This document shows positions 1 to 64,000 of a stretch of 64,000 bases of DNA, one piece after another (within the stretch, counting starts at the first letter, position 1; the number at the start of each line of letters is the position of its first letter). This stretch comes from Marsupella aquatica (taxonomy: Eukaryota > Plantae > Marchantiophyta). The notes beneath the pieces were generated by a model, which was not told the origin of the DNA, ran no database searches, and was given only the letters and a program-made list of their open reading frames with translations. The translations under genes were made by a program, and so were the position numbers. The DNA lies in assembly GCA_973895155.1 (NCBI GenBank), contig OZ316894.1, positions 22,291,867 through 22,355,866 of the forward strand, read 5' to 3'.

Positions 1-2764
1 TCTGATTCTTCTACCCGTTCTTCTATCTTGCTTTATTTTATTGTAAATCATGTATTGGATAAACCACATTGTGAATCCTCCTTCTTATTCGATTGTCAGA
101 GTAAACCGTCCGTTTAGTCTTCTTTTGTATGCTCACTGAAATTAAAGTTATGGGTGGTTCTCAGATTTAAACTATGTAATTGTTACGATTGAAATTATGT
201 GATTGTTACTAGCACTCATAAAGGTAGCAACTCCTCCTATGTATAAAGTTTCAACTACTCACCAGCAAGGAGTTTAAAGTTTATGGCTATTTGGGGGTTA
301 GTATGGGCTGCAATCCTTGCGTTTACTACCCTTGAGAATATAATATACCCCTAACCCATGGAGTACCCGACACAAGCAAGAATATGTAGATTGAAAGACT
401 GAGTGTATTGAGATTTGCATCCTTGTTAACGTCTATTTTGCGTATGTATGCAGCCCTACGCGTTTATGCATGGGATGGTATAGGGTGTATCTATGTGTAA
501 TATATATGTAATCAATTAAAAGGGAATTTTTTGAGGTGTACCTCAAAATATCGCAGGTGATGGGGGGTGGGGGTGGGGAGGCTCCACATACATAATGAGA
601 CCCGTAAGTTGCTGTCACATATATAAACCCAGCATGGACAAGGACATTTTTAATGCTTCCCACCTCCACACCAAGCAATATAGCATGCTCATCCTGGAAC
701 ATGCTTAATTTTTTTGTCTTGTAGTGATCTGAAAGTAAATAAAATATGAGAGCATAGAAGTGCTGTTATATAAGTAAAGTGTCTGCCAAGAAAAGCACAG
801 TGACCAAGAAAAGGTACAGTCAAACGATGCTATGATGTGTGCACTTAACTCAGGGTGCCTTATGAATGACACTCCTTTCAATAAAAACCATAAACCTGGG
901 AAAGAAAAACACGGGGAGAACTTAAGAGGCTATGCATTCATGTTCTTCAGCATCATTTCTCTCACTCGTGGTGGTGGAGCCTTTGGTTTCATCTCTAAGA
1001 AAACACATACTGTGAAAGGGGGCTGCCAAAATAAGTTCAAAACACTCTAGAATACCTAAAACTAAAGGGGTCTAAAAATTAATTAAAAATGTATAGAATA
1101 CAAAGGCTGCCCCTTGATAAGGCAGATTGAAATGAAAATACATGACACAAAAATCTGAATAAGACAAAATCTGATATGTGCATTCACCATATAGCAGCTT
1201 CAGTAAGGGCTTAATTCTTTGGGACAAATTCCCTGTTGCCCTATCCACAAGTTAATAACCTGCCCATTGCCAAGCCTCCAACTCCAACCCATGAATGAAT
1301 GAAACTAAATATTTTCACTGGTCACAGGGTTCCCTTATGAGGTCTATCTGACTTCAACTTCAACCTATAAATGAATAAAAGTAAAGAGTCGCTCACCCAA
1401 CCACAATAGTCTCTCTCTAAGTGCACACTCTATAAGTGAAAACCCTGGATAGATGCAAGACATCCCTTTATTCATCTTTTTCCATGGAGTTTGAACTTTT
1501 CTGTGCCAACATGCCAATTGAAAGTACTTTTCCTAATGAAAACTTAATGAGAGAAAACTCTTGATAGCTGTACTGACCACTTATCGGCAAGTGCACAATT
1601 CCATCAACTAACGCTGTCTTACAGATGTGAGCATGACAATTTTTTGTAGAGAAAAATTGCACTTATGGGTTGGGGATCATTTTTAGGGCAGGAATGTACA
1701 ATTTTAGAGTGGGAGCCCATTGCACATGGAAGGAAGCACTATAGCTCTTCTCAATAAATGCACAATTCTACCTTTTTGCAGTTACTTATCACCTTAGTAA
1801 GTCAAACCCACGGTAATTAAGTGATCGGCTTAGGGTGACCTTAGCCATTGGTTGCTTTCTCTCTCCCTCCTGGTGCTGATTCCTGTTGGATCCGTGAGAG
1901 CTCACCCTGAAATGGGTTCCCTACCATGAATGTAAGTCACTATTGGGGTGGGGAGAGCCTACTAAGAGCCAACTTGCATGTGAGTGGCCCTCCATTTGCT
2001 GGCCCTCAAACTGATTCATGGCAGAATATAATTAAGTGACCAAGAGGACAATGCCTTACCCCACTCCCTTACCAGGCCTTACTGCAATCAAATTAGGAGT
2101 TACAAGAAACTTGAGGTCCCAACCACAGACTCCAGGATAAAAAAAAAGCCCCAACGGGACACATGCTTTGAAACTCTGGCTGCCATTGCAAACTTTACAA
2201 TGAGCCAGGGAAAGATACTGTCTGCTGTCAATGAAATGAGATCTGGTTTTTCACTAACCTTTAATTTGTGAATGTTGAGCGCCGTGTTGTTGAGGACCTT
2301 CAACTGCCAGTTGGCTCTAAGGGCTGTCTTGCAAGTGGAAGCTCTTAAAAAAAGGGGCCCTTACCAACCCAATTTTTTTGTGAAAAAGTGAGAACTCAAG
2401 AGAACTCAAATCTGCACATAATCAGAGAGGGAATTGGGTTTGACTTGCACACTCACTCCCATGTCTTTCCTTGTCCTTTCCACCCCTTGATTCTACATGG
2501 GATTCTCAGGGCAGTATGAGTCTATAGTTTTTGTTTTATTCACTTTTGAAGGTTTGGGACCTCAAGCGCTGGAAATCCAGCCCTTGGCCCTTGATTTTCC
2601 ACCAAATACGCCATCGGGACTGCCTAACTGTAACAAAGGATCTTGCACATGCAAGACTGACATAAGTGTTATTCCTCATTTCTGTTCAAGACCAAAAAAA
2701 ACTATGAAGCTTTGAGAGTACCAATTTGGTGCACCACCAGAGAAAAAAGGGGAAGGAAGGAAGG

Positions 2765-2807
2765 CACGTGTTAAGAAGAAGAAAAGAAGAAGAAAGGAAG
2801 GCACGTG
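2765..2807. promoter_or_regulatory. Two G-box/ABRE-type CACGTG motifs within a duplicated GAAGGAAGGCACGTGTT unit upstream of the 3162 gene
   Basis: CACGTG at 2765-2770 and 2802-2807, about 360-400 bp upstream of ATG 3162. Function is inferred. Confidence 0.4.
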
Positions 2808-3062
2808 TTCATCTGCAAAAATGAGGGCCCATCTCAAGGTGGAGAAGGTGAAGAAGACACACAAGAGTCGCCTCGCCTCAATCATGCCCCACAAGCCACA
2901 ACGCTCCACCAGGACCCTTTCTCACGGGCCCCAGAAAGGAAGAAGATAGGGAGGGGAGTCCCAACCTTTCACACGACACGCATCCTCTCTGCCCTGTCAC
3001 TACTCACTGCGCTTTGCTCTCGAACTGCACTTCAATTTGTTTTGTGGGCTTTGACAAGGATT

Positions 3063-3064
<2 letters not shown>

Positions 3065-3107
<43 letters not shown>
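3065..3107 (+). repeat. (GA)n microsatellite, about 21 units, in the probable 5' leader/promoter
   Basis: Perfect GA run, directly visible. Confidence 0.97.
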
Positions 3108-3110
<3 letters not shown>

Positions 3111-3161
3111 AGGTGATGAGACTCATCGAACATCGATGCAGGTAGTGGTGCGCTCATAGAT

Positions 3162-3788
3162 ATGGTGACAGCAGCAGGGGTGTCAAATTTGGGGTTGGAC
3201 TCTGTGGGTATGCTTCTCTCGATTCCAAGATGGAGCCCAACTGGTGGGCTGGCTAGGAGAGGATCGTCAAGAGCTGGAGGATTGGGAGGAACGATTGGCA
3301 GAGGGGGAGAGAGGTGCGTCGGTGAGAGGTTGAACAGAGGAGGAAGTTTTGTGCAGAGGTGGAGGAGGAGGAGAAGGGGAATGTTCGATGGTTTTACCAC
3401 CTTTAGGGCCACTGCAGCAGATGATGTAGAGCAAGACGAGGAGGTGGAGGAGGAGGACACAGACGAAACTGCTGCCTCCTCCTCTTCTTCGGTGCATAGG
3501 CATGCTGAATTTTCTTCCAAGGAGATTCCCAAAATCCCCCAAATCTCCAAAGTAGAGCTGCAACAACAACGGACGAGCGGTGGAAAACTTCCTCGGACTC
3601 GGGCTCGCACTCCCAACATACTCTCCAGTATAGTAGAAGAGTGGACAAGTTTTACGTCTGTACGTGAGAAAGGGGACGTGCGAGATGTCGTATTGATGAG
3701 TCTCTCTTTCGCGGTTCTGATTTACATCTCCCAGCACCTTGTGCATGCCTACTGCACGTTTAGACATATGTATTTCAATCACTATTGA
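3162..3788 (+). CDS. Single-exon 208-aa protein of unknown function; Arg/Gly/Ser-rich N-terminus (possible plastid transit peptide), acidic tract and C-terminal hydrophobic helix
   Basis: Long GC-rich ORF after a GA-repeat leader. C-terminal segment DVVLMSLSFAVLIYISQHLVHAYC is transmembrane-like. No family recognised. Confidence 0.75.
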   Translation: MVTAAGVSNLGLDSVGMLLSIPRWSPTGGLARRGSSRAGGLGGTIGRGGERCVGERLNRGGSFVQRWRRRRRGMFDGFTTFRATAADDVEQDEEVEEEDTDETAASSSSSVHRHAEFSSKEIPKIPQISKVELQQQRTSGGKLPRTRARTPNILSSIVEEWTSFTSVREKGDVRDVVLMSLSFAVLIYISQHLVHAYCTFRHMYFNHY

Positions 3789-6700
3789 GATTCTTGTTAT
3801 TTCCTCTCATGAAGCGCTTGTACTCATTCCTGCCAATATACTGTATAGTAGCTGCTTGGATGTCCGTTTCCGCGGTCATAATTCTTTGAGTTTGCCGCCC
3901 TGAAATTTTTGTGCCAGGATCGTTGATTGCTTACTGGATTTTTGCCTGCTCTCCTGAAATCCATGTGATGGGCTTCGATTTAGTCGCGTGCAAAGGACAA
4001 CTGTTCCTTGACTATGGATTTTCCCAAGGATAATAGTCCCCTCTGCTGTAGTTCTTGTGGATGTAAGCGAATTTCTGTTTAAATGCCAATTATATTCTAT
4101 TTTGGTGTTTGCCTCGGGCGCACTATTTCTCCAGTGTTCCTGTTTCCGGGCCTCCGTTGAGTTATTGACTTGAAAGCTACCTTACGAAGGGTATGTAGAA
4201 CTCGATCTGGTTGAAACTTTTTTTGGAGAATCAATTTTTGGGTCAGCAGATTCCAATGTGGATTCTGTTGTTTAGGGTCAGGTGTCCAAGGATATTCCAT
4301 AAGTCCTTGCGCCCTTTACTTTTCTGTGGCTTTTCAATCGTTGAAAATCTGGTTGCAATGAATTAAGCAGACCTATCACAATATCTATCAGACCGGGGTC
4401 TTTGTGGGACATGGACGAAGGTATTGTGTCTTTGGTAATGGTCTCACTTCGACTCAGGCAGAGGTAACAATTTTTTGAAGTGCCTTAACAGACAACGTTG
4501 TAAAATTTTCAAATTTGCGGTGTTATCACTCACATTTTAATGTGGCTGACTGGATCTATCGAGCTCACATGTAGGAAACCTCGATGCGAAAACCCTAGTG
4601 TTATTTGAACTCCCTGAAGGTCATTCCAGTACATTTGGAAAAGCTACTAGTCCTTGCACTTTAAAATCATGTCTATGCTTCCTTTACATTTCCGGTACTA
4701 ACTGTCATTAAAATCTCGGAAAGTTGATCCTGTACATTTGGAAGACCTTATAATCCGTGCAATTTACATTCATGTCTGCACCTGCTTCACACTTTGGGCT
4801 AAACCTTTCTTCCCAATTTTGATTTCCTCTTGACTCGAGTCGGATGAATATGATTGCAATTCTATGCCTGAGTTTGGCAACAATGGCAAGGAGCAAGTCA
4901 CAATTCATCAATTAACAACGTACTAAAGTGATCTATCGGATTTTTATCCTATCCTTGATCTGCGGTTAGAGACAATTTGGAGTTATTCTTGTGATGGGCT
5001 CACCTGCTAGGTGTTGTTGTGGATTCTGAGCTTGCAGCTCTACTTTGAGAACAGCAATATCCACGGTCTTGGATATGTTTCATAGAACGAAGCTCTCTAG
5101 TGATTCAAATGGAGAGCTTGATGCTACCGATCAGTTCCTATGCCCGTTCCCATTAAGGGTTTTGTTGGTCTTGGACTACCCCCATGAATGACAAACTTTG
5201 GGGTAGTTAGCTGGAGAAATTGCACAATACGGCGACCAGTTGATGGCTCTTTTGGGAGTCCTTGCAGGAGGAATAGCTGGAGTCTCACCTGCTGTTTTTG
5301 AGGACGCTCCCTCCAAATACTGAGGTTTGTTCAAGAGACACTACTCATTGTGTTGTCATTGCCAAATGTATGTTCCTTGATCGGGCTTCCTGGAAAACCG
5401 AACAATGAAAATCAATGAGACTAGGAGCAGTAGGATAGGAAGAGGCGCGTGAACTATTGGTTTCTTGCGAAAGATACGAACTTTGCAAGTATTGAACATT
5501 AGAGGATTCTGTAACCATCAATAGATTATGAAAAGCCACCCTCTAATCGGCTCTGTTCTGCTCCAAGCTGTTGGACCCTTCTAAGACGCTCCGTTGGCAA
5601 TACAGGTTTCCTTGTACCTCAGTACTAGCTGCCAGCAGAAGCCTATTGTACACAAGAAATCTAGTGGAGCCCAATCTGGCCAGAGAAAGTGAAGTCTTAA
5701 CCCTCCCCTGGTCTCATTTGGTTCAAGCTCGTCGTCAACAGCTTGCAGCCGTTGTGGTGCTTCTGGACTAGCAAGCACTCCGATCAATGTCGGTGCTGTC
5801 TCTTAGAGTTGCAGTTCAGGCTAGAGCCATGCTCGGAACTTTTTCTGTTCCTTTCTCTATACAAGCTCAGCTTGCACAAAGGAAAGGGAAGTCGTCCCTT
5901 GATGCAAGACGGAGCTTGCAAATTAAGAATTCAGCCTCACTAGAGCCTCCCACGCTCTCTAAAGTCAGAATGACATTTTTTAAAAATAGAGGTAAACTGC
6001 GGCAGAATTATGTTGAGAGAGTGGCAAGAAAGTTGAAAGCAGACACTGTGGAAAGCCGGCTTTCCCCAAACTTCGATGTTCATATTTTCAATATGTCAGA
6101 GTTGCTAACCTCGATGTTCATGTTTTCAACATGTCAGAGTTGAGCATTTGTAGCCCAAGGGTTGTTTTGATTTTGTCGATCAAAGTACTCTTGTGCATAT
6201 TAACTTGTTTAGTACCTGACGCTATGCAATAGCAGCGCTAGAGCGTTTCTCTCGTTTACTTCGAGATGTTAGTTGCAGAGAGAGCGGATGGCAGGGCCAA
6301 GATTCGTCCTCCTTCAAAATGGAGAATGAATTTTGCTTGAGGTACAGAGTTGAAACTTCAGAGGTAGGCATCGATCCATAGTGGAGTAGCCATGAAAATT
6401 CCAGGCTGGAGGGTAATTGAACAGAATCCATGGACCTGGATGATTCATGTAACTTTGTGGTCTGGCAGGTACGCTGGGACGAAGATTGCACTTGGTGTGA
6501 TCGGAGTCGAATTTGCTTAGGCACCCACCTTCTGCCGGCGGGCGAGAAACCAAAAACAACACTGGGGACAAGAAGAGGATGAGAATGCAGAGGCTGGAAC
6601 ATTTATTTCCACGGCTCTGATTGATTCGTTAGGCCCACTGGTGGAATGTTACAAACTTGAATTATGCAATCACGCCAAAAGCTGGACTATTGTTGACACG

Positions 6701-7240
6701 GTCCCAGCGGTGACTGCGAGGGTAGCAACTGATGTATTGTCGCTCAGTTTAGTAGACCCTGCAGCTACTCTCAAGGAGTGGTTCACCAAAATAATAATAT
6801 CGTTAGCCAGTTACGCGATTTAAGCAAACACGTTGTAGGGAAAGGGCAGGGACACCTCAAATTTTCCACAATCATAACTAAACTCTTCCGGTTTTATTTG
6901 TTAATTTGATCGCATGACTGAAGCACATCCAAACAGAAAGTTTGGCCAAGGTTTCCAAGTCCGATATTTGGATTGGTCTAAGTTGATCTCAAACTGGGAT
7001 CCGAGGTCGCTTGGGGAGGTTTCAGTCAAAGTTTGATACCCAGTCGGTGATCATTCAACCCGTGAAGTCTCTCCTACTTTGAGGCCAGAAAATTTGGTAA
7101 CAAGCAATTTGATCTAGCAATTTGATTAACACCTCTAGCTAGCGTACATTAGCTGTTGAGGTCCAAGGAATAAGAATCTAGGTTTTTCGTAAGTCTCACA
7201 TAATTTGCACAGGTCAAACTTGGTCGATGGATATATGTAC

Positions 7241-9895
7241 CATATAATCGCTCTTGCAATGTCCCTCCCCTGAGAAATTCGTAAACCAATATGTATCCAC
7301 CCTCTTCTTCACTGTACCCGACCAGAGACACTAGATATGGATGTTTACATCGCGAAAGTATCTCGACCTGCAGGGAACAATATATACAAATCATGTCACA
7401 TGACATCTGAGTAGTCTGCGGGCAGGTATATATGCAGCTGATTCAATTTCTCTGATACAACGCCGCATCAACTGAACCATCATGAGGAAAGTTTCAGTGG
7501 GAATGTACTTTCATCTGTGGTTCACTGGAGGTGAGATAACATAGTTAGTAGCTAGTTTAAGCTTAATGATAGATTATCTATTTTAGTAGATTGCTGTAAG
7601 TTGGACTGAACATTTGCTCAATCCTCAGTAGAGTTGTTTCGGAAGTTGAAAGTTCATGTTGGCAGGGTCTCACGGTCCAGGCAATATTCATGCTCTGGCA
7701 AGCTCGTCTGGACATTCTCTGAAGATATATGTCCTACTATAGGTCTAAGGAGTCAGGAGCTCTTCAGAAATTTCGTAGAATCAGTTATGGAGCCTCGCCC
7801 CTGGTTCAAGTACCAGTAGGCACTTGCTTGAACGATCTCCATCCCCAGATCGCTGCACATTAGATCGGAAATGGGATGTGTATACAGCTGACTGCGATGT
7901 GATCGACTGCATTTAAATGTCGGGTTTAATGTTGTGGAGATCATGCAGTGTTATTTGTAAATTGGAGAAGGCTAGCTACAGTACGTACCTCAGTCGCAAA
8001 CTCACGAGCTCCTTGGCGAGAGTCCTTGGCCTGGACCTTGACAGCCACTTCCATCTGGTTCCATGGAAGCTTGCCGAAATACACAGGGCTGGCCCGAACC
8101 CGCCTTGTCCAATCTTGAACCCAAAGTTGGGAGTGGCTTTCTTCACATCAGTTGCACGCATAGCTGTGGAAGCCCTCGACATATATATTTTATCAAAAGT
8201 GCTAATTCTGGAGGACTCTGAATATCCCATTGTAAGACAGCCCGAGAATGTGCATCATCCCGTCTGACTGGAATCAGTGCAATTTTCTCTCTTGTAGGCT
8301 AGTCCACATTGAAAATCACTGTTAGTCAGATGCAGTTTCATTCATCATGTAGTAGAATTTCTCTTTACAAGGTCCGGCTCATGTTCTTGAGTGAGTCTCT
8401 GAGGTTGCTTTAGAGAGCGAAGTAAAAATATTCTGAAAGCGTAATTCATTCAGATTGCAGCCCCGATTGCAACCATGCAAGGATTAGTGCAACAAGCTCA
8501 CGAACGTACCCTTTGGACTGGGCTGTGCGGAGACATGAACAACGCAGAAGAGGCATATTAAGCTGAAGACACTCTGAAGCTCAGTTGATCGTGTCCGAGA
8601 ACTACTCCAAAATGTACTGGATGGCCGCATATTCCTGTCGAACCGTTGTGGATCGCGACCCATTTCAGGTCAATTAAGAGATCTGCTTCGAAGAGCAAAC
8701 GGCGACGCAGCAGTCCCACAGCAAAGTCACTTACCGGTGAATATATATGTACAATTTACGCTCCAATCAACACAGCCAGTTCACAATAAATTCAGATATC
8801 AGCTGTCCGTAAATAAGCAATCTCGATCTCCGATCTTTAAATTCGTTTATTGACAAGATATATATTTTTTAAGGAGCATAGATTAGCTTGACCGTATTAC
8901 CTAGCTACTGCTTAACAACGAACTGTTCATGATTGAGCTCGAGATTGAGCTCTTCCACCTGATTTTCATGAATCTCGAATAATAATCCCTACCAGGAGGT
9001 ATCCGAGCAGTCCGTCGCAATTTGGAAAGGGCATGACTGCATGTCAACACACTTTTATGTATGCATTCATCAATTCCCATATGGCTTGCTGTTCCCACTC
9101 CTTGTGAGCTCGATCAGCTCAATTTACAGCAATACCCAAGCATTGATCACCTGATGTTCCAAAATCCCTCTCAGGATACCACCCTGATGGCATTGATGTA
9201 CATGGTGGTCCAGTCCGCTCAGTCGTCTTCCTGCCCATTGAATAGGGTTCTTCCAAAATGGAGTTGTGAGTATAAAGATCTAGCCTCGGTGGCGTTCGAA
9301 CAGTCTAGGAAAACCAGGGCAATGCACAGGCGAAAACTTTGCACTCGAGGATCTCCGAAACTTCGAAGACAGGTACAGTAGATACCGTGTGCAATCTAGC
9401 TGATTCCTAGCAGTGATCTAAAGTCGAAGTTACGTTCCATAACGTCTGATCACACTCCCATGGACCTCGATCAGTCAGCTCAACTCCGATCCTTGGTTGG
9501 GCCAATCTGCACTTTCCCTGGTGAGGTGGATCCTGATGCTAGAATTGCACCACCGTGATCCATGTGATATAATTGTCGACACAAAAGCTCCAGAATTCTC
9601 GAATGAGACTAGTGTCTCTCGATCTATCCGCGTATGGGAACATCTTGATGTTATCCACCGGGGGAACTTACTTAGAGCAAGTATAAGTATTTTAATAACC
9701 CACCAAGCTAGCAAGGTACGTAACCAGTTTACAACTGAGACAATCCGAACTACAGCTCAAAAATGATCCAAAGGCAGAAAAGGGCAAGAAGAAGAAGAAG
9801 AAGAAGCAATTACCTCGGCATGATCGAGCACACCAACAAGCAAGCGTTCAACTCAAGCTAGAAATGAATTCAGATAATTGGACATAGTTATCCTC
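7241..9895 (-). pseudogene. Decayed receptor-like Ser/Thr kinase (LRR-I/malectin-like RLK type), frameshifted and truncated
   Basis: The exon ending at 7989 reads ATDVKKATPNFGFKIGQGGFG, then a 5-bp insertion, then VYFGKLPWNQMEVAVKVQAKDSRQGAREFATE|gt. Exon 7367-7241 reads VEILSRCKHPYLVSLVGYSEEEGGYILVYEFLRGGTLQERLY|gt. Upstream there is a TM-like remnant near 8510-8580 and stop-ridden ectodomain-like remnants (MYINAIRV). I found no HRD/DFG exons downstream. The 5' boundary is uncertain. Confidence 0.8.
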
Positions 9896-10331
9896 TGACT
9901 GGGGTCAAGGCTACTTTCATATCTTACCCGGCGATAGACGAAGTTCTGATCAATCATGGAGAGGTGACCGATCGATCAGCTTATTATCACACATCTGCTG
10001 CATGGAGATTCGACACGGACCTTGTCCCGTTACTTTTCCACAGCTTTTTGCATCGTTGCATTGTAAGAACAACGTTCATTCAGGGGTTCAATCTATTGAA
10101 GTTAATCATTGATTATGACTCAGTGTGCATCGGGGATATCACCGGCTGTAAAAGACAAATTAATGAGGAATGCCAGGAGAAGAAATTAATGAACCTTGGA
10201 GAAATCTCCTGGAGTTTTGTTTGTCTGTTGGCCCGGCCACAGCTGTGACAAGACCCGGTTGTAACAAGTGATCCATCGCTTGCCCAGAGATTCAAGTTTG
10301 TACCAATTAAACCCTGAACGAGAAAATCCGT

Positions 10332-10612
10332 CTGCTGTGGAGTGGAGGGTGTGGAGTGGAGGGTATATGTGTGTGGGTGAGACGGGTTATGTGAATCTGT
10401 ATTTGTGGAGGGTATATGTGTGTGGGTGAGATGGGTTATGTGATGTATGTTGTGGATGGTATATGTGTGTGGGTGAGATGGGTTACGTGAATCTGTATGT
10501 ATGTTGTGGAGGGAATATGTGTGTGGGTGAGATGGGTTATGTGCATCTCTCCGGTGTGGAGGGTATATATGTGTGGGTGAGATGGTTGTGTATGGGTTAT
10601 GTGGGTGATGGA
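10332..10612 (+). repeat. GT-rich minisatellite, about 5-6 imperfect units of 45-55 bp (TGGAGGGTATATGTGTGTGGGTGAGATGGGTTATGTG...)
   Basis: Repeated units visible. The ORF track shows the repetitive peptide THLTHTHIPSTTYI. Confidence 0.92.
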
Positions 10613-11165
10613 TGGAGTTCTGATTATCAACCTCACCCCTGGTTGTCCACTGTGTATACCTGATTTAATACTCTCGTCCTCCTGGTGCGGGTCCCTTTCA
10701 GATCAATGGGGGCTTAGAACCCTGTAATGGGTTCCCTACAAAGAAAGGTCAATATTGGGGTGGGGAGAGTCTACTATATATATAAGTGTTATTCCTCTCT
10801 CTTTTTCCAGACCAGAAAGAAGAAGAACCTGTCTGACTTGCATGGTTTGTGGCTTTTGGGAAGATTGCAATCATGTAATAAATGCTCATTACTTAAATTA
10901 ACTGTGAGACCAGTTAAACTATGGACCACATTCATTGAAGGAGAGGAAGCACTCCAGGCAAGATGATAGCTTACAGGACAAGGCTATGGAAGTGGAGTCC
11001 TGCACAGAAGTGGGGCCATTGTCTTATATTAATTCCTTCTAGTACTAAACCTGGACCATATATTGAGTGGAAATAGCTGAAGTTGACTTTACAAGAACTT
11101 GGGGACATAAGGTACGTTTATGGCAAATGCGCACAGAGGGAAGAAATAGCAGCATAAGGTTGAGA

Positions 11166-11385
11166 GAATTTTCCTTCCCAGGATAAAGCAGATTGCTGGT
11201 TTATACGACTCACTGAGTGTTGCAGCCAGGTACACATGGAAGAATTTTCCTTACCAGGATAACCAGATTGTTGATTATATGACTCACTGAGTGTTGCAGC
11301 CAGGTACATATGGAAGAATTTTCCTTACCAAGATAAACCGGATTGTTGTTTTATACAACTCACTGAGTGTGGCAGCCAGGTACAT
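11166..11385 (+). repeat. Tandem repeat, 3 copies of about 75 bp
   Basis: GAATTTTCCTT..CAGGATAA...ACTCACTGAGTGTTGCAGCCAGGTACA occurs three times in succession. Confidence 0.93.
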
Positions 11386-11427
11386 CAGAGACTCACTTTT
11401 TGACGTGTAGGTACCAGGACGCATTAA

Positions 11428-11592
11428 ACCACAACTGCCCTTCAAAAGCTACGGGTTACCTGTAGTTACCATTAAAAGGAGATTTTTCTTGAAATTGTGG
11501 AGTAAACTCACATGCTAGAAGAGAACAGTGATTGAAATGTGGAAAAAGGAGGAGGTCTTGGACACTTCCCTTTATATAGGGCAAGTTGTGGT
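11428..11592. mobile_element. About 165-bp MITE, copy 1, with TIR ACCACAACT(T)GCCC and flanked by TTAA
   Basis: TTAA|ACCACAACTGCCC ... GGGCAAGTTGTGGT|TTAA. Internal sequence is homologous to 36476-36639. Confidence 0.8.
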
Positions 11593-13905
11593 TTAAGGCA
11601 AGATGTCAGGGCCCAACTGAATGCTGATGGTTATTTTGTCTAGAATTTTTGGATCACCTCTAGCTATACCAAAGAACTATAATTGATACAAAATGGAAAA
11701 AAACTAAGTACAAAGAAGGGACAGCAAAAGAGGTACAAAGAGGGCAAACACCAAACAAGAGAAAAGGTAAATGCAACCCTGCAAACGGAGAAAGAAGTGG
11801 TCCAAACATTACTAACTTAGGCTTCTAAATTCAAGGGATTTGGATTTTTTGACATTCAATTCAAAAGATCTTTGGTCTGGAGTCTATATTTAGAACAAGA
11901 AGTGACCATACAGTTTCGTTCAATGGTGAGCAAAAGTCACAGGTGCCTGGCACACATCTTGTAAAGCCACCCTTAGATAATAAAGAGAGCCCACTAGCCC
12001 AGTCAGTGGACTTGAAAATCTATGTATTTGGCATGATCTGAGAAATTAAGTCAGCATCTCTTCCGGGCGGCAACTCCTTAGTTATTCATGTCAGGTTGAT
12101 GTCTTGGATGGGCCATTCATCCAATTAAAGAATAGTTTTGTCCTAGGTACCCAACTCTCGTATGATAGGAGGGGTCTAGATTTGTACATGAACTAAAAAG
12201 TTGGCTGTACTAAAAAGTAATATTTTTAGAAAGCTGGGTTTTCCACTCTTAAAATTTATGAGTCATAAATGAAGTCCTACTTGGCAAGCAGTGAGCCCAA
12301 ATAAATCCAGAATGATGTGAAGCGTTTATCATGTCTAGAATTTTAGACCACCTCCACCTATGGTCCAAACATTTCAAAACTTGGGCTCCTTGTGCATGTA
12401 TTGAACTTTTGTCATTTCAAAAGACTTTAGGTGTGGAGTGTATCTTTAGAAAGTGAGTGAACATAAAATCACCAAAAAGAGGGCCAGAAAGTAATACGAA
12501 TTTTGACATTTTGTCTTAAAAGAAATACTAGTACTTGTTAGAATTGATGTACAAATCCCCTAACCAGTGGTAACTAGCCACATTGCATGGGGTAAACAAA
12601 GAGTAATGGATGTAAACCAGCGAGTGTAAGTGATGCAAGCTAGCACTTTACATAACAGAAGTAAATACTACCACAGCACAAGGAGCCGGGAGAATCCATA
12701 AGCGCAAGAAAACAACCCAATCTAGTCATGGGAGGCATAGTGGAATCCAGTGAACAGCTTTCGGCCTAAATCTAGATCCAATGACTACTTACAGTTTTGA
12801 CCCCAGGCAGACCTCCACAAAAGCAGTTCAAAACTGACTGCCTGTTTTGATCTCATTGACACTATTGAAATGAACCTAAGTGTGGTCAATCCTGGGCCCA
12901 TTATGATGTCTAGTTTTCTCAGTCACAATTAGAGCCGAGCTCCCATATCAATCACCGAGTCATCATTACACGTGGGGCGATTCAAAGGCTCCATTTCATG
13001 TGTTATGACCTCAAACGAGCGTGATAGGTTCTTCTAGGTTCTTCGGGGAAGGTGAAGACATCAGCGTCCACAAGAAGCAAATCTTAGGTTGTACACATTT
13101 TGACTTCTTGCTCTGCGTTTGTCAACAAAGGCGTCCAAACTTTGAAGAACTAGCGTTAAGATTGCCTTTCAATCTGCATCTGGAGGCAATCTGTGGGTAG
13201 ACACGAAGTCATGAGTATAATGGACATTCATACTCAATTTTCGACCCTACTTCCAAAAACCCTTATTCGCAGTCTCATGGGTTTCCCCACATGTCCTCCT
13301 AAATCATTGGACACTACCCTTGACGAAAGTCCGTGCTCGACTCGTGTTATGTTTTGCATAATTTTCAAAAGTTTTGGGATTAGAACGTTAAAAGGAGGCG
13401 TCACATAGAATCTGGTGGTATGACATTTGCCACCCTCGACAATTTCAGGAATTCTTGCTTCCAGAGATCAGTTCATTTCGCAAATCTTTAGTTTGCTCGT
13501 GCATTTATTCATATTTGCCACTACAGGCCATCATAGAGCATTTCCACCCCTGGGACACAGACTCTCAATTTGAGCCCGTACTACAATGAACAATGTTTTG
13601 TCACACTCACGCGTGTCCTTTACGGGAGCCAGACTACACACATCGCTACGCATCAAAATAATCTCACTGAGAGAAGCCTTGGATGTATTCCAGAACTGTT
13701 TGTCACTTATACAGCATCCTCAAGGGTTTTTGAGGTGAGCATCGCTGCTAAACAAAGGATAATAAGAACATATCCATGAAAGTCTCAAGATATGTACAAT
13801 GGTATACATAAGTTACAAAGGGGCTCTAAGTTTGTACCTCAGTTAACGTCCTTCCCCACAAGTCGAGCGCAAGTATTAAAATATCCAACAAAAATATCAC
13901 CAAAT

Positions 13906-16392
13906 TTAATCTGTGCCTGCAAAAAATGGTCTCCTGGCAATTTCCCATTCTGTCGAGTTCCTAGTCTTCGTCTTGTACCTTCGATAAATCTTCCTACCAA
14001 TCATATCCTCTTCAAATTTGTCACCAACAAAAAATGTATTAACAGCCCCTGGAAAGAAATTTGATACTGCAAGGACCCAGTTGAGAGGTAACCATGCCAT
14101 GAATATGTATTTTGCTGCTACTATAGCTCCGAGTATACCGAAAACGAAGCCCCCATACGGATACAGAGTGAAGACCTTGGGAGAGATTGGCAGTTCCATT
14201 GTTGCCACAGATGTCGATGTTGATTCTCTGCATAGATCAAGAAAAAAACAGGACTCTTCAGGTGGTAGAAGGAATAGCAATGACGTAACACTATCTCTGG
14301 AGTGATAAGTGTGACTTTTCTTGGTTAGGACACTGCTTCTGGCTGACAAATCCACATCATCATGATCTTCAGCTCATCTACTAACATCTAAACATCTCAA
14401 GGATCTAAGCAGGTGGGGCTCTCCATCAATGTTACAACACCAGAGATTGAACATTCTATGGAAAAACTCGAAAAAATCCCAAATTGGGGTCAAAAGTAGA
14501 TAGGGCAACGGGCTTCAAAGATTCACATTACCTCAAGTCGTTAAACTCATTAAATGGGGATACCACCCCACTTTGTCCCCAAGACGAACATCGCAGAAGT
14601 GTGAAGCCATTTTCAACTGCTCGAAATGCATCAGCTTTAAACTGATAATTTGCCATCGGTCCCCATGTCCAGCTGGGTTGAATCATGATGTCCACCCTGT
14701 GCAGTCACGAAAGAGATATAAGACAAACTTCGAAAGAAATTTCTGCAGATCTGGATAGAGAAGATTCTTATCGTCATTAGAATTTCTTCGCTTATATTTC
14801 CTTTCTGTGAGTAAATGAAGGATGAAAAAATTATGTGCAACGTTTAGCTTTTGTCTTGGTCACATACCAACCAAGGATGAAGGTTCCCAATTTAACAAGT
14901 TTTACAAGGCATGAAGTGGTGTTGCTGAGAAGCCCTTTGAAATTCTCTTTAAGATTGTGCAGTACATACAAAATCAAGAACAGAGAGAGACGTTAAGAAC
15001 TGACCCCAGGTATGATGCTTGTTTCAGCAATCTGGGGAACTGGTAGTCAAAGCAAATGGCCGCACTAACGGTTCCAAAGGGAGTATCCACAGCTTTCAAT
15101 TCACCAGGGCCTGCAATGGTTTCCATCTCCACAAATGGCACTGGGTTTGTCTTCTCATACCGAAATCCAACTGATCCGTCCGGTAGCATGAACGTAAAAA
15201 CATTGAATTGTGAAGCAACTTGCCCTACCTTCATTCCATCTAGTACCTTGGCGTAAGACAAGCCCAAGTACGGTCCATGGTCAAGTGCAACAAATTCCTT
15301 ATCACTTTTCAGATTAAGTTCCTCCCTCTTCACCTGCTCCAACAAAAGTAGCTGCCGAGCCCTGGAAATAAGTTCATCCTCACCTTTCTGCCCATAAACT
15401 ATTGTGGCTGTTTCAGACCAGACAATAAACGCATCTCCAGCCTTTGCTCGGTCTGAAGTTGCATTCCATAGGAACTCACTGGTGAGACGCTCCGTGTCCG
15501 CGACATAGCTGGGCTGCCTCAGAATACAAGACGCTGGTACGGTGGGTTTGATTGTATCGTTGATCCCTTTCTCGAAAAAGCTGCCAGAGAAAAACACCAC
15601 TTTAGCTCCTGAAATCAATAGCGAGAGGATCAGGATTGCGCTCCAGATTTTTACGAGCCTGTCATGAGTCTGGACCTTCTTTGCAAACTCCTTGGTGGTC
15701 AATTTCTGACCAAGCCTTCGGGATCCTTCTCCGTACGAATCGCTATCACTATCAGCTTCCATGTCATCAACAAGATTAGCACCAGCTGCTGTTACAGTCC
15801 ATGAACTTTCACCAGCTTCCTGTCTCAATTGCAGGCGCTGGTGCAGAAGGGCAGCGGTCCATGCCATGAAAAACACTATACCATCAACGCCCAAGCGAGC
15901 TACCGTGAGCACAATGGGCTGAATGCCGTGCTGTGTGTAGGCAGGATTTCCGGTTGTTCCAATCGGCGACAAGGTGGCTGAAGTATGCCACATCGTCATC
16001 CAAACAACTGGGAAAGCAAACGGATGGGATAGAACGGCCGCTGGGAACCGCTGCTCGTAGTAAACAGTTGTCACAAAAACAAGGAGAAGAACGATCCAAG
16101 CGAGCAAGCTCACGGAGCCTACTGTCAACAGTCCGGTCCAGGTGAAGTAGGGATCGTTCAACTCAGCTGCGTAAGCAATTGTGTAGCCCAGGGTTTGCGT
16201 CACGAGAACAAGCAGCAAAAGGCCAAGAAATTCGCTCAGCTTCCGCTCCAGAACTTTGGCATGGTGCAGAAACTGGAGGAGAAGCAGAGGCTGGAGCCAT
16301 TCCAGGATAACAATAGATTGTAACCCTGCGAAGGCCGAGCACACTCCTGACCCGAGTAACAGAAAGTAAACCTTCCAGCTGACGTCCTCCAT
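13906..16392 (-). CDS. Apolipoprotein N-acyltransferase (Lnt)-like membrane carbon-nitrogen hydrolase, 624 aa; exons 16392-15005, 14696-14532, 14227-13906
   Basis: Multi-TM N-terminus with LSPIGTTGNPAYTQ and ARLGVDGIVFFMAW. Nitrilase-fold triad motifs IVWSET, YEKTNPVPFVE and AAICFDYQFP. Exon 2 reads VDIMIQPSWTWG...FRAVENGFTLLRCSSWGQSGVV and exon 3 reads LPISPKVFTLYPYGGFVF plus a TM segment. Two GT-AG phase-2 introns join in frame. Confidence 0.9.
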
Positions 16393-17169
16393 CTCTGTTT
16401 ATCTTTCTGCTCTTTCTCTCTCGTCGAATGGGGACGGCAGAGGCTACACAAAGATAGCAGACTGCTTCTCCGTAACTTACCCCAATTGGGGTTGGAATAA
16501 ACTCGAACCCAATTCCATTCAGTTTTCTCGCTCTCTCACATAGGATTCGCCTCCCTACAAAACCTTAATCGCGTACAAAAAGAGGCGGCAGGCAACAAAA
16601 TCACAAAGAATTCGCCTCCCTACAGATGTTCAAACCCCAGACCCACCTCCACGAAGGGCTCTTGCAGTTTGATCCCAAGGGAAATCTCAAATCTGCCTCA
16701 CAACTCCCGAGTCTCTTGTTTGTCCATTTCAGATGTCTTCCATCAGCATTTCCGCTCTCCGGAGCACAATCATGAATGGCAACAGTTCTCTGTGTGATAA
16801 TCCGAGTGCTCAATTGCTGGGCAGAAACTCGGAATGCAGACCTGGTCGTGGGGAAGAGCTCTACAGTAATGTACTGTGCATCTTGTAGCAAATGGCTCCT
16901 CTTTTTCCAGGCTCAAGCCTTTAGAAGGACCCACATATTTGACCGGATCACGCCATGGCACAATCTGCCCTTGCCGGATGGGGAATCGTTGGACGAGAAG
17001 GGTTGCGTTGCGAGTTTTGCTCGTCAATCAATCATGAGACTGGGCCAGAGGATAGAGGAAGGAATTGCACAGAGGTCAGTTGACTTCGAGGTTCTGTCTC
17101 ACTGATCTCGTGAAACTCTGGAGTATAATTGGTTTTTAGGGGGGTGTTACCAAATTACCTGTAAAATGT

Positions 17170-17736
17170 TTTTTACTACCTAGTCCCCCAAACTGATCCT
17201 TGTTCTCAATCTCTGCTCCTCAAAGTATTTTAATTAGTGTGCTGACCTCCATTTTGTGTATGGGTTACTTAACCTAAATTCAGGTCATTTTGTACTAATT
17301 GTCTGCCACATGGCAAGATGCTATTGGCCCCGGAATGTGAGAAATCAAGCCCACCCAGGTTTGTTCTTTCAAACAGGATTTAGGGGAAGGACCTCAACGT
17401 GAACAAGGAGGGGGCAGCCCTGAGTGTCACCAGGCCAAAACAGGAGGGCCGGGAGGAAGCCGGAGTAGGGCCAGGACTTGCGCAATGTGAGGGAGCTGGC
17501 CCAGTTCTCCCACATTTGTCAAAATTGGAATGAGGCTAGGTTCTGGTATTACTGGATGGGGTTTGGCAGGGCAAATAGTGCCTTGCCACATGGCAGAAAA
17601 CCAATGCACAATGCCCTTGGGCTAAGTATAAGAGTAAAAGTAACCCGTATGCAAAAGGGGGGTCAATCTAGTGATTAAAATAATTTGGGGATAGTTGAAA
17701 ATAAAAAGTGACTTTGGGGGATAGGTTAGCACAAAA
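17170..17736. mobile_element. MITE with long imperfect TIRs (about 160 bp), Mutator-derived type
   Basis: Left arm ...TAGTCCCCCAAAC...ATGGGTTACTT...TGCCACATGGCAAG..CTATTGGCCC mirrors right arm GGGCAAATAG..CTTGCCACATGGCA...AAGTAACCCGTAT...TTTGGGGGATAG. TSD not resolved. Confidence 0.7.
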
Positions 17737-18850
17737 GGGTTGCTTAAGTCCATAGAGGTATGACTTTGTGGTAGCTCACTTGAGTAGAGGCTTATAGATC
17801 TTGGGTTAAACTATTGCATTAAAGAAAAAGAAAAAAATGGTTAAAACTAGGTACATTCAGTAGTTCAAAGGAATGGAGAAGCTCACAGGTAACTGCTTGC
17901 TACAATTTTTAGTGTTTGAAACCTAAACGTTAATTAGCTTTTGAAGTACCAACTTGCACGACCATAAATGTAGGTTGCAACTATACAAGCCTTGCATAAT
18001 AGTGCTTTCCTTTCCTTTTCTCCAGCGCCCTGATTGGAGTGAGGCTAAAAATTAATCTTACTATAAAAGCGTGAATTGAAGTATACTCTTAATTAAGTGT
18101 CTACTGTAGGTCTAGAGTAAATTCTCTAGACAGTAACTCACAATACAAACAAAACTGATTAGGTCAAAATTTTAAATGAGGATGGACAAAATTGACATTG
18201 ACTCTAAGTAAAGACAAAACTGAAATGAGTATGGACAAAAAACAAAGATGAGTCAAAGACTTACCAAAATAGCATATAAATTGTATTGTGCTTCATATCT
18301 ATTTATGTTCAAGTACCGGGTCAATGGGGCTAGTAACCAAAAAATCTGCATGGAAGTTTCTTATTAAATTAGGTGAATTTTCCCCTCAAATCAGTATATA
18401 TCGAATTTGCATAATTAGAAGTTGCTTAACCCCCACAAAACTGGTTCTATTCCTACAGAGCTAAGTTTTTCCTGTTGTGAAGTCCAAGGACCTCTAGGAG
18501 GCCAAAACACAATTTCACCTTGATGTGGAACACCCTAGTTGATGTCAATGTCAAAGAATAACTCAACTAGAATTGAAATCCTGGTGAAATCATCTAATTT
18601 CAGCCACTTTACTTATAACTCTAGTGGGCCAAGGGAAATAATAGTTATTTGATGTAGATTCTATAGGAGCAATTGACAACTAGTCAGATGCCAAAATGAA
18701 GCTAATCATGCTTAATATGCACTTAATATTGAATTATACTGAGTGATGTCAAGTGGAAGTCAAAATTGAGAAGAACAATGTTTCACAGATGCTTGTATTC
18801 AAAAGATTGGAATTGCTTTCTATACTCCAGCTTTTTGCCAAGTATAGTTA

Positions 18851-19170
18851 CCCAAAAATGTTCAGTTCCTGATAATCATTGGTTAGCAAGCAATGTATAC
18901 CCAAATGAATGTTCATGCTAAATTGTGAGTCAGCAGACTAAGCTATTTTGATGGGTAGATAATTACTCCCGGCCTCTGTACAAAGTATCCTGTTTCCTAG
19001 AATGGCAAATTTCCCACCTACAACTACCAATACTTCCCAACAATGTTCAGTTCCAGAAAATCATTGTTTGGAAGCAATAATTACCCAATGCTCATATTAA
19101 GTTGGGTCCGAGCAGCAAACTAACTAAGCCTACTTTGATGGGTACATTGTTTCTCTCTGCTTTGATCTGT
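18851..19170 (+). repeat. Diverged tandem duplication (about 185-bp period) downstream of the GT47 gene
   Basis: CCCAA.AATGTTCAGTTCC.GA.AATCATTG...AAGCAAT...TACCCAA...CTAAGC...TTTGATGGGTA starts near 18851 and again near 19036. Confidence 0.75.
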
Positions 19171-19217
19171 ACATGAAATAATATACCTGGAAGCAATTTC
19201 TAGTCTAATAATGATGA

Positions 19218-21198
19218 CTATGAAGTAAAGTCTTGGTCTAATGGAGGTCTGAGGGTGAATCTGCGCAACCACAAATCATACATTATCATGTGGAATGTAT
19301 CGTAGTCTTGCGGAGGAGAGTTCCATGTGAAGAGACGGCGCACAATGCCCACGTTTCGATGCAGCGTCTCGTACCTCTCGTCCGAGATGGACTTCAGGAT
19401 GGTCTTCAGAGCGCCCACTTGCGATTCTTCCACAATCACTGCGAACTCCTTCCAATCCAAGATGTCACTGAAAGGGAGATCGAACTGGTCCGCCAAAATC
19501 ACAGGTACGCATCCGAACAAGATCGCATCCCCCATTCGAGCCGTGTGGACCTGCAATGAATTTGTCCACGCTCATCATCATCAGATCACTCCCCAGAATT
19601 TTAAGCTTGTGGAATTCCTGGTTGTGAATTCTCAGCAACTATCCGGAAGGAGGCGTAATTGCATGCAAAGCCACGAAATCACAAAACCTCACAATCATGC
19701 AGCTTCACAATTGTTAAGTTTGAATGGGTCTCTTTTGTTCAGTTGCATTCCCACTCAAATTTCGAGTTCAAGATTCCTCGATCATCCCTTCATTCCAGAC
19801 AGAGCATGGTAACTATGTCTGCGACTTGAGAACCAGAGCCGTAGGAGATTCGCAATAAAATCATGCAACGCGTGAGCACTCGTTGCAAGTTGAGAATCAG
19901 GTTATCAGGAATGATGAGGGTTTCTCTGCCTGGCATGATCCTGTTCAGCTTGGTCGAGCTAGTCCGTCAATTCCAGCAGAGAATTTATTAATGATGTCCA
20001 ATTAATTCAAGAAGCAAAAGTCGGGATTTGCAGCACGGCAGTTACTTGCCTGGTATCCTTTAACATGAAGGCAATACTTCGCCTTCCGGAAATTGGCGAA
20101 GTAGTCTTCCCCCTTCACTTTCTGATTCAACACTCGGCCTCCTCCGAGTAAAATCTCGTCGTCGTCCGACCACGTCTCCCATAGAACTTTCCGCACTGCG
20201 GAGTTCTGAGATCCGGCCCAAAACGCCAGAATCTTACTAGCTTTCCTGCACAATCATGTGCATCCAGGCAAATTAATACTTTCACGAAGCTATCTAGACC
20301 AATGTACAATTTGTAAGTGAGTACCCAGTACGTCGGACCACAAGCGATTGCTCTCGAGAGCCGCTCTCGAACACAGATTAATTAATTTAGTCTGTACTCA
20401 CCGCTCTGCTGCGGAGAGGCCTCCTGGTTCGTGGCCGTAGCGAGGCCAGATTTGCGGGAACGAGAAGTCCTTCGTGGGGATGTAGTTTCGCTTCCAGCGG
20501 CTGGCAGGGCAGATAATCTGAATCGCTGACCCGCTGAGATGCGGAGTTTTCACTGCAGCGTCCACGCCAATGTCATGGCAAGTGAAGTAGAAATGATCAG
20601 CTCCACCGGTCCGATTCCAGTATGGCCACTTCTGTCTCACTGTCTCCTCCATGTACTCTCTCACGAACGGGGACACCGAGGTCGGCCCGATCGCCATCCG
20701 CAGGCCCAAAACCGAGAACGGAAGCGCGAAGAAGTGCCCCTCGTTGGGATCATCCGTGCGGAACTCCGACTCATGCAAGTTTCGGAAGAGGTAGGGCTCG
20801 CTCGCATAGCTTCCGTATGGGAGTCGAGCCTCTTTCGGCGCACCATGCCCAAACTTGCCCTTGGAGTCGTTGGCGGGGTGAGGGTAGATGTATATCTTGA
20901 GGTTCTCCTTCATGTCGGCATAGTCTGCTGCGAACACCTCCCGCGAATGGAAGAGGGGCTCGCTCATCCATTTCGGTGCTGTAACATTCGTCGAGGTAGT
21001 CAGGTGAGACGAATTCGAAGCCTTGCGCGACTGAACACGCAGCGCTGCTGATGATGATACTTCTGTACTTCCAACGATCAAAAGGATTGATGCAAGGTAA
21101 ATTGGGACAGCTACCATAGACAGAAGACTAGGTAGCACATGAAGTGCTGGTGATGACGGACGAATCAGCCTCACTCTGCTTTGATTCCGTAAAGCCAT
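19218..21198 (-). CDS. Exostosin-family glycosyltransferase (CAZy GT47), 441 aa; exons 21198-20402, 20245-20050, 19550-19218
   Basis: N-terminal TM anchor. Motifs LKIYIY, YASEPYLFRNL, WPYWNRTGGADHF, LAFWAG, KAKYCLHVKGY, ARMGDAILFGCVPVILADQFDLPFSDILDW and YDTFHMIMYDLWLRR. Splice phases are consistent. Intron 2 has a GC donor. Confidence 0.95.
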
Positions 21199-22542
21199 TT
21201 CGGGCTAGGTACGTCGCACAGATCGTGTCTGTTATATTTCGAACATGCTTAATTCAAGCTCATCCTAGGAATAAATTCGGCTCGTCATACCGTAGCTAGA
21301 GGTCTGATTCTTGAGAAGCTGACGTTAGAACCAGAATTGGCTTCGTTCCATCCGTCTACAGCCTGCTCGTTGAATCGATTTTGAGCCGGAGAGGGCTACA
21401 GAGTTGAGTGGATCCCGAGGTAAACATGAAGTCCGGCCTCGATTTCATGCATCGAAAGCAATACCAGAGCACTAGTGTCGGAGTCAGAGGGCTGTGTGAC
21501 AGGATGTTGACGGAATAAACACCATGAGATCGAATAAGCATGATTATTTATGCTTTAGAAAACTGGCTCTGATTCTCAGCTCTCCTGTACATCGAGCGAA
21601 AAGTACGGTAGTGGCACCTAATTATAGCTCGGTTCTTCTTGGATCCCGGGAGATCGAGTCCATCGAAGTGAGATTTCATGATAAATCTTCATTCAAGAGT
21701 GGACCAGAAGTCCTCCACTCGATCACACAACGAGTCAATTCAAGGCATGTGGCCCGAAAGACGAGGGCTGCCAATCTGCATGTCTTTGTAGCGTCCTCAC
21801 TCCATTGAAAACACACAATTCACACAAAGCTTCGAAAGAGAACATTACAGTTCGTACTATAACTGGTACATTATGATTAACAGTACGCATCGTGACCGTT
21901 TCTCCACTGAGCACTAGGCAATCCGACATCACACCATGTCACACCAGGTCAACGAGGGGAGGGAGCAATCACGAGACATGGAGTGCTGGGTCTTGGAGAT
22001 CGAGTTCCATTAGGCCTGGCTGGGATCAACCACGCAACCAAGTGAACACAGATCTCATCCAGAGCACTGGCCACCTCACACGGACACCAAGAAAAGACTC
22101 GAGGCCACGTCCCGATAAATATACATGCGACGATCCAAAAGCTTTTGTCTGATCGAATATCAGAATTCGAGTCATATTTTAAACGACGAAAGCTCGGCAA
22201 AGGAATCTCCGTAATTGGACCCCACATTCAAAGCTCCGGACGACCAGCAGGGCCCTCCAAATTGGATTGTGCATGGCTGGCTCGAGTTTTTCTTGGTTGT
22301 TTCCCACCAGACCTCAAAGAACTCATATTACTATTGAATGGACTTGTCGTCGCTTGAACGGTATTTATTTTTATGAGCAAGCCAGGCACAAAATCGCCTT
22401 TTTGCCTCGCTTTTTGCCCAATTCTCGGGACAAGCGATGGTTCGGATCGATCTGCTTTCTCCAAAATAACCATGAGCCAAAGCGATGGAAGCAAACTAGC
22501 AAAGTACTATGATAGAGATCATTCCTGTGGCCAAAGAACAAA

Positions 22543-23030
22543 TTATTAAAACCCATGCCAGGATTGGAGGACGAAAAGCAGTGCCGCCGTCTACAGCAGA
22601 TCGCCGCCGTCTATAGCAGATAACTTCATGGACACCCGGGAGGAGTGGAGGACCGGTGCTGAAGAAATAAGTTATTCAGTAAGTACATCATAGATAGATA
22701 CAGGTTTTGTCATGGCTAGTGGTGGTTAAAAATATTATAAAATGGTTTTTAAATAGAACTCTACTGACTCTAGGTTCAAGACCGTCACCATGATTGAACC
22801 ATCGTAAGCACTCTCTTGAATCTTGATTCTAAAGATTCGACGCAAAAGAAGAGTCAGTGAGACTTCGATGGCCATCGTTGACAAAACGATAGAATCACGT
22901 TTCTTCAGCACCGGTCCTCCACTCCTCCCGGGTGTCCATGAAGTGTTCAAGCTACAATTTGTTTTCTTATGATCTGCTGTAGACGGCGGCACCGCTTTTC
23001 GTCCTCTAATCCTGACATGGGTTTTAATAA
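22543..23030. repeat. Long inverted repeat (arms 22543-22668 and 22900-23030) around a spacer of about 230 bp
   Basis: TTATTAAAACCCATG...GACGAAAAGC.GTGCCGCCGTCTACAGCAGATC...ACTTCATGGACACCCGGGAGGAGTGGAGGACCGGTGCTGAAGAAA is matched by its near-exact reverse complement. Confidence 0.92.
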
Positions 23031-23233
23031 GTACATCATACATAAATAAACACAGTAGAGGAGAGGAGTAAGTGAAACATGGAAAAAGGAGGGAAATCTT
23101 GAACACTTCCCCTTATAATTATATGGCTAGTGGTGGTCTAAAGGTGGCGGAAGTGCTCCAAAGTCTCTAATTAATGCAGTGCCTAAGAGCACTCCCACCA
23201 GACAACCGAGTTGGCTCCAGAAGCACTTGGTGG

Positions 23234-24070
23234 ACCGCACGTTAAATCTACACCCCAGAAATGCTCCCCAATTTTCTTGGGGCCCCGTACACTGCCCGTC
23301 CCAGTTCCCAATGTTGCTCCTCGATCCGGCCCGAGTTTGCCAGAACATAAAATAAGACTCTATCATTTTGTCACCCGCTCCAGCCCGATTAATATTGTGC
23401 CATCGACTTTAGGTTTATGTGTTGGCACCCTTCAATTTTTGTCGCTCGCTCCGGCCTGATCAACTTTGTGCCATCAACTTCTTCCTTGTGGAGTTGTGGT
23501 TTATGTTTTGGCAACATTTTTGTCTAATAAATTAAGTCATGCCCGGCTAGGGAGTCATGCTTGCTTCGTAAGAGAGTCTAAGTGTTCAAGTACAGCCTAG
23601 TACTTTGGTTAAGAATCATGATTGATAGAGTCTTGGTTATTGTTCTGCCAAATGTTTCTTTTCTATGGAGTTGTGGTTCTTGTTCTGGCAACAGTTCTTT
23701 CCAATGGAATCATCTTTGTTTCATAATAGAGTCTAAGTGTTCAGGCAAAGCCTGGTACTTTGCATGAGAGTCATGATAAATGATAGAGTATTGGTTTATG
23801 TTGTGACAAACTTGGACCGGAGCAGGCAACAATAATGGGGACTTGGGCTGGAGTGGGCGAAAGCAAGTGAAGGGTGCCAGAACACAAACTCAAACTCGAT
23901 GGCACAAAGTTGGTCAAGCCGGGGCATGTGACAATATGGTAGAGTTTTGGTTTATGTTCTGGCAAACTTGAGCCGGAGCGGGCAATAACATCGGGGACTG
24001 GGACGGGCATTGTACGGGGTCCCAATAAGATCGGGGAGCATTAATGTAGTGTAGATTTAATGTGCGGTAC
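23234..24070. mobile_element. Foldback-like element with imperfect inverted arms of about 230 bp built from internal subrepeats
   Basis: Arms at about 23234-23460 and 23845-24070 are reverse-complement homologs. The ORF track shows mirrored peptides GPRTLPVPVPNV..SLPEHK (+) and GPRTMPVPVPDV..SLPEHK (-). Confidence 0.75.
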
Positions 24071-24512
24071 TTGGTGGCACTCACTTGCCATGTCCTCCAC
24101 ATGACTCCGCAGCCCTCGTTCTATCCTTCTAGCCTCCGCATGAAATTTCAGTTCCCGACACGACTCTCCTATGCTCAACAAGCAGTGGGGGATGCCCTGG
24201 ATGAACATGCCATATGGCAGGAGAAGCCTAGATAATGTAAAAACAATTCCCTGCTCCTGCCATCTCCATATATTGAGAGTTCCTTCTCTCATTCATGCCC
24301 GGGTGAGCTTGCTGTGTGGACTTGAACATGCCCAGTGCAAACTAGGGGCCATTTTTTAATGTGTGATTTTTGATGCACTGGTGGGGTATGTGACCATGGC
24401 GTCCGTTTAGCGAGCTTCAGTGGAAATGCTAGAAGAATTTTCTGAAATGACTACACTTCAATAAAGGGATTGATGACCCCACTTGGTAATAATGTGTGAT
24501 AATATAGTATCT

Positions 24513-24744
24513 GCACTCATTGATTTAAAAAAATAATAAGATATATCATGGTATGGAGGGATGTCATATATATTATATTTTGATGTCACCCAAATACCAC
24601 CCCACATGTGCATTTACTCTCACTGGCAGCACTCATTGATTTAAAAAAATAATAAGATATATCATGGTATGGAGGGATGTCATATATATTATATTTTGAT
24701 GTCACCCAAATACCACCCCACATGTGCATTTACTCTCACTGGCA
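24513..24744 (+). repeat. Perfect 116-bp tandem duplication
   Basis: 24513-24628 is identical to 24629-24744 by eye. Confidence 0.95.
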
Positions 24745-26124
24745 CAGTGCTTGATATGTAGGATTGGAAGAGACCATACTTTGATGCCTTGGGCTCCTAC
24801 AGTAGTTCTTCTAAAGCCAACTGCAGCCTTTTCACTCACTAGAGGCATCCTTTTCCGCTCATTAGACAATCCAGATTTATATTCAGAGTGAATTTAATAA
24901 AAGAAGTCAATGACTTGTGATCTTTCTTGCTTGCTCGTGTGAAACCTTCTCCCAACCAAATTATCATAAAAACCAAGTGTCACCAAGTCATTTCTTGTAA
25001 AGGCACCGTGAGATGAGCAAGTGAGAAAGGTTCATAAGAAATTCCATGGAGTAATGATATCTAAAAGTGCCATGTCATCACCTAATTGGTTAAATCAGGG
25101 TTATTTATTTATTAAGTTTGTGAGGGTACGTAATTATTGTAAAAAGTCCAAAACGGTTGCATGTGAGGAGGTGCCTCCAAACTATGTAGAGGCGTGCTAA
25201 ACTGTCTAATATAATGAATTATATGAATGCGACAAGCTAAGTGAAGACTAACACATCCCCGGCCTTGAATGGAGTTACTGAATATAAAACTATTTAGTGA
25301 ATTTGGAAAAATGATTGTCACGGCCCTGATCCATGAGTCCCGGTAGTTGCACCAGCAGGGCTGATCCATGAGTGACACAGATTTAAATTAGGGAATCCCC
25401 TCGTGAGGCACTTATGGCTTATAAGCTTAATGCAAATACAAGTAACTATACAACTGGGAGATACACAAGGAGATTGAGTTTATGATGGCCATCTATGAAA
25501 TTCAATGCATAATTATTGTGAATAATTACATGCCATCTCCTTCTTCCCAAAGCTTCCTGGTGAATAGATCTAGGCTATCCGTTGTTTTGGGAAAATAGGA
25601 TCCAAAACCGAGATCCAAAAGTAACACTCTTCCGTTGCATGAAAAAGGTCAGGTGGGTCCATTTTGGTGGTTGGAAGCCAGGGACAACCATTTTGGAAGG
25701 TTGCTATTATTCCCTGGCACACTAGGGTGCCGTCACAAGACATAGGGAGTTTTTATCTACTAAATCTGGACCACTTAGTAAGTGGGGAAGGTTAGATCTG
25801 GCTTTCCAAAAGTGGAAGGTTGGATCTGGCTTTCCAAAAGTTAGGGGCCACTCAGATATGGTTTACCCATTATACATGACAAACACTACATGAAAATTAT
25901 AAATATGCGTGCTTATTTATTTGGAATTTTAGACCACATCCTGGATCCTTCATCCAAACCATTCAATGGGTAAAAATGACTCTAATTTGCTTATCATGTA
26001 TTGTAAGAATGCGCTAATCTCTTGGTTATTATATGACATGAGCCGTATGCCAGTGTGTTGCACTATGCAAGGAGGGCCGGCCCATATCAGAGGGAGCATT
26101 TGTGAGGGGGGATTGTCCATAATC

Positions 26125-26450
26125 GAAGGGAGGGAGGGAATTGCTAAGGTCGAGGGGGTTTGCAAGGAAGGGAGGGAATGATGAGGCACGGAGGGGAGGG
26201 GAGGGGAGGGGAGGGACTGATGGAGGCTTGGGGGAGCATTCGCAACAGAGGGAATGATGAGGCACGGAGGGGAGGGGATGGACTGATGGAGGCATGGGGG
26301 GGAGTATTCGCGAGGGAGGGAGGGACTGATGAGGCATCATTATCCCCTCATTGATGGAGACACAAGGGTCTGGCGCGAGGCACGTATTCGCAAGGCACAT
26401 ATTCGCGAGGCACATATTTGCAAGGCAGGCGTAGGCGCAAGGCAGGCATA
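26125..26450 (+). repeat. Purine/G-rich tandem repeats (GGGAATGATGAGGCACGGAGGGG...; GC(G/A)AGGCAC(G/A)TATT x3)
   Basis: Directly visible iterated units. Confidence 0.8.
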
Positions 26451-27327
26451 GAGGGACCGGATGGTATTGTCGGGAGTGGAAGTCCACGCGAGTAAATCAA
26501 ACGGATATGATAAATCCAGTCAAATATCTAATGGCCAATCTTGATTCCCATCGATATTGGATTTTGTAATGGGACAAAGGACAAAAATGGCGGGATTCTC
26601 TATTATAGTTGTAGATTGTCAGATATAATGGCCCCCGAAACCAGGACCTTAGCCAAAGGCTTTAGGGTCTTATATCTGACAGTTTCTGTAACTAGGACAA
26701 TCAAATATGTAGAGTGACTTTTGGGAACAGAAAAGAAAAAATGAACTATGAAAGAGGTGGAAAAAAATCAAAAGGCCATCAATGGAAGAATTTGTTGGCA
26801 GCCATGTAATTGGTTTGAAAACCTGGAAGTTGGGGGGGCGTGGCGTGGGGGGTCACTATATGGAGGGTTATGTATCGCGTGCAAAGGTGTGCATCCACCT
26901 AATTCAATTTATATAAAGTTGCACGGCACCAACCACATCATGACACACATGCATCAAGACATGCAATTTGCAATTAAACAACCCTATATTTCCATTGACA
27001 AATTATTTTTCTTCCTTTTTGCAATAGGAAAAATCACCCACTGCTGGTTGACTTAACACTATCACACCCGCTATCATGTACAGTGATTATATTTGATCAA
27101 TCTAAAACCTTTCTTACCAAACAATGTCTTTATTGCATCCCATGCAGCCATCCTGGACCATGGTGCCCGTCTTATTCATGCTCTGTCATTATCTCTTAAG
27201 TTTTCGATTGCCCTCATGCCCGCGCATAGAGATTGAACAAAGTCTAGAGTTCATGTTCCATCCACAAGAATTGGCATTAGCTGGAGAGGGACTGGGGGGT
27301 TCACTTCCCTTAATATTCAAAAGTAGA

Positions 27328-28068
27328 GGAAAGTGAAGCTCGGATGGACCTCCATGTTGGACAAAGTGCTCCCATAGACCACATTTTGGTGGTCCATGGT
27401 AGTTCTGGGCTTATAACTTGATTATGAGTCTTAAGATAATTTTTAAGTTTCCACTTGCAAGGCAACCACAGAACAAGGAGGAAGAAAAAAAACACAATCC
27501 TTAATCTTCCATATTAACGCATAAAAATAAATCTACTAGAACTTACCTTTTACATTCTATCGTGAATAACTCAACCAAAACGGCCAAATTAAAATTAGTC
27601 GTAAGTTTGATGGAAGTACAGCTTACCTACTAACTCCTCTGCATACTCAAAAAATTATCTGCATTTATGAGCATCGAGTTATGATTGAATTTAACTCAAA
27701 CTTTGGAAAATGTCATACATGGGGCGTTTCAGAAGACCAATGTTCATTGTGGTCCAAGGGAGCATCATTTTCAAAATAGATGTGCAAGAGGAGTAGGTAA
27801 GCTACACTTCCATCAAGTGACAATCATTTATTGGCCATTTTGGTTGAGTTATTCATCCTATGCAGAGGGGTAAATTCTATTAGATTAATTTTCATTGTGT
27901 TAATATAAAATATCTGGGCTAACTTGTGTTTATTTTTTCTCCTCCTTTTCTAGTTGTCTTGCCCTTGATTTAAGACTCATAATCATTAAATTGTAAGCCC
28001 AAAACTCCAAAATGTGGTTCACTAGAGCACTCTGTCTAACATAGACATCCATCTGGGCTTTACTTTCC
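27328..28068. mobile_element. Old MITE/foldback element with diverged inverted arms of about 250 bp
   Basis: 27328-27593 (..ACCACATTTTGG..GGGCTTA..GATTATGAGTCTTAA..TGAATAACTCAACCAAAA.GGCCAA) is the reverse complement of 27826-28068. Confidence 0.78.
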
Positions 28069-28445
28069 ACAATGCCCTGACTCCTCCAAACTTCCCACAA
28101 CCTCCTCCACCAAAGAAGGGGAGAATGATTAATTCAGTATATACATTAATAAATCACAAAAGTCTTTCCGTATATGTTTAAGTTTGGCTGCTATCCCTTT
28201 GTGGGATATTATAGTCAACCTTATGAGGTGGATCCGCAGGGAGACCATATACATGTATGAGATCTATGTATTATCTTATGAAGGGATAAGTGGCCCATGT
28301 TAACATTAGGTTAAAGTTGTCAAACATTGATAAATCATCGTTTGCTATCTGTAAGGACAGTTTCCTAAATACCCAACAACTGCCTTGGCAAACACAGTCA
28401 CTGTGCTGGGTTTCGGTAACTACATAATTATCAAAATATGACATA

Positions 28446-29800
28446 CTAGCTCAATACCCGTGCGTTGCACAAAAGAAGTCATGTCGGCCAAGATGTCGTT
28501 GAGAAAAAAAGATGTCGTGTCGGCCAAGAGGTCGTTGAGAGAAAAGATGTAGTGTCAGCCAAGAGGTTGTGGAGAGAAAAAGATGTTGTGTCGGCCAAGA
28601 GGTCATGGAGAGAAAAGATGTAGTGTCGGCCAAGAGGTCGTGGAGAAAAAAGATGTAGTGTCGGCCAAGAGGTCATGGAGAGAAAAGATGTTGTGTCGGC
28701 CAAGAGGTCGTTGAGAGAAAAGAAGTCGTTGAGAAAAAAAGATGGCCAAGAGGTCGTTAAGAGAAAAGAAGTCATTGAGGAAAAAATTTGTCATGTCGGT
28801 CAAGAGGTCGTTGAGAAAGAAGATGTCATGTTGGCCAAGATGTTGTCAAGAAAACAATTGTCATGTTGGCCAAGATGTCGTTGAGAAAAAATATGTCGTG
28901 TCAGCAAAGACATCATTGAGGGAAAAGATGTCATGTTAGCCAAGACATCGTTGAGGGAAAATACCCATGCATTGCACAAAAGATGTCCTTGAAGTCATTT
29001 TGCCAAAGATGCCATTATGTGAAAGATGTTGATAAGAAAAATGTGTCATTTTGCCAAAGATACCGTGAAGTAAAAGATAATATAAAGGAAAAAAGGTGTT
29101 GTTTCATCCAAGTTGTCATTATGTGAAAGATGTTATGAAGTAAAAAGTCAAGGAGAGAAGGAGCAGCCAAGTCTTTTTCTTTGTTTGTATTTTACCCAAA
29201 ATGCCCTTGCATTTGAATGGCGACCACTCTATACATTGGCGCAATGTTATATTATCGGTTTCAGGTTTAAGGTTTTAGGGTTTAGCAAAGATGACCATTT
29301 TATCGCTATCCTTTCAATCCCCGTGCGTTGCATAAAAGATGTTGTTTGGTTAAAGATGTTGTTGAGAAATAGCTCATGGTGCAAAAGATATCATTGAATA
29401 AAAAATTGCACAAAACTTTTTGTTGAATGAAAGATATCATTGTGCAAAATACTGGCCACGGCAGCCACAAAAGTTCCCTTTTTCTTTTTTCTCCTTGCAC
29501 AAAAAAATTCTTTGAATAAAAGACGTTATTGCACAAACCACTGGCTATGACAACCACAAAAGTATAACAAAATGAGAGGTGTTTTTCCCCCCTTTTAAAC
29601 TTTTTTTCCTCTTATGTTCCTTTTAAACCTTAACCTCCCCTTTTCCCCATTTCACCATCACTCCACTCGCTCGCCGCCCCCTCCCTCCCCACCCGTGCGC
29701 GACTGGAGCCCTTCGAGGGGCTGCCTTACATTGCAAGTGTGCCCCTCGCCCGACAACTTGCCATCAACGTCCGTGTCATGCGTTTCACTATGTCTTTGGG
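28446..29800 (-). mobile_element. Non-autonomous Helitron-like element carrying an internal satellite; 3' end at 28446
   Basis: The minus strand ends GTGCAACGCACGGGTATTGAGCTAG|T, a typical plant Helitron subterminal hairpin plus CTAG-T. A related element lies at 61850-62246. The 5' end is not defined. Confidence 0.68.
28475..28960 (+). repeat. Tandem satellite of about 34 bp (GTGTCGGCCAAGAGGTCGTGGAGAGAAAAGATGTA), more than 10 copies, decaying rightward
   Basis: Directly visible. It produces the repetitive pseudo-ORFs in the track. Confidence 0.95.
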
Positions 29801-31592
29801 CCTTATTACTGTTGTTTTTTGGCATTGAAAATGATAGTGCAAATGACTCTAAAAATCACCACAAATATTGGGAGAACAATTTTTTATTTATCAAGTGCCT
29901 AAAATATTATTAGCAATTAAACTCCTCTTATCACTATTATACAAAACTATGTTGCACATAATATTGAATATGTATAATACTCTGAGTATGTATAATACGG
30001 ATCATGGAGGCCTGGAGGGAGTATCCTCCTTGATCCTTGTGCATTGATTGTCGTGCATTAATTAAAGTCTTTCACTTTTTGGGGTGCCTCGTGTGATTAT
30101 TGGCTTGTCTAATGGTGTAACTTTTTGTGTCACACTAAACTCAATCCACATTTTGATTTTATTATTTACCTTTGATCACATTTTTAAATTTTTATGCCCT
30201 TCAAATTTGAATGACGACCACTCTAAAAAGTGACGCAACTATGTATTATACTTTAGGATACTGTGTGACAATACTTCATATGATGATAAATTTTGTTATT
30301 TTATTTAGATCATTGAGTACACACCTTATATTAACACATTTTGAGGTGTGATTAGTGGCACGGCCCTGTGCTAGGACACTGTATATTTATAAGGTTCGTT
30401 TTTTATGAGGCAGAATCGAAAAGAAAAGTGCTGATGTGTCAAGGTATGAGTGAACAAGAAAGAATGAAAGACTATACGACCTTAATTTAATTTAAGTGAC
30501 TATAAATTGCATGCGCTAATGTATGGCTCCGGTTTTTCGTGTCATTCATTGCAAAAGTGCCATCGCCTCAAAGTCGGGTTGTGAGCAGAGAAATTTTAGT
30601 CCCCCTCTGCATTCGTAGAAGGTCTCCGTTACTTTGTGGCGCATTCTTCGGTCGGCAGCACCGATGGAATGATGATACCCACAGACGCTGTCACGAAATC
30701 GCCCCTCCCACTTTCGGATCGATCACGTGTTGCCCGTCTCCTGTACTCCGCAGTCGCCGATGAATCTCAGTGTCTCATGGTGGCTCTCCAGTCCCTCAAT
30801 GTCTCCTCTCATGTCCTCTCGTGTCACAATTATAGGAATCCTGTACAGTCCTTTCTACCTTCCGTTACGTACCACAAAACTTTTGAGGATTGCTCGTTGC
30901 ATCGCTAATTATCCTCCTGCTCTGTGAGTTCCTCCTCTAATTTGCTTGTTCTGAACAAGCTGGCTGGAGGGCGTAGCTTGACTGTGAATTTTAAGATTTT
31001 CAGTCCCGGAGAGCTTCACTGGATGTCGTTGAGTCCGCGGAAAAACATCAGCCGTGAGTCGAGATGGATACCATTGCAAGCAGATGCAGGATATGATTGA
31101 AAAACATAATTGAATGTGGTTTCTGCTGAATTACCTCACCGTCTCTTCGTTGGGATATGGAGATCGATGATGACAGACTTATGATCATTAGGGTGTTAAT
31201 TTTATCATGCCGTAATTTCAGTGTTACCTTTTCGCATTGCTCCCCATGAAATTACAGGAGTTCAGATCTTCCAAAAAGCAACTTCTTCCCGGTAAACCCG
31301 CAATGAAATTACACTGGGCCAGATCGCATAGTCAATCAGTCGTCAAGTCGGGGTTAGCGGCAAGCAATTTGGAATCGCAGATCTATCATGCCCGCGTTTC
31401 TTGTTACTCCGCCAAGATGCTTGTTGTTGTCAACCAATCCAGTCAGACTCCAACTGTCTATGCGCTTACTCTCTAATCGTCCGGAGGCAATGTTTATTGT
31501 GGACTCCCTAATCCTCCGCAACGGAAACGCTGGTGACCTATGGAGATGCCAATTTGTTCTGGGCGAAACAGAGGATATTGACTCTGAAAAAA

Positions 31593-31686
31593 AGACCTAG
31601 GTAGCCATAAAGTAGACGTGCTAGATCTGGCCACTCTGACAAAAAGACCTAGGCAGCCATAAATTCGACGTGCTAGATCTGGCCAC
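31593..31686 (+). repeat. Short direct repeat, 2 copies of about 42 bp (AAGACCTAGG.AGCCATAAA...GACGTGCTAGATCTGGCCAC)
   Basis: Directly visible. Confidence 0.85.
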
Positions 31687-34600
31687 GCAGCGCACGCTTC
31701 AGGAGTGTGTATTGCAAGAACCCAGAGTAGAGTCTGCTTGGCCAGTGTGGTATCATATTGTTCGAGGGTTTTCTTCGTCATTTGACCCCAAATATATGCT
31801 GAGCCAGACTCCATGGTCTTGAACGTCAAAAGAACTTGCGGTTACAATGGGTCCTGAGGCACACCGTTGGAACACCTTTCCAATATCCCTCGCGTTGAGA
31901 GCATTTCATTCCCGAACGTTTGCTAGAAGGGTCTTGTTGTGAGTAGACACCAGTTCAGAGTGTTTCCATACGGACAATGTAATACACTGTTTTGCTGCCA
32001 CTGCGTAAGTTTAGGTGTGGCGATTGTCTTTACTTAAACCTTGCCACTCTGGTAGAAACTTGTGTTTGCTGGTGAAGTAAGCCTCACTTGAAGCATATAT
32101 CAATTTCATACTCAACTGAATTAAGCCCCATTAAATATTTATTGCAGTTCTTCGTCAAGGATTTGGAGTTGGATGCAGGCTCCTTCTACTAGAGCTAAGA
32201 CTGCACTGTACAATACAACATGTCCACAGCAGACTGAGTGCGAACAGGTTGTGTCAAATGAACGGATGAAACCGAACCTGGTTTATATGATTTCAATCTA
32301 GCGCAAACAAGCTTCAAATTATGATTTCCGTTTTAGCTGTGACTCATTCTAATTTCCTAAGCTTAGAATCGTCGCTTCTCTGCCGAACAGCTGGCTTAAT
32401 TTGGAGAACCGGCAGTGCAACACTTGACATGCCTCATCAAAGAAACTCAAGATGAAGTGATTGACTCTCAATAACGGCCTTCATCCTTCAAAGAGTTTAT
32501 TATTTAGAAACTTGGATGAGACCCTTCTGATTATCGGATTAATGTAGTAATCTTGTACGCTTTGAATCAATAAAATCAACAGAATTAATCTCCAGACATG
32601 TTTTTTTTCCCCTTTTTTCTTAAAAGCATCAGCATACAACCAGGAGTGTATACTGGGAGGGCCCAGTAAATAACAACAGCTTGAAAGTTCTGCCATATGG
32701 CCTTTGTCAGAACGTAAGGATCAGGTGAATCGGACGAAGAGCATACAGGAAGAGCCAACTTGCCTGATCAACAGGTACGCTGACAAACCAACTGAGCATA
32801 AGACTGACCAGTGCTGCGATCAAGAAAGTTCAATAAACCAAGACTTCAGTAATCAACACCGAGACCAAACATTTGTTTACTGTAACATTGTTTGGCCAGT
32901 ACGAGGAAAGTCAAATGCTGCTCAATTGAGAAAGAGCAGGACAAACACTTACGCTTCATCCAAATAGGGTATGTAGCTGCTTTCTGTCTTTACCGAACCA
33001 GGATGAATATTGTTTACTGTAACATTGTTAACACCTTCACCCTGCTCCCAGTGATGGTCATCAAATAAGTACCAATTAAAATTAAGGATCTCACCACAGT
33101 TTACTCAAAAGCGCTGTCACGGAATTCATATCATTCCAATAGGAACTAGCGACTGAATTGATTTTGACAAAACTGCGATTTGTAACTGGCTTGATGTGTA
33201 GTACAAACTCACGCCTGAAACACTCAACATCTACAACTATAATAAGTGATCCCGCCTTTTTTCGTCCTTCATCCCGTTATAAAATACAGAATCGGCGGGA
33301 ATCAAAACTGGCCGTTAGATATTTTAGAGGATTTTTTAATCCATTCGATTCGATTACCACTTGCCCTCTCTTGCCTCTCAGCCCCCCCCCCCCCCGCCCT
33401 GTGGGCCAGCACTCATTGACCGTGCAAAAGCACGGGCATAGGGCTCGTTCAGCTATAATAAAACAGTATGTGCTCCTGATATGCCCCTATTTATGTGCAG
33501 GCTCTTGAAAAAGGAGACGCTTCGCCAGTTCCTTGGTGTGTTGAATTTGTGCTAAACTTTGACTCCCCGTAATGCTTCATAATCTTGATGTCTGCAAGAA
33601 CTAAATTATTATATCTCTTCTCCTCCGATACAATGTACCAATCGATTAAGTACTTTACAACTAGTACCCCAATAGAACTCTGGGTTAAATCTTGTAAAAT
33701 TGTCCTCTTGTCCTATAAATGTGCGCAATTTAACTCTCGCTTACAAGAAAATTCAAGCACCTTAGAGAATCAACAACTGCAAGCAAACCCCTCAAAAGCA
33801 CCAGTATAACCTTTCCAAGGAAAATACTAGTATAACCATAAATTCTGGCCCTCAGAAAAAGCGTTTTCCTGCCACGAGACAGCAAACTGATTTTGATACA
33901 TAGCAATTAGAGAAACTGTCAAATTGGGGATAAATTCGGTTTCCCTTACCCCTTTTTAACGTGTTTATCGCTTCTATCGATTCCATCGAGTTTAATGCCT
34001 TCGTCCTACACTGATATTTGGTGGGCAAGAGATGACACATTGAGAATCCTCCCTCAATCCAGATTGGCTGGGTGTCACTTACAGTAATGTAGAACGAAGC
34101 TTCACGGAAAGAGAGTGAGATATGACTGTATGACCCAAAAGCAAGAAGATTCATATGGTTGGGAGAGTGACATACAGCCATCTTTACTGGACTAGAGCAT
34201 TCTGTAGGCTGATAGCCAAATTCGCAATCACTGTAATATCAACAAGCTGCCTGAGTGGGCAGTAATGGATCTGTCCTGATTTGTGAATTCAAGCTAGAAC
34301 CCAGGCTCTTCTAAGTATGTGCCTACACGAGGTTTTCCGCTTCCAAGATATCTTAGGTTGTCTTACTTCCCAAGTAAGCAAACAGTCTTGGGTGCCTTCT
34401 ATAATAGTGAATCCCCTGAGCCAGGGAGGATCCGCTGCAGGAGAGGGACATGCATGGACTAGGGCAGCAACAACTAGGCCTGGTAAACAAAACACCTAAA
34501 GTAGGGGTTTTGAAGACATGGGGAGGAGCAACTTACAGGGCAGGCCAAGCATAGAACCCACGGGAAGACCTTTGCCCACATCAGTTAATATTTTTAATGC

Positions 34601-36475
34601 CATTTCTCATGATAGTAAGGAGACTGTATGTAAAACATTGCCAGGAACTAAGGACAGAGCCCTGTCTTCCCGTGCAAATTGCACCAGGATGCTAAAATCT
34701 TGGTCAAAATGGACTGGTTTGCCAAAGCAAGGCAATATTCAAAATTTCTACCACACTGCCAAAAAAACAGAGGTCCCAAAGGCAAAACCCCAATAAAGTA
34801 AGGGGAGAAAAGAGGAAGCTCACAGAGAGACCAAACAGGCCCCACAAACCCAGGAGATCAAGCCACAGCAATATATGTTCACTTAATTTGCAGTTTTCAA
34901 AACCAGTAGTCAGCTTTTTAGCTTTCATTCTACATGAAAGAGAGCTTTAATACTGACATTTATCTTTGATGCTAGATGAACAATTGCATTCAGCTTTTCA
35001 GCTTTTTTGCAATTCAGTAAGTCAGACTTGGTCCAGTCAGAAAGGTTATCATGGTCTCCTTGTCTCCTATTAATAATTTAAGTAGACAGTTTTTTCTATT
35101 TCAAAATCAGTTGGGAGGCCTGTCAAACCCTAACTTGTGTTAATTTGGTATTAAAACTAAGTCCAACCATACACCATCTAAATATCTAATCATTGTAATA
35201 TGCACGCCCAGAAAATGCCCCGGAAAATGCAACTGTATCCGTTTGTGCCGCTGCTCACATTTGCAACCCCATTTCCCATGATATGTCAGTCTGAAAAAAT
35301 GACCTTTGAAATCCTTTGGCCATAGGAATAGTTTTGGCAGGTATTTGAAGTGTCTTTTCTGGGAATTAATTTTTGTTACAGTTTGCCATACTTTAGGATT
35401 CTTCTCATTGAAATCTAATTTTCAAAATATAATTCAGACACCTCACGGATATAGAAAAAAATCTGTTAAGGCTGCTCGAGGACAATATAACTACTTAGTG
35501 TGTTCCACGATGGAACTGATATACTCTATATCATTAGAGATTTGCACTGTCACAGGATATACAGGTTACCTCTGACTTGCAAATTTAGTCATCGCTCCAC
35601 TTAACTTGTGCGAGTCATTAATAATTGACAAAGTTCACATGGACATATCTACTACTTAGGTTTGAGAAAATTCCTTACCAGAGTTCAGTACGTTTCTTGA
35701 AGAAATTTCAGATATCCCTTCATTTTTTCTTCGATCATTGGTCTTCTCTCTTAGTACAGGTTTCCTACCGTCCTCTCATTTCTCCATTTTAGTTTGCATG
35801 TACTTTGTTTGGTCTCAAAGTTGTATTTAATGATGTAATTTCCTTCGTTGCTTGCCATCTCAAAGTTGTCTAAGACGTGATCTCACAGTTGTCCAGAAGG
35901 GTTTCTCTGAATGTTGTAGAGGTTGTCTTTAGAGACCTACCATTCCAGCTGCCATCTTTGTTTGTACTTAGTTGGGTTAAGTAGTTAAGTAGCCTCCTTT
36001 TTCAAAAAATGTGCTCAGTGTCATGCCATCCTTTTGCTTGACATCTCATCGATACAGTCCAAGACGGTTCTTAAAATTGTTCAAAAGATGGCTCAGAATA
36101 TCCTACTTAAGAATCTCTCTTGTCTCTTCTCTTTTCATATAAAACTATTAGCTACTTTAAGGAAAGCTTTGTTATGCAATACATAGTTATATATATATAC
36201 TTGTTGCATTGTAGTTTTATTATAAGAAGCGCAAATAAAGAGTTCCAGGAGATATTACAACAATCACCTCACTCCCATGTTTGCCCTGGAGAGGACCTTA
36301 CCAACCAGGCTTTTCAGTCTGCTGCCCTGCCAGTAGGATTTTAGTTTGATGCTCGATCAGGTGTACTGCTCTAGTGCTTTACTATTAGTCCTTTTGCCCT
36401 TGCTGGTGACTCTTTAACTTATTTGGGTCTTTGGTCATCCTGGGATTCTCCCCTTGTTTTTTTGGACCTCCTTAA

Positions 36476-36639
36476 ACCACGCCTGCCCGTCAAAAGCTAT
36501 GGGTTACCAGTAACTACAGTCTTAAAAGTAGCTTTTTCCTAAAAGCATGGAACAACTGGCATGGTAGAGTCCGAGTAAAGTGAGAAAAAAGGGGGAGTTC
36601 TTGCATGGACATTTCCCCTTAAATATGGCTAGTGGTGGT
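36476..36639. mobile_element. About 164-bp MITE, copy 2 of the 11428 family, flanked by TTAA
   Basis: TTAA|ACCACGCCTGCCC.TCAAAAGCTA.GGGTTACC ... GGCTAGTGGTGGT|TTAA. Same length and internal motifs as 11428-11592. Confidence 0.78.
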
Positions 36640-37742
36640 TTAATTGGATCAACTGGGCTTTGGCAGCCTGCCTCCTAATTTGGGGTTTTGTGTTATTAGT
36701 CCATTCCAAGTTATCAATGGTTTTATTATCACAAGCACACTTAAATAAATAAAGTATTCTGGCTTGATATACAATTATGCAAAACAATTTATAGTGAAGC
36801 TGAGAGAATGTGGAAGTGCTCCAAAAGTTAGAGCATTGCACTAAACTTGTTTGATTTCATCATCAATGGCTGTAACGTACATCTCACTTTAGTTTCATTG
36901 TGAAGCCGATGAACACTAGGCGAAGAGGATGTTCTCTCAAGTGCAGGGATGAATTCTACTGTTTGTTTGTTGCGAGTGATGCACAGAATCCTTTGATTAG
37001 TGGACGGACGACGGACTCCTTTAAATTAGATGCTGCATGGCCCTTAATTCTGGGCTCACTTTAATTGTTCTTTCTGGATATTTTGTGTTGATTTTCGAGT
37101 TGGGTCAAAATCGTTCTAACCCATTCTTGAGATAGAAGTCAGCACTGCGCAAGCTTATAAGATTCACTCGTTGATTCACTCATTCTCCTCTCTGAAGGAC
37201 TCTCCAGAGCTCCTTCGATTCCTGGAATTTCGGAAGTCCAGGGGGTTTTTATAATTATCTGGGGATCAAGATCCGTACTCTGTGGAAACGGAGGTCGGAG
37301 AGGCCTCCTCGTCTGCAATCACTCGGGATCGACCTTCTGAGGCATTGTAGTGACCAATTAAAAGGGTGTCCAACCTTTTGGGTGTTGTCCAGATCTGTAT
37401 CCAAGTTCCTCGGAGTTCTCGTGAATGCGATATTTAGATTTTGAGAGCTTTGAGCAACTGTTGTTGCTGTTTGTCGCCTGAGTGAGGGCTCGGGAAATGT
37501 TTGGTACCCTGAGAAACTACAGTTTGTTGGAAGCAAGATCGATTTTGGAATGCATTATATTGCGGTAAATCTCCGAAGAGGCAGCTAGTTCAAGGACAGC
37601 TCTGACTTCCTGCTCGCTGACGTACTGTGAGAGCTGCAGTTTTCGATCTGATCTTGAGCCATCGTAAGCTTCTAGTTTGTTGTCTGAAAGACGGGAGCTT
37701 ACGTATCTCTTTCGCGAGGAAGAGGTTAAGGGCACGTAGAAT

Positions 37743-40700
37743 ATGGCTACGACGACGACTATAGCTGCAAGCGCCAGTGCGCTACATGCGCAATTGCCCA
37801 TCCGACGAGTTGGAGCTAGAAATGAGCTCAGTGGATATGATAGACAAACACGGAAACACTCTCTTCCCAATGGATTTAAATCATCGGTACTGAGAGTTAA
37901 AACACAATTCTCGGTGAGTATATATGGAGCCGTCAATGAACACGTGTGGGTTGGGCTCACGATGTCACATAAATCTGTTGGATGTTACAGTCACTAATAT
38001 GGATGGTTTGCCACGTTGAACCATAAATCAATGAATTAATATCTCGTTTGAGCTAAATAACTGATATTGGCTTGGTGCATTCACTTTACAGGGAAACCTT
38101 TCCCAGCTCCAGCAGCAACAGCATCATGGAGAGAAGAGCCAAGGATCCAGCCGTGAGAGAAGAATAGAAATGACTATCATGGACAACAGGCCCACAATTC
38201 TATGGCCGCGTCCCATGACGTCTAAGACCCTGGTAGGGGATGGTTGCTGAGTGCATTATTTCTATTCCAGAATTGACGATAACTTTCATAACATACTATT
38301 ATAATTATGTACTAACATCTCCACGCTCCACGTACAACTCACCTCTGAAAACAACGAAATGTACCCAAAATCGAAGATAAAGAAGGGTAAAATTAGAGTG
38401 ACCTCCTTTGGATGCTTTTTCATCGTTTAAACATTGCTGAGGTTGGTTTTTTTTGCAGGCGTATGAGCTCGTCCAAGGTGCTATGGTAAGTCATGAAAAT
38501 CCTCAATCTGTCAATTAAATTCCGTCTTTATGACGATCTATGTGATTATTGCTAAGCGTTCTGCAGTGATTGGCTGTTGATCAGAGTGCTAGAGGTAGTG
38601 AGGCAGTTTGTGATCTGTTGGATGACTGCAGTAAGGCTAGATCTGGCTCGCTCCTGATGTCTTGAAGTGATAATTGAGAATTTATGTGGGATATATATAT
38701 GATGGCTGTGACCTGCAGGCGAGGAAATGGACTGATACAATGGACAAGACACAACCTGATACACCAACTGCAGTTTTGGTGCATGGAATCTTGGGAGCCA
38801 GGAAGAGCTGGGGTAAGTTGGAGTGCACCTAGTGAGTGCCATTTCCTTGTAAAAAAAGAGATATATATATATATTCAAGCGTTGTTCAAAGCGTTGCTTC
38901 GGTTAGGTCCTCACTAGCTTGGGTTCTCTCGATCCCGTGTTTGATTGTCACTAATGGCTTTGGTTGATTGCAAATTGAACGGCATGTAGCTTCTTTTGCC
39001 CGGAGACTTGCACTTGAGTTTCCAACATGGCAGGTATTTATAAGTTGACTCGGTCACCTTATATAGGTTTAATTTGTTCAAATCTTCCTTGCAATATTAT
39101 ATATGGTCTTGCCGACGTCCAACTTCTTAGACATCCTCTGCATGTGATGAACCTTATTGCCTGTGTATCTGATTTGAGGTAGCTAGAGGTAGTGAGAGCC
39201 TTTGCTGTTGGTTTGGTCAGACCTCGCTATTATTTGTCCCCTCGAGGGGATTGAAAGAAAGTTGGTCTTAGTAATTAAGTTCCTTCACTAATTGAGATAG
39301 AGTTTGCCTGGACAGTTTTTGATGGTCGATCTACGCTGTCATGGAGAATCGACTTTCCTCACCAAGCAGGGACCACACTCGGTAGCATCTGCAGCTAATG
39401 ATGTGCTGCAACTGGTACTGCTAATACTCAATCTCTGTTTCTCTACCTAATACTGTCCGACTTGGAAGAATAAAAGGAAGTATATACAGTACAGTGAGTA
39501 GAGATATAGGCAATAATGAATGGTGTGGTCGTATGTTAATTTACCCGTTGCCTGCAGTGGCGCAAACTGAAAGATCGAAATTTCTCCAGTTCTCGCCGAA
39601 ACTTACGGGTAACAAACGTCTTAATTCGTTGGAATCATTGATTACGTACAGGTAGGCGAGCTGAAATTGACTCCTCGACTCCTCATCGGCCACAGTTTTG
39701 GTGGAAAAGGTCTGTAACCAACACAGTGTTCCATCATTCGATTAATTTGTTCATTATATATATTCTACGCATGCGGGAACGACCAAGGACTTCGTTTTTA
39801 CATCTGATTATGAAGTGTAACTGAATATAATTTTGGGGTAAGGACAGTTGACACGTTTCTGAAACAGTTTGTATGGATTGCTCCCTTCTTTGTTGCGGTA
39901 TTGGCAGTTGTACTGAGTATGGTGGACCAAACGGTGAAACCTCTTGCACGACCTGTTCGGGTAAGATATCCTCTCGATCATTTGTACGTCTTTGCTATTA
40001 TGAAATAACCTAGAAACAAGGCATATATACGGTATCGCCTACATTTATAGCTCACAGTAATTCATTAGAGCTGTAGTATATATACCCGTCAATTGATGAC
40101 AAAAGTAGTTCCCTTAATTCGCGGAAGATCTGCGAGATCTTTGTCGATAGACTTCTAGAGTGAAAACTGGATTGGATCCTGGAGATCTACATCGGGCAAG
40201 TAAACGAATATCCACGAGGTGGATCTCCGGAACCCAGTTCGGACTAGGGCTATTATATGGTAGCTGTTAGATCGTAATCTAAAACCCGATTATATTACCA
40301 TTAAAGTACCCCGCATTAATACTTGATGGGTCCTTATAGTATAGCGGATGACAAAAGAAACCTTGATCGAGGTCTCTAGTTCAGTCTCTAGTTACAAGCC
40401 TGGAAGGTACGACTGTCCAGACTGATGGCGGGCAGAATGATTTCTTCTGGTACGTTGAGGAATGTAGTAACACTGGTGATTGCGTACTCTGTCTGCAGGT
40501 TTGGGTGTTGGATGCAACTCCGGGTAACGTCTATGCCGGAGGAGATGATGCAGATCACCCTGAAGAGATTCTTGCTGCCCTTCAAGAAATGCCAGCTGTG
40601 GTACGTGAACAGATGTAGCTAGCTATTATACAGAAAATCTAATTGATCATGTCAACCGGGATGTCAACTGCAGTCTCATGATCGAGCTTCCTTGAATTGA

Positions 40701-42227
40701 CACCTGTGAAACTGTAAAATAATTAAGACTGGGGGGATGGCACACTAATGCATAACTTTATCCATGCATGAACTTCCATACTTATATGTGTTCTCCAATG
40801 TTGACGTTTGGCAGGTTCCTTCAAGGAAAGTAGTCGTTGATGCTCTGGCACGCAAAGGCTTCTCGGACAAAATTGCACAGGTATAGGATGTAAAACTTTT
40901 CATGCAGCAACCCGAATCTTTTATGCCATTGCACGCAAAAGTTGAGATTTCAACGTGCTACATCTGTAGATCACAAAACCAAGCTTTTTCAAACATAAAG
41001 TTCCCGTTGAAGCTACTGTATGTTAGTTTCATAGTTACTACAGCTAAAATTGATTGATGCAGACGTTTCTCAAGCTAAATTCATACAAGAGGTCAGCTGT
41101 CTAGCCTATACGTCAAACAGCAGAGGATGTGGAACTCTTCGAATCCATTGGAAAGGATCAAAACCACATATAATCAGGAGATGAATCATCCCTGAAAATG
41201 ATTTTCTGGATAACTATCAGTTTGGGGAGATTTGCTGTTACTATGTAACAGACGGATCGGAAAGCGGCTGATCTGAATTTTGTCTCTGTGAACCAGTGGA
41301 TGATCACAAATCTGCGGCCAGTGAAAGGCTCCACACCAGGATTTCACTGGGTGTTCGATCTAGAAGGAGTTTCTGATATGTATCGGTCATACACAGAAAC
41401 AAACCTCTGGTAAGTACTCCCGTGAGTACTCGATCAGTTGAAACATTCCAAGATTATGACAGTTTGATGAATCGATCCTACATTCAGTTCAGGTCATTCG
41501 ATTAGGGATCAAATCAGTACTAGCTGTCGTACTGTTTGTCAAACCTCCATGGTAAACTTAATACACTTTCTGATCTCGATCGGTGCTGTCGGCCTTCTAC
41601 ATGGCACCCTTCTCAAGGAATTCGTGGCTTTGGTATGTTCAATGCAGGCCATTAGTGGAGGGTGTACCAGAAGGTGTTCACATCGATTTTTTAAGAGCTG
41701 AGAGAAGTTTGCACACATGGTACCACGCTGATCTAGAGCGCATTCGTACGGCCGAGAGGACGGCATCGAGAGAAGGTGCAGGTGTCAAGCTCCATCTATT
41801 AGAAGAATGTGGACACTGGGTGAGTCCCTAGATCTTGTACTGTGGAGGGGGAATCGAATGTGCTCAGACAGTGGGAACAAAGCCCGACAGACTCTGTTAC
41901 TGACTAGCTACCTTAGAACTTTACGTGCATGAATTTAAATAAAGTACATCCAGTTTAGGGTCCACAGGACAAGATGTGATGCATCATGTTGTTAGATCAA
42001 ACTAATATAAATCTGAATCGAGTGGACTAATTCGAGCCTGTTCCTTAAGTGAAATCTTTTCCTGAACGCAACAGAGTGATTGTGATTGGTATTGACGCTG
42101 TGTCATGATTGTTCGTCTGCAGGTACATACAGATAATCCGGATGGTCTATTCAGAATTTTGACATCTTCGGATTCCCTTGCTACTCCTATCATTACTAGT
42201 CCTCGGCTTCCACTAATCATATTGTAG
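37743..42227 (+). CDS. ABHD11-like alpha/beta hydrolase, 414 aa, probable organellar transit peptide; 13 exons: 37743-37913, 38092-38232, 38459-38485, 38719-38812, 38990-39033, 39316-39414, 39652-39709, 39908-39960, 40499-40600, 40815-40880, 41297-41409, 41648-41819, 42123-42227
   Basis: All introns are GT-AG and join in frame. Motifs: TAVLVHGILG (oxyanion region), VDLRCHG, nucleophile GHSFGG, VWVLDATPG and catalytic His in GHWVHTDNPDGL. Confidence 0.93.
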
Positions 42228-43526
42228 TTTCACCTTTATCGAGACAACTGCCTTAGTTAATTGTTTCTAGCTTTGAACCATTGATCTTAAACTTGTAGTG
42301 TCGCTTTTATACACACAGTCAGGTGATACTTGAAGGAATTTTCTGAGAATGCTTGATTAGTACTCGGAAGCGCCGAAGCAAGGTTGATTGTATACAGTAT
42401 TAAGGGCAGACTGTTGAGAGCCAGAGAGCAAGAGCCTCGGATTAGGATACACCAGAAGTGTCAGACAGAGACGATGAGCGTCTAAGTGGGTTTTGTCCTA
42501 AGCGACTAATGGCTAACAGTAATTAGATAACTGGACTAATACTAAATGACTAACTGTAAGCAAATTAATTACAGTGAGGCGACGGCCCTACTAAATGGTT
42601 TAGGCAATTGGCATGATGGTGGGAGGGTCCTGAGACAGCGCAAGTCTCAGACTTCCAACAATACTACCCCTACTTCTAGTTCGTAGCCCATGAAGTCATC
42701 GTAAATCTGTCCGCACGGGTGGACAATCATCCATCAAATTACTTAGACCTACAATAGATATATAGGATCCGATGCTAAGGAGACCACCACTCTACGAATC
42801 CTTGCTTCAAAACGTACATAAACTTCACGCACTTACCTAAAGACCGCACCTGCATGTACTACTAATATCGATCGACATATATGTTCATCATGATCATGCA
42901 AGGACTCTATCTCTTGTCCTAGCTAGCTAGACAGACGGCCCATCCAACGATAAAACTGGGCAATCGAGAAACATATTTGCAGCCTCAGCCTCTCGAGAGC
43001 TACTGTCGGTCCGGTTGCCTTCTTCAATACGATCATCCCTAACACATGGTCTTTACATGATATATATAAACACGCTCCGCAATGTGCAATTATAATGTGA
43101 GGAGCTTAAGTACGTGGCATAAGGATCTCAGAACTTCAATAATACGATGGTACTTCATGCATGAATACATACAAATGATTTAAGCTAATATGTCAGTGTG
43201 CCAGAACAACTCGTTGCGCAATTTTTTCTTTGCAACCATGAACAGCTTTAATTTCAGTATGGAATTTGCAAAATTAAGAAGTAATTTGGAATATGATTTT
43301 AAGGATGAAAGTTCTTCCGGTTTCCAAGTTGTTAAAAAGGAATCGTGCACCATCTCATGAACATCTACTAGACTTCGTTCCGAGTTCAAAAGTTATTCAC
43401 ACAGATACTGTACCTCATCGACATCAAGCTATACATGTATCTTTCGACACAGATTACTTTCTGTCGGCGCTAAGCTCATTGTTCTCCGAACCAAAATATT
43501 ATTGGCTGAACTATGTTGTTCAGCTA

Positions 43527-43896
43527 TGTGATGGGTGCCCCAAAAAAGCCCCAAGATACTTTTGTCAAAACTACTTACGGATTGCAATACTAGACTGCAA
43601 ATACTGGACTGCCCCCAAGATACTTTTGTCAAAAATACTTACAGGATTGCAATATTAGATTGCAAATATTGGACTGCAAATACTGGACTTTTATACAATT
43701 TATCTTGTTCTAAAGAGACCAAAACAAAATCCAATGTATTGCATGTAGTCTTTGTATTCAGACAGGATCATAATAACCTACGTAGGCAGAAGAAAGAGAT
43801 GAGATAACATTTAATGATTTGTCTTTTTGGTTTATTTCATTCTTTTTGTCACTTTCTTCAGCCTAATGTGACCAAACCCCCTCTGGTCAGGGGTCT
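43527..43896 (+). repeat. Dispersed repeat, copy 1, with an internal duplication of GCCCCAAGATACTTTTGTCAAAA...ATACTGGACT
   Basis: Homologous to 48151-48425 in direct orientation. Confidence 0.85.
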
Positions 43897-45388
43897 GGTT
43901 TAAATGTTGTTGTGTTTTAACAAGAAAAAGAGGGGAACTACTGCTCCTGGTCAGTGAGAATTTTGCGATTCCAATCAGTGTATTTGAAGATAAAAGGATT
44001 GAGAGGCATACCTTAACCGTATATTCTCGTTAAATATCCACGAAATAAGCATCCACGAAATACGTAGCCAGTCCTCCTGATGTTGATCATGAGATGGTTG
44101 CCCTAAACTCTTAACCCCAAATCCTTAAACAAAACACTCAACCAAACCCAGGAGAGGAGAATATTCGTCCATGGGGAGGTTGAGCAGCTCAAAGGGCGAA
44201 AGTGGGCCACAAACTTCGTTTCAGTGCCTAGAGTATACTAAAGGGTTGACTGCGAGCAAAGAGTTGGGTTTATTAGTGTTTAGGGCTAATGGGTACAGTA
44301 GACTGAAACGTTGCCTGCGAGGAAAGAGTAGGGTGAGTATTTAGGGTTAATGGGTTGAGTGTTTAGGGCTGGCCTGGCCGTCCTAAACCAAGCCATTTTG
44401 ACTCTTTTTGCGTTCAGTATTTTGCAAGGTAAGCTTTTCGCAGCAAGACAAATGAATGACTGTCTGTCTATTGTTGCAGCTAAGATATATCACACTGCCC
44501 CAAGGGCAAAAACGCCGAACCGGGAGACATGATCCAAAGACAAAGCAACCCAATGAAGGGAAGGAAAAAGGGGAAAGGGCAGCTGAGAGCAGCAAAATTG
44601 ATCATAAGAATTAAGATAGAGGTGAGAATCTCCAGGTCGACATAGGGTGTGCACAATTTCTCGTACATCGTGATCGACGGTGTGGTGCCCGCCCTTCTTG
44701 GCACCACGGAGGGCTGTTGCGCGGCTTCACCGATGGACAGAGCAGGGCGGGACGAGTCCATGAGGAGGATTGAGCAAGAAGAGAATTTGAGGGATTGTCT
44801 ATGCAGACTGACCGTAAAGTTTGCTTGAGAAGCTAGCCCAGCAGAGATTCAGAAGTGGGTTCAGTTCTTGCTTCAATCGTCGAATTTGTGGTGCTTGTGG
44901 GTACCAATCTAGAGCCATGATGTCCGGATCCTTTGAATCTGAAAGTCTTCCAGGTATGCTTTCTCATCCCTTCACGTCTTCGCTTCTGCTCGCGCCTCGG
45001 ATGGTTCTATTTGAAAAGAAAGACTCTGGTCAGCCGTTTTCCTTGAACCTATTGAGTACTGGAGCGAATTTGCTTTCAAATGAATTTTTGGAACTGAATT
45101 TTGGAACGCCCAGGCGAACCACCTTGTTGACGATATGTTCGTGTTGGTTTATGGGTCCTTTCTGTCTACGAGGTCCAGGTGTTAGTTCTTAGTTTACAAT
45201 AAGTGAATTGATAATAAGACTTCATCATGCAAACCCTCCAGTGCTGTGTCAATATCAACTCAATTTAAATAAACCCCAATGTAAACAAGGGAGACTCAAG
45301 ACACAGGAGAAGTCTAAAAGAGCGGTCTGCAACAGCTGATGGAGTCGGAAACCCCCCTGGCAAGCAGAAGAAACGAACAGCTGATCGA

Positions 45389-46424
45389 GTGGGAGTATCA
45401 AAAGTTTCACAGAAGAAGCAGCGAGTACGTGAATTGCCTGAATTTTGCAGGTGGGAGTGCATCTCTAAACGGTTTGCTAGAATTGTCTCCTCAGCACTCC
45501 TTGGTCCCGGGCCTGAGTGTCAATTTTATCCTTCTGAGGATGATTTGATCGGTAAAATACTCAGTGGTTTCAAAATCACGGCGGACATGCAGCAGGAGGT
45601 TGAATGTTTCGCAAATAGTGGGGAAAGGTAGGGAAAGAGGGCATGCAAGCTCGCGTGAACGACAACATTCGTGACAGAAGGGCTTCTATTCTGCGGGTAC
45701 GATTGTGCGTCGTTTATTGAATCCTAGTATTCATATCCCTAGTTAAATTCCGAAGGACTTGATCTAGGGTTTAAGTTTCACCTTTAATCTATTGTTTCAT
45801 GTTTGTTCATATATGCAGAATTTGAGGGAAGAGTTCTATGCACAGCTTAGACTGCCAAAACCCAGAAAGACAGACCCTGAAGGGAAGCAAGTCGGGTGGA
45901 AACGAAAATTGAAGAGGCTTCAGCAAGGAGACAGCTGGAGAGTTGGGCACTCTGACGGCTCTATCGACCCCTGGGGCTCAGATGCCGTGCATCATAGCAT
46001 TGCAAGAGTAATCCATGGACTTCTTTTTGATCCAAAGACTGTAATTACCATCAATGTGAAACAAGCAGGGTTTTTCTTCCACAATGTAAGTGTGTTTAGT
46101 GATAAAGGATTGTCATTGACTCTTAAGTTGTTATCCATTCTAGATGGAAGAGTAGAGAATTGTACTTAATACAATTGTGTAGTATATTTACCTTGGATCT
46201 CTCTAGATCAAGGTGTCTTTTGAGTTTGTCACTTAAATTTTACGTAACTCTAAACAGAGTTCTTCAATCTCACTCTTATTGTATGTCAGTTGGAGTTGGC
46301 CACTGATGGAGAGGTGATGCAGCCACGCCGTATGTCGTTTCATCAACGAAAAATAGCTGAAATGGAAGAGCGTTTGAAAAACCAGTTCCATAGAGATATG
46401 AAGCGAATAATCGTCACTTTTTGA
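45389..46424 (+). pseudogene. Degenerate spliced gene of unknown function, possibly TE-borne
   Basis: Exon-like blocks joined by GT-AG: ...KVGKEGMQARVNDNIRDRRASILR|gt (about 45696), cag|NLREEFYAQLRL...QAGFFFHN|gtaagt (45819-46085), cag|LELATDGEVMQPRR...IIVTF*. A frameshift near 45620 is needed to link it to ORF 45389. Confidence 0.5.
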
Positions 46425-47859
46425 CGATTATTCGTGCCAAGAGTCTCAGCCGAAACCTGACCTGCCGCATGTACTGGCCTGATTGGGGACCTGCTGCTAC
46501 CAAGAATACCCAAGAATGCAGTGCAAAATCATGAGTATCTGTGAGTGCAGGGCAGCGAATAAGAAAGGAGTCCGAGCAGTCCGACCCCAGAGCAGCAATT
46601 CAAATGGCCTGGTAGGCCGGCCAGTTTTGGTCCGAGAATGTTCAGTTATGCGTTCCCTGGTCTGCTTTGAGAGCAATTGTTATGTCACGGACTCTATGTT
46701 TGGTGTGCGGTCAGCGAGGAACACAATCGACCATGCATGCAAATATGGTTACGCATGCGATAGTTTTTGGAAGTTCACGTGGCCCAAACGCTTTGCAATA
46801 AATGGATATCCAAAGAGGATTGAACGCGGACAGAACTGTATGCGATCTGGCTGGGACTGAAAGTGCCAACCAGTCAAATGAGAAGCAAATTGAAGAGTAG
46901 AGGGCATGTGGGCGAGAGGGTGCTTGATTGGTTTGTGAGGCAGCTTCTTGGGTGGTTTGCGATGCAGCATATAAAGCGGTGAAGCAAACCGTTTGGCCTA
47001 AATCAGCGATTTTGCCCACAGAAAGTAAAGTACACGACCTTGGATCTAACTGGCGCTTGAGCCAATCCATATTCGATGGTAGCGTAGATGTCCAGTTGAG
47101 CCATGATATGGGTTGTTTTTCTTAGATCTAGGGGTAGGTGATGGTGGACTGCTGTTCTTTATCGTGGCCGGTTATGATTGCCAAGGACCTGAGAGTGGCT
47201 CATGTGAAGATTGCTGCAAGTTATTACTTATTATTCATGACTTGGAAAGACAGCAAAACTAAGACGTGCCGATGTCAGTGCGTCGTGCCTACGTCCAGAT
47301 CGATTTCAATTAGGACCCCATTTCAAAGCCCATAGCGGCAGCAAAGCTTCAGATGACAGACCATAGGAACCAGGGACACATGACACCATGAAGACAACGC
47401 TTGACTCGGGAACAAGAGCCACATTGGTTGCCAAATAATACTCTTTCAGTTACATGCTGGTAATGCCAGTCTTTATGCATGGGTGGAACAAGTGCCTCCA
47501 TGCCTGAGAAATGTCAGTATAAACCTAAGCTCTGTTGCCAGTATACTTGGACAAATACTCTGAAGAAATATCTATGAACCTTCCACATTTCTCTTTTAAG
47601 AGAAAAAGTTTATGAAGAAGTCCTGGATGGCATATGAGACTAGGAGATGATAAGAAGGTGCTGACCTTCAGCGATCCACAAGAGATGAAAAGATTGTATC
47701 CACGACGCCTCTTTGTTCCCAATATAATGATTCAGCTGGCATCAGAAGAATACTTATTGCCTCAGTTTTCCTTCCTGAAGTTATCAGCTCTCCCCAGAGC
47801 GCGCTTCAAGTGGGTGACCTCCCTCATATGAGTCAAAATGGCCTGACTTTGGCAGTGAC

Positions 47860-48008
47860 GATAAGATTGGAGGTCAAGAACTCAAACCAAATGAAGACAG
47901 AGTATGCTTCTGAGTGAGTAACTTACAAAAACATTCTCTGAGATAAATTGGAGGTCAAGAACTCAAACCAAATGAAGGCAGAGTATGATTCTGATAGTGA
48001 TTAACTTT
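47860..48008 (+). repeat. Tandem duplication, about 82-bp period
   Basis: ATTGGAGGTCAAGAACTCAAACCAAATGAAG.CAGAGTATG.TTCTGA occurs twice. Confidence 0.88.
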
Positions 48009-48150
48009 CTGAAATTTTGTCTTGTACTCTAGAAAGAAATAAGCAAATCCAACAACGTAAGCTGGCACTAAGATACTGAGGATGCTTGCATAAGTATGAA
48101 AGGAGGAGGTATAGACATTTACAAAAATAATAATTGAAATTGTTTTTAAA

Positions 48151-48425
48151 TGTGATGGGAGCCCAAAAAAAGCCCCCAAGATACTTTTGTCAAAAACATA
48201 TAGGGACTGCAATACTGGACTTCTATACAATTTTCCTTGTTCTAAAGAGACCAAAACAAAATTCAATGTATTGCATACAGTATTTGTATTCAGGCAAGGT
48301 CATAATGGCTTAGGTAGGCAGAGGTGAGGGGAACATTTAATGATTTGTGTTTGTGTTTACTTCATTCTTTTGTTTTTTTCCACTTTGTTCAACCTAATAT
48401 GACTAAACCCCCTTTGGTCAGGTCT
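48151..48425 (+). repeat. Dispersed repeat, copy 2 (homolog of 43527-43896)
   Basis: Shared TGTGATGGG..CCAAAAAAGCCCC..AAGATACTTTTGTCAAAA...CTTGTTCTAAAGAGACCAAAACAAAAT...AAACCCCCT.TGGTCAGG. Confidence 0.85.
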
Positions 48426-48514
48426 CACGGGCGGTCATTGTTGCGGTCATCCCGCGGGGTAATTAAATTGATGATTTTACTTCAAGGACAGAGCTCCCCG
48501 CAGCCAGGTTTGAA

Positions 48515-48770
48515 ATGATGGGCAACTTGTCGAGTTTCCGGGCACGTAAACTCGTCATTTGCCGGGCAAAAATCAACCCAAATGCGGGATATTTCTTGTT
48601 ATTCCCCGGGCCAGGCCGGGTGTGGGGTTGGGGCCGGGACAGGCCATGACAGGCTGGGGTCGGGCCGGGACAGGGTCGGGGCGGGGTGTGAGTCGGCGGG
48701 GCCGGGTCGGGAAGTCAAGATTGGGTGGCTCGGATGGTCCAGGTGACGAGTTGCCGGTTGACCGACTCTA
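48515..48770. mobile_element. GC-rich MITE remnant with GGGCCGGG/GGGTCGGG subterminal repeats (hAT-like)
   Basis: Iterated GGGCCGGG motifs. AACTCGTCA on the left mirrors TGACGAGTT on the right, and the right terminus is ...CCGACTCTA. The left terminus is poorly conserved. Confidence 0.45.
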
Positions 48771-49758
48771 AAGCCTCTATTTACTGGGCAAGTCCAAACC
48801 CGGCAATAAATAAGGAGGACCATAAGCGCTGGGGCAGTAACGAGTTGAGGCTAATGTCGTTTAGTACAATAATGTCAGATGGCGAGCACAAGAATCTCAT
48901 TCATAAGTAAATGTAAATTAAAGCGAATTTGTCACTGCGGGATCCCGTGTAGGACAACTTTTGTGCAATATTTCTTGCAACCGTGAACAGCTTTCATTCT
49001 GCAATTGCAAACTTAAAAAGTAATATAGCGATGATTCTGTATCTAAATATCTAGTCAAGAATGGCCTGCCCTCCTCACCAGAAATTTTCCGAAAGGAACA
49101 TCATTGTTGCTTTCATCCAGGTGGGTGAAATGACGAGTTCTCTTCGAAGTACAAAGCTCTACTGGTGAACGTCTTTACGAACTTTCCAACTACCTTCACT
49201 GGGACCTCTCACGGACGCAGGCTGTAATTATATATAACTATCTCACAGTTAGTCCACATCTGAAACTATTAATAAACGAAGATTCCTACAGCTAGGGTCG
49301 TCTTATTTTTAGGTGGGAAAATGCGATAGATGTCGACGATCGTCATTGGTCATGAATTATTGGTTGACTTTAGCTTGAAATAATTTGCCGTAGACCGGCT
49401 GTAGGGTCCCGAATTCTCCCTGAATTATGTGTAATCTGCTGACGTGCAAAACATTCGAATGCTATGTATAATAGTGCCAGCACCTCGATCTCGCTCCACT
49501 TCTGTACATAGCTTCGGCCGTCGTTGACAATCGTCGAGGTTCGAACAATGGAGAGAAGGAATCTCGGCGTCGAGGTGCCTGCATGGAAATCTTTTTTTTG
49601 CCTGATTTGCGTTGAACATGGTCCACGCGAGCTTGGATTGCATTGCTCACCTGCATACATTTGAGACCGAACTCAAGCAAGGCGAGGTGTATTTCCCCAA
49701 CGGATTTCAAGTGTCAGGAAATAGTTCAACCCGTCAAAGCTCAGGAATCTAGACTGCG

Positions 49759-52562
49759 TCAACTAAAGTCAAGAGACGGTCTGGTGACAAATCTGCGGAG
49801 CCACAAGTCGTACGCAATCATATGGAAGATATCGTAGTCTTGCGGGGGAGAGTTCCAAGTGAAAAGGCGGCGCATGATCTGAACATTGGCGTGCAAGTTC
49901 TTGTACTGGTTGTCGGGTACAGCCTTAAGAATTTGTTTCAGGTTGGGTATTTCGGACTCAACAACTATAACAGCAAACTCTGTCCAATCCACCACGTCCT
50001 TGAACGGAAGATCGTACTGATCGGACAGGATCACAGGAACGCAACCGAAGTAGATCGCATCACCGATCCGAGCCGTGGGAACCTGCAAAATTTGCTCATA
50101 GATTGAGCCTTGACGACCTTGAGCAATTAGATGGACATCGAAGCAACGATTGACAGCTAAGCAACGATCTGTAGCTTCGTCAAGATCGATCAAACGTGAA
50201 AGGTTATTTCTCCAAAACAAAATACTTTCATGTTACCGAGATCAAGGTCCACGCAGAAGCCATGCAGTTTCCTAGAATGGGATCCGACTTTCGCATCCCA
50301 TCGGTCTCTGACATATGATCTGTCCGTTCATATTCATATGTAGAATAAATGTGAGCTCGGACCTCGCTGGACGCGCAAGAATTTGGGGGCCAGCGCAGTC
50401 TGACGTACAGCAGAATAAGTACAATAGTAAATCAAGATACGTGCACATCGACAGCACTAATCTTTCTAAAGAAACTAGCACTGGGCCCACAGAAGGAAGG
50501 AATATCTGGAGTTGACGCGATAGTGCATCTTTGCTTCAGGCAATAAAGTACAAAGTATATACATTGCCCTTTAATTTAGTTAAGTGAAAGCATTTCTTCG
50601 ACCCAAAGACGAAGGAAACATCCAAAGTACTCTATCAAACAATTGAGTCACCCAGCTCTAAGCAAGGTGGCCAGTTGAGGGACTCGGATCACATCATCGT
50701 ATATATGCCATTTGATCACAATTACCAAATGATCAAGGATAAACCCGGTTTCAAGAGTTCTGTGGATGTTCTCGCCTACAGGGACCTAACGACCTACAAG
50801 GATAGTGTCAAACACCTTCATGGTACTACGCAACCCACACACAATTGGGTCGCATAGTCGGTCGAAAGTCCTTCGAAATATGATATTAGATATTATTACT
50901 CATCGAGATTTCACAATTGGCGGAACCCGATACTAAGCTACACTTGGACGGGTCCACATGTGAGTACGTACGCATTTGATCGGTTGACGTTAACGGGTCA
51001 ACCTCTTTGATGTACAGACCTGGAACGATAAGTCCATCTCCAGGTAGACTAGACCGCGCGCGACCATCAAATTGAATGACACTCACTTGAGCTAGACGAT
51101 GAATAGATCCAGAGAATTGCAGAGTTGTCTCGGACCTACCGAATTCAACGTACTTGATCGAAGACAGTTATTAAACGGATGACAGTTTGGACAGTACTCA
51201 AAAGTGCCTCGAGTGCATACCTGGTACCCCGATACGTGGAGACAGTACTTTGCTTTCCGGAAGTTGGAGAAGTAATCTGTCCCTCGGACGGCTTGCGTCA
51301 ATAATCTTCCTCCGCCCAGTAAAATCTCGTCATCGTCATTCCATGTCTTCTTCAGCGCTGCACGCCCTCGAGAGTTTTGAGACCCCGACCAAAACGCTAG
51401 TATCTTGCTGTTTTTTCTGTACATTGTGACATACACATCGCACGATCAGTTAATTTGACAACTGATAGGCGAATTCAGATCATATAAATTATGCTTGCAC
51501 AAAAACATACACTTAAAGTCTGTCTTAAACTGCATCAGAGAAATTCAAGTTTACGCTTTCGTCCATGCTTCATTAAGACGACAACGATGAACAGTAATGA
51601 GTAATTTTGGAAAAGCTGGGAATAGATCTGTAAGTGTTGAACAATTGAGACTTGAGAGTTCTCCTGATTGATAGCTTTGGCCTATATAGCTGCTCAAGAA
51701 AGTTAAAGTACATTCATTTAATTTAGGACTGTGGCCTGGCTCAATTTGCTCCAAAAGATCTTTCGCAATTGCTCCAAAATTAAAATGATCGATATATCGA
51801 GCGAGTGATTACCGTTCTGCTGCAGAGAGGCCGCCAGGTTCAGTATCGTATCGCGGCCAGATCTGTGGAAAGGAGAAATCCTTCGTTGGGATATAATTTC
51901 TGTGCCAGCGGTCGGCAGCGCAGATGATCTGAATGGCGCTGTAACTAAGGCCCGGAGTCTTCAGTGCAGCGGATCGACACGCCCAGATCATGGCAAGTTC
52001 CATACAGATGGTCGGCTCCAGCGGTTCGATTCCAGTACGGCCATTGCTTCCTCAGTGTCTCTTCCATGTATTGTTTTACAAATTCCGAGACGTTACCCGG
52101 CCCAATTGCTAGGCGCAGCTTGAACACCGAGAAAGGGAGCACGAAGAAGTGCGCCTCGCTCGAGTCATTGGTGCGCATATCCGTCTCGTGCAAATTTCGG
52201 AAGAAGTAGTGCTCACTGGCATAGTTGCCGGACGGTACAGGCTCGTCGGGACTGTATCCAAACTTCTCGGTCTCGTTGGCCGGGAATGGGTAGAAGTATA
52301 TCTTCAGCTTCTGCTTCATCTCGGCATAGTCCGCCGCGAACACCCTGGGCGAGTGGAATAGTGGTGCCTGCATCCATTCGGGTGGTTGCAACACTGCCGT
52401 CGATCGAACACTACTTCTAAAAGATCGTACCGATCTGTCTGCTGCCGTAATTACGAATCCGAGGAGAATCAACAAGCACACAAATCCCCCTCCACGGTTT
52501 CCAAAAACCCAACGACATGACCGAACCCTGCCCAGCAGCTTATTATAATCCCTAGGCGCCAT
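49759..52562 (-). pseudogene. Second exostosin/GT47 paralog with a +4 frameshift in exon 1; exons 52562-51813, 51416-51221, 50082-49759
   Basis: Same exon structure as 19218-21198, including a 196-nt exon 2. At about 51971-51977 it reads GGC GTG TCGATCC GCT GCA where the paralog has GGC GTG GAC GCT GCA, so the frame switches from CHDLGV to AALKTPGLSYSAIQ. Confidence 0.88.
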
Positions 52563-53542
52563 CTCGATTGCTTGGGAGTTAGTTTCAATCAATAAATTGG
52601 ACCACCGTGATCTATCTACATGGGCGATCTCTCACCGCAAAGGAAGGAAGAACACGATCGAGCAAGAAAGAGAAGGACCCCCAAGATTTACAATTATTTC
52701 CAAAACCTTCTAATCAAATTTACAGTCAATTTTTCTCTCTATTTGAAATCAATGGAACCTTTTCGCTGCCTGAAGCTTCACCCACAGAGCAACATTGCAC
52801 GTCCAACCAATTCAACTTTTAATTCACTGGCACTGGACACGAACTAATACTGCACCAACAATCACCCTCAACGTTAATTTCTATCCACCGAGTGACGACT
52901 AAGAGCTCTCGATCTACTCACGATCACGTCCAAGATATAGCAGTATACCATCGATGAATGCACAATGGATCGATCGATCCTCCACTCCGAGTCGTAAGAG
53001 ATCGATCATTCTGTACGTCCACATGCCCAATTTTGCACTACTGTAAATTTGAAGAGATCGGGTTATATAGGGTAGCTGGGCAAAGAGGCTCGATCCTGTG
53101 TGCACTGAGTGTCAATTGGGATGTGCACGTAGAGAAACGAGAGCACTCGACGGAGATCCACCACGAAACTGAAACTAATGTGCCAGGTCTGATGAACGCT
53201 GGACTATGCATTGTCGCTATGCAAACGACGAGGAAAACTCCTTCATATATAGACAGCAAACAAATCGCCGAACTGCTGAATAGCATCGGCACTCTGCGTC
53301 ACATGATACGCAACTGGGAATTTCTTCGGAAGTCGAAGAATTGGAAAAGAGAATTGGAAAAGTATGCCAGTAAGCGTCCATTATTTGTCCTTTTTTGCCT
53401 TGAAAGAAAGCATACAAACAGGTGTCCCAAAGAGCAACACCGGGGGGCCAAAAGGCCAGATGTGCCAATTAAAAAACCAAAGGGGGCGGTACGAGAGATG
53501 CAAAGCCTTCCTGGAGAAACAAGCAATTTAACTCCTGCACTA

Positions 53543-54107
53543 CCGTCTTCCCCAAACACAAACACAGCGCCCCGGGCTTGTGTTCGAAGGGCTTGTGTTC
53601 GAAAGGTGAAAATTTAGTGTCCTTATACAAAAAAGCATGTTTTTTTCAAACACAGTGCCACTTTTACACAACCCCCGGGCGCTGTGTTCGTATTTGGCAT
53701 TGTGTTGGGGATGACTTTGTGTTCGAACTTGGGCACTATGTTTGAGTGAGGGGTTTGCTGTAGTGTCTTCCGTTACAATGAAGTGTTCGAAGTTGACATT
53801 ATGTTGGAGTGAGGACATTGTGAAAGCAAACAAAAAGCTATCGACAATGAGCGCACCCATGAGTGCACCCATGAGCGCACTGAAAGCAAATATGTTTTAC
53901 ATTATAATTATATGCCACTATTCAAACACAACATTGATTTTCAAACACAACGCCAATATATATTCGAACACAACGCCACATGTTACAAAAATCCAAAACA
54001 AAGTGTCAAAACTCAAACACAACGCCCAGGGCTCACTAATCGAATATAACGCCCCTTGACTCAATATTCAAATATAGCGCCCGGGCGCTGTGTTCGGGGG
54101 AAGACGG
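53543..54107. mobile_element. Non-autonomous Tc1/mariner (pogo-like) element or MITE with TA target duplication
   Basis: TA|CCGTCTTCCCC..AACACAGCGCCC ... GGGCGCTGTGTTCGGGGGAAGACGG|TA, with many internal AAACAC/GTGTT motifs. Confidence 0.82.
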
Positions 54108-54287
54108 TAGGAGCAGCACACTCCATGAGACGGCCAGTGCTCAGGTTCCAGGTTCCATTGAGTGGGTCCATGATAGACTTACTTTACTATCAGTGTAAAT
54201 TGCAATGAGGCATCTAATCCCAGGAACCAAACTGAATTCATGGTGGACGGGGTGGGACCAAACTGAATTCATGGTTGACGGGGTGGG

Positions 54288-54598
54288 TGAAGAGATTTAG
54301 AGAAAGAACTTAATACAAATCACCCATAAGCCCCTGGATAAATACTAGAGGGGAAGGGAGGGTAAGCCGGCCAAGAGCCACACAGGGCTAATCCTATAGA
54401 TAAGCAGAAACGACACCTAGAAGCTACAAGTCAAAGAACAAGGGCCCATGCCGATATATACAGGATTACCAAGGGATAAGCAAGATCATGATAATGTACA
54501 GCTAATGTAATCGCCACACGATAGTATACAGCTAAGATCAAGTTGCCACAGGGAGTGGCGCAAAGTCTGGTTGACCATATATGACCATATATTGAACA
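54288..54598 (-). repeat. 3' LTR of the copia element (311 bp)
   Basis: TG...CA termini. Direct repeat of 59841-60146. Confidence 0.95.
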
Positions 54599-54759
54599 CC
54601 CTCTCTTCAACCAGACACCAGAAGTCAGAGTGGAAAGGTAAACGCAGTCCAGCTGGAGGAGAATGGCGGAGTCCAATGATCGTTGTGGAATGCAGTAGGA
54701 GACAGTACTGCGATTGGCAACTATTCGAATATGTCGATTGGTAGGACCAGCAGCCGGCA

Positions 54760-55137
54760 GTGAAGGGGCAGCGGTGGAGCGGGCGCCGATACATGGGGAG
54801 TATGAAGAGTAGGTGCATGGTCGAAGCAGCAGATTGTGAGGAGCAAGCACAAGGGCCAGTGGCGAGAATGGTAATGGAGAGGGAAATAGTGACACAGGAG
54901 CGGCCGACGGTAAGGGCAAGAGGTTTGCCACGTTATTATGCAATTGCTATCGGGAGGAAGCCAGGGATTTATGTGTCATGGGAAGCAGCAAGCAGGCAGG
55001 TAACGGGATTTCGAAACAACCGACTTGAGATGTTCAAGTTACGTGCGGAAGCGGAGCAGTACCTAAGGAAGGAGTTAAATGTTGGTGCAATGTCAACTGA
55101 AAACAGAGAGCGGTTGAGACAAGTAGTAACATGGTAG
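54760..55137 (+). CDS. Antisense accessory ORF in the copia 3' UTR encoding an RNase H1 N-terminal hybrid-binding / caulimovirus viroplasmin (Cauli_VI-type) domain
   Basis: 54931-55065 encodes RYYAIAIGRKPGIYVSWEAASRQVTGFRNNRLEMFKLRAEAEQYL, matching the YYAVxxGRxxGIYxxWxECxxQVxGFxxAxYKxFxxxxEAxxYL pattern. The start codon is uncertain. Confidence 0.8.
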   Translation: MKGQRWSGRRYMGSMKSRCMVEAADCEEQAQGPVARMVMEREIVTQERPTVRARGLPRYYAIAIGRKPGIYVSWEAASRQVTGFRNNRLEMFKLRAEAEQYLRKELNVGAMSTENRERLRQVVTW

Positions 55138-55169
55138 TAAAAAGTAGAACAGTGAGACGACCAAGTAGG

Positions 55170-58100
55170 CTAGACATTACCCGGGATGAGGGATAATGGT
55201 CGCAGCCCAATAGAACGTCGATGTTTCTCAAATAGTTGGTGGCCAACGGCTTTGGTGAAGATGTCGGCATGTTGTTCATCAGATCAAAGCAATGAATCTG
55301 AGTGCAATTTCTTTTTCGAGAATACGTTCACGTACAAAATGATGCTTGGCTTCAATATGTTTGGTTCGTGCATGGAAGATTGGGTTGAGTGCCAATTTGA
55401 TTGCACCTTGGTTGTCCCAATTGAGATGAACGTCTTGTAGAGTTGGAGTAGAAGCATGTGCGAGGTCAGAGTTGATGTAATGATTCTGGCAACCAAGCTC
55501 CACAGACTTTATAGGTGGAGGAAGAACGTTAAGTTCAAGCAGCATGCGCGCGTCTGAGATAAACGGCTTCCTTGGTAGCTTCACTGAGTGCCTTGTACTC
55601 AGCTTCGGTGGTGCTATCGGATACAGTAGACTGGCGTTTACTGGACCAAGAAACCGCTCCATCAGCAAGATTGAAGACATAGCCGCCAGTGGACCTTCTA
55701 GTCTCGATGCAACCCAAGTAATCAGCATCGGTATAACCAGAAAGGGTTATCTGAGATCCCAGCTTGAAGAAAATCCCATAGTCAATAGTTTTCTTAATGT
55801 AGCGGAGGATGTGTTTCACTGCATCCATGTGTTGTTGTTGTTGGGGCTAGGACATAAATCTCGCCACCATACCGACAGCATACGAGAGATCATTCAGGTC
55901 GAGTATTAGTAAGGAACAACAACTTTCCTACAATTTGACGATACTCAGTAATGTTGACAGCTGCAATACCAATATTAGACTGAGTCACAAACCCATCAGG
56001 TAGTGGGGTGTGCTCAATTCGACAGTCTGACATGTGTAGATCCTCAAGAATATGTTGAGCATAGCCATGTTGATGCATCAGGAGACCCTAATCAGATCGT
56101 ATGAACTGGACGCCAAGATACTTGGTGATCTCGCCAAGGTCCTTCATCTCATATTTTTGCTGAAGTTGTTGCTTAACTTCAGAGATTTTTGTTGGACTAT
56201 TGCCTGTGACAATAAGATCATCAACATAGAGAAGGAGTAGAACAATTGTTGGGCCATCATGTAGAAAATAAAGATTAGGGTCCGCTTGACTCCGAGTCCA
56301 ACCCTGGGACCTTAAATATGAATCTATTTCATGATACCAAGCATGTGGAGATTGTTTTAAACCGTATAGGGACTTTCGGAGCTTACAAACCAAATGTTCA
56401 CTACCCTTGACCTCAAAGCCTTGCGGTTGAAGCATGTAAATAACCTCTTCAAGATGTCCATTAAGGAAAGCGGTCACAACGTCCATATGTGAGATGGGCC
56501 AACCAAGAGCTGCAGCAATAGCTATGATGGTCCGAAGAGTTGACCAGCGCACAACTGTACAGATGCAAAGGTTTTGTTGTAGTTGATACGGTATTGTTGC
56601 TCAAAGCCACGAGCAACCAATCTTGCCTTTAATCGAGTCCTTACCGCAGAGGTTCCATTGTTAATGGGTTTAGCTTTGTAAACCCATTTAGCTGAGAGAG
56701 CGTGCAGGCCAGGAGGGAGTTTAGCTAGTTCCCATGTTTCCTTTTTGATTAAAAGGAATCAAATTCTTCCACCATGATAGCTGCATTCCATGATCCTGGA
56801 TCAGAATAGGCCTCATCAAAGGTAAGTGAATTGGTTATTGGATCTCCTGTCTCAACCACAAACAAATCAACATTGTCAGGTAGATATAGTTCATGATCAT
56901 GAAATTTACTTGGAAGTTTCCCACGAGTTGATCTGATCGAGGCCCTTGTAGCTCGTCTAGTAGGAGGTGGTGACTCATGAGCAACTGGAATTAAATCCAA
57001 TCTTTCTTCTGCATCATCAACATCTGGTTGAACTGGATCTTGAGCTTGGTCTTCGTGAGCAGCATCGTAAGTAGCATCATTGGTAGCATCACCAGTATTG
57101 TGAGCAATAGCATCAGTAGCAGCCAGGTCCAACCGGGTCTTGAGCTCGAGCTTGATCCCTCTCTTGTTCGTGTGGAGCCACTGACGAGTCAAGGACAGGT
57201 AGTAGATGATCAAAGAAGGAAGGATCAGGTGCGGGAGAGTTAAAGGAGCCAGCGGAATCCTCGATAAAGGCAACATTGGGGCTAATAAGAATTTTTTGAC
57301 TAACAGGTCAAAGCAGCGATAGCCTTTAGTATGAGAATCATAGCCAACAAAGACACTTGGAATAGCTTTGGCTTGCAATTTTGTACGAAATTTTTCAGGA
57401 ATATGGACAAAGGCAGTGCAGCCAAGAACTTGTAGATGAGAAAGATCGTGCTTGACACCGGTTAATGCTTGAAACAGTGTAGAGAGATGGAGTGCACGAG
57501 TGGGGCAACGGTTGAGAACATAGGCAGCTGCACTGAGTGATTCCATCCAGAGAAAGCTGGGGAATTTTGAATCAATAAACGTGGATCGAGCGGCTTCTAG
57601 AAAGGTACGGTTTTTACGTTCAGCAACACCATTTTGGTGAGGAGTGCTAGGGGTAGTGAGTTGACGCCTATTAATGCCATGAGTTCAATGGCAATAAGTA
57701 CTAAATTCTTGGGAGAGATATTCACCTCCTCGGTCTGTCCAAAGAGCAGAAATTTTGGTAGAGAACTGTGTCTCAACCATCATTCCAAACTCTTTGAATT
57801 TAGTGAAAGCTTCACTTTTGTGGGTAAGAAAATATACCCAAGTAAACCGGGAATAATCATCGATGAACGTAAGTAAATACTTGAGACTGGATGAGGTGTT
57901 CACCAGTCCACATAAATCAGAGTGGATGAGTTGAAATGCGGCATTAGAGCGAGTACGAGATTTCTTGGGAGCTCGTTCAATCACGGTGATGCTTAGCCAC
58001 TATACAGGAGGAACATTTTCTTTTGCATAGAGGAAGAGTTGGAATATATACCAGTTGCCAGATTGTGCTTGGTCATGTGATATGCTGACTAAAAATTGAT

Positions 58101-59702
58101 GTGGCTTAGACGTCTATGCCAGAGATCAACAAGATTAGTGGAAACTTGAGTGATCTCGAGTGCATGTAAAACATCCGGTGAAGCAGCAACCAAGGGGGCA
58201 TGCAACTGGTTGGCGTTGTTGAGTTGAGGTCAAGTGTTGGAGATGCCGAGAGAACCAAGAAATCTGCTCGCCAAGTAAAGTAGTTGATAGCCGGTAAAGT
58301 CCATTTCGTGGATTTTGAGAAGCTTTGAGAGCCACAAGGTGTGGGTTGTCTCGATCAAAGACGTAACACTCTTTGGAGTCAAAAAGAACAAGATAACCAG
58401 AGTCAGTTAGCTTTCCAACAGACATGAGATTCTTGTGTACACCTGGCACGTAAAGAACATTGCTCACCCGTGTGCTCACCGGGGTGCTCACTGCTTTATT
58501 ATCAACCTTAACTGTGCCCTTTCCCAAAATCGGGAGTTTAGAGCCAGCTGTTGTAGTGACAGTAGGACCATACGAGGTCCTAGGGACAAACTCAGATAAT
58601 CCTACTTGAGCTCCAGCAATGTGATTGCTAGCGCCAGAGTCTAGGTACCATTCTGGTCCTAGTTCAGTAAGATTGCCTGGCAGTAATTTCTCCTGAGGTC
58701 GGGTGAGAGAAATCTACATGGTCATGAACGTTGACATCAGCTGTCTCAGTGAGGTGGCCCTGTGGTTTGAAATGACGTAGGCCAGATGCACGGAGCTGGA
58801 GTTGAGCAATCTGATCATCCACTTTCTTCAGGTCACAGTCTACTTCCCAATGGCCTGGCTTGTTGCAGTAGTTGCATGCTCTGACCCGGCCCCTGCCACG
58901 ATCAGCTCTCTGGTCAGTCTGGTGGTGGAAACATGGGCGCTGGTTCTGAGCACGAAAGCCACGACCCGTTCCATATGAAGGATTACGGAAGCGAGTCATG
59001 ACCAAGGCTTGTTCCTGGGTATCATGCATCCTGATACCCACGTCGCCAGTATTCTTCAGCCTGGAGTTTTTCCACCAGGTTGGCATAAGTTGGTTGAGGA
59101 TGCCTGGAAAGATCAGAGCCAAACACAGAAATAAAGGGACCCCAACTCTTTGGAAGTCCACGAAGTACAACATGCATCAGCCTGGTCTTATCATGATATA
59201 TCATGAAAATTGATTGGTGAGGTCCTCAATCTCTTTTAAGAAATTTTTGACATAGTGCCTTCAAGCATACGGATAGACTGCAACTTGTTTTTGATTAGCA
59301 GCCAGCCCTTCATTGGATCAGATCACCTCCAAACCGTTCCTTGAGATGATTCCATCCTGCAACTGGATCATTCGAGTAGTTTAGAATTGTGGGCAGGAAC
59401 TGGTCCTGCACAGTCGCCATCAAGATTGACTTTGCCTTTACCTTGAGTTGGCGGATCTGCTGAGGGGTTTGTTGAGGTTGCTGGACCCGGGGAACGTTGT
59501 CACCTTCTTGATCAGCATCGTCATTCTCAACGTCACCTGCAGGAGGGATCAAGTTATTAGAATCGGTATCTTCTCCTGCAAAGTTGAGCTCATCCCAGAC
59601 TTCATCGCGTTCTAGTAAAGTCTGCACACGAGCACTCCAGCTAATGTAATTCTTGGACCCTTCGAGCTTAGCATTGTCATTGAACAAGCGGGCTAACTCC
59701 AT
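55170..59702 (-). pseudogene. Copia gag-pol polyprotein with multiple frameshifts
   Basis: Gag: KLEGSKNYISWSARVQTLL and zinc knuckle CNYCNKPGHWEVDC. Protease: WYLDSGASNHI. Integrase: LWHRRLSH, IHSDLCG, FIDDYSRFTWVYFL, TDRGGEY, QNGVAERKNRT. RT: MDVVTAFLNG, LYGLKQS, LLYVDDL. RNase H: GYTDADY, TKHIEAKHHFVRE, ADIFTK. Confidence 0.96.
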
Positions 59703-59828
59703 TGCTATTTACTCTAGCTACTGAGGGAGAGCTTCTGGCTGACATCCACGACAGACAGACTCTTTAGCTGGCTAGAGACTTCGCTTCTAAGCGGACTTCT
59801 CCTCTAACTCTCTAGGACCATATCTGGA

Positions 59829-59840
59829 GCTCTGATACCA
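59829..59840 (-). other. Primer-binding site complementary to initiator tRNA-Met
   Basis: TGGTATCAGAGC on the minus strand immediately after the 5' LTR. Confidence 0.92.
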
Positions 59841-60146
59841 TGAAGAGATTTAGAGAAAGAACTTAATACAAATCACCCATAAGCCCTTGGATAAATACTA
59901 GAGGGGAAGGGAGGGTGAGTCACCCAAGAGCCACATAGGGCTAATCCTATAGATAAGCAGAAACGACACCTAGAAGCTACAAGTCAAAGAACAAGGGACC
60001 CATGCCGATATATACGGGATTACCAAGGGATAAGCAGGATCATGATAATGTACAGCTAATGTCATCGCCACACGATAGTATACAGCTAAGATCAAGTTGC
60101 CACAGGGAGTGGCGTAAAGTCTGGTTGACCAATCATATATTCAATA
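59841..60146 (-). repeat. 5' LTR of the copia element (about 306 bp; terminal TG mutated to TA)
   Basis: Direct repeat of 54288-54598, flanked by the GTGGG TSD. Confidence 0.95.
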
Positions 60147-60151
60147 GTGGG

Positions 60152-61520
60152 ACCTGTGGAACTTGAAGCCTGTCCCAATGTATAGTCCAAAGACCAACAT
60201 GTGCCCCATAGTCAAAACACATGTGGGCCTGAGAGGTGGTGGACTTCCCTGGATCTTTGCACTTCCCAGTATCTCAACTGCCAAAGGAAGCAATTCTCAG
60301 CCGCTGCCCAAAATGGGAGGCAGCCAAGTATTACTCCTGAGGACCCTCCTGTTAGAATACCAATTAAGGATCGTAGCCCACTTCTCAATGGCTTTACGCA
60401 CCCCTGCCCTGGCTTGCCCTGAACATAGCCTTCTCATTTTGACCAGCCCAGACGAAGGTAGTGAGTTTTTTCTGCAAAGCATATAGTGTCTTTGGGTGAC
60501 CAGCCTACACATTGTGCTCATGATCAGGTGATTGGCGACTGTGACCCGGGCGATGAGAGACCCTGACCTCTTCCTAATCCGATCAATCCGGGACTCCAAG
60601 CAATCAGACAACGTTTTCACCAATTGTTCCAAATTTATGTGTTGGGCCATGGGAATACCGAGTAGTTTGGAGGCATTTGTATCATCTTCCCAGGTCCAGG
60701 GCAGATATTGGAATTTTGTGAGGACTAGGCCAGCAGGAATGAAGGCCACTTCAAATGGTTTGATCCCAAATACAATGAAGCCAGATGCCATTCCGAAAAG
60801 GTCCAATTGGTCACGGCTAAACTGCACAAATCTCATGTTAGCCCAGATCAGCAGCACAACGTCATCCGCGTAGAAGTTGTGCACATTGTGTACCCCAATG
60901 GATGGAATGTTAACCCCTACAAGCTCACAGATAAAGCTTATTGAGGGTGTTGATGGCAATTATGATGAAGAGTAGGAGACAGAGGGCACCCATGTCTCAC
61001 AGATTGTTCCAAAGAGAAAGAATTGGCCATCTGCCCGTTGAGTAAAACCGCAGATGTGGTAGAAAAAAAGCTAGCCCGCAGGAATTGCATAAGGAGCCCA
61101 TCAAAACCAGCTTTCTCCATGAGCGAGAGAAGAAAATGTTATTCAAGCTTATCAAAGGCCTTGGCAACATCAAGTTTCATGAGAATGTATTGTAGGCCTG
61201 ATGTTTTGGCCAGATGGAGGAGCTCACTGAGAAGCAAAAGAGAGTGGTGGATGTTGCATCCCGGTGGAAAGGCAACTGCTGCGGCAAAATGAAATGCTGA
61301 AGGATAGGAATGAGTCGCAATTGGAAAGCTTTAGCCCCTATTTCGTATGTCACGTTCAGCAGAGTGATGGACTGCTTGTTGGTAAGCAGGAGCTGGTAGT
61401 TTTTCTTGCACAGCAGGATGATAAACCCCTCATGAACTCAAATGAGAAAGTGCCTTCTGCCATGCCATGGAGGGTTGCCCTGTGGAGGGAGGGCCCCTCC
61501 CATAAGAAGGTTGGGCCCAA
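60152..61520 (-). mobile_element. Degenerate L1-like LINE reverse-transcriptase fragment, adjacent to and probably interrupted by the copia element
   Basis: Across frames: ITLLNVTYEIGAKAFQLRL, LMKLDVAKAFDKLE, QSVRHGCPLSP, HNFYADDVVL, SKLLGIPM and RVTVANHLIMST. A continuation at 54111-54287 is likely but unverified. Confidence 0.9.
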
Positions 61521-61849
61521 GGGAAGGGAATGAGAGATGGGGGGTGAGACAAGTGGAGCATAGGAAAGTGAAATAAAAAAATTACATAGTAGTAGGAAAC
61601 TTTAATAGGGAAAAAAGAGGAGAAAAGGGACACATACCCTTGCCTTTTATTGCATAATAGGAAACCAAGAGAGGGAAATACAAGGAAAGGGTCTTTTCTA
61701 TTTGGGGGGGGGGGGGGGCGGGGGAGAGGCAGCCAAGTGAAAGAGGAGGAGGAGGCCACTAGGGGTAGGGGGCATGTCACCCTCCACCTAGAATTGTGTG
61801 AATGTGCTTGCTTTGGTTGCCTTCACCTATGTCGTGCTCTCCCTCATCA

Positions 61850-62246
61850 CTTTTGCAACAACGTCTTTTTGACATGGACCCACATCTTGTATGCAACACC
61901 TTATGTGCGATGCACGCATATTGAACACTACCACAACAATTGTATGGTCAGCATCACACATAACATCATGTCTCAACAACTACATCACAAAAGCCTATAT
62001 TTTCTTGGCTCTTTCCTTGACATGTTTTCTCGCCTAGACATATTTTCCTTTCCTCAACATCTTTTTCTTACCTTTTATTACATCTCTTTTCATCTTTTTT
62101 TCTCCTTGACATCTTTTCTCACCACAGCTTATTTTCCTCACCTCAACATCCTTTTCTCTCCTCAACATCTTTTCTCTCCTTAACCTCTTTTAATTTCTCA
62201 CCTTGGTATCTTTGGTGCAACTTGCAATGCACGGGCATTGGGCTAG
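61850..62246 (+). mobile_element. Helitron-like element 3' portion, same family as 28446-29800
   Basis: Ends TGCAATGCACGGGCATTGGGCTAG|T and is preceded by CAACATCTTTTCTCTC repeats, the reverse complement of the 28.5-kb satellite motif. Confidence 0.68.
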
Positions 62247-62846
62247 TGAGTCTTACAATAATGTAATTATTCCCACATAAATGAATCATTTTTCAAGCAC
62301 ATGTCTCAAACACCTTGCCAAACTATAATTCAATGTGTTGATTTATATTCAATTTGTAAATTAAGAATCTAAACCTATCACTATATTCATTAAAACTGTA
62401 CTTTTAAAAGTCCATAAGATGAACCCTAAAGTTTTTTTTTTCAGGCCAAATTTCTATTAAAGCATTCCCAAAAGCTAATTTTTTTCAGCCCAAATATACA
62501 CTTTTGAACGCCCAAAATTTTGTTTTTTTTCACCCAAATGTTTAATAATAACTTAAATCATATATTCTAATTAATTTAAAAATTAGAGTAAATTTAATTT
62601 AGTCCAAAAATCAGAGGCCAATACCACTCAGACCATCTATAAATTAAAAAATATAGATGGTCATAAATCAAGGGTCAAAATGAGATTGACCCACTATATA
62701 ATTATTAAATTGTCCAATCCAGTGAGAGAGCCTCACACTAAGCATATATCCTAATTATTTACTTTATCCTACATGTTCAAAACATATCCTTTCAAGACAT
62801 AATATGAATGTACAATTCAGGGTAGGCACTAGAGCAACCCTATCTC

Positions 62847-63896
62847 CTAATGATCAAGACAAAACTCATTTGAACAAGAAAGTCTGCTTCCTGATTTATC
62901 ATAGCGGATGTCACGGTTGCAAGTATCTCTCGCATGGTGGTTCTTAAACTTATTGGTGAGATCCCTAGTTCTGAGAACTTTCCAAATAAAATGCCTTCTA
63001 TTTTGTGTATGAGGACCAGAATAGTTGTCTCCAAGTATTACGTTTGCAGTTTCTTCGATCTCATCCGTGGTCCACGTCTCCAGTGGTGGGTAATGCTGCA
63101 CCTCGTTCTTTCCGTCCCAAGGAATCTCTTCAGGAGTCACATCCAAGATGGTTCCAAACTCCCTATGGATACAACGACAATCTCCCCACTTCTGTTCCAA
63201 AAGAGCATAGATGGCAGCATGATCCTCCTTGCTTGTTAATAAATTGAAAACAGACCACTTTGGATTGTTGACAGTGATATAATGTTGAACGCAGTAAGCC
63301 TTTCTCAATTTGCAAAGATACGGCCATAATATCTCGGGCAAAAAAGTGTCATTTGAAGCTGTGTGAGTAAATGGATTTGGAAACAATCCATTCACGTCAT
63401 AATTCAAAAATGCCTTCAATGGAGAATCATCAATAAGAACTGTATTAGAAGCATCATATTTTTCTGGAAAACGGTCCCAAATGGTTTGCAAATTCTTCAG
63501 AAGTAAATTGGCCTTCCCATCTGTTATATCTGGCCTTTGGATGCAACTATCAAAGGTATCTTCTTGAGTAAAGACAAACTTGAACTTTTGTCGCTCCTCC
63601 TCAGTGAAAATCAACTCCATTAAGTCCATTGTTTTTGGCCTCCTTGCACAGGTCCAAATTGCGACGTCAAAAACCATGAAAGCTGCATATAGAAATTTGT
63701 GGAGGTATGGGCGCTCCACATACATGAAATTAAACCCTCCACGTCTCCCCCAGTGCACACCACGTAAACTTGTCTGATTTCGCCATGGTCCTGAGCTTCT
63801 GGTCTTAATGCAATCCCAACAAATCTTGTTAAGGTCAAGAACCAAGAGCTTTCGCCGGATCGGAGAGTGTAGTATTGGAGTGAATTCTGGAAACAT
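62847..63896 (-). CDS. Intronless FCP1/SCP-like (NIF-domain) HAD-superfamily protein, 349 aa
   Basis: RKLLVLDLN (motif I variant), YVERPYLHKFL, FDVAIWTCA, LLKNLQTIW, YDASNTVLIDDSPLKAFLN and NDTFL. Confidence 0.85.
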   Translation of the reverse strand: MFPEFTPILHSPIRRKLLVLDLNKICWDCIKTRSSGPWRNQTSLRGVHWGRRGGFNFMYVERPYLHKFLYAAFMVFDVAIWTCARRPKTMDLMELIFTEEERQKFKFVFTQEDTFDSCIQRPDITDGKANLLLKNLQTIWDRFPEKYDASNTVLIDDSPLKAFLNYDVNGLFPNPFTHTASNDTFLPEILWPYLCKLRKAYCVQHYITVNNPKWSVFNLLTSKEDHAAIYALLEQKWGDCRCIHREFGTILDVTPEEIPWDGKNEVQHYPPLETWTTDEIEETANVILGDNYSGPHTQNRRHFIWKVLRTRDLTNKFKNHHARDTCNRDIRYDKSGSRLSCSNEFCLDH

Positions 63897-64000
63897 TAAT
63901 ATAAGCCTTAGTCAATGCGACTCAAAGTTTAAACAATTACTACGGAGGAAAACTCTCAAAATTTGAAATCAAACAAACTTTGTTATAGCATTTGAAGTAG

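Follow-up and report, generated by a model that had tools for sequence, protein, structure and literature searches.

RESULTS AND DISCUSSION

The stretch of Marsupella aquatica DNA analyzed here (64,000 nucleotides, referred to as the window) carries an intact, spliced gene for a membrane protein that resembles bacterial lipoprotein N-acyltransferase (Lnt). The protein belongs to a well-supported eukaryote clade with the full membrane fold and catalytic triad, in which the members with an organism name come from Archaeplastida, Rhizaria, Amoebozoa, aphelids, and fungi. The family is of ancient origin, and land plants very likely received the gene by vertical descent from their algal ancestors.

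Structure and splicing of the gene

On the minus strand, where all features described here lie, the exons 16392-15005, 14696-14532, and 14227-13906 join into 1,875 nucleotides encoding 624 amino acids and a stop codon, with no internal stop in the joined reading frame. Exon 1 (15005..16392) comprises codons 1 to 462 and two bases of codon 463 and encodes the seven-helix membrane domain, most of the nitrilase domain, and the whole triad. After QASYLG it is interrupted by intron 1 (14697..15004; 308 nt, GT..AG, phase 2). Exon 2 (14532..14696; 165 nt) carries QPSWTWG, RAVENG, and RCSS and is followed by intron 2 (14228..14531; 304 nt, GT..AG), and exon 3 (13906..14227) provides the TLY..G motif, the last membrane helix, the basic tail, and the stop. 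The G+C content of the introns (0.36 and 0.41) is lower than that of exons 1 and 2 (0.50 and 0.46). Every motif listed in the earlier note on this DNA was found, starting at residues 209 (DDMEADSDSDS), 325 (WSE), 412 (YEK), 446 (ICFD), 488 (RAVENG), and 538 (TLY, of TLY..G).

Splicing was followed in run X1, which comes from a relative (about 92% alike) and is presumably RNA. Contig 3 of this run covers exon 1 unbroken with a probable 5' untranslated region (16393..16818) and skips intron 1: positions 14692 and 15004 are separated by just three letters in it, so that the joint falls at 14696|15005. Before 14532 it has a loose end of 28 letters, 23 of which match 14200-14227; this fits exon 3. 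Contigs 1 and 2 cover a probable 3' untranslated region (13659..13905). Since X1 had no cover inside either intron and also skips one intron of the neighboring exostosin gene, it behaves as spliced RNA. The intact three-exon frame of 624 residues claimed earlier was thus confirmed, both GT-AG introns being absent from the relative's contig; the contig spans the first junction, and its loose end supports the second. Neighbors of the gene are a kinase-like exon and two GT47 exostosin genes, alongside Copia-type retroelement pieces, which supports the description of a spliced nuclear gene with plant-type neighbors. Another run, X2, contains the entire stretch as a single piece without any mismatch and is possibly where this DNA comes from.

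Fold and active site compared with Lnt

An AlphaFold2 model (pLDDT 88, pTM 0.89) was made of the protein of the liverwort Calypogeia fissa, the nearest named relative, which is 74% identical over all 624 residues and stood in for the window protein. The model has seven long helices, a nitrilase domain, and then one helix; a hydropathy scan of the window protein gave six peaks above 1.6. The same arrangement is found in Lnt of Escherichia coli and Pseudomonas aeruginosa (PDB 8B0K, 5N6M, 5N6H, and 6NWR), which forms branch 9 of the nitrilase superfamily (TIGR00546). Foldseek returned Lnt as the best PDB match of the model (E value of 3.7e-16), and VIA-align superposed 461 residues at a Z score of 27.7 and an rmsd of 3.6. 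A profile of 74 relatives likewise retrieved Lnt first in the PDB (E value of 6e-18), the alignments with E. coli Lnt covering positions 7 to 501 of the 539 in the profile. The Lnt architecture, with membrane helices and an intact triad, that had been read from the sequence was therefore borne out by the orthologue model.

The triad consists of Glu327 (15412..15414), Lys414 (15151..15153), and Cys447 (15052..15054), equivalent to Glu267, Lys335, and Cys387 of E. coli Lnt, and is intact in 104 of the 112 proteins of the eukaryote clade. A second active-site glutamate, Glu422 (15127..15129), corresponds to Lnt Glu343. Other Lnt residues that are kept are Asn314, Val339-Pro340, Trp415, Arg432, Glu435, Arg442, and Gly447, along with the R-A-x-E, R..G, and T-x-Y motifs.

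The family nevertheless departs from Lnt, with 14-16% identity in structural alignments. The linker from the catalytic lysine to the catalytic cysteine (15052..15153) has 33 residues versus 52 in E. coli Lnt. The median spacing was 33 in 105 eukaryote-clade and 49 bacterial sister-group proteins, compared with 50-58 in 20 canonical Lnt proteins; it is 33 in Bacillus formamidase (counted) and 48 in AatD (from published residue numbers). This difference means that arm 3, which forms the lid loop, is largely missing. In E. coli Lnt the long amphipathic lid bears Pro353, Phe357, Phe358, and Met362, whereas the loop of the window protein is 19 residues shorter. The GFPW loop of Lnt is not kept. Lnt also has Trp237, Glu389, and Asn412; in the eukaryote clade, Trp237 falls in a gap in 98% of the proteins, Glu389 is replaced by Asp in 98%, and Asn412 is replaced by Trp in 80%. 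Cys447 is followed by Phe-Asp, versus Tyr-Glu in E. coli, and CFD replaces CYE in 98% of the clade. Arg139 and the Gly145 loop of Lnt are not kept either, which is less sure because the region aligns loosely. According to Wiktor et al. (PMC5500888), Pro353, Phe358, and Met362 of arm 3 as well as Trp237, Tyr388, and Glu389 are important or essential. Lu et al. (PMC5500890) propose that the lid protects the Lnt active site from solvent and that Val339, Tyr388, and Glu389 take part in the lipoprotein-binding step.

Family models placed the protein accordingly. A search with exon 1 alone found the CN_hydrolase domain weakly (E value of 8.6e-4) but not LNT_N at an E value of 0.1. Against TIGR00546, with a cut-off of 132.9 bits, the full-length orthologue scored 54.7 bits and window exon 1 scored 33.9 bits. 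A true Lnt was rejected on this score together with the short lid loop and the loss of Trp237, Glu389, and Asn412. The soluble amidase/nitrilase branch was also tried. The catalytic domain superposes on formamidase AmiF (5G3O), whose linker of 33 residues is the same as in the window protein, and on a Nesterenkonia amidase (5JQN), with Z scores of 26.1-26.8 and an rmsd of 2.5; for formamidase against the catalytic domain alone (Z score of 26.8, 228 residues aligned) this ties with Lnt. These soluble enzymes, however, act on small polar substrates and have no membrane domain, and the formamidase family model gave 24.3 bits versus a cut-off of 406, so this branch was ruled out.

Compared with Lnt, the protein, in its eukaryotic host, has an added cysteine pair, an FYQ extension, a long cytosolic loop, and a tail. 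Cys289 (15526..15528) is present in 110/112 proteins of the eukaryote clade but in 0/49 of the sister group and 0/20 of canonical Lnt; for Cys499 (14588..14590) the counts are 109/112, 1/49, and 2/20. The two possibly form a disulfide. An extension of about 10 residues after membrane helix 7 carries FFE (15571..15579), an instance of the family motif [FY][FY][QE], which occurs there in 72/112 of the clade, 0/49 of the sister group, and 0/20 of canonical Lnt. The long loop between helices 6 and 7 (15649..15837, residues 186-248) contains the acidic DDMEADSDSDS (15736-15768) and is predicted to be cytosolic and disordered; in the Calypogeia model, the pLDDT is under 50 at positions 203-208 and 218-223. 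The basic C-terminal tail (13909..14028, residues 585-624) is conserved in liverwort copies only. The loop has a median of 33 residues across the eukaryote clade and 67 among streptophytes, compared with 19 for the sister group and 27.5 for canonical Lnt; the corresponding tail medians are 34, 41.5, 0, and 3.5. The earlier note had called the acidic insert and the basic tail lineage specific. This holds for their sequence, which is common to the window and Calypogeia proteins and is not found in Sphagnum or Selaginella, but not for their presence, which is general in the eukaryotes.

Distribution and phylogeny

A phmmer search against 1.84 billion representatives gave 2,147 matches at an E value of 0.001, of which the best 150 were used. 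Organism names came from look-ups of 30 proteins, about half of which had no name, and from two further searches. The named plant and algal homologues are from Selaginella moellendorffii, four Sphagnum species, several Closterium strains, and the volvocines Volvox (2), Pleodorina, and Edaphochlamys. Outside the green lineage, names include Cyanophora paradoxa, Paulinella chromatophora, Balamuthia mandrillaris, and Amoeboaphelidium, and the fungi Basidiobolus (2), Actinomortierella, Podila (5), Lichtheimia, Rhizophagus, Ambispora, Cladochytrium, and Physocladia. Three MMETSP transcript clusters and, in the Atlas, a cluster of 61 mostly basidiomycete members are further homologues. Identity to the window protein falls from 74% in Calypogeia to 43-44% in Sphagnum, 34% in Selaginella, and 24-25% in bacteria. 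Because the nearest named protein is from a liverwort, the comparison with flowering plants made earlier is not the relevant one. No seed-plant or animal name occurred among 67 matches of a word-indexed search that also missed the Selaginella homologue; this absence is suggestive only, and the gene was likely lost in seed plants. Names from Marchantia, Physcomitrium, hornworts, ferns, Chara, and Klebsormidium were not found either, which proves nothing because word-indexed searches are incomplete.

A FastTree phylogeny of 182 proteins of 430-800 amino acids, from which 15 near-identical cluster members had been dropped, resolved three groups (P0169 is outside the counts): 20 canonical Lnt proteins, 49 lid-less bacterial proteins, and the 112-protein eukaryote clade. 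Each named member of the latter is eukaryotic; most members are unnamed and are called eukaryotic from their place in the tree only. The window protein falls into this lid-less eukaryotic clade by its place in the tree, Cys289/Cys499, the [FY][FY][QE] motif, a linker of about 33, and QPSWTWG. In an IQ-TREE analysis (LG+C20+F+G4; alignment of 48 rows and 492 columns, with four canonical Lnt proteins as the root), support was 100/100 for the eukaryote clade, 100/99 for streptophytes, 100/98 for Sphagnum plus liverworts, and 99/98 for streptophytes plus chlorophytes and the unnamed proteins that nest with them. Thus, moss and liverwort copies lie within a streptophyte clade, itself within a clade with chlorophytes. 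Selaginella was misplaced outside the group of moss, liverwort, and Zygnematophyceae (94/71), fungi were not monophyletic, eight rows had long branches, and deep forks in the eukaryote clade were weakly ordered. Eukaryote-to-eukaryote transfers may therefore have occurred deeper in the family.

AU tests were run on the quick tree. Grouping land plants with bacteria lowered the log likelihood by 67.5 (P = 1.0e-4), and grouping them with Basidiobolus, Actinomortierella, and Podila, one of several fungal groups and picked after the tree had been seen, lowered it by 100.5 (P = 1.8e-4); both were rejected. Independent of the tree, the cysteine pair and the [FY][FY][QE] motif mark the clade. In addition, homology breaks off directly after QAxxxG, where exon 1 ends in the window, in one gene model from Closterium and five gene calls from the Sphagnum cluster, so the position of intron 1 is probably common to all three. 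Taken together, the tree, the AU tests, the clade-only features, and the apparently shared intron indicate that the gene was most likely nuclear and spliced already before the origin of land plants.

These results do not support the proposal that the gene was acquired from bacteria or via fungi and then domesticated. For such a transfer into this plant lineage speak the lack of a named seed-plant homologue among the 67 matches and the fact that the Atlas clusters closest to the Calypogeia protein are basidiomycete and Chloroflexota. Against it stand the AU tests (with one fungal group as donor), the nested streptophyte clade, the probably shared intron position, the graded identity, and the broad, apparently vertical distribution of orthologues across green plants and other eukaryotes. 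We regard it as highly improbable, and a bacterial donor to land plants is already refuted.

A lid-less bacterial sister group

In all trees, the sister of the eukaryote clade is a lid-less bacterial family (proteins P0003, P0004, P0164, and P0260; loci L002-L044), scattered over many phyla, including Chloroflexota, Bacteroidota, Ignavibacteria, Bacillota, and Spirochaetes; no cyanobacterium was found among its 43 loci. It shares the short linker (28-35), a CFD-type motif, and RAVENG with the window protein but is 24-25% identical, has a short loop, and lacks the cysteine pair, the FYQ motif, and the tail. The family most likely entered eukaryotes once, very early, from this lineage and not from canonical Lnt. 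Among five bacterial genomes picked from these loci, four also have a canonical lnt above the cut-off, and this co-occurrence suggests that the lid-less gene has a job distinct from that of lnt.

The surroundings of the bacterial genes pointed to no pathway. There was no conserved partner gene in 37 of the 43 loci (six partial or weak ones omitted), the largest shared neighbor family occurring in 5 of the 37. None of lgt, lspA, corC, or ybeY was found among the 66 neighboring proteins scanned, and transcription regulators lie beside six loci. A described function of this family was not found in the literature searched.

Topology and location

The lysines and arginines of the membrane domain alternate as in the Lnt topology. 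In the window protein, loops 1, 3, and 5 contain 0, 0, and 0 such residues, compared with 1, 3, 1, and 10 in the N terminus and loops 2, 4, and 6; the clade means are 0.03, 0.26, and 0.51 versus 1.54, 1.02, 1.94, and 4.73. By this alternation, the catalytic domain would face away from the cytosol. The first membrane helix begins after only 7 residues, which leaves no room for a transit peptide.

Glycosylation sequons were tried as a sign of a lumenal domain and were rejected: the clade has 208 versus 178.6 expected (ratio of 1.16), which is below both a +3 control (265) and canonical bacterial Lnt (ratio of 1.33). The sequon at Asn310 is complete in 37 of 37 proteins, but this follows from the Thr/Ser being kept in 65 of 75 proteins without the Asn.

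Dileucine motifs of the type [DE]xxPL[LI] sort proteins to vacuoles. With this motif, chosen after the sequences had been seen, 9 of 112 clade members matched in cytosolic segments versus 0.5 ± 0.7 in 200 shuffles, and the catalytic domain had 2 matches versus 2.0 in the shuffles. It was absent from all 18 streptophyte proteins, including the window protein. This is a hint that the fungal and some algal copies may reside in vacuoles or lysosomes.

Proposed function and alternatives

Since the lid is gone and the linker is as short as in formamidase, we rank a hydrolase first. The N terminus would lie in the cytosol and the catalytic domain in the secretory or vacuolar lumen, as the charge bias and homology suggest. 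By analogy with Lnt, a lipid would enter sideways from the bilayer and acylate Cys447, and with the lid missing, water or a small soluble acceptor could attack the thioester and free the chain. The substrate might be an acyl amide, at a guess an N-acylethanolamine, an N-acyl amino acid, a ceramide, or a lipopeptide. As for the direction of the reaction, judged by analogy, hydrolysis may have about an even chance. Counting against it, the whole membrane domain, Val339, Glu343, and Asn314 are kept, which fits transfer equally. The joint reading of an ancient vertical origin and a lumen-facing lipid-amide hydrolase, for which a transacylase side activity is possible, is the one that we tentatively prefer, at slightly below even probability. 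A further point against hydrolysis is that the extension after helix 7, which only the eukaryotes have, could stand in for the lid.

Other activities can be envisaged for the same ancient family. Retention of the entire Lnt membrane domain and of the residues of the first step would also suit a phospholipid-dependent N-acyltransferase that uses the ping-pong chemistry of Lnt on a lipid or small amine and yields, for example, N-acyl-phosphatidylethanolamine, N-acylethanolamines, or ceramide-like amides. Arachidonate-type amides occur in algae, bryophytes, and monilophytes and not in seed plants, according to PMC5264637, and this occurrence may loosely parallel the range of the family. An open, lid-less site favors water, however. 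Moreover, seed plants make N-acylethanolamines, yet no seed-plant homologue was found among the 67 matches, and we consider this activity possible but rather unlikely. An enzyme of the AatD type, which would acylate the N termini that signal-peptide cleavage frees on secreted or lumenal proteins, seems less probable still. AatD, the glycine N-acyltransferase of CexE/Aap, has the Lnt fold and, as stated in section 10 of PMC8689077, acylates a soluble protein without the Lgt-LspA route. The predicted lumenal site would agree with such a role, and the wider entrance could admit a folded protein. AatD itself, however, keeps a long linker of 48 residues and has a dedicated secretion operon and substrate. 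No conserved partner gene accompanies the bacterial sister group (top family, 5/37 loci). To our knowledge, no AatD-like N-terminal protein acylation has been described in eukaryotes.

A true Lnt that modifies plastid-envelope lipoproteins would be expected in lineages with plastid peptidoglycan, namely, glaucophytes, streptophyte algae, bryophytes, and lycophytes, and the family indeed has members in Cyanophora, Paulinella, Closterium, Sphagnum, Selaginella, and liverworts. Its occurrence in fungi, an amoeba, and an aphelid, the 7 residues before helix 1, the missing Lnt features, and the lack of a cyanobacterium among the 43 sister-group loci (the tree holding no cyanobacterial Lnt) make this very improbable, to the same degree as the transfer into this plant lineage discussed above.

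Implications

The Lnt literature, as represented by PMC8689077 and PMC5500890, regards enzymes of this type as bacterial. The literature searched, whose coverage takes in few subscription journals, yielded no description of Lnt-like proteins from eukaryotes; PMC10313180 gave no match, and neither did one supplementary file of PMC12513842, other tables of which could list the family. An "apolipoprotein N-acyltransferase" in a peach paper (PMC4391166) was rejected, the family name being attached to AT5G12040. Sequences of the family are on record with names assigned automatically, for example "CN hydrolase domain-containing protein," but the family itself seems to be undescribed.

The preferred hydrolase reading and its alternatives also allow a broader and more doubtful proposal, in which eukaryotes gained the Lnt fold a single time, no later than their early radiation, and use it in an unrecognized pathway of lipid N-acylation or de-acylation in the secretory or vacuolar lumen. 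This would possibly involve AatD-like N-terminal acylation or the stripping of bacterial lipopeptides. If true, algae, bryophytes, lycophytes, amoebae, and early fungi would have retained the pathway and seed plants would apparently have lost it, and it would thus have been missed in model organisms.

With these results, the list of apparent gene transfers into plants loses one entry. As a natural lid-less counterpart, the family offers a way to probe why Lnt transfers acyl chains instead of hydrolyzing, and it provides a defined candidate where a lipid-amide reaction of non-seed plants, algae, or early fungi is still unassigned.

Genes and repeats around the Lnt-like gene

High-copy repeats flank the Lnt-like gene on either side (10000-12400 and 17270-18600), and in the DNA run X4 the summed contig depth reached up to 3373 and 3979 at these two stretches, respectively, versus less than 100 elsewhere. 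Two GT47 exostosin-family glycosyltransferase genes lie on the minus strand, at 19218-21204 and 49759-52631. Their exon layouts are alike, and they are probably paralogues. The former was spliced in X1, a sequencing run from a relative (about 92% alike) that was taken by guess to be RNA.

Pieces of a Copia-type retroelement (DUF4219, protease-like Pol_BBD, integrase, SH3, and RVT_2) lie in separate frames on the minus strand within 54745-59708, and an ORF matching the RNase H1 N-terminal domain occupies 54745-55134 on the plus strand. A 354-aa open frame with an NIF/FCP1-like phosphatase domain (62847-63911, minus strand; E 3e-16) adjoins retroelement-like DNA and may belong to the host or be cargo of a transposon. 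An exon-sized frame at 7152-7442 on the minus strand gave a weak protein-kinase match (E 1e-4), and a multi-exon kinase gene probably spans somewhere in the region at about 5 to 10 kb of the window. For the open frame of 222 aa at 3120-3788 on the plus strand, a Pfam scan returned no family above its cut-off. One X4 contig omits 3266-3917, with GT..AG at the ends, which may be a sign of a retrocopy or a deletion allele.

Bacterial and eukaryotic relatives

The lid-less Lnt-like genes, the bacterial sister group of the eukaryote clade, are spread over many phyla (loci L002-L044); no account of this family was located in the literature searched. The gene is mostly stand-alone, with a transcription regulator adjoining it at 6 of the 37 loci examined, and canonical lnt was co-present in four of five genomes tested.

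Within the eukaryote clade, P0214, a EukProt gene model that clusters with Closterium, carries an N-terminal ornithine carbamoyltransferase fusion (PF00185, PF02729); two genes were probably merged in this model. The catalytic Cys is replaced by Gly, with the Lys retained, in 7 of the 112 proteins of the clade (P0248, P0252, P0080, P0078, P0014, P0044, and P0111), all relatives from outside the window. These proteins are scattered across the tree, including an aphelid and a chytrid. They are probable pseudoenzymes of several separate origins.

What the first reader, a model, noticed from the sequence alone, without database searches (positions are those of the whole stretch)
54599..55172. Copia retrotransposon carrying an antisense gene for an RNA:DNA-hybrid/dsRNA-binding (RNase H1-N / caulimovirus P6-type) domain in its 3' UTR
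Seen: between the pol stop (about 55170, minus strand) and the PPT/3' LTR (54598), a plus-strand ORF ends at 55137, tail-to-tail with pol and about 32 bp from it. It encodes RYYAIAIGRKPGIYVSWEAASRQVTGFRNNRLEMFKLRAEAEQYL and lies inside the LTR/TSD boundaries, with no TSD or poly-A suggesting a separate insertion. Known: this motif is the N-terminal hybrid-binding domain of eukaryotic RNase H1 and is shared with caulimovirus P6/TAV, a viroplasm protein, translational transactivator and silencing suppressor. Copia RNase H lacks this domain, and antisense extra ORFs are described mainly in Ty3/gypsy Tat/Retand elements. Inference: this is a copia lineage with an accessory nucleic-acid-binding protein, possibly driven by antisense promoter activity of the 3' LTR. 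It could act in trans on reverse-transcription hybrids or R-loops, or counter host RNA silencing. This is the best candidate for an undescribed system in the window.
Basis: partly seen in the sequence, partly recalled or inferred. Interest (0 to 1): 0.88.

Follow-up and report, generated by a model that had tools for sequence, protein, structure and literature searches.

The report
Copia transposon's backwards hybrid-binding gene
A dead copy of a plant copia jumping gene carries, on the opposite strand behind its polymerase gene, the broken remains of a small extra gene with the fold that cellular RNase H1 uses to grip RNA:DNA hybrids; sister copies carry it too, so it is likely a real accessory gene, predicted to bind rather than cut nucleic acid.

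Summary
Observation confirmed. A decayed copia element (54288-60146, minus strand; LTRs about 4% diverged, GTGGG target duplication) has a plus-strand frame (54745-55137) ending 32 nt from the pol stop. It matches PF01693 (E 8e-14) and its model superposes on the human RNase H1 hybrid-binding domain (rmsd 0.7 A).

It is not a one-off insertion. Sister copies carry it beside the LTR, and a copy 17% diverged keeps a stop at the same codon. Uninterrupted relatives of about 160 aa conserve an N-terminal helix, the domain and a C-terminal helix around an unconserved linker.

Caveats: selection at DNA level is only weakly shown (P 0.025-0.05, one pair). The K59/K60 hybrid-binding pair is E/M in most members. 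P6 silencing suppression maps outside P6's dsRNA-binding domain. Expression, the copia lineage and the context of the distant relatives were not obtained.

Verdict: likely a real antisense accessory gene of a low-copy copia family, a new variant of known antisense extra ORFs. My literature searches found no such domain in a copia element.

The parts
54283..54287 (.). Target-site duplication GTGGG (low side)
54288..54598 (-). 3' LTR of the copia element
54599..54612 (-). Polypurine tract GGTTGAAGAGAGGG
   Evidence: sequence
54680..54764 (+). Remains of the antisense gene's conserved N-terminal segment, out of frame with the domain in this copy
   Evidence: tblastn with P0155 and P0157 N-termini, E about 1e-6 for 54705-54764 and 0.03 for 54680-54697; blastp E 4e-6
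54745..55137 (+). Open 3' part of the antisense gene (130 codons stop to stop): linker, basic RPxVRARG motif, hybrid-binding-type domain, C-terminal helices, stop
54931..55062 (+). PF01693 RNase H1 N-terminal (Cauli_VI) domain; W43 equivalent kept, K59/K60 equivalents are E/M
55063..55134 (+). Family-specific C-terminal extension (helix, turn, helix), about 18 of 24 aligned residues identical even to the most distant relative P0156
55170..55891 (-). End of RT, RNase H and pol stop; frameshifted; long insert in RNase H shared with P0003-P0005
55893..56889 (-). Reverse transcriptase (RVT_2), frameshifted
56749..57999 (-). Integrase core and SH3-like domain, frameshifted
58135..58713 (-). Protease region (Pol_BBD)
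58664..59708 (-). Gag remains (zinc knuckle; DUF4219 match just below its cut-off)
59829..59840 (-). Primer-binding site TGGTATCAGAGC (initiator-Met type; the tRNA assignment is recalled)
59841..60146 (-). 5' LTR (its outer end reads TA instead of TG on the minus strand)
60147..60151 (.). Target-site duplication GTGGG (high side)

Best explanation
This dead copia copy holds, between pol and the 3' LTR on the opposite strand, the broken remains of what is likely a selected accessory gene of about 160 codons, whose product is predicted to be a non-cutting RNase H1-type binding module that would grip the element's own duplex nucleic acid. Shown: position, domain, fold, presence in sister copies, and a four-part layout in relatives (Cys/Trp-rich N-terminal helix, variable acidic linker, basic motif plus domain, C-terminal helix). 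Inferred: it is transcribed antisense from in or near the 3' LTR, because the N-terminal remains begin about 80 nt inside the LTR edge. Inferred: the N-terminal helix anchors or clusters the protein. Inferred: the domain, helped by added basic residues on both sides, binds the RNA:DNA intermediates of reverse transcription or the sense/antisense RNA duplex and shields them from host RNase H1, or holds them near the element's own enzyme. I put the real-gene step at about 0.8 and the duplex-binding role at about 0.55 given that.
For: PF01693 E 8e-14. AlphaFold2 model of the last 79 residues, pLDDT 87, best PDB match 3bsu, rmsd 0.7 A over 46 columns, E 2e-3. In 3 of 4 runs one contig carries the LTR/PPT piece, the N-terminal piece and the domain-to-stop piece in the window's order; the last two are joined in 4 of 4 runs; the linker between them does not align at 80%. 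That copy (44 differences in 263 nt) has a different stop codon at the same place and is unalignable right after it. Other contigs join the ORF to RNase H (joint 55019-55566 in 2 of 4 runs; a 179-nt variant contig over 55056-55233 listed in 3 of 4 runs). Synonymous excess 13 of 31 differences against 8.1-8.6 expected, P 0.025-0.048; 3 of 3 listed ORF differences in a close sister are synonymous. P0155 against P0156: N-terminus 17/34, linker 6/40, domain region 34/55, C-terminus 18/24, both frames open for 161-162 aa. Net charge +6 to +10 from the basic motif to the end in P0156 and P0155. Family domains form one clade, FastTree support 0.999, among 372 domains.
Against: K59 equivalent is E in 5 of 6 aligned family rows (4 of 5 clusters) but basic in 321 of 384 other domains; K60 equivalent is M in 6 of 6 rows against 1 of 378; KK59/60AA compromises the human domain. 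A single human domain fused to GFP is diffuse where three copies give foci, and this family has one domain. The DNA selection test rests on one pair and 31 of 44 differences; the mirror frame scores almost the same (P 0.053-0.068), and that sister is itself dead (premature stop at residue 105, Y64D). The DNA context of P0155, P0156, P0157, P0023 and P0002 was not seen, so their being copia genes is inferred from homology across the interval. They were found as called ORFs, which favours open frames. In the diverged sister the 465-922 nt beyond the stop do not match this pol at 80%, so its link to pol is not shown.
Confidence: 0.45

Rival explanations
1. Real accessory gene, but the domain has been repurposed as a protein-binding adaptor that recruits or disables a host factor, as the dsRNA-binding domain of CaMV P6 binds TOR.
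For: Family-wide change of the K59/K60 pair to E/M or K/M while the fold core is kept. Conserved family-specific C-terminal helix. P6 aa 136-182 interacts with TOR (PMC5670102). Best viral structural match is a 177-aa caulimovirid transactivator-type protein, 42% identity over 55 columns.
Against: W43, the YY and GRxPGIY motifs are kept and extra basic residues flank the domain. No partner is indicated by any search.
Confidence: 0.2
2. Neutral passenger: a fragment of a host RNase H1, a caulimovirid gene or another mobile element was captured once and is carried without function; its apparent conservation reflects recent descent or a cis-acting RNA/DNA signal near the PPT.
For: Both copies seen at DNA level in detail are broken. 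The selection test is marginal. A fungal Helitron carries a captured PF01693 gene (PMC4289320). The family looks low-copy (depths, rough only).
Against: Conservation is blockwise and stops at the stop codon; the stop is kept with a different codon. Linkers are unalignable yet in frame in P0155, P0156 and P0157, each about 2% by chance before ascertainment. No RNase H catalytic domain or other P6 parts are attached, and no insertion scar was found.
Confidence: 0.17
3. Silencing suppressor: the protein binds dsRNA from the element and blocks its processing into small RNAs.
For: The domain class includes the P6 dsRNA-binding domain (Pfam name). Antisense transcription would itself make dsRNA (discussed in PMC7264820).
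Against: P6 silencing suppression is mapped to aa 80-110, outside the dsRNA-binding domain, and no other part of P6 is present. No call bears on small RNAs.
Confidence: 0.12

Closest known systems
Antisense additional ORFs between pol and the 3' LTR (aORF-3R) of plant LTR retrotransposons: maize Grande gene23, rice RIRE2, Retand TRP28, PvRetro13 (PMC7264820, PMC11963269, PMC6317226)
   Same: Same position and orientation; kept in sister copies; proposed regulatory, nucleic-acid-binding role.
   Different: The REXdb table assigns 3'R domain hits only to the gypsy lineages Retand, Ogre and Athila (Transposase_28, plant mobile domain, SMC, DUFs). Retand pol-LTR intervals are 2.9-6.6 kb. Here the host is copia, the interval is about 570 nt, and the cargo is PF01693. 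REXdb counted only ORFs of 250 codons or more, so it would miss this one.
Hybrid-binding domain of eukaryotic RNase H1 (PF01693; PDB 3bsu, 1qhk)
   Same: Sequence match and fold (rmsd 0.7 A); W43 equivalent and core motifs kept.
   Different: No catalytic domain attached; K59/K60 are E/M (K/M in one cluster); extra conserved N- and C-terminal helices; encoded by a retrotransposon.
Caulimovirid P6/TAV dsRNA-binding domain
   Same: Same Pfam family and fold; many TAV models match; both occur in reverse-transcribing elements.
   Different: No other P6 region detected. Descent from P6 is not shown; the 44-column tree does not resolve the origin.
capE of Pleurotus Helitron helpo1.3 (PMC4289320)
   Same: A transposon carrying a PF01693 gene.
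   Different: DNA transposon of a fungus, described in one long copy as captured cargo; not an antisense gene of an LTR element.

Membership tests
Ty1/copia LTR retrotransposon | LTR pair with TSD, PBS and PPT | tested here: met
Ty1/copia LTR retrotransposon | Integrase before RT and RNase H; RVT_2-type RT | tested here: met
A named REXdb copia lineage | Placement in the RT/RH/INT phylogeny | not testable with these tools
   REXdb sequence file too large to read. The PBS is of the full-tRNA type, unlike the half-tRNA PBS reported for Osser and Bryco.
aORF-3R antisense accessory genes | Antisense ORF between pol and the 3' LTR | tested here: met
aORF-3R antisense accessory genes | Present in all or most copies of the family | tested here: inconclusive
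   Present in several sister contigs; no genome was held for a full count.
aORF-3R antisense accessory genes | Protein-level conservation | tested here: inconclusive
   Blockwise conservation among proteins is strong, but their context is unseen; DNA test P 0.025-0.048 on one pair.
aORF-3R antisense accessory genes | Antisense transcript from its own promoter | not testable with these tools
   Only contigs of runs of unrecorded kind were served.
PF01693 RNase H1 N-terminal domain | Profile match above the curated cut-off and matching fold | tested here: met
Canonical hybrid-binding domain | W43 equivalent | tested here: met
   W in 7 of 7 family rows that cover it
Canonical hybrid-binding domain | Basic K59/K60 pair | tested here: not met
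   E/M in the window and 3 further clusters, K/M in P0156
RNase H1 enzyme | Catalytic RNase H domain in the same chain | tested here: not met
   P0155 and P0156 (161-162 aa) carry only PF01693; the window frame stops 24 residues after the domain.
Caulimovirid P6/TAV | P6 regions beyond the shared domain (silencing, self-association, RNA-binding) | tested here: inconclusive
   Structural matches cover about 46-75 columns around the domain; no direct sequence comparison with a P6 was run.

The most novel reading that the evidence does not exclude
A plant copia lineage has evolved its own antisense accessory gene from an RNase H1 hybrid-binding module, the retrotransposon counterpart of caulimovirid P6. 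It protects reverse-transcription hybrids from host RNase H1 or supplies hybrid grip to the element's own RNase H in trans.
Probability: 0.3. Interest if true: 0.82.

Novelty: new variant of a known kind. Interest (0 to 1): 0.62.

Why it matters
The function of antisense extra ORFs in plant LTR retrotransposons is an open question; the review I read says their roles are undetermined (PMC7264820). This one carries a domain with a solved structure, known binding residues and simple assays, so a function becomes directly testable. It is also in a copia element, whereas the tabulated antisense domain hits are all in gypsy lineages. If it shields or grips RNA:DNA hybrids, it would show a retrotransposon managing its hybrid intermediates against host RNase H1. 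If it has switched to protein binding, it parallels caulimovirus P6.

Tried and rejected
No whole genome was held, so no copy census.

Loci for the family or its copia relatives were not found: metagenome contigs and viral contigs gave pattern matches but no confirmed relative. A tblastn of the RT against phages gave nothing, as expected.

No RNA holder was listed; this says nothing on expression.

The protein Atlas gave no answer. The complex predictor was not available, so a homodimer test was not run.

The full-length model from a 6-sequence alignment was low-confidence (mean pLDDT 56; only the N-terminal helix scored well) and its PDB search was uninformative. The wide VIA search ranked 1qhk first at Z 3.8, rmsd 2.3, 46 aligned; weak on its own.

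The NG86 dN/dS of 0.36 is biased low by transitions, so I rely on the mutation-spectrum simulation.

Sense-strand ORFs in the interval (54486-54932, 54431-54946, 54969-55169) were rejected as shadow frames: none spans the interval and the relatives match the plus frame; they were not scanned against Pfam.

A nested insertion was rejected for lack of a poly-A tail or flanking repeat. The sigma-70 promoter scan does not apply to a plant. Rfam found nothing over the element.

P0160/P0167/P0169 and P0161 have a similar layout but align with the family only at the domain, so they are not counted as members. The domain tree does not identify a donor.

Literature: the Nowotny 2008 structure paper was not held; its residue roles are taken second-hand from PMC10639055.

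Full report
1. The observation. The element runs from 54288 to 60146 on the minus strand. Its LTRs (54288-54598, 59841-60146) differ at 12 of 303 aligned sites, K2P 0.041; it has a GTGGG target duplication, a TGGTATCAGAGC primer site and a PPT at 54599-54612. Pfam finds gag, protease, integrase and RVT_2 in copia order, and intact relatives P0003-P0005 map RT and RNase H to the pol stop at 55170-55172. Pol is in many frameshifted pieces, so the copy is dead. On the plus strand a 130-codon frame (54745-55137) ends 32 nt from the pol stop and holds the quoted peptide. Residues 63-106 match PF01693 over the whole profile, E 8.4e-14. The PDB sequence hits are the human and yeast RNase H1 N-terminal domains. 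A model of the last 79 residues (pLDDT 87) superposes on 3bsu at 0.7 A over 46 columns (E 2e-3) and on many caulimovirid transactivator models. No poly-A run or flanking repeat marks a separate insertion.

2. Sister copies. No genome was held. Four runs of unrecorded kind from two studies, coded as two organisms, hold 75-83% of the element's sampled words; one may be the source. Laying their contigs shows near-identical copies, close variants and diverged ones. One diverged contig carries, in order, the LTR/PPT piece (54349-54638), a piece at 54704-54780 and a piece at 54873-55135 with 44 differences in 263 nt. The first joint is seen in 3 of 4 runs and the second in 4 of 4. The stretch between the last two pieces, the linker, does not align at 80%. 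The match ends at the stop codon: this copy has a different stop at the same place and is unalignable after it. Other contigs join the ORF to RNase H (55019 to 55566 in 2 of 4 runs; a variant over 55056-55233 listed in 3 of 4). So the sequence belongs to the family and is not private to this insertion. Against this, the diverged contig's 465-922 nt beyond the stop do not match this pol at 80%, so its link to pol is not shown.

3. Selection. For the diverged sister, 31 of the 44 differences lie in the fully listed span 54904-55104. Thirteen are synonymous against 8.1-8.6 expected when the same mutation types are placed at random (P 0.025, or 0.048 with CpG context). The mirror frame, which shares third positions, scores P 0.053-0.068; the other four frames show nothing. 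That sister has a premature stop at residue 105 and Y64D, so the pair mixes selection with decay. In a close sister 3 of 3 listed ORF differences are synonymous. This evidence is weak but points one way.

4. The protein family. Searches and cluster look-ups gave six close clusters besides the window, all unnamed Logan records: P0001/P0155, P0135/P0156, P0157, P0023, P0002 and P0159. P0155 (161 aa) and P0156 (162 aa) run from a Met through a Cys/Trp-rich 34-residue segment, a variable acidic linker, a basic RPMVRARG-type motif, the domain and a C-terminal extension to a stop; P0157 shares the first parts and ends inside the domain. Identity between P0155 and P0156 is 17/34, 6/40, 34/55 and 18/24 across the four segments. 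The N-terminal segment is modelled as a helix and is amphipathic rather than transmembrane (maximum 19-residue hydropathy about 1.05). In the window this segment survives at 54680-54764 in two other frames. The five family domains long enough to include form one clade (support 0.999) among 372 domains; the donor is unresolved. The DNA context of these proteins was not seen (searches found no loci), so that they are copia genes is inferred from homology across the interval.

5. Does it bind hybrids? The core and W43 are kept (W in 7 of 7 rows). The K59 position is E in 5 of 6 rows (4 of 5 clusters) and K in P0156, against basic in 321 of 384 other domains and acidic in 17. The K60 position is M in 6 of 6, against 1 of 378. 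The comparison set is the top hits, mostly multi-domain proteins. In the human domain W43A and KK59/60AA are each reported to compromise hybrid binding, and one domain alone gives diffuse staining (PMC10639055, passages). The family adds basic residues on both sides (net +6 to +10 from the motif to the end). Canonical hybrid binding is therefore doubtful; altered duplex binding or protein binding are both open. For P6, a review places silencing suppression at aa 80-110 and TOR binding at the dsRNA-binding domain, aa 136-182 (PMC5670102, passages), which weakens the suppressor analogy. That this dsRNA-binding domain is the PF01693 region is recalled and fits.

6. Mechanism. I commit to a selected, non-catalytic accessory protein that grips the element's own duplex intermediates and shields or positions them (0.45 overall: about 0.8 that the gene is real and selected, about 0.55 for this role). 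Rivals are a protein-binding adaptor (0.2), a neutral passenger (0.17) and a silencing suppressor (0.12). Position, domain, fold, family presence and layout are shown. Transcription, promoter, ligand and target are inferred.

7. What is known. Antisense ORFs between pol and the 3' LTR are a known class with undetermined roles (PMC7264820, parts 1-2 of 3 read; PMC11963269, passages). REXdb found long extra ORFs in 582 copia elements, named a sense ORF as the SIRE feature, and counted only ORFs of 250 codons or more (PMC6317226, passages). Its domain table lists no PF01693 and puts all 3'-reverse hits in gypsy lineages (Additional file 4; text search of 5 supplements). The table shows only domains seen in five or more elements, and two large supplements could not be read. 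A fungal Helitron carries a PF01693 gene (PMC4289320, passages). Endogenous caulimovirids are reported across tracheophytes (PMC10377300, passages), so a viral donor is possible in a vascular host; the host here is known only as a plant from its GT47 genes. Ten searches (most hits seen as listings only) showed no report of this domain in a copia element; subscription papers are largely missing. Earlier AI notes of this scan, not checked here, describe an algal copia with the domain ahead of gag, a fungal domain gene beside a copia gag, and a fungal copia with another antisense gene. They are leads, not support.

8. Verdict. Observation confirmed, interpretation partly supported. A new variant of a known kind: an antisense accessory gene in a copia family, carrying an RNase H1-type domain with an altered binding face. 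Interest 0.62.

Noticed in passing
window 55400-55548 (minus); P0003-P0005: The RNase H of this copia lineage has a long insert: 40 residues between the EAVYLRR-type and CDN motifs in 3 of 3 intact relatives, with a matching stretch in the window. Typical copia spacing is much shorter (recalled). It may mark the lineage and could be a docking site.
   Followed up: partly
P0160, P0163-P0173 (JGI cluster of 12) and P0161 (ENA): Other proteins with one C-terminal PF01693 domain, no RNase H, and in the longer forms a hydrophobic N-terminal segment; some members seen on up to 8 contigs. They may be cargo of other mobile elements; loci were not retrievable.
   Followed up: partly
diverged sister contig laid on 54349-55135 (records 1, 8, 15, 27): After the ORF's stop this copy runs on for 465-922 nt with no match to this pol at 80%. 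It may be a longer spacer, a more diverged pol or a non-autonomous derivative; unexplained.
   Followed up: no
window 54955-55658: A contig in 2 of 4 runs joins these places, an internally deleted copy lacking most of the domain and the end of RNase H.
   Followed up: no
window 62847-63911 (minus): Uninterrupted 354-codon frame with an NIF/FCP1-like phosphatase domain (PF03031, E 3e-16), next to decayed LINE-like RT motifs at about 60300-61440 (seen by eye; the one piece scanned gave no Pfam match).
   Followed up: no
window 19246-21204 and 49759-52631 (minus): Two paralogous exostosin GT47 glycosyltransferase genes; they indicate a plant host.
   Followed up: partly
window 14974-16398 (minus): Long 474-codon frame with a hydrophobic N-terminal half and a weak carbon-nitrogen hydrolase match below cut-off (E 7e-4); resembles an apolipoprotein N-acyltransferase layout (recalled).
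   Followed up: no
window 28451-29371; 22543-23030; 23234-24068: A 35-nt tandem array and two large inverted-repeat structures, one MITE-like.
   Followed up: no
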